Source: Mobula hypostoma
Lineage: Eukaryota
Direction: 5' to 3'
DNA: 64,000 nucleotides
NCBI RefSeq assembly: GCF_963921235.1
Contig: NC_086109.1
Span: 12,648,001-12,712,000, forward strand
Numbering within the stretch: the stretch's first letter is position 1; each line of letters opens with the position of its first letter. Shown piece after piece: positions 1 through 64,000 of this stretch. Made by a program: the position numbers and the translations under genes. The notes below the pieces were generated by a model that saw nothing but the letters and a program-made list of their open reading frames with translations, searched no databases and was not told the DNA's origin.

Positions 1-714
1 ATTTATGCTCAAAGTCAAGCGGTCTATCATAAAAAATATCTTAGGAAGCAATATTTTTGAAAAAAATTGGCCAGTGCTGAGGAGGTGTCAGTCACCAGCT
101 GCGGAATAAGGAAGGATAATCAGAAACCACATTGATTTACCAACAGACACCTGGCCAGCTGCTCAAATTTCGTCTGTTGCTCCCCTATTGGTTTCCACAA
201 CTGAACAACCACCTAATAGAAACGTTACGTCCAAAAATAAATGTGGACGAACGTAACAGGAAATCTAACCGTGGAACTAAAATGAGCAGCTTAAGTGTCA
301 GAGCCCTGACAATATGGAATGCTTTTACTTCTGTCCAATAACACAAACAATAATACATGGATTTACAGAAATTGTAGATTAGACAGTTAATTTGTTTGCT
401 GGAATGAATACTTGCAATCCAAGGAAAACTTTTCGGCAAAGCGTTGATTGATAAAGTAAAATAAAAAGATATTGCAATGCTGACAGCGTGTGGAAAATTC
501 ACTCATGTAACATCCCCTGCCCATCCAAACAGGATGTGGATTAGATCCACACATGACACCGTTAATTCAGAGCTTGTTCACAGTTTGAGGAGGTGCTGAG
601 CGCACAATCTGCATTTTTTAACTTTAAAAATAATTTCGTTTCACCGGCATAAACTGTGACATGAGTTTCCTTTCAGGTTTGTGGATGTCAGAACTTACGC
701 GGGTCAAAGGTGAC

Positions 715-1215
715 TTGGGACTCAGGTCGGCTGGCATTGACCGGATTCACTGTGAATGCTGAGAAGCGTATATCGGCCGGATGGGACAAGAGTTGTATCC
801 GTTTGGGTTACCGAGAGAAATCGGCGGTAGCAGAACTTTGCATTCGCAATGGCCGTGGGATTTACTTCAACGGCACAAAACTACTGTGTTTTTGGGATCG
901 CTTGGCGAAGGAAGCCATTGAAATAAAACTAGAGAAAAAGAATTTTAACAAAGACGGAAGTCTTTCTCTAATTAAGAACTGGAAATCAATTGTAGCAAGT
1001 TGGAAGAGTGCAAAACTGATTGGATGAGGACTAACCAATCAGGACGGACGGAATACATGAGTATAACTAACACCTGGCTAGACATGACCAGACGAAATAC
1101 TTGAAGAAGATGGTAGAGTTTGTTATCGAAATGTCGGTTATAATCTAAAACTGTATCCGGCTTGAAGCCTGAGAAGAGTTTATTCGTCATGTACGCCGGG
1201 AAAGCACTAGATCCT
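715..1215 (+). mobile_element. Degenerate 3' end of a Penelope-like element (GIY-YIG endonuclease remnant plus pLTR tail)
   Basis: Frames give AGIDRIHCEC*EAYIG (cf. GVYRIPCECG..YIG of PLE GIY-YIG) then CIRLGYREKSAVAELC...WDRLAKEAIEIKLEKKNFNKD (ORF 710-1027). Tail at 1101-1138 (TTGAAGA..GAAATGTCGGTT) is a mutated hammerhead motif. Confidence 0.7.
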
Positions 1216-1749
1216 TTTTTTCTGTCTATACATTTAGAACGTTATGGATTCCATACATTTGGATAGTGCTCCATGTGCACAAAACCTTTACATTGGTGGC
1301 ACTAAACTTCAGTGCACCCTCGACACCCACTGCTAACCTCTACGGTACTGTGCCGTCCCTTGCTCAGCTATTCCCAGGTTTTGCTTTGTTCCAAAATTAT
1401 ATGCAAAAGAAATATTAATTATCATTTTCTAAAAGACTCAGCTCCAATACTTATTCAACATTGGTTATCCTCTCCTTTGTTCCCTTGGTAATAGTGACTG
1501 GGCACCGTCTGGACATCGTTCTTAATTGCATTCAATTATAGGGCATGGTGACTGTCAGCTGGACCAATACATATTGCCTACTGTATGCTCGTTTGGAAAT
1601 TTAACATTGAATGATAATTTCAATGATCAACAGAGATGGCAAGGGGAGCATTAGTTTAGAGCTGATGTTAGACAGTAGCACACTCTTTCATTCTCTGTTG
1701 AAATGTCTGGGTGGATTATGAGTTCAGGTATGGGGTAAGTATACGGCAC

Positions 1750-1900
1750 GGTAACAGTCCCTCCCGACCCAACGAGCCCACACCGCCCCATTGTACCCAT
1801 GTGACCAATTAATCTAGTAACCCACACGTCTTTTGGAATATGGGAGGAAACCGGGTCACCCGGACGAAATCCATGCACTCACGAGGGAGAACATAGAAAG
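1750..1900 (-). mobile_element. V-SINE/HE1-like SINE fragment
   Basis: tgggaggaaaccgggtcacccggacgaaatccatgcactcac matches the conserved SINE core also seen at 57470-57540 and, reversed, at 62620-62670. Confidence 0.5.
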
Positions 1901-2363
1901 AAACATTTTTTTTACCTAAAAGAAGGGGAGAACATGGAACTCATCCCTACAGGGAGTTGTGGGGACAATTAGTATAGATTCATTTAAGGGATGCTGCTCT
2001 TTAATTAAGACAGAAGGGAGTAGAGAAGTAGAGGAGGAATGATTGGAGGATGATTATAGAGAGCAGAAGCATAGGAAAGGATGGATCGACCAAGTGGTCT
2101 CTTTTGCGACACTAATCCATTGTTTCCCTGTCTAATGTTGTGTACTCCTGGATAATAATGTCATCTCACCATGTACCCACCGCTCAGGAGGAGGCATGGC
2201 CTATAGTCGCAATGACTGCCGCGAACCCTTCGGACCAGCGTGGGGCGCTAGGTAGTGGCAGGTTTCGACGCACCTGAGCGTCATACATTTGAGTTTATTA
2301 GCAACACACATCAAAGTTGCTGGTGAACGCAGCAGGCCAAGCAGCATCTGTAGGAGGAGGTGC

Positions 2364-2399
2364 AGTCGACGTTTCAGGCCGAGACCCTTCGTCAGGACT
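2364..2399 (-). ncRNA. Minimal type I hammerhead ribozyme in the inverted Penelope pLTR
   Basis: Reverse complement reads AGTC-CTGACGA-AGG-GTCTCGG-CCT-GAAAC-GTC-GACT, identical to 4021-4056. Confidence 0.75.
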
Positions 2400-4020
2400 A
2401 ACTGAAGGAAGAGTGAATAAGGGATTTGAAAGGGATTCCAGATCTAATCAGTTCCCCTCTACCACCACTCTGCTCCGTCTAGCGGAATTAGTCCTTACTC
2501 TTAATAATTTCTCCTTTGGCTCCTCCCACTTCCTCCAAACTGAAGGTGTAGCTATGGGCACCCGTATGGGTCCTAGCTATGCCTGCCTTTTTGTTGGGTT
2601 TGTGGAACAATCTATGTTCCGTGCCTATTCTGGTATCTGTCCCCCACTTTTCCTTCGCTACATCGACGACTGCATTGGCGCTGCTTCCTGCACGCATGCA
2701 GAACTCGTTGACTTTATTAACTTTGCCTCCAACTTTCACCCTGCCCTCAAGTTTACCTGGTCCATTTCCGACACCTCCCTCCCCTTTCTAGATCTTTCTG
2801 TCTCTGTCTCTGGAGACAGCTTATCCACTGATGTCTACTATAAGCCTACTGACTCTCACAGCTATCTGGACTATTCCTCTTCTCACCCTGTCTCTTGCAA
2901 AAACGCCATCCCCTTCTCGCAATTCCTCCGTCTCCGCCGCATCTGCTCTCAGGATGAGGCTTTTCATTCTAGGACGAGGGAGATGTCTTCCTTTTTTAAA
3001 GAAAGGGGCTTCCCTTCCTCCACTATCAACTCTGCTCTTAAACGCACCTCCCCCATTTCACGTACATCTGCTCTCACTCCATCCTCCTGCCACCCCACCA
3101 GGAATAGGGTTCCCCTGGTCCTCACCTACCACCCCACCAGCCTCCGGGTCCAAAATGTTATTCTCCGTAACTTCTGCCACCTCCAACGGGGTCCCACAAC
3201 TAAGCACATCTTTCCCTCCCCCCCCTCTCTCTGCATTCCGCAGGGATCGCTCCCTACACAACTCCCTTGTCCATTCGTCCATCCCATCCCTCCCCACTGA
3301 TCTCCCTCCTGGCACTTATCCGTGTAAGCGGAACAAGTGCTACACATGCCCTTACACTTAATCCCTTACCACCATTCAGGGCCCCAAACAGTCCTTCCAG
3401 GTGAGGCAACACTTCACCTGTGAGTCGACTGGGGTGATATACTGCGTCCGGTGCTCCCGATGTGGCCTTTTATATATTGGCGAGACCCGACGCAGACTGG
3501 GAGACCGCTTTGCTGAACATCTACGCTCTGTCCGCCAGAGAAAGCAGGATCTCCCAGTGGCCACACATTTTAATTCCACATCCCATTCCCATTCTGACAT
3601 GTCTATCCACGGCCTCCTCTACTGTAAAGATGAAGCCACACTCAGGTTGGAGGAACAACACCTTATATTCCGTCTGGGTAGCCTCCAACCTGATGGCATG
3701 AACATCGACTTCTCTAACTTCCGCTAAGGCCCCACCTCCCCCTCGTACCCCATCTGTTACTTATTTTTATTCACACATTCTTTCTCTCACTCTCCTTTTT
3801 CTCCCTCTGTCCCTCTGAATATACCTCTTGCCCATCCTCTGGGTCACCCCCCCCTGTCTTTTTTCCCGGACCTCCTGTCCCATGATCCTCTCGTATCCCC
3901 TTTTGCCTATCACCTGTCCAGCTCTCGGCTCTATCCCTCCCCCTCCTGTCTTCTCCTATCATTTTGCATCTCCCCCTCCCCCTCCAGCTTTCAAATCCCT
4001 TACTCACTCTTCCTTCAGTT

Positions 4021-4056
4021 AGTCCTGACGAAGGGTCTCGGCCTGAAACGTCGACT
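4021..4056 (+). ncRNA. Minimal type I hammerhead ribozyme in the Penelope 3' pLTR
   Basis: Stem I AGTC/GACT, core CTGACGA, stem II AGG/CCT, GAAA, palindromic stem III ACGT and a GUC cleavage triplet (cut after 4052). This is the known minimal PLE hammerhead architecture. Confidence 0.75.
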
Positions 4057-7000
4057 GCGCCTCTTCCTATAGATGCTGCTTGGCCTGCTGCGTTCACCAG
4101 CAACTTTGATGTGTGTTGCTTGAATTTCCAGCATCTGCAGAATTCCTGTTGTTTGAGTTTATTACAGTTGCTTTGTGACTACTTTCCTCAGTAAGCTGTC
4201 ACTGTGTTCTTCGCGACGCTCGTTGTGTGAACACGGTTTAATTATGCTTCTTTTGATTTCGACCCGCACGGGTTTCGTGTGTTTTATGTTCGATTTAAGG
4301 TTATTCTGTAGCAGCGCTGATCGTGAGATCGTGTATGCCCAAGTCCCGAACAAGAGAGTACTTAGTTTGATTATTCCCTCAGTTGTTCTCCTAATTACTC
4401 TTCATCGTTAATTTTTACTGTTAAAACCTGAGTTTATTCGGTACTCGCGTCCACTCGCCAGAAGAGACTGACAGCGGGACTCAGCCATTACGGACTCGGT
4501 GGAGTTTGATCCATTATTTACAGAATTGGCCTACCAAGGAGAGGCGACTGAGCAGCAAGCGCCACAGCTCTGGGAGATACTTGCATCATTACAGAAGAAC
4601 TCTGAGACCGGTAAGCGGGGTTCCCGTTCCACGGGGATGGATTCTGGTATCAATCATTTGACTAATTGTCCTACTACGTGTTCCCAAAACTACGGTGGAG
4701 AGTCAGTTAACCTGCCAACCCCGGAGCGGTACAATGAGGATTCTGAGTCTTGCCGCGGTGCCACAGGTTCGTAAATCAATGCTCCTTAGTCTTTGAATTA
4801 TAACCATTAAAGTCTATCCCCACCCAGACTTCCGATATAAAAGTTCATTCTAAGAGTGATTAGGGTATTCTTTTATCCTACGGGGGGCTCGGAGGCAACG
4901 AATAGGGCTCCTCCATATGCAGCAAGGAGCGCGATTTTTAGCCGACTACGTATTGCAATGATTTCTGTACCCTAACGGCAGAGGAGAGCGAGTGGAACAA
5001 TAATGTTTTGATGACTCTGTTTAGGAGGGGATTAAATGACGAATTTAAAAACATTATTGGGACCAGGCAGAGGACTTGGAGGAGCTTATGGACGTGGTAA
5101 TAGAGTCAGCGGGCATCTTCCTGGAAGGAGAGAGGAGCTGAATTCACCCGAAGGGCTGGTTCTCAAAACTACCCAAAACCTACCCTGGGTCCTCAGGCGA
5201 TAACCAACGCAAATCACTGCAACCATCTCCGGGAGGACTCGAGCGACTTGGAAGAACCAAGCTCTCCCTAGCGGAGCGGGAGAGACATACGAAACAGAGC
5301 TGTTGCTTACATTGTGGCAAGGCCAGCCGTTTCAGGGTCACCTGCTCCGAATTGTTGGGAAAACTCCCATGACCGTACAGAGGGGAGAAATCAATCGGTC
5401 TCAAATCCCTCTTCCGTTTTAACGAGTCCCAGAGTGATTTTGCCATCCCTATTTTCTTGGATACATCAACATTCTGTGAGAGCCTTGGTAGACTCTGGTT
5501 CGGCAGGGAATTTTTTGGACAATGGACTGGCAAAAGGAATCCAGGCACCTAAGGTACAACTCGACCAGCCCATCTCTGCTATGACCCTGAATGGTAGAAC
5601 AATAGTACTTGGCCAAACCTTTTATCTTTCCGTCGCTCTCTAGTTGAATATTTGAAGGCAAGAGGAAAGGATTCGTTTCCATATTATTCATCCTCCAGAC
5701 GTGTTCCTAATCCTTGGTTACATTTTCATAATCCTTAAAATAATTGGTCTTCTGGCACCATTCAAGGCTAGTCGGCTATTTCTCAGTTTAAGGAAGACCT
5801 GCCCGAGTTTCCGGGCGACCTGCTGTGAACCTTGTCGAGTCACCATTTGAGTTGCTTCCTGACTCCTCAAGACTGAACTTGAACTCAACAGAGTTGCCTG
5901 GAGTGCCTTTAGAGTTCTTGGATTTGTTGGTGTTCAACAAGAAGTGAGCCGCTAAACTGCCCCCCCCCGGCCCCCCGCCCCACAAAGACACTATGATTGC
6001 GTCTTCAGCTTATTACCTGGGTCGTGTCCTCCCTGGGGAAGGTTCTAACCAGTACCCATTTCTACTCATGAACACGCATTTGACCTACTACAAGGAGCCG
6101 CGGTCATCACTAAACTCGACCTCCGGAATGCCTAAAACTTAGTCCGGATCCGAGTAGAAGATGAATGGAGGACGGCTTTCAACACTCCCAGACATTGAGA
6201 ATCCGATGATGCCACTCAATTGCTCCAGCAAGGCTTCACAAACTTCAAGGACGCACTGCCGGAGATGTTAACCACTTTGTCTTTGTTTATTTGGACGGTA
6301 TTCTTATTTTTTCTCGGTCACTTCAGGAAAATGTCCACCATCTACGGAGTGTTCTTGAACCCCTACTAGAGAAGCAACTCGTTGTTAAATTGAAAAGAGC
6401 GAATTTCGCGTCTCAATTTTTTTGAGTTTTGTCACTTCTTTCGGGAATTTACTGATGGATCCCGAGAAGACCCAAGCGGCACGAAATTTGCCACAACCTA
6501 CATCAGTCCTACTGCTCCAACGCTTTTCAGCGTTCGCCAGTTTCCATCATCACTTCATTTTCAATTTCTAGGCATTCGCAGCACGACTTGCCAACCTCAC
6601 TAGAAGATCTACTGTGCATTTCCGTTGGATTCCAAAGGCAGAAGCGCATTCTTCCATCTCAAGAACAGATTTACTACGGCACCTGTACTTGTTTCCCCTG
6701 ATCCGGACCTTGCTTTTGTAGTGGAGTTTGACACCTTGAACATCAGGCGTTGCACTGTCAACATGCCATCTCAGACCAGAAGCTACGCCCATGTGCCGTC
6801 TTGTCCAGCTGCGTCCCTCCTGCCGAGATGAACTAGAGAATCGGGAATAGGGTGTTGCTTGCTGTCCAGCTGGCACTTGGAGAGTAGATGCATTGTTTGG
6901 AGAGAGCCGAACAACCATTTTTGGTTTGGACCAATCATAAGAACCTAGCTTGTTTCCAGAATGCCAAGAGACCGAACTCCCTGCAGGCGTGCTGGTTATT

Positions 7001-7659
7001 GTTCTTCAATAGATTCAATTTTACCATTACCCACAGACTGGTTCTAAGAATCAGAAACTGGACCATCTTTCTAGGCAGTATGAAATGCCAGATAAGGAGG
7101 AAGTCCCAGCAACATTTTCCCCAATTCAAGACTGGTGCTTCCCATTAGATGGGGGATTAATTCCATGGGGCAGACAACTCACGAGGCTGATCCCCGCAAT
7201 GGTCCACCTGGTCATATCTTCAACCTGAGGTGGTCCAGACTAATGTATTAAATTCGGAGCATGCTTCCAACATAGTTGGTCACCTGGGAGCTTCAGGTAC
7301 TCTGGAGTTTATAAAGATGCAGTTCAAGTGGCCAGCAATTCACATCCAAATTCTAGAGGGTATTTTGTCTTTTCATCGGGGCAATATTTACTCTTAGGAT
7401 TCCACCCACAACTAATGGGAAGACGGTGTATCAGGATTTGGAGAGATCCCTGTGGTGTCTGGTCTTGGGAAATCTGACTACATGGAGAAACCATTTTTTT
7501 TGGACAGAATGCATGAGCAACAAATGTTCACTCATTTGTGGTATCCCCTTTCAAATGTCAGTTAGGCTAGTCTACTGCTATTCCTGGAGCAGAAGTTCAG
7601 GATGAGTCTCCCTGCTGCTGATAAAGCATTTAGAAGATGCAGGTGGACATGGCCTAAGG

Positions 7660-8155
7660 CAGCGGTCCCCAACCACCGGGCCGCGGACGCACCAATATTG
7701 CTGAATCAGTGGGAGCCCTGGGCTTGTTTTCCTGCAACAAGACGGTCCTATCGAGGGGTGGTGGGAGACAGCGATACTCGAAGGGGGTTCCTTATGTCCA
7801 GTCTATTCCGCAATTTAGTTTTTGTTGCATTCATTGCAGAGATATGTTGGAAATGGAAGCAACGTTTTCAGTGCTTTCCTGACTATCTCAGGATATTTAG
7901 CCTTGACTTTGATCCGGAATGCTGGCAGAGATGTTATGTCAAACATACTTTTCAGCCCGTCGTCATTTGCAAGCTCGAGGAGTTGATCTCCTTCCCGCGG
8001 GATGACGCGCGGGTAATGACCTCGCGTGCTTTCAAGCTCAACAGTGGGCGTGACAGGGAAGGAGGAAAGGTGCAACTGACTCCTATCGCCAAATCATATC
8101 ATTTCCTCGCGGCCCGGTAGCGCATGCCTTGCAGCCCAGTGGTTGGGGACCGCTG
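7660..8155 (-). mobile_element. Non-autonomous hAT (Charlie-like) DNA transposon
   Basis: TIRs CAGCGGTCCCCAACCA (7660) and TGGTTGGGGACCGCTG (to 8155). Minus ORF 7815-8075 DQLLELANDDGLKSMF..SLPAFRIKVKAKYPEI..KALKTLLPFPTYLC matches the hAT C-terminal dimerisation region. Flanking 8-mers do not match as a TSD. Confidence 0.85.
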
Positions 8156-8165
8156 CTCTACAGGA

Positions 8166-11100
8166 CAGGGTTATCTGATGGGATTTGATTAGCCCGAGAT
8201 AATTCCATTTACAGTGGTCCCACTTGTGAATCTGGTCCTTCTAAATCCAAACTCATTAATAGTCTGAGGGAATGAACTTGCTCGTTTTTTTTTCTCTGCT
8301 GCAAAACAGCAAATTTTACATCAGAAGACAGTGAAGACAAACCTGATTCTGATTCTGAAAGGGGCCCTTTCCCTTTCCAAGGACATCCCAAAGCAATCCT
8401 CAATGGATATGTTTAGAGTTCTACGCTCTTTACTTGACTTACAAAAGACTTTAAGGAAGTGCCAATGGTTGCCTCATGTAAACAAATTGTTCCATTCTCT
8501 TCCTGCATTATTTTATCACTTGAGACCATAAAACCAGAAGATGATAATCCAGGAACATAATTAGGCCATTCAGCCCATCAATCTGTACCACCATTGTATA
8601 ATGGCTGATTTATTATCCACCTCAGCCCCATTCTCCACATAACCTTCGACACCCTTACTAATCAAGAACCACCAACATCCACTTTAAATATTCACAATGA
8701 CGTAGTCTCCACAGCCTTCTTTTTCAATGAATTCCACAAGTTCACCACTCTCTGACTAAAGAAATTCCTTCTCATCTCTGTTCAAAAGGGATGTTATTGT
8801 ATTGAAGCTGTGCCCTTTGGTCCGAGACTCCCCCATGATAGGAAACATCGTCTCCACATACACTCCATCCAGGCCTTTCACTATTGAAGAGGTTTCAATG
8901 AAATTTCCCCCTCATTTTTCTAAACTCCAGCAAGTACAGGCCCAGAGCCATCATGTGTTAACCTTTCTCATTCCTGGGATCATTCCCATGAATCGCCTCT
9001 GGACCCTCTCCGAATACAGCACATCCTTTCATAGCTAGGGTTTTCTAAACTGTTCAACATATTCCAAGTGCAGTCTGACCAATACCTTATAAAGCCTCAG
9101 TTCTTTGATAACTTCCCAAAAACCGACTGGAAAACAGTTTATGATCCCATAGTTGCATTTACAGCTGTGCACAGGATTGGGATTAATTTTAAACACAAAG
9201 GTCAAACGGCCTTTTCTTCATGGAGTTGTTATTGTTGTTCAGTGATCTTGCTGAAACAAAAATGCTGATCTGAAGATATTTTGCATCTCTGCACTTGTTC
9301 TCATCAGCATATTGCACCATGGTTGTTGAGAAGTTTTCCAAGAAGTGATGGGGCAATGCAGGAAGAGGGTAGAACAATTTGTTTATATATTGCATCTACT
9401 GGTACTTCCCTATATTCTGTTTGGTAAGATAAATAAAGAAGACAGAAGTTCTAACCACATCTTTTGCTGAGGGTGAAAATTACACAGATGACAGCAGTGA
9501 CTGATACAACAGAGTCAGCACTCATACTATATCCCAATGTACAGAATTTAAGCAGATATACATTCATGGCTAATATACTGTACCGTTTCCCCATAAAACA
9601 CATGTAACGAACTCAAAGTAACAAAAGCTCTCTATCTATACTGAATTATTTTTATCATTTATCCATTTCTGTACAATGTGAAATTCAGTGTTTATAAACA
9701 ATTGCAAAATCAACAACGAAAATTCAGGACAATATAAATCAGCCACATTCTTGGATCATCTCAACCCTCACACTGCAATGAAATTAAGATTGAACAATGA
9801 AACAACACACACAAAATGCCAGGGGAGCTCAGCAGTCCAGGCAGTTGAACAATTAACATTGTTTAGTTAAACTTCAAGATGGTGCCGATACAGATAATTT
9901 CAGGACATACAGTATGCCAGTGATATGAAACCTGATTTTGATTCTGATTCTGTATTATTTCTCCAATAAGTGTGACATGTGAGAATTGTTATCCTTTGTA
10001 CTGAAGCTCTCTCTGTTACAAGGGGGGCGCTGGTAGCGGACCCAGATGCAAGACACAGACACTGAAGTTCTAGGAACAGGACTAGGTTTGTCAGGAAAGC
10101 AAGGGAAGAAACAATGCTGGACATTGACACAGGCCCTGGACAAGATTAGGATTCAGGGCCTGGGCTAGGACTTGGGCTAGAAGCATGGAACCCGGATGTG
10201 GAACGAGGAACAAGGAGCCTGGACTAGGTACTTGCAACCAGAGCATGGACAAGGACCCGGAACCTGGGTCTTAATTGGGACTCAGAACCTGGGTTTTGAC
10301 TCAGAACCGGAACCCGGGTCTAGGCTAGGACTCGGGACTAGGATCTTGGCAAGGACAGGGTGTGGAACTCCTGCACAGGACGAGGTACATGGACAGGGCG
10401 ACGTTCTTGAATGTGGCTTGGATAGGACGAGGGACTCCTGGACAGGACGAGGGAACTCCAGCACAGGACGTGGCTCTTGAACTAGATTTGGCTCGGCTCT
10501 TGGACTCGGTTTGGTTAGGCTCTTGGGTACGGAGCCCGGACTCCTCCTTGGAGCACAGGGCAGGGATGTCTGCCGAGCACAGGATGAGGAATCTCCAGCA
10601 CTGGGCTGGGCGAGGCACCAGAACTGGATAAGGACACAAAGCTCAGTCTTAGACAAGGCTGGAACACAGCGCCTGGACTTGGTCTTGGAACACAGCAACA
10701 GAGAGCCTTGGATTTGAGCACAGGAACAGCAGACACAGAGTCAGGACTCCTCCTTGGGAAGCACAGGATGTAGGGCTGGGACTTGTACACAGAACATGGA
10801 AACTAAACACTGGGACACAAAGAGACAGTTCCAAACTCAATGATAGATAGTTCCTTCTCTTGGACGGCAAGGCTCTGGTCTCACTCCGGCGGTTGAACTT
10901 GACGAGGTTGCAGGCAAAGGTTTCAGAAAGAAGGGAAGGGAACAGTACAGCTAAAACAATCCCTGGTTTGCAGAGGTATTTATGTGCCAGACCGAATTGA
11001 AAATCAGGTGCCTCAATTAAGGCACCCAACAGAACAAGGGAGAAAACAGGAAAACCCAGAACAAGCATCGATGGACCGGACCGTGAACAGAAATGCAGAC

Positions 11101-11690
11101 TTCACTGACCGGACCATGACACTCCAAGACTTCATCTGCCTCAGGGAATCGCACAGCCTGAATCTGGATAGATCACACTTTGACTAACATTGAAAGATCT
11201 AACCAGGTGAACAGGGAAGCTAGCAACTGAGAATCTGTGCAAAAGTATGCAGAGTTAGGATATGGAGGTGAGATAGGTAAGATAAAAATGTCTTCTCCTT
11301 AGACAAGTGTGACCTGTCCATTTACTTTGCCCTATGATTCTATGAGAAATAGAAACGACAGCGGTTGTCTACTTACACAGACCATTTCCTGTCAAAGTGG
11401 AGTCGAGTTGGTTTAGGAACAGTTCTGATGTGGCTTTTACCCATTGTGAATGTGTAATTCCTTTCAGTAGGTTTCCCCTCACATCTAACTAAAGCAAAGT
11501 GAAATCACATCAGAGCTCTTGAATTTACACCAACGGAGGGAAAAGAATTCAGAAGAGGTGAGCTCTAAAAGTTATTTTAAAGAGTGGGCACAGCCTTCAG
11601 AGAGGGAATGAAGTGAAGTACTGTATGCTGAGTTTCCATGAAAGGCCCCTTCTACATCACACCTATTTCCTACCTCTTCATCTCTGTTCA
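8166..11690 (+). repeat. Segmental duplication unit, copy 1 (blocks A-D of the receptor intergenic region)
   Basis: Shared anchors with other copies: gtggtcccacttgt (8214, 26364, 33754), gaagacagaagttctaaccaca (~9438, 27590, 34478, 44173), ttcaggacaatataaatcagccac (~9723, 28883), aatgaagtgaagtactgt (~11607, 29651, 47131). Confidence 0.8.
10014..11121 (-). mobile_element. Solo LTR (Gypsy-type) with internal tandem repeats
   Basis: Minus strand begins TGTCATGGTCCGGTCAGTGAAG and ends ..TTGTAACA. Its 5' end resembles the solo LTR at 19076. It interrupts gaagctctcctcagac, which is uninterrupted at 29224 and 46614; the TSD is imperfect. Confidence 0.8.
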
Positions 11691-11699
11691 AAAGGGATG

Positions 11700-12722
11700 T
11701 CTCTGGGGAACTAAGATTGCGTCTGTCCTCTCTGCCCCGGCCAGTGATTCTGCCGATGTTGGGCAAACATGCTGCCGAAGGCGTTTACAAAAGTGCGGAG
11801 GGCAAGCTCTTCCTGGGCTGCAGGAGGGAACTGGCGGTAGCCTTGCCGAGTACAGTGGCTGTGATCTGCTGCAGGGGCCCCCAAGCTTTCTCCGTACTGC
11901 CCCGTCTGTGGCACAGTTCTTCCCTCATTGCTCGAAACAGCGCTCCAGCACTGATACAAGGGCCCGGTAGTCATGCTGCTTGGCTAGCGTTAGGTCGATG
12001 AGGGCTCACAGGGACTACCCCTCCAGCACCACGGAAAAGTGCACAGCCACCTCGGCGGGCTCTATCTGTTGTGCCATGAGGCAAGTTTGACTTGCTCCGG
12101 GCGGCTGGACTGTTGTATTTGGGGAGCTCCAGGGTTGATCTTGTGGCGCTAATCGTTGAGGCCCTTTGGTCTTCCTCTTGCTCCAGCAGCATCTGCCTCA
12201 TGCCCATCCTCCCATGGCTACGACGTCTTGCGTTCCCTGGTGCGGGTCGTGACAGAGGTGGGTGTTGTGCTCCGCCGTGTCCGCCAGGTTGGGTTGGCTG
12301 GTATGCTCTCTCCGTCGGGGCTCCCTGGGAAGGCACGAAGCTCGGTTCCCAGGTCCTCCCTGGGGTCTCGTCTCATGAGCCCCGTATGGGGCAGGCATAC
12401 TGCTCGGTCCTGGACTTATTACGCGTGTCTTAAGGCACTCTATACAATGTCGTAGCCCTTCAATCTCATTGTCAATTTCGCATCCCACTCCTGATACCAA
12501 TGTGGCGAACATTTGGTCCACAATGACAGACGAGGAAACTCATTGAACTCAACAACCATTGTATTGTTATAAACCCAAAACAGACCAGGAACCATGACCC
12601 GGAGAGTGATCCCACCAGTCTCATACAGATGGTGGAGGTAACCATCACACACCCCCATTGCAGTTAGGGTGACCCACAAATACACAAGCAAATAACTGTA
12701 TAATCCAAGCTAAAATGTAACA
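11700..12722 (-). mobile_element. 5' part of a Gypsy element (LTR, PBS, gag), truncated
   Basis: Minus strand: TGTTACA..GCCACA LTR (12722-12501), PBS TGGTATCAGGAGTGGGAT (12499-12482), then gag-like EVAVHFSVVLEG..VLERCF and GESLGAPAAD..RQGYRQFPPAAQEELALRTFVNA. Confidence 0.75.
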
Positions 12723-12758
12723 ATAAAAGAACTGGAACTTCCCACCATATTGATTATG

Positions 12759-14540
12759 GTGAATTGATTATGGGGAGCAAGGACATGGCAGAACAATTGA
12801 ATAATTACTTTGGTTCTGTCTTCACTAAGGAGGACATAAATAATCTTCCAGAAATAGTAGGGGATAGAGGGTCCAGTGAGATGGAGGAACTGAGCGAAAT
12901 ACATGTTAGTAGGGAAGTGGTGTTAGGTAAATTGAAGGGATTGAAGGCAGATAAATCCCCAGGGCCAGATGGTCTGCATCCAAGAGTGCTTAAGGAAGTA
13001 GCCCAAGAAATAGTGGATGCATTAGTGATAATTTTTCAAAACTCGTTAGATTCTGGACTAGTTCCTGAGGATTAGAGGGTGGCTAATGTAACCCCACTTT
13101 TTAAAAAAGGAGGGAGACAGAAACTGGGGAATTATAGACCGGTTAGCCTAACGTCGGTGGTGGGGAAACTGCTGGAGTCAGTTATTAAGGATGTGATAAC
13201 AGCACATTTGGAAAGCGGTGAAATCATCGGACAAAGTCAGCATGGATTTGTGAAAGGAAAATCATGTCTGACGAATCTCATAGAATTTTTTGAGGATGTA
13301 ACTAGTAGAGTGGATAGGGGAGAACCAGTGGATGTGGTATATTTGGGTTTTCAAAAGGCTTTTGACAAGGTCCCACACAGGAGATTAGTGTGCAAACTTA
13401 AAGCACACGGTATTGGGGGTAAGGTATTGGTGTGGGTGGAGAATTGGTTAGCAGACAGGAAGCAAAGAGTGGGAATAAACGGGACCTTTTCAGAATGGCA
13501 GGCGGTGACTAGTGGGGTACCGCAAGGCTCAGTGCTGGGACCCCAGTTGTTTACAATATATATTAATGACTTGGATGAGGGAATTAAATGCAGCATCTCC
13601 AAGTTTGCGGATGACACGAAGCTGGGTGGCAGTGTCAGCAGTGAGGAGGATGCTAAGAGGATACAGGGTGACTTGGATAGGTTGGGTGAGTGGGCAAATT
13701 CATGGCAGATGCAATTTAATGTGGATAAATGTGAAGTTATCCACTTTGGTGGCAAAAATAGGAAAACAGATTATTATCTGAATGGTGGCCGATTAGGAAA
13801 AGGGGAGGTGCAACGAGACCTGGGTGTCATTATACACCAGTCATTGAAAGTGGGCATGCAGGTACAGCAGGCGCTGAAAAAGGCGAATGGTATGCTGGCA
13901 TTTATAGCGAGAGGATTCGAGTACAGGAGCAGGGAGGTACTACTGCAGTTGTACAAGGCCTTGGTGAGACCACACCTGGAGTATTGTGTGCGGTTTAGGT
14001 CCCCTAATCTGAGGAAAGACATCTTTGCCATAGAGGGAGTACAAAGAAGGTTCACCAGATTGATTCCTGGGATGGCAGGACTTTCATATGAAGAAAGACT
14101 GGATGAACTGGGCTTGTACTCGTTGGAATTTAGAAGATTGAGGGGGGATCTGATTGAAACGTATAAGATCCTAAGGGGATTGGACAGGCTAGATGCAGGA
14201 AGATTGTTCCCAATGTTGGGGAAGTCCAGAACGAGGGGTCACAGTTTGAGGATAGAGGGGAAGCCTTTTAGGACCGAGATTAGGAAAAACCTCTTCACAC
14301 AGAGAGTGGTGAATCTGTGGAATTCTCTGCCACAGGAAACTGTTGAGGCCAGTTCATTGGCTATATTTAAGAGGGAGTTAGATATGGCCCTTGTGGCTAC
14401 GGGGGTCAGGGGGTATGGAGGGAAGGCTGGGGCGGGGTTCTGAGTTGGATGATCAGCCATGATCATAATAAATGGCGGTGCAGGCTCGAAGGGCCGAATG
14501 GCCTACTCCTGCACCGATTTTCTATGTTTCTATGTTTCTA
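12759..14540 (+). mobile_element. 5'-truncated CR1-type LINE (young family, copy 1)
   Basis: ORFs 12764-13075 and 13079-14443 encode RT (NYRPVSLTS, GVPQGSVLGP, FADD), split by a TAG; motif A Asp is mutated (YLGFQKAFD). (TTTCTATG)n 3' tail. Confidence 0.95.
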
Positions 14541-14661
14541 TCTCCATGTAACCAATCAGCCTTTTACTCAAACCATGAGTTTCCACCTGCCAATCATGTA
14601 CTCTTGCTTGACTGCACTGGGTAAACACGTGAGACTGAATTTTCTTTCCCTGCCTCAACAG

Positions 14662-14707
14662 GACGTGAATATACATGTGAAACATTTACAACAGTATCAA
14701 CTGCAAG
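14662..14707 (+). CDS. Stalk exon of a CD300/MDIR-like receptor (orphan 3' half)
   Basis: Pyrimidine tract ttttctttccctgcctcaacAG, reading (G)REYTCETFTTVSTA(R), strong donor AAG|GTAAGT, phase 1 to phase 2. Homologous to the exon at 62972. Confidence 0.7.
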
Positions 14708-15441
14708 GTAAGTCACTTGATCCAGTTCTGTTTAAATGTACAATGTTCTCATTGCTGGTGCTGTGATTGGCTCCCCTCCCATATGAGAGATAATTCAGGG
14801 GAAAATTATAATTTCATTTACTTGGACTGAATGCCTGTGAGAATATTGTTTTCATTTTCACAACCAGTAGTACAACCAACGCTCGACAACATGTTTTAAT
14901 CCCAGGAGACCAAGATAAACTAATCTCTAAATATTCTGCAACAACTTTCGACATGAAAGTTGATATATGTTTTTACTTTGTAAGTAGATTATTGGAATGG
15001 ATAATGGAAAACCAAAGGAGATAACTTCATTCAATTTCATTTGCCCCATCACTGATTTGTGTAAGCAACAAATGGACTCATTTTAAAGGACACTTCATCT
15101 TATGTACCTGATACTTCCAGCTATTTTATTTATTTATTATTATTATGGCTTCTTTTTCTCTTTGCACAGTTTGTTGCTTTTTGCACACTGGTTGAACACT
15201 CCAGTTGGGTGGCTTTTCATTCATTCTGTTGTGGTTATTAATCTATAGATTTACTGAGTATGCCCACAAGAAATTGAATCTCAGGGTTGTATATGATGAC
15301 AGATATGTATTTTGGTAATAAATCCACTTTGAACTTTAAGCTTCAGGGTTCAGATAATGCTGTTGTGTAACAGGTTCATATGGTCCCAGAGTTGTACAAC
15401 ACAGACAAAGACCATGTGGATTTCCACTGCACATCCATCTA

Positions 15442-15836
15442 CAGTATACTGCAAATGCTTTAGGCATCTTCGATTCTTATATGGTCTCAGATGGTATCAT
15501 CTCCAGAGTCCTGATCACAACACCGAGGCTGTCTGTGATTGCTTGGAGAAGCAGAAGCCAAAGTCTGCAAAGGAAATGTGGCAAGTTCTCCAAGACACTT
15601 GGAACAACCTAGCAGCTGATTTTCTTATAAAACTGCATGACAGGGTACCCGAAAGAATTGAACTAGTTTTAAAGGCAAAGTGTGGTGACACCCAACTTTG
15701 ATTTGATTTAGTTTATTGCTGCTTAATGCACATTATAGTATTTTTAAATATTTAAATATTTTTCATTTCATTACTTTTGAAAGCATCGTCACTTTACAGA
15801 ATTCTCTTAAATGCACCTATATTTTGCACAGTAATG
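15442..15836 (+). mobile_element. Internally deleted Tc1-like element
   Basis: TA-flanked degenerate TIRs (CAGTATACTGCAAATG..TTTTGCACAGTAATG); transposase C-terminus QSPDHNTEAVCDCLEKQKPKSAKEMWQVLQDTWNNL..KAKCGDT. Confidence 0.8.
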
Positions 15837-16642
15837 TATCTAAACCCTATCTTCCAGCACAAGGTCCAAAGCCTACTATGGAGGTGTGACTTGAGATCTC
15901 ATTCAGACACTCCACAAACATTGACTGTGACTCTTTTTCCACCACTCTCTGGGTGAAAACAATCACTTCAAATCTAAATTCATGTCATCTAGTTTCATTT
16001 GCCTCTGAGAATGGAGAAGTTTGCTGTCACCTTTCCAACCTGTACATCTCATAATTTTATGTCCTTGGTGAAAAGGATTTTGAAGAATTACAGAGGATCT
16101 TGATGAGCTGAGTTTTTGGGCTGAGGAATAGCAAATGGAGTTTAATTCAGAATTGTGCAAAGTCTTGCATTTTCAAAAGTCAAATCAAGTAAGACTTTCG
16201 AAGTGATTGGTTGGGCCCTGGGAAGTGTTAAAGAACAACGGGATCTTGGAATTCAGGTACATGGTTCCTTGAAAGTGGAGTCACTATAGTGAAGAAGGTT
16301 TCTGGTATTAGAGTAGAGAATCTGGTACTCTGCTAAAAAAGAGAATTGTTATTCAACTGGATGAAGTGCAGAAAAGATTTCAAAGCTCAAAGTAAATTTA
16401 TTATCAAGGGAAATTTATTATACAACCCTGAGATTCATTTTCTAGTAGATCTACTGTAATTCCAACAACCATAATAGCATCAGTGAATGACTGCATTGCA
16501 AGATGTTGCCATTGCCTCGAGAAAATATGGTTTTATTCCAACTGATGATGTTTTTCTCCCTTCTCCAATCTGCCATTCAGTCAACATTATTTACTCCTCC
16601 AGCTCTGCTTATTTACCTCGCTCCACTCCACTAATGTTACAG

Positions 16643-16654
16643 AGAAAACAGGAG
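16643..16654 (+). CDS. 12-bp micro-exon between stalk and TM exons
   Basis: ttacAG|AGAAAACAGGAG|GTAAGT. Phase 2 to phase 2 keeps the frame between 14707 and 16727 (R-E-N-R-S). Confidence 0.5.
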
Positions 16655-16726
16655 GTAAGTATTTCAAACACAAAGCCATCTCGTTTCTGTATCTCACCTG
16701 TTCTGTTATTCTTCCCCTTTACGCAG

Positions 16727-16817
16727 TTTCATGATATTGAAGGTTGGTCGTTGGCTGCTCTTCGCTCTCCTGATGATCTGCACTATTTCGGTCACGTGGT
16801 TCACAAGGGAAACCAAG
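16727..16817 (+). CDS. Transmembrane exon with basic residue (activating-type receptor)
   Basis: ttcttcccctttacgcAG acceptor, (S)FMILKVGRWLLFALLMICTISVTWFTRETK, donor AAG|GTAGGC. Confidence 0.8.
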
Positions 16818-17031
16818 GTAGGCTTATGGAAAACAATAGAATTTGCATTCAAATATACTGATCATTTGAGGATGGTCAATCCAAAGCTATCTGCAGATGA
16901 TATTGACAAGATGTTGACACACTGTATGTATGCAGAATGCTTGATGTGAATATATTGGAATTCAAGCTCCAGATACAACTCTAAATCAGAGTTCCCAGTG
17001 TCGATGAGTCTGATGATTTGACCTTTTGCAG

Positions 17032-17079
17032 AGACGCGATGAATCAGATCCTCCCAGACTGGTCTATAAGGTAAAGTGA
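17032..17079 (+). CDS. Short cytoplasmic exon
   Basis: ccttttgcAG acceptor in phase 0, RRDESDPPRLVYK, then either donor AAG|GTAAAG at 17071 or read-through VK-stop (TGA 17077-17079). Confidence 0.55.
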   Translation, partial: RRDESDPPRLVYKVK

Positions 17080-19075
17080 AGGCTTCTGGATCACACAGAT
17101 TCTGCTGGAATTTCACACCAAGATGAAATAGTCATACTTTTTCAGAATATGGACATATTTAACATCTGCGGAGAATTAACCTCTCTTGTCATTCATTAAC
17201 AACTTCATGAAGGTGAAAAAAAAATGTTACCATACTTAAGGACATTGAGTTTTTTTAGCATTCCATTTCCAACATGTCACCTTCACAGATCTCAATTGTA
17301 TGGCACCTTTTCACAATGTTTTCTTTTTGTTGCGCAAGCAACGATTTTTAACCCTGTCATGGCTGTGAACTGCTTAAGACCAGTTTACTCTATTAAATGC
17401 TGTTCTATGGACTCAAATGCCTGAGGTTGTTGTTGTATGTTTCAATAATTAATAAACAATCAGCTAATATTTTTATTAACAAATTGTTGATGCTAATAAC
17501 TAATTTATCCTCTTGGCTTAGTTGAGAATGAAAATTCAAACATGCTGAACAGATCACATTCAGGTTCCTGGATTTTCTTGATGGAATCAAGACCATAGGG
17601 CCATAAACACAGGAGCAGGGTAAGGCCATTTGGCCCATAAAGTTTGCTTCGGCATTCTATCATAGCTGATATATTATCCCAGTAAACTCTATTCTCCTGC
17701 CCTCACTAATGAATATACCCAATGACTTGGTCTCCACAGCCATCTGTAATAATGAATTCCACAGATTCACCACCTCTGATGAAGGATATTCCTCCTTATT
17801 TCTGTTCTGAAGGGATGTCCCTCCATTCTGAGACTGTCCTTTGGTCCTTGGCTCCCCTACTAGTGGAAGCTGTATTTAATATTTCAGTTCTATATGAGTA
17901 ATCTTGTGTGTTTGTGTGTGTGTGAAAATAATAAATTATGGGTTACATGTATAAATATGAGCTAGAATGATGATATATTTAATTCACATGATACATACAC
18001 GCCTCACTTGAAGTCAAGAATATTCCCCGACTCCCGTATTTCCTTTTGAATTAGTTTGATGTTTTGATGTTACAAAACATACATTGGCAATGACGTATCT
18101 TTAAAATGAATGTTAGGTAGCTGTCAACCTGTTGAAACGCAGAGAAATATTTGAACTAAAAAAAACACTGCAAGTTAAAAAAATCGTAGCCCAGCACATA
18201 CAAAGATGGTCAAGTTTAATTAAAAAACACCACAGCGCATGTTCTTCTGAAGGGAGAACACAATCAAGTTTTAAAAATGTCAGATATCAGAAGAATTCAT
18301 CCATTCGTAAAGAGTGAGTACTGGGCGATAATCATCATTTAAAACAGCAGACACAGATGGCTACATTAGAAAGATTTGCTTGTCTGATTCCATTGCAGAT
18401 AATTGGAATGTGTATCATCGTTGTTAGGTTGCATCTGGAATTTCCAGTTGGCGGAAAATTTCCCTCCACGCCGCTCTGACATATTGGGAAATCATGTACG
18501 TGGCAGGGGAATATGTATACTGAGCTAATTCAACACTAGCTTGAAGAAAATGTAATAGACAACAAGAAATGAGTGCAAATTTTTCCAAGTACTTTGCCTT
18601 TAAAGGCATATAGTTTGCTTCAAAGTTTGACTGCTCCAAACAAACCAGCAGAAATTAGCTTTGCTAATATTCTCAAGAACATTTAGAAACAATGCCACTG
18701 TTTATTGCAGAAAGCTTTAGGTTTCATAAGCAGAATCTAAAAGAAGGGGAGCCCACTTCAGTGTTCGTGGCTGAATTGAAGAGATTGCCTGACCATTGTC
18801 ACCTCAATAATAGGCTTAAAGATGTACTGAGAGATTATTTATTTTGTGGAATCTTTCAAGAAAGCATTCAAAAATGACTCCTAACTGTAGCACAACTTAC
18901 ATTCAAGAGAGCAGGTAAAATTGCTGTTTCAATGGAAACCACACACAGAGATACAATTAAATTGCAGTCAGGAATGAAGGTGAGTGTGAACAAATTACAT
19001 TGTCCAAACATAAACCGGCCTAGCTGAACAAATTGTGTTACCATTGTGTCAGGGGCTCACATTCACCAAACAAGT

Positions 19076-19755
19076 TGTCATAGTCCGGTCCGTGAAGTCC
19101 GTGTTCCGGTTCACGGTCCGGTTCATGGTTCCTCGTTCCAGGTTTTCTGGTTTTCCCCAGTTTCTGTTTGGGTCACATGTTTCTCATTTTGGGGCTGAGA
19201 CATAAATACCTCTACGAACCAGGAATTCCCTGCTGGACTGTCCTGCTCCCCTCCCTGTCTTTTCCCCCTTGCCTGACTCTCTGCCTGGATACCTTGCCTG
19301 ACTCTCTGCCTGCTCACTTCAAGACCAAGACCCCAAGCCTCAAGACCAGCACCCCCAGCCTGTCTCCAAGCCTCAAGACCAAGACCCCAAGCCTGTCTCC
19401 AAGCCTCAAGACCAAAACCCAAAGCCTGTCTCCAAGCCTCAAGACCAAGACCCCTAGCCTGTCTCCAAGCCTCCAGCCTCAAGACCCCTAGCCTGTCTCC
19501 AAGCCTCAAGCCTCAAGACCCCAACCTCCAGTCCTGCAGTCATGTCACGTCCATGCCTGGTTCTGGGACCTAAGACAAGACCCAGGTTTTGGGTCCTTGT
19601 CCAGTCTCTGGCTTGGGGTCCAAGCCCTAGTCTGCGTTCTTGTCCCTGCTCCTTGTCTGTATCCTGTGATGTCCCTACTCTAGTCGAGTCCTGTTCCTTG
19701 TACTTCAGTGTCTGTTTCTTGTATTTGGGTCCATTCCCAGAACCCCATTGTGACA
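19076..19755 (+). mobile_element. Solo LTR nested in the Gypsy gag zinc-knuckle region, carrying a ~33-bp minisatellite
   Basis: TGTCA..TGTGACA ends; 5-bp TSD CAAGT/CAAAT; repeats of ccaagcctcaagaccaagaccccaagcctgtct at ~19315-19520. Confidence 0.9.
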
Positions 19756-20409
19756 CAAATACAGGTTTAAAGCTAAAGCTTGCAGAAAGTGCAACAAAGT
19801 AGGACACATACAAAGAACTTGCCAGCCTGACAAAAATAAATGGATGGTACTAGGAAGAAAAAAAGCTAAAAAGTCAACTTGCAGCTTCGAAGAAGCACTA
19901 ATCTGCATGCTGTAGATGAAAAATCTGATTATGATGAGAGTGACACAGGACTGCATAGCCTTGAGCTTTACTGTATGAAAATTAACAACAAACAAGCAAT
20001 GTGGCTTACACCAGGAGTAAACGGCAAATTAATAAAATGGAATTAGGCACTGGTTCAGCTGTTTCAGTCATCCCACAAAATGAGTTTAAACAGCATTTGA
20101 AAGATACCAAAGTGAAGCCTGCAAATATTCAACTGAGAACTTATACTAGCAAAAGGATAACTCCTGTGGGAATGACATTCAGAACTGTGAGCCACATGGA
20201 GCTTGTATGTGGTAAAAACAGAAGGACCAGAGTTGTGGGGACTTGATTGGCTGAGACAACTGCTACTCGATTGGAGATCCATCCACCAATTGCATGCCAC
20301 ATCCCTTGCAATGAAGCCAACTGAAACCAAATTAAGAAAGGTACTAGATAATGCCACAACTGCCTCTTTGACATACACCATAAACCATTGCCTAACTGAG
20401 AACAAACAA

Positions 20410-20968
20410 GTGTTGGTTCCAACTTCCATGCCTCTGGTTGGAAAGCATATTCTAGTAAGGAAGGGCCACGCTGCTCAGAGGAAGAGTGAAAATGATGAAA
20501 GTACTAGTCGGACTACAACAGTTTTTATAGGCAACATGTCTGAGAAAGCTTCTGATATGTTAATCAGTCAGTTACTTGTGAAATGTGGCTTGGTTTTAAC
20601 TGGAGGAGAGTTTAAGGATCTTCAGGAAAGTTGCAAGCATTTAGCTTTTCTGAGTATAAAGAACTGGAATCTGCTCTGTGTGTTTTATGGTTGTTTCAGG
20701 AATGTCAAGTAGGGGAAAAAATTGCTTGTAAAAGTAGATGCAAAGAGCAAAGACCAAAGCCCGGATCGATGAAAGGAAGGCCAAAAAGAAATAGAGTCAA
20801 AGGAGAGACAAAAACAGAGGATTTGCCACATGTTGTGGATGAGGAAACCTAGAGGACAGATCAGGTTGTAAACGGAGCAATAGAAGGATTAATAATAGAA
20901 TACTCCAGTGAAGTAAATGCATGAACTAGAAGAAGAAATGGGAAAGAGAAGAAAGATGTCCATCGCAG
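20410..20968 (+). pseudogene. RBM25: Processed (intronless) RBM25 fragment covering the RRM and following region
   Basis: VLVPTSMPLVGKH..ENDE..TTTVFIGNMSEKASDMLISQLLVKCGLVL / WRRV*GSSGKLQAFSFSEYKELES / LLVKVDAK..KTKARIDERKAKKK / DEET*RTDQVVNGAIEGLIIEYSSEVNA / KEKKDVHR. This is colinear with the RBM25 sequence I recall (TTTVFVGNISEKASDMLIRQLLAKCGLVLSWKRVQGASGKLQAFGFCEYKEPES..IKGAIEVLIREYSSELNA). Several stops and frameshifts, no introns. Confidence 0.9.
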
Positions 20969-21663
20969 TCAGAACCACTTCCTGCAGTCTCAGAGTCAAC
21001 AGCTCCTACAACCACTGTGGAGGAGGCCCCAGAACCTGAGATGGTTTCACAGCTACAAGTCTCACCTGCTAAGCAGAGTGATCCTCTTTTTCAGGAAGGA
21101 TGATATGCCACAAGAGTATGAAATCCTTCATATAGTGTACTGTATATATAGTGAGATGCATTTTCTATTCAGATGGAATTTATACCTAAGCTGCAAGGAG
21201 TGTTGTGTATTTAATTTTTCAGTAGCATTTGAGAAATATTGTAAATATTGTTTGATTAAGTATTCTTGTTTGTTTAAGTAATTAAATATGGTTCATAAGT
21301 AAAAGATATGAATTGATATGTCATGACACCAACACGTGATACATGCGCGCCTCACTTAAAGTAAAAACACAGTCTAAGATTCTCATTTCTCAGCGCTGTT
21401 GTTTGCTTTGAATTTGTTTACTGTTTTGGAGCTGCAAACCATAACAGGAACTTTTCATCAAATCCAGTTTCAGGTCAGGGATTCCTCATCAGGTCTGAGT
21501 TAAAAATGGAAGAGCGTTAGTTTAGAAAATTGATCTGGTAGGAGGAGTGATGTTAAGATAAAAGAGTATACAGTTGATTCCCAGGTTATGATCACTTGAC
21601 TTATGGACACTTGTGCACACAAATGAACCTCTGTAACGTTACTTAATTCAAATTTCCAATGTA

Positions 21664-22054
21664 CATTACTGTGCAAAAGTCTTAGGCATCCCAAGATAGT
21701 ATAGCCTTCACCGAGTCCTGATCTCAACATCATACAGGCTATCTGGGGTTACCTGGAGAGTCAGAAGCAAACAAGACAGCCCAAGTCTGAAGAACAGTGG
21801 CAAGTTCTCCAAGTTGCTTGGAAAATACAGCTGAGTTTCTTATAAAACTGCATAACTGTGTGCCTAAGGGAATGGATGCTGTTCTAATGGCAAAGAGTGG
21901 TCACACCAAATATCGATTTTATTTAGCTTTTTTCTGTTTACTGCACTTTATAGTAAATATGTGATATTCAGTACCTTGACATTTCATTATTTTTGGAAGC
22001 CTCTTCGCTTTATAAAATATTTTTACTTATGCCTACAACTTCTGCACAGTACTG
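21664..22054 (+). mobile_element. Internally deleted Tc1-like element (same family as 15442)
   Basis: TA|CATTACTGTGCAAAAGTCTTAGGCAT..ATGCCTACAACTTCTGCACAGTACTG|TA; SPDLNII.AIWGYLE..QPKSEE.WQVLQ transposase remnant. Confidence 0.85.
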
Positions 22055-22069
22055 TATATACATATGTTT

Positions 22070-25000
22070 GCACCCGACATGTAGATTGTCAGTGCTGTGG
22101 GTGGTATAGAAGGTTGTCATAAGTTACAAACAGACAAAGACAGGATGCAGTGCTGGGTGGAGAAGTGGTAGATGGAGTTTAACACTGAAAAATATGTTGT
22201 GATACACTTTGGGTAATCGAACTTTAAGCCAGATTACAAGGTTAATGGCAGGATTCTTAACAGTGAGGAGTTACAGAGGGATATTGGGATCAAATATGTA
22301 GATCCTTTAAAGTTGTTGAGCAAGTTGAAACGGTGTTAAAGGTAAGAGTGACCATAATATGGTGGAATTCTTCATTAAGATGGAGAGTGACATAGTTAAT
22401 TCAGAAACAAAGGTTCTGAACTTAAAGAAGGGTAACTTTGAAGGTATGAGACGTGAATTAGCTAAGATAGACTGGCAAATGACACTAAAAGGGTTGACGG
22501 TGGATATGCAATGGCAAGCATTTAAAGGTTGCATGGATGAACTACAACAATTGTTCATCCCAGTTTGGCAAAAGAATAAATCAAGGAAGGTAGTGCACCC
22601 GTGGCTGACAAGAGAAATTAGGGATAGTATCAATTCCAAAGAAGAAGCATACAAATTAGCCAGAGAAAGTGGCTCACCTGAGGACTGGGAGAAATTCAGA
22701 GTTCAGCAGAGGAGGACAAAGGGCTTAGTTAGGAAGGGGAAAAAAGATTATGAGAGAAAACTGGCAGGGAACATAAAAACGGACTGTAAAAGCTTTTATA
22801 CATATGTAAAAAGGAAAAGACTGGTAAAGACAAATGTAGGTCCCCTGCAGACAGAAACAGGGGAAATGATTATGGGGAGCAAGGACATGGCAGACCAATT
22901 GAATAAATACTTTGGTTCTGTCTTCACTAAGGAGGACATAAATAATCTTCCAGAAATAGTAAGGGACAGAGGGTCCAGTGAGATGGAGGAACTGAGCGAA
23001 ATACATGTTAGTAGGGAAGTGGTGTTAGTTAAATTGAAGGGATTGAAGGCAGGTAAATCCCCAGGGCCAGATGGTCTGCATCCGAGAGTGCTTAAGGAAG
23101 TAGCCCAAGAAATAGTGGATGCATTAGTGATAATTTTTCAAAACTTGTTAGATTCTGGATTAGTTCCTGAGGATTGGAGGGTGGCTAATGTAACCCCACT
23201 TTTTAAAAAAGGAGGGAGAGAGAAACCGGGGAATTATAGACCGGTTAGCCTAACGTCGGTGGTGGGGAAACTGCTGGAGTCAGTTATCAAGGATGTGATA
23301 ACAGCACATTTGGAAAGCGGTGAAATGATCGGACAAAGTCAGCATGGACTTGTGAAAGGAAAATCATGTCTGACGAATCTCATAGAATTTTTTGAGGATG
23401 TAACTAGTAGAGTGGATAGGGGAGAACCAGTGGATGTGGTATATTTGGATTTTCAAAAGGTTTTTGACAAGGTCCCACACAGGAAATTAGTGTGGAAACT
23501 TAAAGCACACGGTATTGGGGGTAAGGTATTGGTGTGGGTGGAGAATTGGTTAGCAGACAGGAAGCAAAGAGTGGGAATAAACGGGACCTTTTCAGAATGG
23601 CAGGCGGTGACTAGTGGGGTACCGCAAGGCTCAGTGCTGGGACCCCAGTTGTTTACAATATATATTAATGACTTGGATGAGGGAATTCAATGCAGTATCT
23701 CTAAGTTTGCAGATGACACGAAGCTGGGTGGCAGTGTTAGCAGTGAGGAGGATGCTAAGAGGATGCAGGGTGACTTGGATAGGTTGGGTGAGTGGGCAAA
23801 TTCATGGCAGATGCAATTTAATGTGGATAAATGTGAAGTTATCCACTTTGGTGGCAAAAATAGGAAAACAGATTATTATCTGAATGGTGGCCGATTAGGA
23901 AAAGGGGAGGTGCAACGAGACCTGGGTGTCATTATACACCAGTCATTGAAAGTGGGCATGCAGGTACAGCAGGCGGTGAAAAAGGCGAATGGTATGCTGG
24001 CAGTTATAGCGAGAGGATTCGAGTACAGGAGCAGGGAGGTACTACTGCAGTTGTACAAGGCCTTGGTGAGACCACACCTGGAGTATTGTGTGCAGTTTTG
24101 GTCCCCTAATCTGAGGAAAGACATCTTTGCCATAGAGGGAGTACAAAGAAGGTTCACCAGATTGATTCCTGGGATGGCAGGAGTTTCATATGAAGAAAGA
24201 TTGAATGAACTGGGCTTGTACTCGTTGGAATTTAGAAGATTGAGGGGGGATCTGATTGAAACGTATAAGCTCCTAAAGGGATTGGACAGGCTAGATGCAG
24301 GAAGATTGTTCCCGATGTTGGGGAAGTCCAGAATGAGGGGTCACAGTTTGAGGATAGAGGGGAAGCCTTTTAGGACCGAGATTAGGAAAAACTTCTTCAC
24401 ACAGAGAGTGGTGAATCTGTGGAATTCTCTGCCACAGGAAACTGTTGAGGCCAGTTCATTGGCTATATTTAAGAGGGAGTTAGATATGGCCCTTGTAGCT
24501 ACGGAGGTCAGGGGGTATGGAGGGAAGGCTGGGGCGGGGTTCTGAGTTGGATGATCAGCCATGATCATAATAAATGGCGGTGCAGGCTCGAAGGGCCGAA
24601 TGGCCTACTCCTGCACCTATTTTCTATGTTTCTATGATGAATGAGGTGCTTGACTTCACCGGTTGAGGGGATCGAATTCAAGAGCCGTAAAGTAATGTCG
24701 CAGCTCTCGAAAACTCTGGTACGATCACTCTTGGAGCGTTGTGGAGAATAAGGCATAGATTGAGTGGACAGCCAGCACCCCCTTCTCATGGTGACAATGA
24801 CCAATATCAGAGGAGATCCATTTAAGGTGAGTGGAAGAATGTTTAGCAGAGATGTAAGAAGTAAGTTTTTTGTTATACAGAGGGTGGTGGGTCCCTGGAA
24901 CGCACTGCAGGCATGGGGGTAGAGGCTGATACAATAGGGACATTTAGAGACTCCTAGATGGGCTTGCACATGTATGTACGAAACAGAGTCTCATGGGCTA

Positions 25001-25080
25001 TGCAGTTGGGAAGTATTTGATTGATCATGGAGTACGGATCAGCACAATACTGTGGGCCAAACTGTTATATGTTCTATGTT
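22070..25080 (+). mobile_element. Old CR1 fragment interrupted by a young CR1
   Basis: Degenerate CR1 RT C-terminal sequence (WQMEFN..VIHFG) at 22070-22339 continues at 24637-25080 and ends in a tatgttctatg tail. Confidence 0.7.
22340..24636 (+). mobile_element. 5'-truncated CR1-type LINE (young family, copy 2) with uninterrupted RT frame
   Basis: 728-aa ORF 22359-24545 with YLDFQKVFD, GVPQGSVLGP and FADD; endonuclease N-terminus missing; (TTTCTATG)n tail; nearly identical to 12759-14540. Confidence 0.95.
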
Positions 25081-25147
25081 ATAACAAAACTGGTTTACTT
25101 TCTCTCCACTTTTCAAAATTACTCTTTTTTCTCAGTTTTATTTGCAG

Positions 25148-25274
25148 TTGATCCTTTCGTTATAATACCATGAAGGTATGGATAACACAGTGAGTGATAT
25201 TTCTGTGTTTTCTGATTTATCGGCAATATTTACTTTTTGGCATCTGTAAACACAGACCCATTCATTACTCAGGG
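25148..25274 (+). pseudogene. Decayed TM-like exon (copy 1)
   Basis: Long pyrimidine tract ending tttgcAG; YNTMKVWITQ*VIFLCFLIYRQYLLFGICKHR; possible donor GGG|GTAGTC; 1-nt deletion relative to the 32593 copy. Confidence 0.4.
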
Positions 25275-27664
25275 GTAGTCTGTATGGAGATTGGTTAATA
25301 CTGATTTGATCAATTGATAGGCAAAGCCCAGCCCAGCACAACAATGAGCATATCTACAGCAGTGTATTGCCATGAGAGAGCAGAATCCATCATCAAGGAC
25401 GTCCATCATACAAACATGTTCTCTTCTCACTGGCAAGGACACAGAGAAGCCTTAGGCCCAAAGCCCACAGATTCAGGAAACTTCAGCTAACAGGCTCCTG
25501 AGCCAGAGTGGTTTACTTTGGTCACTTAACACAGAAAAGATCACTGAACACAGCCTGTACGCTCACTTTCAAGGACTCTACAATTTTATGTTCTCAGTAT
25601 TAATTAATTTCTTATTTATTGTGTTTGCGCAGATTGGCTTCCTTTGCACATTTGTCGTTCATCAGTTTTTGTGTGTAGTTTTTCATTGATTCTATTGTTT
25701 TTCTTTGTTCTCCAATGAAAGCTTGCAAGAAAACGAATCTCTGGGTAGTATATAGTGATTTATATGTATTTTGAAAATAAATTTGCTTTGGATTTTTTGA
25801 GCTTTGATAAAGTGCATGATTACTTACCTATCAGAACACATTTTGTAGAAATGGAGTGAGAAAGAGACTCAAGCATAAAGATCTGCAGTCATGGCACAAA
25901 TGTACTAAAGGACCAGCAGTAGAAATAAAAGTTGGGTGCTGATTAAAATGAGTCAGTTGCTGATTATTGGAGCTTGCATTGGTCATCAGGGTGTGAATCT
26001 GCAAATAAATGGTGTAAGTTTTCTCAGAACTAACACGTGACTGTAACCCATAAATGTACATACATAGAATAGAACATCCTGGAAATCGAACAAAGGGTGA
26101 ACTTCATTATTGTAATTATAACCAGAGTAGTTTTTTTGCTGAAATATATGCACTTCAATAATAAACTCAATTTGAATTTTGAACTTTAAAATGCCTCACT
26201 GACAAGGAGCAATACAGCACAATATCCGTCACCTCCGATGCAAGGATGTGAAGCAAAAACACCAAATAACACCAATAACACCAGAGTCTGTTTGGAGCTC
26301 ATGACCTCCTCAGGATAGGGTTAGCTAATGAGTGTTGATTATCTGCAGATAATTCCACATGCAGTGGTCCCACTTGTAAACCTGGACCTGTTAAACCTGA
26401 GCTTGTTAATAGTCTGAATGAAGGAACTTGTTTATTTTTTTTCTGCTGCAAAACAACACAGTTTACATCAGAAGACAGAGAAAACAAACCTGATTTTGAT
26501 TCTGAAATGGACACTTCCCCGTTCCAGGCTGTCTCAAGCAGTTCTCAAAGGATATTGTTAGAACTTCTGTGTTGTTTACTTCTCTTAGAAAACAGAATTT
26601 AGGGAAGAACTAATAAATGCCTTATGTAAACAAGCTATTGCATCTCCTTCCTGCATTGCTCCATCACTTAAGAGCATAAGACCAGAAGACGTTAAGAGAT
26701 AGGAACAGAATTAGGCCATTTAGCCCATTGCTTCTGCTCCACCATTCTGTAAGAGCTGATTTATTATTCACCTTAGCCCCATTTTCCCTGTAATCTTCGG
26801 CACCCTTCCTAATCAAAAACCTATCAACATCCACTTAAAATACCCCTAATGACTTAGACTCCACAGCAGTCTTTGCCAATGAATTCCACAGATTCACCAC
26901 ATCTGGCTAAAGAAATTCCTCCTCATCACTGTTCTCAAGGGAAGTCCTTATATTCTGAGTCTGTGCCCTCTGGTCCGAGACTCCCGCACCATAGGAAATA
27001 TAGTCTCCACATACACTCCATTGAGTTTCCACGCCCTTCACTATAAAGAGGTTTCAATGAAACTTCCCCATCATTCTTCTAAACTCCAGCAAGTACAGGA
27101 GAGAGCCATCAACACCCCTTCATAAGTTAACCCTTTCCTTCCTGTGATGATTCCCATGAGTCTACTCTGGACCCTCTCCAAATACGACACACCTTTTCAT
27201 GAATAGGGGTTCCAAGACTGCTCACCATATTCCAAGTGTGGTCTGACCAAGACCTTATAAAGCCTCAGTCCTTGGATAACTTCCCAAAAACAGACTGGAA
27301 AACATTTTATGATCCCACTGTTGTATTTACAGGGGTGCACAGGATTAGGATTAGTTTCAAACATAACGGCCTTTTCCCTTTTCCTCACCAAATTATTATC
27401 GATATTCAGTAATTATTTGTTGAAGGATGTTTTGTATCTCTGCACTTGTTCACGTCAGCATATTGCACCATGGTCATCGAGAAGTTTTCCAAAAAGTGAT
27501 GGGGCAATGCAGGAAGAGACCCGAACATCTGTCAGTGTGTAGCATCTGTTGGTACTTCTCTATATTCTATTTGCTAAGATGAGCAATGAAGACAGAAGTT
27601 CTAACCACATCCTTCACTGAGGGTGAACATGACACAGATGACAGCAGTGACTGATGCAATAGAG

Positions 27665-28721
27665 TCGGAACCCAGAGCATCGGAGACCCGGGACCCGGAG
27701 CATTGGAGCCCGGATCACCGGAGATCCGGAGCACCAGAAGCCTGGAGACCTGGAATCCAGAGCATCGGAAGCCCGGAGATCCGGAAACCGGAGCATCAGA
27801 GCCCAGACTCGGAACTTGGAACATCAGAGCCCGGACCTCTGTTGGACACAGGACACGGAACACTGAGCTGGGGCTCCTCCTTGGGTACAGGACATAGAGC
27901 TGGGACTCTTCCCTTAGACACAGGACATGGAAAACTGAGCCAGGGCTCCTCCTTGGATACAGAACAAAGAGCCGGGACTCTTCTTTTAGTCACAGGACAC
28001 TGAACACTGAGAGACCGGATTCCCTAACTCAGAGTAGCAGCACACGGCCGGACCTACTCAGTGGAGACGAGAACACGGAGAGACAGTTCCCTACTCAGGG
28101 TAGTGGCAAATGGCCAGACCTATCCAGTGGAGACGAGGACACGAGGAGACAGTTCCTAACATAGAGTAGCAGCAAAATGGCCGGACCTACTCACCAGAGA
28201 CGAGGACACGAAGGGACGGTACCACACAACAATAGACAGTTCACACCTTGACATGAAATGGCTCCAAGTAGTGGCAAGCCCTTGATATGGCCCAGGAACT
28301 ACAGACAGCAGCTCTAGTCTCACTCCGGTGGGTTAACTTGATGGACCCGCTCTGGTGAGGTAGCTCAGCGGCTCGATCAGGCAAGGTAATTTAACAGGCT
28401 GGCTCCGGTGAAGGGAGGCGACTTACTGGCACTGGCTTCGGGGAGAAGACTTGAGTAGCTCCGACGATGTAACCTGGCTCGTTCCGGCAGGGTGACTTGC
28501 TCGCACTTGCTTTGGTGATGTCCGATGACGATCTAGAGCCGAATAGCTGTAAGCCCGACACTAAATACTGCTCGTTCAGCTGAGACTCAAGTGCCTTTGA
28601 TTACAGAGCCCAAGAAACACGGGGAAACAATGAATTAAGGAAGACAAGGAGTCAACGGTCCTGATTGTGACACAAAGTAAATTTAAAGGGACCCAGGGAA
28701 TAACCAATCAGGACCTTGACA
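27665..28721 (-). mobile_element. Truncated or compound LTR sequence with internal tandem repeats
   Basis: Right end caaagtaaatttaaagggacc..ggaccttgaca is the reverse complement of the start of the 44478 LTR; a second TGTGACA end at 28672; ~65-bp triple repeat at 28020-28215; left end deleted. Confidence 0.7.
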
Positions 28722-29981
28722 CACTCATGCCTAATATACTGCACTGTTTTCTCCTCAGACAAATGTAACACACCCAAAGTAACAAAAGCTCTCCATATTT
28801 ATTTAATTATTTAATCATTTAGTTATTTATATGCAATGTGAAATTAAAATTTTCTAAACAACTGTAAAACCAGCAAATAAAATTCAGGACAATATAAATC
28901 AGCCACGTTCTTGGATCACCTCAACTCTCACACCACAATGAAATCAAGGTTGAACAATGAAGCAACGTACACAAAATTCCAGAGGAACTTAGCAGGTGGG
29001 CAGTTGAACAATTAACACTGTTTAGTTACATTTCAAGATGGCACCAATAAGTAGCGACTATGCATGCAGCTCCAATGGGAATCATCAAATATTCCTATTT
29101 AGGACTGCTATAGTTAATTTCACGACATACAGTATGCCGGTGATGTTAAACCTGATTCTGATTCTGATTCTGTGTTTATTCTCCAATATGTGTGACATGT
29201 GGGAATTCTAATCCCTTGGACTGAAGCTCTCCTCAGACTCCATCTGCCCCAGGGAATCGCACAGCATGAATCTGGATAGATCACCCTTCGACTAACATAG
29301 AAAGAAGTGCAGAAGGTAAGATAGAAATGTCTTCTTCTTGGACAAATGTGACCTATACATTGACTGTGCCCCATGAATCTATGAGAAAAAGAAACTACAG
29401 GAGCTGTCTACGTATGCAGACTATTTCCTTTCAAAATGGAGTTGATTTGGTTTAAGAAGAGATCTGACGTGGATTTTACCCACTGTGAATGGGTAATTCC
29501 ATTCAGTGGGTTTTCCCCTCATACTGGACTGAAGCAAGGTGAAATCCCATCACAGCTCTTGAAATTGCACCGAAAACTGGAATAGAATTCAGAAAGGTAA
29601 GCTTTTAAGGCTCCTTCGAAGATCGGCCATGGCCTTTAGAGAGGGGAGAGAATGAAGTGAAGTACTGTCTGCTGGGTTTGCATGAAAAACCCTTTCACAT
29701 CACACCTATTTCCTATTTTTTTCCTTTCTCAGCAGCAAGTTCTATAAAACACGTTTGATTGAATGATCATCAAGGCAGATCCAGAATGATGCACAAATCT
29801 TGGAGTCCATAATTCCCCAAAATTTGGAATCGGGGGAGATGGTAAAGTAGGTGGTAAAGAGAGCTTATGGCATTGGGCCAGCATTAATCATTCAAGAATT
29901 TATGTTACAAATGTATAAAAATACAGTTAGAACACACTTGGGGATTGCCTGTATTAGAAGACCATAAAACCAGAAGACATA

Positions 29982-30636
29982 TGTATCCAGAGAGCCATGC
30001 CTGTCACGGCTCAACACTGCCCTCTACCTGGTCAGAAGGCACACCACATGCCAGTCAACATTGCACCCCTCCCAACCAATCAATGCACACTTAACCATTG
30101 GCCACCTTAATTGGATTAACCCATCTAGCACCAAGCCATTGGCCCCCTGATGAATCACCTGGACTGGACTCTCCAGCCCCCTGACCCATAAAGGGTGCTA
30201 CATGTGCTTGGGTTGCTCTCCTTTTTGCCATCCTCGAGGGACCACCCTGCTTCACTCCAGGCTGAAGACTACACAACAGTGCTGGAGACATGTGGTGCAC
30301 TGTGCATTGAATAGGGTTTTGGGAGCGTTTATTGTTGTCTCTGTAGCAGAGAGCAGTGTCTACCCATAGTCAAGGGGTGGCAGGTATTGCAGTTACTTTT
30401 CCCTTGCTTGTATATGTACCTGTACTTTGTCCTCACACTGTTTTCCTGTGTATTGTACTGCTGACCCGACTTTTCCCATGCTTGACTATTCTAAGCGTGT
30501 TTGTCCGAATATTGTAGCTGCTTGTGTTGTCCTCAAGCTCTTCTCCCCTTGTGAATAAACTCCTTATTGTTAAAACTGTGTGTCCAGAATCCTTGCCTTT
30601 GAGGCCCAAAGAATCTATCTCATTTCCATCATAACA
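29982..30636 (+). mobile_element. Solo LTR of a different family
   Basis: TG..CA ends, ACATA/CCATA flanks, CCAAT-like boxes, cataaag TATA-like element, AATAAA at ~30555. Absent from the paralogous site at ~35815-35835. Confidence 0.7.
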
Positions 30637-31249
30637 CCATAGGAGAAGAATTAGGCTATCCTTCCCATTGGATCTATTCCAACATTTCATCATTCAAAAG
30701 TTCAAAGTGCAATGTATATTTATTTTCAACTCTTAAAATCCATCTCTTTTTGGCAGCCACAAAACAAAGAAACCCAAAATAGCCCATCAATAAAAGAAGA
30801 TCAAAAATCTCCTGAAGTGCAGAGAGAGAGAGAAATGTGCAAAAACAATAAAAGAAAGCAAATGGTATTTAGAATGAAAGTACGTCCTCAGACTCGAAGC
30901 CCAGAGCAGCCTGAGCAGGCCATAGCATCAGCCTGAATTTAGAGTACAGCATGGTAAATGTCGTGGAGCCTGTAAACACGAAGCCCACAACTTCTTACTC
31001 ACAATCACAAAAACACTTAACATGTGCTCTTTCCCTTTCCACCATGAGCACTTCTCCCAATGACTCAACACACCTAACATTTTTAATCAAGCAAAATATC
31101 AAACTTCTGGAGGATTCCAGGGAGACAGGTGTGTTCTACATAGGCAGAGTGGACAGCATTTCAGATTAATCCTCTGCTTCAGGACAAATCCAGATCTTTA
31201 TTTTTGCTTCAAGTTAAAATATCTGCTGTTGCTTGTGGCTGAGAAGTTC

Positions 31250-32520
31250 AGATATAGGAGCAGAATTAGGTATTTGGCTCATTGAGCCTGCTCCGCCAAT
31301 TCATCATGGAAAATCCAATTTTGCTCTTAGCCCCAATCTCCTGCTTTTCTCCCCATATCTATTCATGCTCTGACCAATGAAGAAGCTATCAATCTTTGCC
31401 TTAATTATACATGAAGACTCGGCCTCCACAGCTTCATGTGGCAAAAATTCCAGAGGTTCACCAATCTCTGACTTTGAAATTCCTCCTCATCTCCATTCTA
31501 AATTCACACACCCCTATTCTGAGGCTATGTTGTCTAGTCTTAGACTCTCCCACCAAAGGAAGCATCCTTTCCACATCCACTCTACCAAGGCCTCTCACCA
31601 TGTGATAGGTTTCAATTAGGTCTCTGCTCATTCTTCTGAATTCTATTGAATATAGGCCTAGAGCCATCAAATGCTCTTCATATGAAATGCCATTCAATTC
31701 TGGAATCATTTTCATGAAATTCCTTTGAACCCCCTCCAGTTTCAGCACATCCTTTTCAAGATAAGGAGCTGCTCGCAATACTCCAAATGAGGCCTCACTA
31801 GTATTTTATGAAGTCTCAACATTACATCTTTGCTTTTATATTCTAACATCATATTTGCCTTCCTTACCACAGACTCAACCTGCAAAATAACCTTGAGGGA
31901 ATCCTGCACAAGAACTCTCAAGTCCCTTTGTGCCTCAGTTTTTGGTATTTTCTCTCCATTTAGAAAGTAGTTCATCCTTTCATTTCTTCTATCAAAGTGC
32001 ATGACCAAACACTTCCCGACACTCTATTCCATCAGCCATTTCTTTGCCCATTCTCAGATACTTAAAGAAGGTGTATGATGTGCTGGACTTCACTAGTTGA
32101 TGTGATTGAGTTCAAGAGCCACAAGGAAATATTGCAGCTCTATAAAACTCTGGTTTGATCACACATGGAGTATTGTGGAGTATAAAGCATAGATTGAGTG
32201 GATAGGCAGCACACCGATCTCATCATGACAAAGACCAGTACCAGAGGACACCCATTTAAAGTGAGTGGAGGAAAGTTTAGGGGAGATGTAAGAGGTACAG
32301 TGAGTGGCAGCTCACTGGAATGCACTGTAGGTTTGATGATAGAGGCTGATACAACAGGGACATTTAAGAAGCTCTGAGAGAGCCACATACATATATGTAT
32401 TAAAATAGAGTGTTAAGTGCAACGTAGGAGGGAAGAATTAGCTTGATCATGGAATACAATTTAGCACTAATCTGGGGGCCAAAGGGCCTGTACTGTGCTG
32501 TAGTGTTCTATGTTCTCTGT
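31250..32520. mobile_element. Two CR1 3' fragments in opposite orientation
   Basis: Minus ORFs 31458-31778 and 31742-32008 (LVRPHLEYCEQ, PYLEKDVLKLEGVQR) followed by a plus-strand fragment ending ttctatgttc. Confidence 0.75.
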
Positions 32521-32592
32521 TCCTACAAATATCATAATGAGTTTTTGTTCTCATCTCTTTTCAGAATTTCTCCTTTTTAGTTTTATATGCAG

Positions 32593-32720
32593 TTGATGCC
32601 CTTCATTAGAATACCATGGAGGTATGGATACCATATTGAATGATATTTGTCTGTTTTCTAATTTGTGGGCAATATTGACTTACATGCTTCTATAAAAAAC
32701 AGAGCCATTCGTGACTCAGA
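32593..32720 (+). pseudogene. Decayed TM-like exon (copy 2)
   Basis: ttttatatgcAG acceptor; (V)DALH*NTMEVWIPY*MIFVCFLICGQY*LTCFYKKQ; donor lost. Confidence 0.4.
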
Positions 32721-34599
32721 GATGGTCTGTGTGGAAATTGGTCAAGACTGATCAGATCATAGGTAAAGCCCTCCCATACAATGAGCAGACCGACAAAGGA
32801 GGGTTTCCACAAGAAAGCAGGATCCATCATCAAGGATCCTCATCATCCAGACATGCTCTCTTCTCACTGCTCCCTTTGGAAAGTCCCAATCAGCTTCAGG
32901 AACAGTTCAGCCATTGGACTCCTGAACCAGGTATTGATAACTTCACTCAGCTCAACAGTGAAGTGCTCACTGAACACGACCTATGGACTGGCTTTCAATG
33001 TCTCCACAACTCATGTCTCAGTCTTATATTTACAATCAATAATTTTTTTGTATTTGCATAGTTTACCTTCCATTGCAGATTATATTTTGTCAGCTCTTGT
33101 GTGCAGTTTTTATTGATTCTATTGTACTACTTTGTTCTACTGTGAATGCCTGTAAGAAAATGGAACTGAGGATAGAATATGGTAACGCATACAAACTTTG
33201 CTACTAAAGTTACTATGAAGATTTTCAAGTTTGATAAGGTTACTGACTTTTCATAACACATTTTGTCGAAATGGAGTGAGAAAGAGACACAGCATGAACA
33301 TTTCCAGTCACTATACAGAGGTCTTAAAGCAGAATGAGCAATGGAAATAAAAGTTGGGTGCTGAATAAAATGAGAGAGCTGCAAATTATTGCAGCTTACA
33401 TTGGTCATCAGGGCATGAATCTGCAAATAGATGGTGTGACTTTTCTCAGTATAGATCTGTGACTGTAACCCATGAATGTACAAGAAATGGTTTTGAAAAT
33501 GAGAGAAGGTGAACTGCATTATTGTCATTATAATCAGGATAGTTTAAGCTGACATGTATGTACCTTCATAATAAATTGAATTTGAATTTTGAACTTTGAA
33601 AAGCCTCAGCGGCTGGTAGGAATATGGCATAATAACCTTTGCCTGCTGTGTGAGGATGTGACACAATAACACTGGAGTCCGATGAAGCTCATGCCCTCTT
33701 CAGCTCAGGGTTATCTGATGGGTGTTGATTGCCTGGGGGTAATTCCAGAACCTGTGGTCCCACTTGTGGACCTGGACCTGTTAAACCGGAGCTCATTAAT
33801 GCTCTGAGGCAAGGAACTTACTTAGTTTTCCTACTGCAAAACAACACATTTCACATCAGAAGACAGTGAAAATATTCTGATTCTGAAAGGGACCCTTTCC
33901 TTTTCCGAGGACATCCCAAAGTACTGCTCAATGAGTAAGTTTAGAACTTCTGTGCTCAGAAGACAGTATTCAGGGTAGATCCAATGGAAGCTTCAAGTCA
34001 ACTAGCTGTTGCATTCTCTTCCTGCATTACTTCATCACTTAAGACCACAGACCAGAAGACAATAAAACAGAACAGAATTAGGCCACTCAGCCCATTGAAT
34101 CTGACCTATACCTTTTAAAGCCTCAGTTCTTGGATAACTTCCCAACAACTGCCTGGTAAACATTTTATAATCCCACCATTGTATTTACAGGGCTGCACAG
34201 GATTGGGATTAGGTTTCAACACAATGGTTAAGTGGCCTTTTCACTTCCCTTAATTGTTATTGTTGTTCAATGATCTCGATGCTGAAACAAAATAGTTTTG
34301 TTGAAGATGTTTAGTTTCTCTGCACTTGTTCACATCAGCATGTTGCACCATGGTTGTTGAGGTGTTTTCCAAGAAGTGATGGGGCAACACAGGAGGAGAC
34401 CAGAACATCTGTCATCTATAGAGAAGTACCAACAGCTGTTCGTACTTCTCCATATTCTGTTTGCTATGGCAAGTAAAGAAGACAGAAGTTCTAACCACAT
34501 CCTTCACTGAGGGTGAACACTACACAACTGACAGCAGTAACTGATACAACAGAGTCAGCTCTCATATTATACAAGGTATCATTTACAAATAGGCAATGT

Positions 34600-35230
34600 G
34601 TGGTGAGGCGAGGCTGTTGTAGTTATAAAGAAGGCAAGACAGTGGCTGTACATAATTAGGAGATCGAAGAGATTTGGTATGTCAAAAAATACACTCAAAA
34701 ATATCTATAGTTGTACTGTGGAGAGCATTCTGACAGGTTGCATCACTGTCTTGTATGGAGGGGCTACTGCACAGGACCAGAAGAAGCAGCAGAAGGTTGT
34801 AAATCTAGTCAGTTCTATCTTGGGTACTAGTCTTCAAAGTACCCAGGACAGCTTCAGGGAGTGGTGTCATGGAAAGGCAGCATCCATTATTAAGGACCTC
34901 CAGCACCCAGGGCATGCCCTTTTCTCACTGTCACCATCAGGTAGGAGATACAGAAGCCTGAAGGCACACACTCAGCGATTCAGGAACAGCTTCTTCCCCT
35001 CTGCCATCTGATTCCTAAATTGACATTGAATCTTTGGACACTACCTCACTTTTTTTAAATATACAGTATTTCTGATTTTGCATGCTTTTTAACAAAAATA
35101 TTAAATATATGTATACTGTAATTGATTTACTTGTTTACTTATTATTATTATTTTCTCTGCTAGATTATGTATTGCATTGAACTGCTGCTGCTAAGTTAAC
35201 AAATGCCGATGATAATAAATCTGATTCTGA
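34600..35230 (+). mobile_element. Rex1/Babar-like LINE 3' fragment
   Basis: KNIYSCTVESILTGCITVLYG..HPGHALFSLSPSGRRYRSLKAHTQRFRNSFFPSAI; tctgattctga tail. Related fragments at 25340-25810, 32760-33240, 39520-39870 (-) and 47230-47620 (-). Confidence 0.85.
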
Positions 35231-36820
35231 TAGGGCAAAATAGCAGTCAATAGGATGAGTTTCAACATAAAAGGCAGACAAGATCGAACAGGGTGAATAC
35301 ACCGTTAAATTTGAAAATGTGCAGTATACGGAATAAGGTAGAGGAACTTGTCACAAAGTTGTAGATTGGCATGTATGATGTTGTAGGCATCACTGAATCA
35401 TGGCTGAAAGAAGATTATAGCTTGGAGCACATTGTTTCGAAAGAACAGACAAGAAGGCAACAAGGGTGGCATTGCTCTGTTTATTAGAATGAAATCAAAT
35501 CATCAGAAAGAGGTGACATTGGGTCGGAAGATATTGATGTTGACATTGCCTCTGATGGTAGTTGTATACAGACCACCAAACTGTAGTAAGGATGTGGCCT
35601 ACAAATTACAATAAAGATAGAAAATGCATGTACTGTGTGCTAAGTTTGCACGAAAAGCCCTTTCTACATCACTCCTATTTCCTAGTTTGTTGCTTCTTCA
35701 GCAGCAAGTTCACAAAACAGATTTGATTGAATTATCATCATGGCAGATACTGAATGTGGAAATGTTGGAGGGGTGTAGAAGAGTTCACAGGTTTGATGCA
35801 TGTATTAGAAGACCATAAGACCAAAAGGCATAGGAGAAGAATTAGGCCAATCTTCCCCTTGGGTCTATTCCACCATTTCATCATGTTTGATTTATTTTTA
35901 CTCTCAATCTCATTATCCTGACTTCTCCCTGTAGCCTTTGATGTCCTTGCTAATCAAGAAACTATCAATGTCCACTTGAAATACACCCGGTGTCTTGGCC
36001 TCCGCAGCCATCTGTGGCAGTGAATTCCACAGATTCATCACTCTCAATTTCATCTTTGTTCCAAAGGAACATCCTGTACTCTGAGGCTGTACCCTCTGGT
36101 CTTAGACTCCTTTTCTACAGGCAACATCCCTTCCACATCCATTCTATCTAGGCCTTTCAATATTCAATAGTTCAATGTACATTTATCATCATTGTATGCA
36201 TACATTATACAATCCTGAGGTTAGTTTCCTTACAGGCAGCCACAAACCAAAGAAACCCAAAATAACCCACAAATAAAAGAAGACCTCCAAACACCCAGTG
36301 TACAGAGAGAGAAAAGAACAAATCAAAAATAAAAGGAAGCAAATAGCATTTAGAAGAAAAGTGAGCCCTCAGACTCAAAGACTGGAGCAGTGGGGAGGGT
36401 CACTCCCTCAGCCTCAAATCAGCACATGGAACCCGTAGACACGAAGCCCAGATCGTAACTTCAACTCACAATCACGACAACCTTCAACATGGGCTTCAAC
36501 AACCTTCAACCTCCACCATTTAGTTTTCAACATCAGCAGTTTCCCCAATAACTCAATGCACCTAACATATTTAATCAAGTAAAAAAATGAAACTTCTGGA
36601 GAAATGTGGGGAGAGAGGTGGGATCCGCAGAGGCAACATTTTTAGGTTAACACTCTGCTTCAGGACATCTCCAGCAGTTTGTTTTTGCTGAAGATTAGAC
36701 CAACTGCTGTTTCTTGTATCTACCATTTTAACTCTTCTCAACATTTTATTCAGTTTTTGGGAATTGCTTAAATGTTTCTGTCTTGCTAAATATAGCTAAA
36801 AGCTTTTCAGATTGTCACAT

Positions 36821-36858
36821 ACCACACCCCTGTTGTGGTTCTCTTATTGAACTTCCTG
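36821..36858 (+). promoter_or_regulatory. Candidate RUNX + ETS/PU.1 promoter module
   Basis: ACCACA (36821), TGTGGTT (36834) and ACTTCCTG (36851), 85-120 bp upstream of the leader ATG; conserved at 40382-40406 and 48642-48688. Confidence 0.5.
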
Positions 36859-36940
36859 CTGCCGTCTTCCTCATTTTTATTTCACTGTTACTTCTTGCTG
36901 AGGACAGACAGGTCCTGGCTGGGTCTCTGTGAATAAAGCA

Positions 36941-36977
36941 ATGTGGACTTCAATTCCTCTGATTGGTTTCCTACCTG
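36941..36977 (+). pseudogene. Leader (signal peptide) exon of receptor pseudogene 1
   Basis: ATG TGG ACT TCA ATT CCT CTG ATT GGT TTC CTA CCT G|GTGAGT = MWTSIPLIGFLP, phase 1. Confidence 0.8.
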
Positions 36978-37228
36978 GTGAGTGACAGCAAGCACTGGTC
37001 ATTTGCGTTAGTTTGGAGGTCGTCCACCATTTGCAGAACAGAACTTGATGCGTGCAGACACTACAGATGATTGAATCTGGAGTTCAGAGCAAACTTCCGG
37101 AGGAAGTCAGTGAGCCAAGCAGCATCTGTTAGGGGGAAGAGAACTGTCGACAGTTTAGGCTGAGTCTCTGCATCAAGTCTGAGTGTAGAGGAAGATAGTG
37201 TAAATAGGAGAGGGGGAGATGTGCAACG

Positions 37229-37445
37229 CACCGCTCACACACAAAGTATTGGTACCATGGAGAGAGTCAACAATGTTCAGTTTTAGTGGAAACAAATGAG
37301 CAACACGGACGGAGTAGCCGAGTGTCAATCACAGATGACCCGGAATGGGGACTATTTGCTGTTACTATGGAGGATCTTCACAAGGGAGATACAGGATGGT
37401 ACGGCTGTAGAATTACAGCAACAGGTGTTGATACGAGATTTTATG
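37229..37445 (+). pseudogene. V-set Ig exon remnant of pseudogene 1 (both ends deleted)
   Basis: HRSHTKYWYHGESQQCSVLVETNEQHGRSSRVSITDD..FAVTMEDLHKGDTGWYGCRIT aligns to the 50125 V exon. No acceptor or first Cys; fused to repeats on both sides. Confidence 0.85.
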
Positions 37446-37744
37446 CTCATAGAATTGCTGCTCCATGGATAATTTTTTTTTTTGCTTTTTGCACTATTCT
37501 CTACCAACTCTAGAGACAGTGAGTGTGAAAATCCCAGGAGATCTGCATTATCTGAGATACTCAAATCACCGCTTACAATCATTTCATGAGTAAAGTTACT
37601 TTGATCACACTTCTTCCACATTCTGATGTTTGACCTGAACAACAACTGAATCTCTGGACCATGTCTGCATGCTTTTATGGACTGTGTTGAATTGAATTGA
37701 GTATATTTCTTACATCCTTCACATACATGAGGAGTAAATATCAT

Positions 37745-38775
37745 TACACTACATCTCTGTCTGATTCTGCAAAGTGCAATTTATAGTCATTTGTAATAAA
37801 TAGTACGTACAACAGGACAGTCAATATAGCATAGACATACAATTGTATCAGCGTGAATTAATCTGTCTGATGGCCTGATGGAAGAAGATGTCCCAGAACA
37901 GTTTGTGGTTAGGGTGACTTGGGTCCCTAATGATCCTACAGGCCTTTTTTATGCACCTATCACTATAAATATCCTGGATATTGGGAAGTTCACATCCACA
38001 GATGTGCTGGGCTGTCCACACCACTCTCTGCAGAGTCCTGTGATTGAGGGAGGTACAGTTCCCATACCAGGCCGTAATGCAGCCAGTCAGAATGCTCTCA
38101 ATTGTGTCCCTGTAGAAAGTCCTGAGGATTTGGGGACCCATGCCAAACTTCTTCAACCATCTGAGGTGAAAGAGTTGCTGTTGTGCTTTTTACGCCACAC
38201 AGCCAGTATGTACAGACCACTTGAGATCCTTGGTGATATGTATGCCAAGGAACTTAATGCTGTTTACCCTCTCAACCTCAGATCCATTGATGTCAATAGT
38301 GGTTAGCCTGTGTCCATTCCTCCTGTCATCCACAACAAGCTCCTTTGTTTTTGCGACATCGAGGGAGAGGTTGTTTTCTTGACACCACAGTGTCAGGGTG
38401 ATGACATCCCTGTAGGCTGTCTTGTTATTATTTGAGATAAGGCCAATCAATATAGTATCATCTGCAAATACAATCAGCAGATTGGAGCTGTAGGTGACAA
38501 CACCATCATGAGTATACAGAGAGTAAAGGAGGGCGCTTAGGACACAGCCCTGAGGGGCTCCTGTGTTGAGGGTCAGAGGGGCAGAGATGAGGGAACCCCC
38601 TTTTACCACCTGCCGGCGAACTGACAGGAAGTCCAGGATCCAGCTGCACAAGGCAGGGTGAAGGCTGAGGTCTCTGAGTATCTTGTCAAGCCTGGAGGGA
38701 ATTATGGTGTTGAATGCTGAACTGTGGTCCAAGAACAGTATCCTCACATCAGCATCCCTCTTCTCCAGGTGTGTA
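37745..38775 (-). mobile_element. Rex1/Babar-like LINE with partial RT
   Basis: Minus ORFs 38190-38747 (RILFLDHSSAFNTIIP, GAPQGCVLS.LLYSLYT, FADD) and 37848-38156. Confidence 0.9.
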
Positions 38776-38911
38776 AGTACGCTGCCACATGATTGGCTAA
38801 TTAGATATTTGCATTTACAAACAGGTGAACAGGTGCACCTAATAAAGTGGCAGAGGAGTTTTTGGTTTCATATGTTCATTTAGTGTCTGATTATTGAATT
38901 CCTTTCCACAG

Positions 38912-39150
38912 AACCTGTGTCTTCTTCTGTGCTTCGATATCTGTCAACAGCAAATGTTTCACGTCTCGGGGACTCAGTGTCAGTTTCCTGTGAGTCCTTG
39001 CAGGGATCCCTTCCCATTCAGTACACATGGTATGAAATAACCTCATCTGGGTATCCAACGGTATCAGGCACCAACGAAGTGGCTCTACGTTGTCAATCCT
39101 TCAAACACAAGTACCATCAATATTACTGCAGTGCCTGGAATTGGCACTGA
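38912..39150 (+). pseudogene. C2-type Ig exon remnant of pseudogene 1 (3' truncated)
   Basis: ttccacAG acceptor; (E)PVSSSVLRYLSTANVSRLGDSVSVSCESLQGSLPIQYTWY..YYCSAWNWH*; diverges into repeat where the 52619 exon continues. Confidence 0.85.
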
Positions 39151-40059
39151 ACCACTACTCACAAGATTTACTTTTTTCAATTTTTTGCACCATCCTCTGT
39201 GAACTTTAGAGACTGTGCAAATCCCAGGAGATCATCAGTTTCTGAGATACTCAAACGACTCCATCTGGCACCTACAATCATTCCACAGTAAAGTCACGTA
39301 GAACACATTTCTTCCCATTCTGATGTTTGTTCTGAAGAACAACTGAACCTCTCGACCATGATTTTTCTCTTCCTCTCATTCCTTTCTCTTCCTCCGTTAA
39401 CTTTTTGTCATCAACCCTTTACTCGATGACTCATCATGGATGACATTTTAACTCAAGCAAGAGAAAAGGCTTCTGGAGGAATTTAGGGAGTCAGATAGCA
39501 TCTGCAGATTGAATTGAATTGAATTCACTTTACTTCTTACATCCATCACATACATAAGGAGTAAAAATCTTTACGTTACATCTTCATCTGAATGTGCAAT
39601 GTGCAAATTACAGTAATTTGTAATAAAGAGTATGAACAGTAAGATATAGAACAGAACAGTCAATATAGCTTAGAAATACAATTGTGTCAGTGTGAATTAA
39701 TCAGTCTGATGGTCTGGTGGAAGAAGCTGTCCCGGAGCCTGTTGGTCCTGGCTTTTATGCTGCGATACTGTTTCCTGGATCGTAGCAGCTGGAACAGTTT
39801 GTGGTCGGGGTAACTTGGTTTTGCTAATAATCCTTCGGGTCCTTTTTACGCACCTGTCACTGTTAATGTCCTGCAGAATGGTCAACATTTCAGATTAAGC
39901 TGCTGCATCATGACTCCTCCAGCAATTTATTTTTGCTGCAGATTATAACATGTGCTGTCGCTGGCGTCTAACAATTCGACTTTTCTCATTATTTCTATCT
40001 GTTATTAGGAATTGTCTTTAATTTTGACAAATATAATTAAGAGCTTTAGATATTCTGGC

Positions 40060-40350
40060 CTTTTACCTCATCCCACCGTCATATCACTTCCCCCGGGTCT
40101 ACTTCTCCTTCCCTTTCTCCTATGTTCCACGGTCCTCTCCAGCCCTTTACCTTACCCACCCACTTGGCTTCACCAATCACTTTCCAGCTAGCCTGCATCC
40201 CCTCACCCCATCCTTTCATTCTGGTGTCTTCCCCTTTCCTTTTCAGACCTGATAAAGGATCCCGGCCCAAAACATCGACCGTGTGATCATTTACATAAAT
40301 GCTTCCTGACCTACTGAGTTCCTCCAGAATTTTGTGTGTGTTGCTTTTCA
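40060..40350 (+). mobile_element. Penelope-derived non-coding pLTR repeat (decayed hammerhead) inserted in a promoter block
   Basis: cctgataaaggatcccggcccaaaacatcgacc..ctactgagttcctccagaattttgtgtgtgttgc. Related copies at ~37070-37220, 40615-40770, 41520-41610, 41860-41960, 45950-46375, 48895-49200 and 60845-61260. Confidence 0.7.
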
Positions 40351-40488
40351 TATGTTCACATATCAGCCTAAGTTAGCTCACTGTGGTTTCGCGATTGGAC
40401 TTCCTGCCCTCTTCTTCCTTATTTTTATTCAACAGTAATTTCACTCTGTGAACAGACAAGTGCTGACAGGGTCTCAGTGAATAAAACA

Positions 40489-40525
40489 ATGTGGATTTCG
40501 ATTCTTCTGATTAGTTTCCTACCCG
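40489..40525 (+). CDS. Lone leader exon (receptor gene 2); no Ig exon of its own found downstream
   Basis: MWISILLISFLP G|GTGAGT, with upstream TGTGGTTT and ACTTCCTG. Confidence 0.65.
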
Positions 40526-43128
40526 GTGAGTGACAACCAGCATGGGGCATTTTTATAATCAGTTTTGGTTTGCATTGTTTCCAAAACAGGGCTTGAATAC
40601 ATGTAGACACTAAAGATGTCAGAAACTGGAGTTCAGAGAAATCTCCTGGAGGAACTCAGCAGGCCAAGCAGCATCTGTCAGGGGAAAGGGAATTGTTGGT
40701 GGTTTGGGTTGAGTCCCTGCATTGAACCTGAGTGGAGAGGGAAAATAGTGTAAATAGGAGAGAGGAGATTGTGAAATAGGATCAGTTACTTGGACTGCAC
40801 CCCAGGGTTCTGAAGGAACTAACTGAAGAGATTGTAGAGGCATGAGTAATAATTTTCAAGTATGGTTCCAGAGGAATGGAAAACTACAAATGTCACTCAT
40901 TTCTTTAAGAAGAGAGGGAGACAAAAGGCAGAAAGTTATAGGACAATTAGTCCGACTTCAGTGGTTGGTAAGATGTCAGAATCTGTTATTAAGGATGAGG
41001 TTTCAGAGTACTTGGAGATATATGGTAAGATAGGCTGAAGTCAGCATAATTTGCTTAAGGAGAAATCTACCCTGCCAAATTTGTTAGAATTAACAGGCTG
41101 CATAGTGGATGATGTTTACTTGGATTTTCAAAATCCTTTTGACAAAGTGCTGCACTAGTCAAAGTCAAAGTAAATTTATTATCAAAGTACATGCATGTCA
41201 GCATATACTACTGTGAGATTCATTTTCTTTCAGGCGTTTAGAGAAAAATAAAGCAATGTGATAGAATTTGTGTAAACCTTCGTAAACGAAGTCAGACAAA
41301 CAACCAAGGTGCAAAAGAAGACCAATAGTGCAGATAAAAATACACATATTTTAATACATTATTTTCATACTGCGAGTATGAGCTGCAGAATCCTTGAAAG
41401 TGAGACTGATTCCATGTGTTGTGGAATCAGTTCACAGTTCAAGTGAGTGAAGTTATCCACATCGGTTCAGGAGTCTGATGGTTAAAGGGTAATTACTGTT
41501 CCTGAAAATTGGGGAGTAGACGCTGAAGGGTCTGAGCCCGAAACGTGGACAGTACCTGTTTTTGTAGATGCTGCCTGGCCTGCTAAGTTTCTCTGGCATT
41601 TGTGTGTTACTATAAGATCAATCTAATCCATCCCTTCTGAAGCTCTCCTATAATCCATAAGCCTATCTAAGAGTTTTTTAAGTGTATCTGCCTCTACCAT
41701 CACTCCTGGAAAGGCTTTTCTGCTCCCACCACTCTGTGTAAAGAACATGCCTCAGACACCCTCTCAATCCTTTCCTCTTTGGTTTTGATGATGTTGAATG
41801 AGAGATAGTTGTTGTGACACCATTCAGCCAGATTTTCAAACGTTCTCCTATATACTGATTGAACACACACAAGTGTTGAAGGAACTCAACAGATCAGGCA
41901 GCATCTATGTAAAGGAATTAGCAGTGGATGTTTTTGGGCCAAGACCCTTCATTGAACCCAGTTTCAGGTCAGGGACCCCTCCTCAGATCTGGATAAAAAA
42001 TGGAAGACTGTCAGTTTAGAAAGCAGATCTGCTCAGAGGAATGATGTGTAAGACAAAGACAATACAGTTCAGTCCCAGATGATGAAGCCCTGATTTATGG
42101 ACACTTCTGCATATGAAAACAGATCTCTACATAGTGATGTAAATTATTTGAAATATAAAACACAAAATAATTAATTGCATAAGTATTCACCTCCTTCAAG
42201 TCAGTACTTCGTAGATGCACTTTTGGCAACAATTACTGCTTTGAGTCTGTGTTCGAACTTCCGTATTCTTTACTTGTCTTATTCTGTAAAAATAGAATAT
42301 AGTTAAGTATCAATGGATGCCTCACGTAAACTAACTGTTGCAACCTTTCCCTGCATTGCCCTATCACTTCAGATCATAAGACGATGACACATAGTGGCAG
42401 AAGAAGGCCATTCAGCCCATTGAGACTGTATCACCATTCTATAATGGCTCATTTATTGTTCACCTCAACCCTATTCTCCCAGTACCTTTTGACACCCTTA
42501 CTAAACAAAAACCTATCAACCTCTGCTTTAAATATATCCAAGGACTTAGCCTCCTCAGCCATCTGTGATAATGAATTCCACAGAATCAGTACCTTTTGGT
42601 CAGGGACTCTTCTATCAGAGGAAACAGCCTCTCCATATAGACTCCAACCAAGGTCTAGGCCCTTCGCTATTCAAGAGGTTTCAATGAGAACCCTTCCCCA
42701 ATTCTTCGAAACTCCAGTGAGTACAGACCCCAAGACTTCAAGCACTCCTCACATATTTACCCTTTCATGCCTGGGATTGTTCTCGGGAACCTCCTCTGGA
42801 TCCGCTCCAATTACAGCACATCCTTTCAAAGATAAAGGGCCAAAAACTGTTCACCATCTTCCACGTGCAGTCTGACCAATACCTCATAAAGCTGCTCTTT
42901 TTGTATGACTTCTCAACAACCGAATGGAAAATGTTTTACAATCCCACCGTTGTATTTACAGGTATGCACAGTATTGGGATGAGGTTTAAACACAATGGTT
43001 AAATGACCTTTTCACTTTTCTTCACCAAATTGTTATCGTCATTCAGTGATCTAGCTGCTGAAACAAAAATACTTTGCTGAAGATGTTTTGTATCTCTGCA
43101 CTTGTTCTCATCAGCATATTGACCCATA

Positions 43129-44077
43129 GTTAAAAACACAGAAAACCTAGAGCACAATACAGGCCCTTCGGCCCACAAAGCTGTGTCGAACATGTCCATA
43201 CCTTAGAAATTACCTAGGGTTACCCATAGCCCTCTGTTTTTCTAAGCTCCATGTACCTATCCAGGAGTCTCTTAAAAGACCCTATCTATCCACCTCCACC
43301 ACCATTGCCGACAGCACATTCCATGCACTCACCACTCTCTGCATTAAAAACATACACCTGACATCTCCTCTGTACCTACTTCCAAGCACCTTAAAACTAT
43401 GCCCTCTCATGCTAGCCATTTCAGCCCTGGGAAAAGGCATCTAACTATCCACACAATCAATGCTTCTCATCATCTTATACACCTCTATCTACACAGCTTA
43501 TCCTCCGTCGCTCCAAGAAGAAAAGGTCGAGTTCACTCAACCTATTCTCATAAGGCATGCTCCCCAATCCAGGCAACATCCTCGTAAGTCTCTTCTGCAC
43601 CCTTTCTATGGTTTCCACATCCTTCCTGTAGTGAGACAACCAGAACTGAGCACAGTACTCCAGGGTCCTATACACCTGCAACATTACCTCTCGGCTCCTA
43701 AACTCAATCCCATGATTGATGAAGGCCAATGTACTGTATGCCTTCTCAACCACAGAGTCAACCTATGCAGTACCTTTGAGTGTCCTACGGACTCGGACCC
43801 CAAGAACCCTCTGATCCTCCACACTGCCAAGAGTCTTACCATTAATACTATATTCTGCCATCATACTTGACCTACCAAAATGAACCACTTCACACTTATC
43901 TGGGTTGAACTCCATCTGCCACTTCTTAGCCCAGTTTTGCATCCTATCAATGTCCCGTTGTACCCTCTAACAGCCCTCCACACTATCCACAACATCTCGA
44001 CTTTTGTATCATCATCAAATTTACTAACCCATCCCTCCACTTCCTCATCCAGGTCATTTATAAAAATTACCTTTGGG
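43129..44077 (-). mobile_element. CR1 3' fragment inserted in duplication block B
   Basis: Minus ORFs 43861-44091 (FINDLDEEVEGWVSKFDDDTK) and 43475-43753. Confidence 0.8.
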
Positions 44078-44477
44078 AAGTGATGGGGCAATGCAGGAAG
44101 AGGCTAGAGTAATCTGTCAATGTGTAGCATCTGTTGTTACTTCTCTATATACTGTTTGGTAAGACGAATAAAGAAGACAGAAGTTCTAACCACAACTTTC
44201 GCTGAGGGTGAACTTTACACTGATGACAGCTGTGACTGATGCAATGGAGTCAGCACTCATACTATACATGTACATAATTTAAGCAGATATACATTCATGG
44301 CTAATATACTGCACTGTTTTCCCCTAAAGCAAATGTAACAAACCTAAACTAACAAAAGCTCTCCCTGTATACTGAATTATTTTATCATTTATCTCTTGAT
44401 ATACAATGTGAAATTAAGTGTTTATAAACAATTGCAAAGTCAGCAACAAGATTTCAGGAAAATATAAATGAGCTACA

Positions 44478-45898
44478 TGTCATGGTCCGGATCAGGGTCC
44501 CTTTAAATTTACTTTGTTTACGTTACGATCCGGACTGTTGATTCCCTGTTCTCCCATGTCCCTCGACTTTGGTGATTACAGACAATTAACGCTTGGCTGA
44601 ACCGGTAGTTTAGAGTCTCCGGCTTTCAGCCGTTTGGGGCGGGAGCGTCTGCAAAGTCACGGCGTGCCAATGTCATCTGGCCGGAGTAAGCCTTGTCTCC
44701 GCCCGAAGCGAGTGCTGGTAATTCGTCTTTCCTCACCGGAGCAACCCTGTCCAGTTACCTCACCGAAGCGAGCCTGCAAAGTTTCCTCATCAAGTTGGGT
44801 CCGTCAGTTAACCTGCCGGAGAGAATCAAGAGCCGCAGTCTACTGTTCCCGGGCCGAGTCAAGAGCTCAGCACTACCCGGAGGTTCCAAGCACCACGTCC
44901 TGGCTCCGGTGGCATCCAAGTACCACATCCACGTCCTGGCTCCGGTGGCATCCAAATACCACTTCCATGTCCTGGCTCAGGCGGCATTCAAGTAGCATTG
45001 TCAAGTCCTGGCCCCGGCGGCGTTCAAGTACCATGTCAAGTCCTGGCCCCTGGCGGCGTTCAAGTACCATGTCAAGTCCTGTCCCTGGCGGCGTTCAAGT
45101 ATCATGTCAAGTCCTGGTCCTGGTGGCTTCCCAGTTCTGAGTCAAGTCCTGGCCCTGGCGGTCTGTGATTCCTGTCCTACCCCCTTGTCTGAATCCCTTC
45201 TCTGCCCCTCTCGCCTCTAGCCCTCGTCTGCAGCCCCCATCTGCACTTAAGTCTAGTTCCATCAGCGGAGCTAGATAGGTACTGTTTGGTGTTCATTCAT
45301 GTTGGTCTGGTCTTGTCTTGTCTTGTCCTCGCCTCCGTGGGGTAAGTCAGGCCGTCTTGCTGTTGCCCCACGGGGAGTCATGTCTTGTCTTGTCCTGTCC
45401 TCGCCTCCGTGGGGTAAGTCAGGCCGTCTTGCCATTGCCCCGCGGAGGGTCATGAGTCCCGGCCCTATGTCCTGTACCCAAGGAGGGGTCCCAGCTCTCT
45501 GTTCTGTGTATGTGTCCATGGTTCCATGTACCTGCTGTCCCGAGACCGAGGCTCTGTGTTCCCATGTTCCTCCTCTCCCTAGCCCATGTCATGTCCATGC
45601 CTGGTTCTGGGGTCCGAGCCCGAGGCAAGACCCAGGTACTAGGTCCTTGCCCAGTCTTGGGCTCGGAGTCCATACCCTAGCCTTTTTATGTCTCCTCTAG
45701 TTCTGGGAGCCAATTCCGAGTCCAAGCCCAGACCCTTGGTCCCAGCCTAGTCGTAGTCCTGAGTCCTTATCCTGTTCGCTATTCCTGCTTCTGTCTTGCT
45801 CTCCAGGTATCGTACAATAAACTAAACCTAAGTAACTTCACAAGATGTGTCTTGCATTAGGGTCCACTCTTGCTCCCAAAGCCCCTACCATTGTGACA
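44478..45898 (+). mobile_element. Solo LTR (1421 bp) with perfect 5-bp TSD and internal minisatellites
   Basis: CTACA|TGTCATGG..TGTGACA|CTACA; ~36-bp repeats at 44880-45120; ~70-bp direct repeat at 45310-45450; AATAAA at ~45816. Confidence 0.92.
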
Positions 45899-48756
45899 CT
45901 ACATTCTTGAATCACCTCAGCCCTTGCACTACAATGAGGTCAAAAGCAACACAACACAAAATACTCGGAAACTCAGCAGGTCAGTCAGAATCTGTGGAGG
46001 TGAATAGATAGTCAAGGTTTCAGTCGGAGGCCCTTCTTTTACCAGTTCTCACCAGCCTGGTTCTTCTCCTTGGTCCCCTCCTCCTTCTTTTTCTCCTATG
46101 GTCCACTTTCCTCTCCTATCAGATTCCTTTTTTTACAGCCTTTACAACTGTTACTATCCAGCTGGCATCACTGATCACCTTCCAGATAGCCTTCCACCCC
46201 TCACCCATGTTTTGATTCAGACAGCTTCTCACTTTCTTCTCAGACCCGACTAAGAGCCTGAGCCTGAAATGTCGACTATCTATTCATTTCCACAGATGCT
46301 GCCTGACTTGCTGAGTTCCCTCCAGCATTTTCTGTGTGTTGGTTTGGATTTCCAGCATCTGCAGATTTTCCAGTGTTTACAATGAAATCAAGGTTGAACG
46401 ATTAACATTGTTCAGATAAAATTCAAGATGGCACCGAGAAGTCGTGACTCTGTGTAGAGCTCCAATGGTAATCATCGAACATTCCCATTTAGGACTGCTA
46501 CATTTAATTTCACAACATACATTATGTCAGTGATATTAAAACTGATTTTGATTATGATTCTGTATTACTTCTACAATATGTGTGACACATGAGAATTGTT
46601 ATCCCTTGTCATGAAGCTCTCCTCAGACTTCATCTGCCCCAGGGAATTGCACAGCATGAATGTGGATAGATCACACTTCGACAAACATAGAAAGATCAAA
46701 CCTGGTGAACAGAGATACTGTGATGCTAGAGACAGAGAATCTCAGCAAAGGTATGCAGGGTTAGGGGAAAGGGAGACAATGGAGCTGAGCTGGGTAAGAC
46801 AGAAATGTCTTCTCCTTGGACAAGTGTGTCCAGTCCATTAACTGTGCCCTGTGATTCTATGAGAAATAGAAACAACAGGGGTTGTCTACTTAACACAGAT
46901 CATTTCCTGTCAAAATTGAGTTGATTTGGTTTAAGAACAGATCTGATATGGATTTTACTCCATTGTGACTGTGTAATTCCACTCACTTGGTTTCCTCTCA
47001 CATCTAATCAGAGTGAAGTGAAAATCCATCAGAGTTCTTGAAATTGCACCAACAGATGGAATAGAATTCAGAAAAGGTGAGCTTTAAAGTTTCCTTCAAA
47101 GAGCAGACACAGCTTTCAGAGAGGAGAGGGAATGAAGTGAAGTACTGTATGCTGAGTTTGCATGAAAAGCCCCTTCTACATCACACCTATTTCCTACTTT
47201 GTTCCCTCCTTAGCAGCAAGTTCCCCAAAACATTGAAGTATCAGAATCAAAATCAGAACCCGAATCAGAATCACGTTTATTATCACTGGCATGTGTCATG
47301 AAATGTGTTAACCTAGCAGCAGCAGTTCAATGTAATATATAATATAGAAGAGAAAAAAAAAATAAAATAAATAAATAAATTACAGTATACATATACTGAA
47401 TAGATTAAAATCATGCACAAACAGAAATAATATACATTAAAAAAAAGTGAGGTAGTCTTTATGCATAAAATATCCATTTAGGAATTGGATGACAGAGGGG
47501 AAAAAGCTGTTCCTGAATTGCTGAGTGTGTGTCTTCAGGCTTCTGTATCTCCTAACTGATGGTAACATTGAGAAAAGGGTTTGCCCTGAGTGCTGGGGGT
47601 ACCAAGGCAAGATCCAGAATGATGTATAAAGCTTGGAGTGTAAGTCCATAACTCCCTGAAATTTGGAACAGAGGGAGATGGGTTTCCGCTAATGGCAATG
47701 AGCCAGCAATGTGCATATGAAAATTCAGGTTGCAAATGTATAAAAATATGATTAGGACACACTTCAGGTCAGTGTGTAGTTGTGTTTGCAGTATATCAAG
47801 AAGGATGTGGATACATTGGAGGGATTGCAGAAGAGGTTCAGCAGATTGCTGCCTGTATTAGAAGACCATAGGACCAAAAGGCAGAGAAGAAGAATTAGGC
47901 CATTCTTCCCATTGAGTCTATCCACCATTCCATTCTGCCTGATTTATTTTCTCTCTCAACCCTATTCTGCTGCCTTCTCCCCATAATCTTTCATGCCCTT
48001 ACTATTCAAGAATTTATCAATCTCCACGTTAAGTATACCCAGTGAATTGGCCTCCACGGCCACCTGTGGCAGTGAATTTGACAGATTCACCACCCTCCAG
48101 ATAAAACAACTTTCCCTCATCTCTGTTCTAAAGGAGTGTGCTTGTACTCAGAGGCACTGCCCTCCGATCCTAGAACTCCCCATCACAGGGAACATCCTCT
48201 CCATATCCACTCTCTCTTGTCCTTCCAATATTCAGTAGATTTGAATATGATTCCCCCTTTCCCCCTCATTCTTCTAATCTCCAGTGAGTATACGCCTAGA
48301 GCCATCAAACTTTCTCCTCACACTCACAACACTCAACATGGGCTCTTTCTCTTTCCATCATTAACTTTTCACCATGAACACTTTTCCTAATGATGCACCA
48401 CGGCTAACGTTATAAATCAAGCAAAAAATAAATTGAACTTCAGGAGTGAGATGGTCAACATTTCAGATTAATCCCCTGCTTCAGGACACCTACAGTCGTT
48501 TATTTTGACTTCAGATTAAAACGTTTCCTGTTGCTTGTGTCTAATATTTTAACACTTCTCAGCATTTCATTCAGTCTTTGAGAATTGTTTAAATGTTCCT
48601 GTCTGGCTAAATATAACTAAAAGCTTTTCAGATTGTCACGTACCACACACCAATTGTGTTACTGTAGTTTTTTTTGATCAAACTTCCTACTGCCTTCTTC
48701 CTTATTTTTATTTCAGTCATTTCTCTATGAGTCCTGGCTGTGTCTCTGTGATTAAA

Positions 48757-48796
48757 ATGATGTGGACATTGATTCTTCTGATTGGTTTCCTACCTG
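48757..48796 (+). CDS. Leader exon of the (V-C2)2 CD300/pIgR/MDIR-like receptor
   Basis: MMWTLILLIGFLP G|GTGAGT, phase 1. Confidence 0.85.
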
Positions 48797-49732
48797 GTGA
48801 GTTTCAGACAGCACTGGACAACTGCATAATCAGTGTTGGATTGGGGGTCGTACAACATTTCCACAACAATGCTTGAATGCCTGTAGACACTAAAGATGTC
48901 GGAAACTGGATTTCAGAGTTCACTCCTGGAGAAACTCAAAGTGTCAAGCAGCATCTGTCAGAGGGAGGGGAAAGGCCAATGGTTTGGATCGAGACCCTGC
49001 CTCATGTGTGAGTAGAGAGGGAGAGGGTGTAAATAGGAGAGGGGGAAGCATGAAACTGGGTCCTCAAGTTAGACGGGGCTGAGGAGAGGTGAAGCACAAC
49101 AGGCAAATGGAGCGGGGTGGAGAAAGGATGGTGTTTGGAGATGGGTGAGAGGTGGAAGCAGATAAGGAGAAAAGAGGAATAGTGTAGAGCCCGGTGTGGG
49201 GAGAATATGTCCAGCTGGAGAAATCTACTGGAAGCTGTTAAGCGAGAACATCAGGTCTCCCATTGCTGGAATCTGATCTCACTCTTCAGGGATCACTATG
49301 ACATTCAACATTATTGTCTTGAAATCAGAGTTCTTCCTGGGCCACTTCAGTGGTGCAGTTAGCAGAGAACGTTACTAGATCTGGATTCAAAGGTAAACCA
49401 GGGTGGTAGGGATGAGAGATTTCTCTCCCTAAAAGCCTTTCCAATCCAGATGGGATTTTGACAATCTGGTAGTTCATCATGATTATTGAAACTTGTTTTT
49501 TAAATTCCAGAAATTATAAGTTGGATTCTAGCACTCAAAGTATCCCAACAGTTACTGAAATCACACCTGGATTTCTAGACACTAATGTACTAATGACCAC
49601 TGTTGCACCACCTTCTAACTACACATAGAAATACTTGATAGGTACAATATTTACAATTTGCTTCAAAACCAGAGGGCACAGTTTCAGACATTATGAGGGG
49701 TCTCTTTCTGCAGTTTATAAACTTCTCCGAGA

Positions 49733-49754
49733 ACACACACACACACACACACAC
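49733..49754 (+). repeat. (CA)n microsatellite in intron 1
   Basis: acacacacacacacacacacac. Confidence 0.9.
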
Positions 49755-50124
49755 AAAATTGGGAGCATCTTAGATGAAACAGCTGGGATCTCTGTGCACA
49801 TTTCAAAGGCTGACATAATCTGCGTAATTGAAAGTTCAACACTGCTGCTCTCCCTCAGTACTGCACCAGAAGATCAACCCTGGGTTTCTGCTCAGGACTC
49901 TGGAGTGGGAAGTGAACCCACAATGTACTGACACAGGGGAGAGAGATCACTGACACAGCTGACATAGTAACAGCACTGACTGCACTTCACACCAAAATCA
50001 TTAGCTGAGGTGTCGTGTTCCACATGCTGAATGTGACCTGGACCTGTTTTTACCATCATGTTGAAAGTTAATTGTTTGCATTAAATTGTTCCTTTCCCCT
50101 CAAATCTGAAAATGCCTCTCTCAG

Positions 50125-50445
50125 ATTCAGGTGCATTGTCGGCAAAGAAATATGTAAGGGGAGTTGTGGGAAGAGCGATCACAATTGATTGTCACTATGA
50201 AGAAATGTACCGCTCATACACAAAGTACTGGTGCCATGGATGGAGTCTCCAGTGTACAACTTTAGTGAAAACAAATGGGCAACATGGACAGAGTGGACGA
50301 ATGTCAATCACAGATAAGCTGAAACGAAGAATATTTACTGTTACTATGGATAATCTTCATTATGGAGATACAGGATGGTACAGCTGTGGAATTACAAGAG
50401 CAGTTGCCGATCTGCTGTTTAATGTACAAATACAAGTATCTGATG
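50125..50445 (+). CDS. V-set Ig exon 1 (CD300/pIgR-type, four Cys)
   Basis: ctctctcAG acceptor, 321 bp, phase 1-1, donor G|GTAGGT. SGALSAKKYVRGVVGRAITIDCHY..KYWCHGWSLQC..FTVTMDNLHYGDTGWYSCG. An alternative acceptor 6 nt downstream keeps the frame. Confidence 0.92.
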
Positions 50446-50499
50446 GTAGGTTTCTCAGTGATTAACTTTGTGCCTTCAGTAAAATAAATGTCTCATCCA

Positions 50500-51690
50500 T
50501 GGTTACTTTGGGAAATAAAGTGCCACATAAAAGACTTATCAAAAAGATAAAGATGCATAGAGTTGGGGCTGTGTATTATCATGGATAGAGGATTAGTTAA
50601 CGATTAGAAAGCAGAGAGTTGGGATACATGGGTGTCACTCTGGTTGGCAGTCAGTGGTAAGCGGTGTACCGCAGGGGTTGGTGTTGGGCCTGCAACTGTT
50701 GATTATATACATCAACGATCTGGAAGAGGAGACCAAGTGTTGCGTATCTAAGTTTGCTGATGTCACTAAATTGAATGGAAAAGCAAATTGTGCAGAAGGT
50801 ACGGAGAGTCTGCAGTTAGATATAGATAGGTTACGCGAGTGGGCAAGGGTCTGGCAGATGGAGTACAATATTGGTAAATGTGAGGTCATTCACTTTGGAA
50901 GGATAAATGAAAGAGCATATTATTATTTAAACAGTAAAAAAAATTGCATCATGCTGCTGTGCAGTGGGGCTTGAGAGTGCTTGTACATGAATCACAAAAG
51001 GTTGGTTTGCAGGTGCAGCAGGCTATCAAGAAGGCAAATGGAATGTTGGCCTTCATTGCTAGAGAGATTGAATTTGAAAGCAGAGAGGTTATGCTGCAAC
51101 TGTATGGGGTACTGGTGAGGCCGCACCTGGTGTACTGCATACAATTCTGGTCTCCTTACTTGAGGAAGGATACACTGGTTTTGGAGGCAGCGCAGAGGAG
51201 GCTCCTCAGGTTGATTCCAGAAACAAGGAGGTTAGACTTTGAGGAGAGATTGAGTCACCTGGGACTGTACTCACTGGAATTGAGAAGTATGAGAGGAGAT
51301 CTTATAGAAACATATAACATTATGAAAGGGATGGAAAAGATAGAGGCAGGAAAATTGTTTCCACTGGTACGTGAGACTAGAATTAGGCGACTTAGCCTCA
51401 AGATTTGGGGGAGTAGATTTAGGATGGAGATGAGGAGGAACTGCTTTTTCCAGAGAGTGGTGAATCTATGGAATTCTCTGCCCATTGAAGCAGTGGAGGC
51501 TACCTCAGTCAATATATTTAAGACAAGGTTGGATAGTTTTTTGCAAAGTAGGGGAATTAAGAGTTACGGGGAAAAGGCAGATAGGTGGAGATGAGTCCAT
51601 GGTCAGATCAGCCATAAACTTATTGAACTGTGGAGCAGGCTCGATGGGTCAGATAGCCTACTCCTGCTCCTATTTCTTTTGTTGTTATGT
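50500..51690 (+). mobile_element. CR1 3' fragment (second subfamily) in the V1-C2 intron
   Basis: GVPQGLVLG, FADVTK and LVRPHLVYC in ORFs 50654-50974 and 50944-51594. Further fragments at 40780-41160 and 53290-54230. Confidence 0.85.
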
Positions 51691-51989
51691 TCTTATGAAT
51701 GCTCAGAGCATTAGATGACCTGGGGAGTTGCGATGTGCTGATCCCAGGGTTAAACTTGTTGAATGGATAAATGCAATCTCCTCCTCCTCCTCCGCAGTCT
51801 CAGCAGAGTTACAAGATCTTTGTCTGGACCATGTCCATCCCTAAAGATCTCTGCATTAATCTCAGTGCCAAATGTTTCTCTCTGTACACTGAACCCCATC
51901 ACAAATTTATTTTCTCCTGAAGCCATCGAAAATCTGACGGTTATCTCACAAGCTACTGCTTTTAAACACTCAACCATCACTTTATTAGC

Positions 51990-52570
51990 TACCTCTTGTA
52001 CAGAATAAAGTAACCAATGGATGTATGTTTGTTGTCTTATGCTGCTGTAGCCCATCCACTTCAAGGTTCAATGTATTGTGCATTTAGAGATGCTCTTATG
52101 CAGACCACTGTTGTAACACATGGTTATCTTGAACACCTTTGTTGTGACACATCTGAATTCCTGTTATCTTTCCGTCAGCTTGAACCAGTCTGGCCATTCT
52201 CCTCTGACCTCTCTCATCAGCAAAGGTTTTCTGCTCAGAGAATTGCTGCTCACTGGATGTTACTCTTTGTTTTTGCACACCATTCTTTGCCAAGTCTAGA
52301 GACAGTGGGTGTGAAAATCCCAGGAGATCTGAAGTTTCTGAGATACTTAAACTCCCCAATCTGGCACCAACAATCATTCCATGGGTAAAGTTACTTTAAT
52401 CATATTTCTTCCTCATATTCCTGATATTTGGCCCGAACAACAAGTGAACCTCTTGACCATGTCGGCATCCTTTGATGAATTGTGTTTCTGCCACACAATT
52501 AGCTCATTCGATATTTGTATCAACGAGCAGGTGAACAGGTGTACTTAATAATATAGCCAAAGAGTGTTTG
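51990..52570. mobile_element. Tc1-derived MITE in intron
   Basis: Terminal acaggtgtacttaataa..gccaaagagtg and internal gaaaatcccaggagatc..tttctgagatactc; homologues at 37450-37660, 38780-38855 and 39170-39370. Confidence 0.55.
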
Positions 52571-52618
52571 ATTTTCAGATGTTTATTCAGGGTCTGAATA
52601 TTTAATTCCTTCCCACAG

Positions 52619-52939
52619 AACCTGTGTCTGTTCCTGTGCTTCGATATCTGTCATCGGCAAATGTCTCCCGTATCGGGGGCTCATTGACAGTTTCCTGTGA
52701 GTCCTTCCAGGGATCCCTTCCCATTCAGTACACATGGTATGAAAAAACCTCATTTGGGCATCTAAAGATCTCAGATACAAAAGAACTGGCTCTACATTGT
52801 CAATCCTTCAACCAGCAGCACCATCAATACTACTGTAGTGCCTCGAATTGGCATGGAGAAAGATCCAGTGCAATGGTTGATGTGACAGTCTTCAAAAACG
52901 GAGAGATCTGCAGCTATGTGACAGAAATCAATGGCACCA
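52619..52939 (+). CDS. C2/I-type Ig exon 1 (FcR-like)
   Basis: ttcccacAG, 321 bp, phase 1-1, donor A|GTAAGT. PVSVPVLRYLSSANVSRIGGSLTVSCESFQGSLPIQYTWY..LHCQS..YYCSASNWHG..ICSYVTEINGT. Confidence 0.92.
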
Positions 52940-55878
52940 GTAAGTCCTCCTTTCAAGAGAGGATACGTTTAAATATTTCTTTTTGTTCCTCTGTTACTGC
53001 TGCTCTTACACTTCTAGTTTGGGTAAGGAATATCTTTACATTTCTAGAAGCCACACATTGCAGTCACCATGGGGTAGAAATAAAGTGCAGAGAACAGTTA
53101 AGTCTGGCTCTTCGTCCAGGAAAACGTGGAGCATCTCAAACACAGTTGGATTTGCACATCCAGACAAATTGGGAGCATTGCATAAATATTTCTAGCTTCT
53201 ACACTGAAGATGCTAGAGTAGGTGTTGAGTTGTGGGACAGTGACACGTCATGCAAACAAAAGGAAGGGCATATAAAATAGCAAATATTAGTGGGACGTTA
53301 GAGAATTGGGGAACTTTTTAAAAGCAACAGAAGGCAATGAGAAAAGTCACGAGGAGAGAAAAGATGAAATTTTAAGGAAAACTAGCCAATAATATAAAAA
53401 AGGATACCAAAAATTTTCAGATATAAAAGTGTAAAAGAGAAGTGAGAGTGGATATCAAAACACTGGATAATGGAGCTGGAGAGATAGTAATAAGAGACAA
53501 AGAAACGGCGGACGAACCTAGTTACTAACTTGTAACAGTCGTTACTGAGGAAGGAATAAATAGAATGAAAGAAATCTGGGAACGTCAGGGGAGCAGAAGT
53601 GAGTGTGGTTGCTCTTGCTAAGGAGAAGGTGCTTGGGAGCTGAGAGGTCTGAAGGTAGATAAGTTACCTTGTCCAGATAGACTACACCCCAGGGTTCTGA
53701 AAGAGGCAACTGAAGAGATTGTGGTGGCATCAGTAGTGATGTTTCAACAATCACTAGATTTTAGAAAGTTCCAGAGAACTGGAAATGTCACTCCACTCAT
53801 TAAGAAGGAGGGGAGGGAAAAGGAAGGAAATTAGAGACCAGTTAGACTGACTTGAATATTTAGGAAAATGTTGAAGGCCATTATTAAGGATGAGGTTTCA
53901 GGGTACTTGGAGGCATATGATAAAATATGGTTTCCTCAAGGGGATATTTTACCTGAAAAAGATGTTGGAATTCTTTGAGGAAATAAGAGCAGGATAGACA
54001 AAGGAAAATCAGTGGATGTTGTTTACTTATATTTTTGGAAGGCCTTTGACAAGGTGTCACACATTGGGCTGTTGAACATGATAAGAACCTGTGGTAGCAC
54101 AAGAAAGATACTCATGTGTATAGAAGATTAGCTGACTGGCAGGAGGCAAAGAGTGGGAATAAAGGAGGCATTTCTGTTTTCTGTCAGTGACTCATGGTGT
54201 TCTGCAGGGGTCGGCCTTTGTGAATGTTTTCGGTGCTCTCTCTGATTTAATCATGCACTTCCTCTGGAACTGCACACAGCAATTGAGGTGAAGTCTAGAC
54301 AGTGTTCTTTATAGCTGTAACATGCCATCCCAACTGTACTTATTGCCTCATCCATTGAAGGCAAGCATGGCATCTGCCTTGTTCACCACTTTGTCCACCT
54401 GCGTTGCCACTTTCAGAGACCCATTTAGTTGTACACCTAGTTCTCTCCTATCCTTGTTTAATTTCCCAAAATTCAACTCTTCACACTGCCTGAGTTCAAT
54501 TCCATCAGCCATTTATTTCATTGGCCACTTTCCCAGTTCAAAGTTTAAAGTAAATTTATTATCAAAGTCTGTACACCCCAAACAAACTAGAGATTCATCT
54601 TCTTGCGGACACCCACAAAACAAAGTAACACAATGGAATCCACGACAAGCCACACACAATAAAGGCTGATAAATATCAAACGTGTAAAAGAAGGTAAATC
54701 ATGCAAACACTAAAAATCTGTAAACAAATAATACATAGAACATGAATCGCAGAGTCCCCAAAAGTGAATACACAGCTTCAGAGTCAGTTCGGTGCTGAGG
54801 TGAACGAAGCTGGTCCAGGAGCCGGTCGCGTGGGACCCAAGACTCCTCCACCTCCTGCCCAATGGTAGTAGCGAGAAGAGCAGGAGACAGGTCAAATTCA
54901 GGCAGACGGGATGGGCACAGGTACAGGGAATCTTGCTGACAGAGAGAAATGGAGCTGAACACTTGTTCATTTTCCAGATCCAGTTGTAAAATTCAACAAC
55001 TCTTTTCACTGTCCACTACATTACTGTGACGTCCACAAATTATTAATCATGACACCTACAATATTGTTACAAATTATCGATACAGATGAAAGTAACTGGT
55101 TAATAAATAAGAATACTGATCCCAGCAGCACTCAACTGGTGAAGAAGTCTAACATCGTCAAAAAAAAAACAACACTCCACTACCAATCTGACTCGTTCCA
55201 CCAAGCCTATTCAGTATCGATCCAGCTAGCATCCCATGTGATCTCACATTACAGATCAGTCTACAATGTGAGACCCTGTCAAAAGCCTTGCTAAACTCCT
55301 TACCTTCATCAGTCCCTTTGGTCAGCCTTTCAAAAAAACTCAGTCAATTTCATTTCAGAGAGGTTCTCTCATGCACAAAATCATGTTGGCTATCCCAAAT
55401 CAGATCTTGTCTTTACGAATTCAGGCAAATCCTGTCTCACACAATTGCCTCCAGTAAGTTACCCCGCCACTGATCTTTTCCTCACCTGCCTGGATTGGGA
55501 CTGACTCAGAAATGTGGAAACACACTGAGACATTAGTGGGCAGTGACAATGATGACTTCAATCAAATAACGTGTGAAGAGCTCTGAGTATGTGATGAGGA
55601 ACGATGGTGTTGATTTCTCAGTTTCCCTGGAATTCAATTATACCCATAGACAGTGTGGGCTGTTTCCTTGGAGCACAGTAACAGCTTCCAATAAAGCATC
55701 CTTATTCATTACTATTGCATTCTTTATCATTTTTTTTTGGTGCTGCATTGGATCCGGAGTAACAATTTTTTTTTGCTCTCCTGTACACTAGGGTGCTGGA
55801 AATGACACAAAATAATCTTTAATCTGCTTGTGCAAATTTGATTTTACCTGTCTATTTTTTGAAGAATATCTCCCTCAG

Positions 55879-56199
55879 TTTCAGGTGCTTTATGGGCAGA
55901 AGATAAAGTAAGAAGAGTTGTGGGAAGAGCGATCACAATCGATTGTCACTATGCACCAATGTACCGTTCACACACAAAGTATTTGTGCCGCCTGTGGGGT
56001 CTCCTATGCACATCGTTAGTGAACACAAATGGGAAAAATGAGCAGTATGGAAGAAGGACAATCAGAGATCACACATCCCAGGGAACATTAACTGTTACTA
56101 TGGAGAATCTTGCCTCTCAAGATACAGGAATTTACAGATGTGGAATTACAACATCTGGCAATCATCCAGTGTTTGATGTGAATCTGCACGTATTTGACG
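55879..56199 (+). CDS. V-set Ig exon 2
   Basis: tccctcAG, 321 bp, phase 1-1, donor G|GTAGGT. SGALWAEDKVRRVVGRAITIDCHY..KYLC..LLC..LTVTMENLASQDTGIYRCG. Confidence 0.92.
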
Positions 56200-57329
56200 G
56201 TAGGTTTCTCATTGATTGACTTGGCGTCTCCACCAAATTGTCTGATTCATGTTTTCTCTGGGAATGGTTAGGGCAGCACCGATATCCTGAGGATCTGTAG
56301 AGGTACAGACTCCCACAGGGAGTGGCTGAGGATCAGGAAACCTCGCTCATATAGCTCTCACTCACTGACTGGAAACTGATTTCCAGTGGGAGGCTCGGCA
56401 CATTTTCCTGCCTCTGAACTGTATGAAATGTTACACTCTCGAAGTTTACTTTCAGACTAAAACTAATAATCTGAGAATAAGAAGTCAATGAGAAGCAAGT
56501 GTAACTCATGATCTAAATACCTCAAAAATCATAAAAAAGCAATCAAATCCAGATCAAAACAGCCTGTGTTCATTCCTCCTAGGCCAGGCTATCCCACTTC
56601 CCATCCGTGCTTCAAGTAGCACTCACTCCCTCCCCTACCACGTGCTCTTACTCTCTGTCCCCCACAATGTGCTCCAGTGTTCCACCTCTCAGCACCCATT
56701 GACTATCCACTTCCTGGCAGCCAGACTCTTCATCTGGCCCGTTGCTGTGGGAAATGGAGCAATGGAACTAGAGGGAACTTGGGACACATTCCAGACCAAG
56801 AATAGACTCTTTGGCCCACCATGGCTGCACTGATCATGATGTCATTCTAAGCTCATTCCATCATATTATATATGGTCCATATTCTTCCAGTCTCTCCTTT
56901 TTCATGTCCTCATCTAAAAGCCTCTTAAATATTGTTATGATATCCTTTTCTTCCAGCCAGTCTGACTTTGTGTTTCATGGAGCCACCACTTAGTGTAAAA
57001 AAAACTTGTTTTACAAACGTCCTTTAAACTTTCCCCCAGCTCACCTTAAAACTATACTCACTATTATTTGATATTTTAACCTTGGGAAAAAAATTATGAC
57101 TATTTTCCTTACATATGACTTCAGTCATTTTATGAACTTCTCACAGGTCTCTCCTCAGCCTCCTGTACACCAGCAAAAACAATTCTAGTTTGTTGAACTT
57201 CAACCCATAGTTAATACACTTCAATCCCAGTAACATTCATTCCTTCATTTATTTATTTATCCATCCATTTATTGATTTGTTTGTTTGCTTGTTTGTTTCT
57301 TCCTTTATGAAACACAATGTGGAATAGGA

Positions 57330-57610
57330 TCTTCCAGCCCTTTAAACTGTGCACCCAGTAACTCCGAGATTTAACTCCAGCCTAAACTTCGGACAATTTT
57401 CAATGACTAATTAACCTACCAATAAAAACAATTATTAAAAAAAACCTATCAAGTTCTTGGTCTTTGGACTGTGGGAGGAAACCAGAGCACCTGGAGGAAA
57501 CCCACGCGGTCATAGGGAGAACGTACAAACTCCTTACAGACAGCAGCAGGAATTTAACCCGGGTCACTGGTACGGTAAAGTGTTGTGCTAACCGCTACAC
57601 TACCATGCCA
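57330..57610 (-). mobile_element. V-SINE/HE1-like SINE
   Basis: gactgtgggaggaaaccagagcacctggaggaaacccacgcggtcatagggagaacgtacaaactcc..gtgctaaccgctacac. A plus-strand relative lies at 62545-62830. Confidence 0.75.
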
Positions 57611-57906
57611 GCTTGGTGTTATCTTCACCTGGTAAAGTCTTTACTCTCCTCCAAAACCGCCACATCTTTTCTAGAGTGTTGGAACCAGAACTACAAATTA
57701 CTGTATGTTGCAAATGTGCCCAAACAAAAGTTTTATGAAGCTACAAAGTGCCTTGTCAGCTTCAGTCTCCAACATGTAGAATGAAGAAGGCAAACATGCT
57801 GAATGCTTTCATTACCATTATATCCAGTTCTGTTGCTACTTTCAGGGAGCAATGGACTTGTATCCCAAGAACTCTCTGTACATGAACTGTAAAGGGATCC
57901 AGATAT

Positions 57907-59645
57907 TACGAGGGGTGATTGATCAGTTCGTGGCCCAAGATAGAAGGAGTCAATTTTAGAAAACCTAGCACAGTTATTTTTCAACATTGTCCCCTCTTAC
58001 ATTTACACACTTAGTCCAGCAGTCATAGAAACATAGAAGATAGGTGCAGGAGTAGGCCATTCAGCCCTTCAAACCTGCACCACCATTCAGTATGATCATG
58101 GCTGATCATCCAACTCAGAACCCTGTACCTGCCTTCTTTCCATACCCCCTGATCCCTTTAGCCACAAGAGCCATATCTAACTCCCTCTTAAATATAGCCA
58201 ATGAACTGGCCTCAACTGTTTCCTGTGGCAGAGAATTCCACAGATTCACCACTCTCTGTGTGAAGAAGTTTTCCCTCATCTCGGTCCTAAAAGGCTTCCC
58301 CTTTATCCTCAAACTGTGACCCCTCGTTCTGGACTTTCCCAACATCGGGAACTATCTTCCTACATCTAGCCTGTCCAAAACCTTTAGAACTTTATATGTT
58401 TCAAGAAGATCCCCCCTCAATCTTCTAAATTCCAGAGAGTATAGGCCTAGTCAATCCAGTCTTTCTTCATATGAAAGTCCTGCCATCCCAGGAATCAATC
58501 TGGTGAACCTTCTTTGTACTCCCTCTATGGCAAGGATGTCTTTCCTCAGATTAGGGGACCAAAACTGCCACAATACTCCAGGTGTGGTCTCACCAAGGCC
58601 TTGTACAACTGCAGTAGTACCTCCCTGCTCCTGTACTCGAATCCTCTTGCTATGAATGCCAGCATACCAGGTCTCGTTGCACCTCCCCCTTTCCTAATCG
58701 GCCACCATTCAGATAATAATCTGTTTTCCTTTTCTTGCCACCAAAGCGGATAACCTTATATTTATCCATATTAAATTGCATCTGCCAAGAATTTGCCCAC
58801 TCACCTAACCTATCCAAGTCACCCTGCATCCTCCTCACAGCTAACACTGCTGCCCAGCCTCGTGTCATCCGCAAACTTGGAGATGCTGCATTTAATTCCC
58901 ATGTCTAAGTCATTTATATATATTGTAAACAACTGGGGTCCCAGCACTGAGCCTTGCGGTACCCCACTAGTCACTGCCTGCCATTCTGAAAAGGTCCCAC
59001 TTATTCCCACTCTTTGCTTCCTGTTTGCCAACCAATTCTCTATCCACATCAATACCATACCACCAATACCGTGTGCTTTAAGTTTGCACACTAATCTCCT
59101 GTGTGGGACCTTGTCAAAAGCCTTTTGAAAATCCAAATATACCACATCCACTGGTTCTCCCCTATCCACTCTACTAGTTACATCCTCAAAAAATTCTATG
59201 AGATTCGTCAGACATGATTTTCCTTTCACAAATCCATGCTGTCTTTGTCTGATGATTTCACCGCTTTCCAAATGTGCTGTTATCACACCTTTGATAACTG
59301 ACTCTAGCATTTTCCCCACCACCGATGTCAGGCTTACCATTCTATAATTCCCCAGTTTCTCTCTCCCTCCTTTTTTAATAAGTGGGGTTACATTAGCCAC
59401 CCTCCAATCCTCAGGAACTAATCCAGCATCTAAAGAGTCATGGAGCATACAGATCCATTCTTTGTAGAAGCCGGCGTTTTGGACTTCCAGAAAGTGGTCC
59501 ACATCAGAGGTGATTGATACGTTCATGGCCTAAAGTAGAAGGAGATGAGTTATTAACTTCAAACTTTCTGCATAATGCATTTTCACTCAAAGAGTTGAAC
59601 TGCACGTGCATGTAACGAGAGCTGTATAACTCATCTCCTTCTGAC
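57907..59645 (+). mobile_element. Mariner-like MITE interrupted by a CR1
   Basis: TA-CGAGGGGTGATTGAT start; internal second copy at ~59510; inverted repeat agaaggagatgagttat / ataactcatctccttct. Confidence 0.65.
58027..59435 (-). mobile_element. CR1-type LINE (young family, copy 3), 5'-truncated with internal deletion
   Basis: Minus ORF 58819-59526 (YLDFQKAFD, GVPQGSVLGP, FADD); AGTCAT on both sides (58021-58026, 59436-59441); the segment from LGV to LLQL is missing near 58660. Confidence 0.9.
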
Positions 59646-60037
59646 TTCACAAAATGAAGTCACCATTCATTTTGTATGTATCTGACAATTTCCTGCTTTC
59701 AACCTATGGAGAGTTTTCCAGAACACCCACAAGTGCTGCTATTCCAGAGTCAAACTGTTAGGTCTCACTTTAGAGTGTTTCCCCGCTGCTGAGAGAGACT
59801 GAAGCCCTGATTTTCACACTGACACACTCTGTGTCATCACTGTTGTTCTGATCAGGAGTCCTGCTGTTTTCGGTGATACTGACAGACATGGACGTTCTGG
59901 CAGCTCTGAGGATGACGAGACACAGTGGAGTAGATGAGCTGCTGAGATTCCAAACTGGTGTCTCCCGGTTGAGATACAGAACTGCTGAAATCTTTAGTGT
60001 GTTTGATTTTCAGATGTTCACTAATTCTGTTCCACAG

Positions 60038-60358
60038 AACCTGTGTCTCTTCCTTTGCTTCGATTTTCACCACAAACAAATGGCTCAAGTTGTGGGGACT
60101 CCGTGTCAGTGTCCTGTGAGTCTGTCCATGGGTCCCTTCCCATTCAGTACTCATGGTATGAAAAGACGCCATCTGAGGATTCAAAGATCTCTGACACAAA
60201 TAAACTGGATCTACATTGCCAATCCATAAAATACAAAAATTATCTGTATTATTGCAAAGCCTCAAATATTAATGGAGAGAAGTCCAGTGAAGTGGTCAAT
60301 GTATCCATCTCCAACAGTGTCAGCACCTGCAGAAATGTGATTGAAGTCAACAGCATGG
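60038..60358 (+). CDS. C2/I-type Ig exon 2
   Basis: ttccacAG, 321 bp, phase 1-1, donor G|GTAAGT. PVSLPLLRFSPQTNGSSCGDSVSVSCESVHGSLPIQYSWY..LHCQS..YYCKASN..TCRNVIEVNSM. Confidence 0.92.
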
Positions 60359-61819
60359 GTAAGTGCTGGAGGGTTTGATTCTTTATGATGGTCAATGGAG
60401 TACAACTGAATGACTGATGTGTGCTGGATATTGTGTTGTTGGAACTTCACTCAGGAGCATGAAGTGCATGTTGTCACCACCTTTTAGAGAATGAAAAGCT
60501 TTTTGGCCCAGCAGTTCAAATGTGAGTCTCTCAGCACAGGGTCTCCTGTCTCTGATCTGACTCTTGCTGGCTGGGTGTGAATGTATCTCATCTGGTAATA
60601 TTTCTGGCCATTCATTAAGATAGTCCTTCCAAGATAAATCACTTCAAAGTTGAAAGTAAATTAAGTTTTTGTCACTATATACTACCCCGAGATCCATTTT
60701 CTTGCAGGCATTCACAGTAGATACAAATGAATACAACAGACTCAATGTAAAACTACACACAATCAAAAATGGTCAAACAATGTGCAAAATAAGATAAATT
60801 GTGCAAATACAAAAGAAACAAATAATAAATAAATAAATAACAAGAGAATATCTGCAGATGCTGGAAAGCAAAGCACCACACACAAATTGCTGGAGGTACT
60901 CAGAAGGCCAGGGAACACCTATTGAAAAGAGTCATCAGTCATTGTTTCGGGCTGAGACCCTTCATTAGGACTGGAAAGGAAAGGAGATTAGAAGTCAACG
61001 TAAGAAAGTCAGTGGGAGAAGATGGAGAAGTACAAGGTGAAATGGAGAGAGTGGGAGGGGTGAAGTAAAGAGCTGGAAAGTCAATTGGTGAAAGCGATAA
61101 AGGGCTGGGGGAGGGGAAATCTGATAGGAGGGGACAGAAGGCCATGGAAAGCAGGGAAAGTGGAGGCTCGCCAGGGGGAGGTCATGGGCAGGTTAGGAGA
61201 TTGGTGAGAGAGGGAAAGGGGAAAGGGGAAAGGTGAAGGAGATAAACAAATAAATACTGAGAAGATGAACTGTAGAATCCTTGAAAGGGAGTCCATTGGT
61301 TGCAGAATCAGTTCAGTGTTGGTGAGTGAATTTATCCATGATGTTTCAGGAGCCTACAGGTTGCAGATAATAACTGGACTGAACCTGGTGATACGGGATC
61401 TAAGCCCCCTGCAACTCCTTCGTACTGACAGCAGCAAGAAGAGAGCATGGCTTGGATGGTAGGGGTTCTTGCTGCTTTGATACTCTCTTGTGCGCAGGAC
61501 TCACCGCCTCGATTTGGCCCATACCCGATCTTTCCTTTCTGGCCTGAAGCTTAAATCGATCAGACATTGACTCGAGCCTCAGTCTTGGGCCACCAGCATT
61601 GTCAGCAGATTTGGTCCGATGAAAGATGTTCTTGTTAAGGAAGAAGGCAAGTGAAGGATCGCCAGACTGATTTCCGGAATGCCACAAGTGACACAAGATC
61701 AGAGATTTGGTTGATTGGGTTTATATTTGATGGAGTTCAGCAGGTTGAGATGTGATCGCATAGAACTGTGCAATATTTTAGTAGGGGGATATGTGCTGAA
61801 CTGATGCAGGTAGGATGCT

Positions 61820-62250
61820 TCAAATGCCAGGGAATACAGGATGGTCTATGGAGTCCTACCTCCAAGAGAACCACAAATTTGGAGGCTTGCATGCCTCAAT
61901 GACCCAGAGAGCTCTGATGGCTGTTATTCTTTGGCAGTTCATCGGGTCACCCATGCCAAACAGGTCAAAGGGCAGAGGCCAGACTTAGAGTGGTCCACCA
62001 ATCCTCCAGGTTCGGGGGATTCGCTCAGGACTGACAAGCCTGACTGGTTAAACAAAATCGTCATGGAAACAGGAATGAAAAATCCTTCTCCATCAGAGTT
62101 TGACAGTATTGCTCGGTCTCTACCTGAGACTTGCATGACTGACGGCAGTGAAAACCGAGATGAATCTACTGACACAATGAAGGAAGCCCCGAACACTGCC
62201 AGAGTTAGGAGACCTTCATTGCTGCCCGAAACACCAGTCGTGTAACAGAC
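61820..62250 (+). mobile_element. Probable RTE-clade LINE 5' UTR fragment
   Basis: gcttgcatgcctcaatgacc..gggtcacccatgccaaacaggtcaaagggcagaggccagac resembles RTE/Rex3-type 5' UTRs (from recall, not searched). Confidence 0.45.
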
Positions 62251-62971
62251 AGTAAGTAAGAAAGCTTGGAATCTTAGAAATAATATGAAGGGTGAAACAG
62301 ATAAGACTGGGATTAGGAAAGATTTCTTCTCCCAGAATGTGGTGAACATGTATTGAAGAAAGATTGAGTTATTTTTCTCAGAGGTAGAGAGATCAAGAGA
62401 TTTGAGAAACAAAAGACCTTGCCTTTTCATTGAGAAAACCTCCTGCATTATCCTATTGGATAAAAAGTGTACTTGAACCATTATCTCCCTGTATCCAAAT
62501 TGCCAGTAAATGTAATTGGCTGCACAGGAGCACAGCAATTACTGTAACAGTATTACAGCGCCAGCGATCAGTGATCAGGGTCCAATTCCCACCACTGTTT
62601 GCAAGTTGTTCGTACGTTCTCCCAGCGACTGTGTGGGTTTCCTCCGGGTGCCACAGTTTCCTCCCACGTTCCAGAGATGCACAAGTTAGGATGAGTAAGT
62701 CCTGTGCAAGCCATTTTGGTGCTAGAAGCATAGAACCCTTGCAGGCTGCCCCCAGCACAAACTCTGTTGGTCGCTGTTGTAAACAATACATTTGACTGCA
62801 TGATCTGATGTACGTGTGACAAATAAATCTCATATTTAATCTTTAAATGTGCATCAGGTAATAGATCACCTTTTGTCCACCATGTTCAAGTACTTATTGG
62901 TCTAACAATTGTGCTCTCTTGTTCTTGCAAGTACAAAGCAGATGAAATTTTATTTTATTTTCTTTTAACAG

Positions 62972-63048
62972 GGAGAATTGATTTCTGTGAAAATACTGTG
63001 ACAGAATTGATGACAACTGCACAAAGGAAAGAAACTACTTCAGCTGAA
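62972..63048 (+). CDS. Stalk exon with apparently mutated donor, reading through to a stop
   Basis: ttttattttattttcttttaacAG acceptor, (G)RIDFCENTVTELMTTAQ-AG|GAAAGA, compared with TA-AG|GTAAGT at 14707. The frame continues RKETTFS-TGA (63046-63048). Confidence 0.65.
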
Positions 63049-64000
63049 ATGTAAAGTATAAGGTTTTCGCTGCAGGGGGTTTCACTGCTACTGCTTTCAA
63101 GTACAGCCAGTTGGGAGAGAAATGTGTTTTTCTTTAACTAGTGTTTATCATATTTGACCTGATTAACTTCAACAAACTCATATCTTGGAAACTGAGTATT
63201 CCTGATTTTCTTGAACATGCATCAAGCCTGAGATCAAAGATAAATTTCTTTTCCCCAAATATTTAATAATTTAAGCATAGCAGTTGAAACTCGTGTAGAA
63301 TCATAAAGTCTTTGTTATATATTAGAACAACAGGCCCTTCAGCCTGACTCGTCCAAGCCAACCAAGATGTCCATCTAAGTTCAGCACGTTTAATTTTATT
63401 TATTCCACATCCTTCTCTGCCAAGGGCTCCCAACCTGGGGTCAAGTCCAGTCCAGTCCAGTCAATTCAAGTTTATTGTCATTTAACTATATAAATGTATA
63501 CTGTCCAGTGAGACACTGTTTCTCCAAACCAAGGTGTAAAGCACTGCAGTATACATAATGCTTAATAACTTATGAAAGTGAGAATGAAATCCACAGATTA
63601 ATTACACATAAATAAACAAACTGAAGTGCATGAATTAAGTATTGTCAGGCCCAGGGCATAAAAAAGTTTGTGAACCCCTGTTCTAAGCCTTTCCTATCCA
63701 CATATCTGTCAAAATGTCTTTTAACCTTTGTAACTGTATCCACTTCTATGGATCGCTGTGGCAGCTTGCTCCATATACCCAAGACCCTCTGTATATAAAG
63801 TTGCTCCTTAGGTCCTTTCCCTACTCAATTTTAGCCTGCACCTGCTCATTGTAAAATGACAGTGATCATTCACCTTATCGATGCCCCTCATGATTTTATA
63901 TACCTCTGTTAAATGACCCGTCAGCATTCTAAGCTCCAGGGCAAAAGTCTCAGCCTATCCAACCCTCCATTATAACTCTAGCCCTCCATTCTCAGGATTG

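Follow-up and report, generated by a model that had tools for sequence, protein, structure and literature searches.

Positions 48757 to 63050 of the window (the whole 64-kb stretch of DNA that was analysed) hold a gene with four immunoglobulin (Ig) domains that we assign, with a probability of roughly 0.85, to the modular domain immune-type receptor (MDIR) family of cartilaginous fish as one transcribed gene. Behind a signal peptide, its product would alternate V and C2 domains twice (a CD300-type V, a C2, a V of a different subtype, and a membrane-proximal C2) ahead of a stalk that carries a Cys. The MDIR family was reportedly named in skate by Cannon and colleagues in 2006, and the abstract of that year is said to describe a modular ectodomain of one to six Ig domains, some CD300/pIgR-like and some FcR-like. 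MDIRs are type I membrane proteins with either cytoplasmic ITIMs or a charged transmembrane (TM) residue, although some members have neither.

All six exons lie on the + strand of a window that contains 0 N. The leader exon (48757..48796) starts with ATG-ATG, holds 13 codons plus 1 base, and ends in phase 1 at the donor G/GTGAGT (the slash marks the exon end); the peptide that it encodes, MMWTLILLIGFLP, is identical to residues 1-13 of the Mobula relatives P0014 and P0006. The four Ig exons are V1 (50125..50445, a CD300/pIgR-type V-set domain with two Cys pairs), C2-1 (52619..52939, the membrane-distal C2-type domain), V2 (55879..56199, an internal V-set domain of the “V2 type,” in which KYLC replaces KYWC), and C2-2 (60038..60358, the membrane-proximal C2-type domain). 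Each is exactly 321 bp long, is in phase 1 at both ends, and is preceded by a polypyrimidine-AG acceptor; the donors, in the same order, are G/GTAGGT, A/GTAAGT, G/GTAGGT, and G/GTAAGT. The stalk exon (62972..63050, 79 bp, with one free Cys) enters in phase 1 and leaves in phase 2 at AT/GTAAAG. Its end was placed at 63050 because the sole GT donor after the Gln codon sits at 63051, and tblastn with P0005, P0063, and P0004 matches 62968-63048. Spliced together, the leader, the four Ig exons, and the stalk form an open frame of 467 codons, which bears out the gene model that a sequence-only reading had drawn from canonical splice signals (about 465 amino acids). If the stalk exon is left unspliced, the frame ends two codons past it at the TAA at 63052-63054; the end given by the earlier reading, 63048, is the last full codon ahead of ATG-TAA. 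A stop-free frame of 107 codons would arise by chance in about 0.6% of cases (arithmetic), and chance is not an issue as the source of four open frames that also carry splice signals and Ig profile matches.

The four-Ig-domain locus is one gene, and it is transcribed. Contigs of public runs carry the joint from V1 to C2-1 (50445>52619, GT..AG; runs X1 and X2) and that from C2-1 to V2 (52939>55879, an exact GT..AG joint; runs X8 and X4). C2-1 is spliced directly onto V2, and the two therefore belong to one transcript. It was this second joint that the sequence-only reading had singled out, on the reasoning that a V2 with its own leader or a C2-1 spliced elsewhere would point to two genes; neither was seen, and in the two runs the C2-1 donor and V2 acceptor have no listed joint other than the one between them. 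The runs come from one study, are stored as short contigs, and are RNA by the tool's guess, and at both joints the shorter side spans just 32-36 letters at a depth of 4-10. The contigs map onto the exons, with unique intron bins at zero depth, and the C2-1 exon is also covered by exon-only contigs; no leader-to-V1, V2-to-C2-2, or C2-2-to-stalk joint was seen among the run contigs. An apparent V2-to-V1 joint (55989>50240) was rejected as an artefact of the stretch cut, in which a V1 contig had its 5' part placed on the 88%-similar V2.

What kinds of domain are these? Pfam V-set recognizes V1 at 1e-10 and V2 at 1e-9, and both C2 exons match Ig_2, Ig_3, and Ig_C17orf99, each at about 1e-5. The four-Cys pattern of CD300 and pIgR is present in both V domains, as had been claimed: Cys 36/50/57/101 of V1 and 250/264/271/315 of V2 align Cys for Cys with pIgR D1. 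V1 matches CLM-1/CD300lf at 1e-17 and pIgR D1 at 2e-11 (68 bits versus 47 bits as single-domain scores). Structure prediction, a check that had been proposed, gave a confident V1 model (pLDDT 94.8) that superposes on CD300lf with a TM score of 0.93-0.95 and an rmsd of 1.2-1.3 Å at 35-36% identity, and V1 shares both its fold and its extra C-C' disulfide pattern with CD300lf/CLM-1 and CD300a of the mammalian CD300 family. V1 is a CD300-type V domain. The C2 domains, described earlier as FcR-like, resemble FCRL5 domains: the best single-domain match of the C2 exons is FCRL5 (9loc_A, 4.8e-5), whose repeated membrane-proximal domains align with them at the PVS.PVL start, GSLPI.Y, and YYC.A.N. Beyond cartilaginous fish, the C2 domains have their nearest relatives in fish proteins that contain several C2 domains and bear automatic names such as CD22-like and sialoadhesin-like.

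The gene as a whole belongs to none of these three groups. In CD300 proteins a single CD300-type V domain on a stalk is the entire Ig ectodomain, without a C2 or a second V domain, whereas the window gene has two C2 domains among its four Ig domains; what the CD300 and MDIR families have in common is the pairing of ITIM and charged-TM forms. The RefSeq name “polymeric immunoglobulin receptor-like” is given because V1 aligns with pIgR D1, at all four Cys and at the KYWC and DxGxYxCG motifs, but pIgR consists of pIgR-type V domains only (five in mammals, two in teleosts) with no interleaved C2, whereas domains 2 and 4 of the window gene are C2/FCRL-like. FCRL proteins and classical FcRs, conversely, are built from C2-type FcR domains only and lack CD300-type V domains such as domains 1 and 3 of the window gene.

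The MDIR family, in contrast, accommodates the gene. With the stingray relative P0005 as a query, MDIR3, MDIR5, and MDIR2 of the clearnose skate (Rostroraja eglanteria) were retrieved by name (E values of 1e-234, 8e-173, and 2e-106); the window domains are each 55-68% identical to those of skate MDIR2, MDIR3, and MDIR5; and the V tree and the C2 tree each have the domains of skate MDIRs nested among those of other rays. On these three grounds, including the domain phylogeny that had been asked for, the gene is homologous to MDIRs, as first proposed. The ectodomain is modular, V-C2-V-C2 in the window gene and VC, VCVC, VCVCVC, VVCVC, VCC, and other arrangements in its relatives (36 VC, 28 VCVC, and 16 VCVCVC among those fetched). 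Further family pieces in the same window reflect the multigene clustering of MDIRs: one V-C2 unit is dead but has its leader, another leader is an orphan, and a different member is represented by its stalk, Arg-TM, and tail exons. MDIR5 (V-C2-V-C2) and MDIR3 (V-V-C2-V-C2; UniRef entries P0203/P0177 for MDIR5 and MDIR3) alternate the same two kinds of domain, with each V beginning with the VSGALWA motif and each C2 closing with a Cys-bearing tail, as in the window. Their host belongs to a different order of rays, and the V2 and C2-2 subtypes of the window gene are common to Mobula, stingrays, and sawfish but not to the skate MDIR copies.

A full-length counterpart is P0005 of Hemitrygon akajei (XP_072886821.1, 597 aa, RefSeq “polymeric immunoglobulin receptor-like”), in which all four domains recur in the order of the window gene and each is most similar to its counterpart there (71/77/74/84%). 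The EINGT-ISGALWAEDKV junction from C2 to V2 is also shared, and the four domains of P0005 are followed by a stalk, a TM segment, and three ITIM-like motifs. Together with P0173 and P0163 of M. birostris, P0005 shares the V1-C2-V2-C2-stalk order and the 107-residue spacing per domain. No public protein reaches at least 90% at all four domains in the homologue and representative searches, which could miss a fused longer model; the best identities per domain among known proteins are 73/86/87/95% (V1/C2-1/V2/C2-2), the last to domain 4 of P0173. There being no close match at all four domains (V1 at most 73%), the relatives would be paralogues or fast-evolving orthologues, and the full four-domain model appears to have no one-to-one orthologue behind it.

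Based on the full-length relatives, we posit that the protein would be a type I leukocyte surface receptor whose N-terminal V domain binds ligand (lipid-type ligands, as for CD300, being the best guess) and whose tail would signal via ITIMs or, alternatively, via an adaptor recruited by a charged TM Arg. Membrane anchoring, signalling type, ligand, and cell type are thus assigned by analogy, and the TM and tail exons would lie past the window end: related genes span 20-24 kb versus the 14.3 kb seen here, so more exons are expected there. We lean toward an inhibitory form, at slightly less than even odds, because the stalk exon exits in phase 2, where ITIM-type relatives do (for the relatives, both the stalk donor and the sizes of the exons are deduced from proteins). 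MDIR tails come in paired ITIM and Arg-TM types, however, and the closest C2-2 and stalk relatives, P0173, P0249, and P0250 of M. birostris, carry the activating-type TM. Could the stalk instead be joined, as in those three proteins, to an Arg TM exon (...KVGRWLLF...) with a short tail? This activating alternative is possible, though less probable than the inhibitory one. It draws on the near identity of C2-2 to that of P0173, on the first 18 stalk residues, which are identical in all three proteins, and on the Arg-bearing TM exon of another family member that tblastn places at 16725-16817 of the window. Yet P0173, P0249, and P0250 exit the stalk after ...TTAQ in phase 1, where the window has GG rather than GT (63026-63027), and the sole later donor, at 63051, is in phase 2 and, by protein comparison, agrees with the TM exon of the ITIM-type relatives P0005, P0063, and P0153.

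Less probable again, and on balance unlikely, is a secreted four-Ig protein that ends at the TAA at 63052-63054, with the stalk donor unused or no TM exon next. The stop two codons into the read-through, the weakness of the donor (AAT/GTAAAG), and the single AATAAA/ATTAAA-type signal, at 63611, would all suit such a product, as would the ending “...SPEM” plus stop of the H. sabinus model P0175, which is what read-through in the window would give. Neither a scan nor tblastn found a TM exon in 63051-64000, the last ~950 bases of the window. Against this stand the relatives P0005, P0063, P0152, P0153, P0163, and P0164, which go on from the same position (an I, M, or T codon) into a TM segment and tail; the greater span of related genes; and the fact that RefSeq models with read-through ends are often truncated models. 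An anchored receptor remains our preferred reading.

It is very improbable that the locus is two adjacent genes (leader-V1-C2 and V2-C2-stalk-TM) whose occasional read-through splicing yields the four-domain product as a minor chimera. H. akajei does offer a RefSeq model that stops after V1-C2 with intron read-through (P0016) and another that begins inside V2 (P0211), and the “VCVC” protein P0226 of Callorhinchus, which we rejected as proof of the layout in chimaeras, has a complete internal leader and is two genes fused. But in the window self-BLAST and a 3-mismatch pattern scan turned up neither another leader nor a relic of a TM exon between C2-1 and V2, a scan found no hydrophobic ATG..GT phase-1 exon in this intron, and tblastn with full-length relatives found no TM or tail sequence of theirs there; leader-like copies occur in the window only at 36941, 40489, and 48760. 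A hydrophobic T-rich frame at 55693 proved to be the pyrimidine tract ahead of V2, not a leader or TM segment. The mutual joint of C2-1 and V2 argues against two genes as well, and C2 runs directly into V in many ray, skate, and shark proteins, including the cDNA-derived MDIR5. A decaying copy in a birth-and-death cluster, transcribed without a working receptor, is just as improbable. The DNA just upstream does contain dead pieces of the family (a V truncated at its 5' end, 37208-37450; a C2 truncated at its 3' end, 38902-39146; and the orphan leader at 40489), and V1 is no more than 73% identical to any known relative, but every one of the six exons is open and has canonical splice sites, the structural Cys, the DxGxYxC motif, and the invariant residues of the family are all retained, the V1 model is confident, and spliced transcripts exist.

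How old is the four-domain layout? In the domain trees, V2 groups with domain 3 of the VCVC proteins of Mobula, Hemitrygon, and Hypanus (100), C2-1 with domain 2 of VCVC proteins from rays (97), and C2-2 with membrane-proximal C2 domains (99), all three in starred clades. These trees show that V1 split from V2, and C2-1 from C2-2, before Mobula and stingrays diverged; the layout was inherited from the devil-ray and stingray ancestor rather than made recently at this locus. The sequence-only reading had taken the SGALWA start of V2 as the trace of a copied first-domain exon, but this argument is weak: VSGALWA-type starts occur on first and internal V exons alike in rays, skates, and sharks, and the position aligns with mature pIgR D1 residues. 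SGALWA is a family hallmark, not a fresh signal-peptide relic, and neither dates nor explains the origin of the gene. Because the duplication is old, tandem duplication and gene fusion are indistinguishable here.

The DICPs of bony fish, reported from teleosts, holosteans, and coelacanth only, include D1a-D2a-D1b-D2b forms; occur as inhibitory, activating, and secreted types in gene clusters; and are proposed to have gained their four-domain forms when a terminator and a signal peptide were lost between neighbouring genes (bioRxiv 10.1101/2021.06.11.448072). A fusion of neighbouring genes is also one of the two origins that the sequence-only reading had proposed for the window gene, and it lends the two-gene alternative a precedent. 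The likeness of DICPs to the window gene is one of architecture, four alternating domains with a separate exon for each; an Atlas look-alike search toward DICP returned only generic Ig clusters with scores of <0.9.

Cartilaginous fish, which possess polymeric IgM and J chain, are not known to have a pIgR. We speculate, as a long shot, that V-C2-V-C2 MDIRs might stand in for pIgR, with the pIgR-D1/CD300-type V and FcR-like C2 domains binding polymeric immunoglobulin and a soluble read-through product, with the ending (...EM plus stop after the stalk) that a stingray model shares, serving as a secretory-component-like or decoy form.

Knowledge of the MDIR family, of the modular design of its exons, and of the V-C2-V-C2 form goes back to 2006. 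The layout is common in the family, and the gene is a sound annotation, not a discovery; it opens no new question. What it contributes is one more MDIR with four domains, well resolved and supported by transcripts, from a devil-ray-like genome. RefSeq relatives are labelled “polymeric immunoglobulin receptor-like” or “Fc receptor-like protein 5,” and such automatic names (pIgR-like, FCRL5, CMRF35-like, CXADR-like) mask one family, which is useful to annotators of these clusters. Each of the four domain positions in rays corresponds to an old subtype of its own, whereas the two V domains within a shark protein are nearly identical to each other.

The window holds no N, and a six-frame scan of it found six plus-strand open stretches with Ig-like Cys/Trp spacing, at 37208, 38884, 50085, 52606, 55863 and 60025. 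The gene described here opens with a leader exon at 48757-48796 (+), which starts with two ATGs and has 13 codons and one further base ahead of its donor, G|GTGAGT. Four plus-strand Ig exons of 321 bp each, all phase 1, follow at 50125-50445 (V1), 52619-52939 (C2-1), 55879-56199 (V2) and 60038-60358 (C2-2), and a plus-strand stalk exon starts at 62972; the borders of all six exons were read and the exons spliced. Each Ig exon has a pyrimidine-rich AG acceptor at its 5' side and a GTAGGT or GTAAGT donor at its 3' side, and splicing the leader through stalk exons yields 467 open codons, which bears out the claim, made from the sequence alone, of a leader and four in-frame Ig exons. At V1 and V2 a second in-frame AG lies six bases downstream of the acceptor (ATTCAG|, TTTCAG|); the first of the two is the one used in reads and relatives. 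Pfam assigns a V-set domain to V1 (1e-10) and V2 (1e-9) and Ig_2, Ig_3 or Ig_C17orf99 to both C2 exons (~1e-5). The two V domains share 56% protein and 73% DNA identity, and the two C2 domains share 51% and 71%, respectively.

Do these exons form one transcript, or are there two genes here, with V2 spliced to a separate leader or C2-1 spliced elsewhere? Public sequencing runs were found by a search with the V2 exon; they are small, come from a single study under the same organism label, and contain the V2 words at 0.52-0.88. The contigs of four runs (X1, X2, X4 and X8) were aligned to 50240-56239, a stretch that takes in the V1-to-C2-1 and C2-1-to-V2 joints. The data are contigs from one study whose RNA nature is the tool's guess, although the spliced joints in the contigs are hardly explicable otherwise. 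The joint 52939>55879, with GT..AG ends, is present in X8 (depth 8.8, side 32) and X4 (depth 4.4, side 35), and C2-1 is therefore spliced directly onto V2. Likewise, X1 and X2 contain the joint 50445>52619 with GT..AG ends. Contigs match the exons with zero mismatches (e.g., 52624-52812, 52714-52926, 55962-56180 and 55962-56199), and depth over the unique intron bins 53040-53239, 54240-54439 and 55040-55639 is zero in the four runs. Deep bins within introns correspond to interspersed repeats (95-99% likeness), and the very deep ones are due to a reverse-transcriptase-bearing repeat present in two opposite copies, at 50580-51700 (+) in the V1-to-C2-1 intron and at 58020-59530 (-) in the V2-to-C2-2 intron, which are 65-67% identical to each other.

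The DNA of the C2-1-to-V2 intron supports one gene independently of the contigs. None of the window's three leader copies (ATGs at 36941, 40489 and 48760) falls in this intron, a search of it for a hydrophobic ATG..GT phase-1 exon found none, and a sequence search with the relatives gave no match there to the transmembrane (TM) segment or tail of any of them.

What kind of receptor is this? At the sequence level, V1 scores 68 bits (1e-17) against CLM-1/CD300lf and 47 bits against pIgR D1, with the four Cys, KYWC and DxGxYxCG all aligned. A structure model of V1 built from 26 family V domains (pLDDT 94.8) superposes on CD300lf with a TM score of 0.93-0.95 and an rmsd of 1.2-1.3 A, and the matches after CD300lf are CD300a, pIgR D1, TREM2 and NKp44. 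C2-1 resembles the repeated domains of FCRL5 (best single domain, 4.8e-5; sum over repeats, 1e-31); beyond cartilaginous fish, the proteins closest to it are fish proteins with multiple C2 domains, which bear automatic names (CD22-like, for example). In the V2-type domain (55881-56198), the C-strand Trp of KYWC, near-universal in Ig domains, is replaced by Leu (KYLC). Most V2-type copies have a Trp three residues after KYLC, and third domains across Mobula, Hemitrygon and Hypanus keep KYLC (P0005, P0014, P0015, P0063 and P0249 among the relatives).

A full HMMER scan with C2-1 as the query returned 144 proteins at E<=1e-10. The close relatives of C2-1 (50-79% identity) come exclusively from sharks, skates and rays, under the RefSeq names "polymeric immunoglobulin receptor-like," "Fc receptor-like protein 5" or "uncharacterized." In one of the relatives, Hemitrygon akajei XP_072886821.1 (P0005; 597 aa), the domains best match V1, C2-1, V2 and C2-2 in order (71/77/74/84%), and the junction ...EINGT-ISGALWAEDKV... 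is identical to that of the window gene; past C2-2, a stalk leads to a TM segment that is uncharged, and three ITIM-like motifs follow. With P0005 as the query, three proteins of the clearnose skate are retrieved that bear the name Modular domain immune-type receptor (MDIR), numbers 3, 5 and 2: MDIR3 (P0177; 701 aa) at 1e-234, MDIR5 (P0203; 501 aa) at 8e-173 and MDIR2 (P0232; 416 aa) at 2e-106. Mapped with the window's domains, to which theirs are 55-68% identical, MDIR5 has the V-C2-V-C2 layout of the window gene, MDIR3 is V-V-C2-V-C2 and MDIR2 is V-C2. The assignment to the MDIR family, proposed in the sequence-only reading, is thus established by sequence comparison, and both the observation and the main interpretation of that reading were right.

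The stalk exon of the window gene matches the stalks of P0005 and of two other relatives (P0063 and P0004). The first GT past its Gln codon (63022-63024) is at 63051, and the exon would therefore end AT|GTAAAG, in phase 2; if this donor is read through, the stop TAA at 63052-63054 ends the frame, and an H. sabinus model (P0175) ends in just this way (..SPEM and a stop). In ITIM-type relatives, the same place ahead of the TM segment is taken by an I, M or T codon (..FK-I-PTYII.., ..HK-M-PTYI.., ..PQ-T-HTYT..), and for this reason a donor seems to be preserved there. The M. birostris proteins nearest in C2-2 (95%) have the same first 18 stalk residues as the window gene, and their phase-1 exit from the stalk into an Arg-bearing TM segment comes sooner, after ..TTAQ; at that exit point (63026-63027) the window has GG, not GT. 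A search of 63051-64000 for a TM exon found none, and related genes span 20-24 kb versus the 14.3 kb visible here, so the gene almost certainly extends past the end of the window. Its signalling type we can only infer.

Other pieces of the family lie in the same window. A dead V-C2 unit occupies 36941-39146: its leader exon (36941-36977) is intact (MWTSIPLIGFLP, G|GTGAGT), and the leader intron leads straight into a V exon (37208-37450) whose first third is missing and in which Tyr replaces the C-strand Cys. The unit's C2 exon, 84% identical to C2-1 in DNA, is cut off at 39146 and followed by a displaced intron piece. At 40489-40525 lies a third leader exon, an orphan (MWISILLISFLP, G|GTGAGT): no V exon belonging to it occurs between it and the leader at 48757. 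It may be a relic or may serve as an alternative first exon; the DNA past it (40793-41476) resembles two other stretches, 53680-54568 in the C2-1-to-V2 intron and 60670-61355 beyond C2-2. A further family member is represented at 14652-17079 (+) by its 3' end: a stalk exon (..GREYTCETFTTVSTA) is followed at 16725-16817 (+) by a TM exon that carries an Arg (SFMILKVGRWLLFALLMICTISVTWFTRETK) and, near 17026-17079, by a final exon that closes with ..RRDESDPPRLVYKVK and a stop. This tail is of the activating type; the 14.6 kb ahead of it yielded no Ig exons.

How old is the V-C2 duplication? The SGALWA at the start of V2 had been taken as the tail of a signal peptide and a sign that V2 was copied from a first-domain exon, but the motif is no evidence that this V2 was a first exon in the recent past: (V/I)SGALWA or a near variant opens every V domain, first or internal, in rays, skates (MDIR3 and MDIR5) and sharks. 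These residues align with mature pIgR D1 residues 1-8, and the motif therefore marks the family's V exon. Among the fetched relatives, the domain orders VC, VCVC and VCVCVC number 36, 28 and 16; a Callorhinchus "VCVC" model (P0226) was rejected as two genes fused by the annotator, with a complete internal leader.

In quick IQ-TREE trees (53 V domains, 54 C2 domains; SH-aLRT support; Callorhinchus root), V2 shares a 100* clade solely with third domains from VCVC proteins of Mobula, Hemitrygon and Hypanus, and sawfish third domains adjoin this clade. C2-1 groups with second domains (97*) and C2-2 with membrane-proximal domains (99*), where its neighbour is M. birostris P0173 at 97*. Given these position-specific clades, the four-subtype split is older than the divergence of devil rays and stingrays. 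In Scyliorhinus and Heptranchias, two V domains within one protein are nearly identical, and the first and third domains of the shark VCVC proteins P0200, P0204 and P0202 are near-identical (end branches, 0.01-0.1), whereas the two ray counterparts are subtypes that are old and distinct. Either the module has been duplicated more than once in sharks or its copies are homogenised; the near-identity points to gene conversion inside the shark genes or to re-duplication of recent date. The window gene itself is a new member of the MDIR family, with a layout already present in the founding members.
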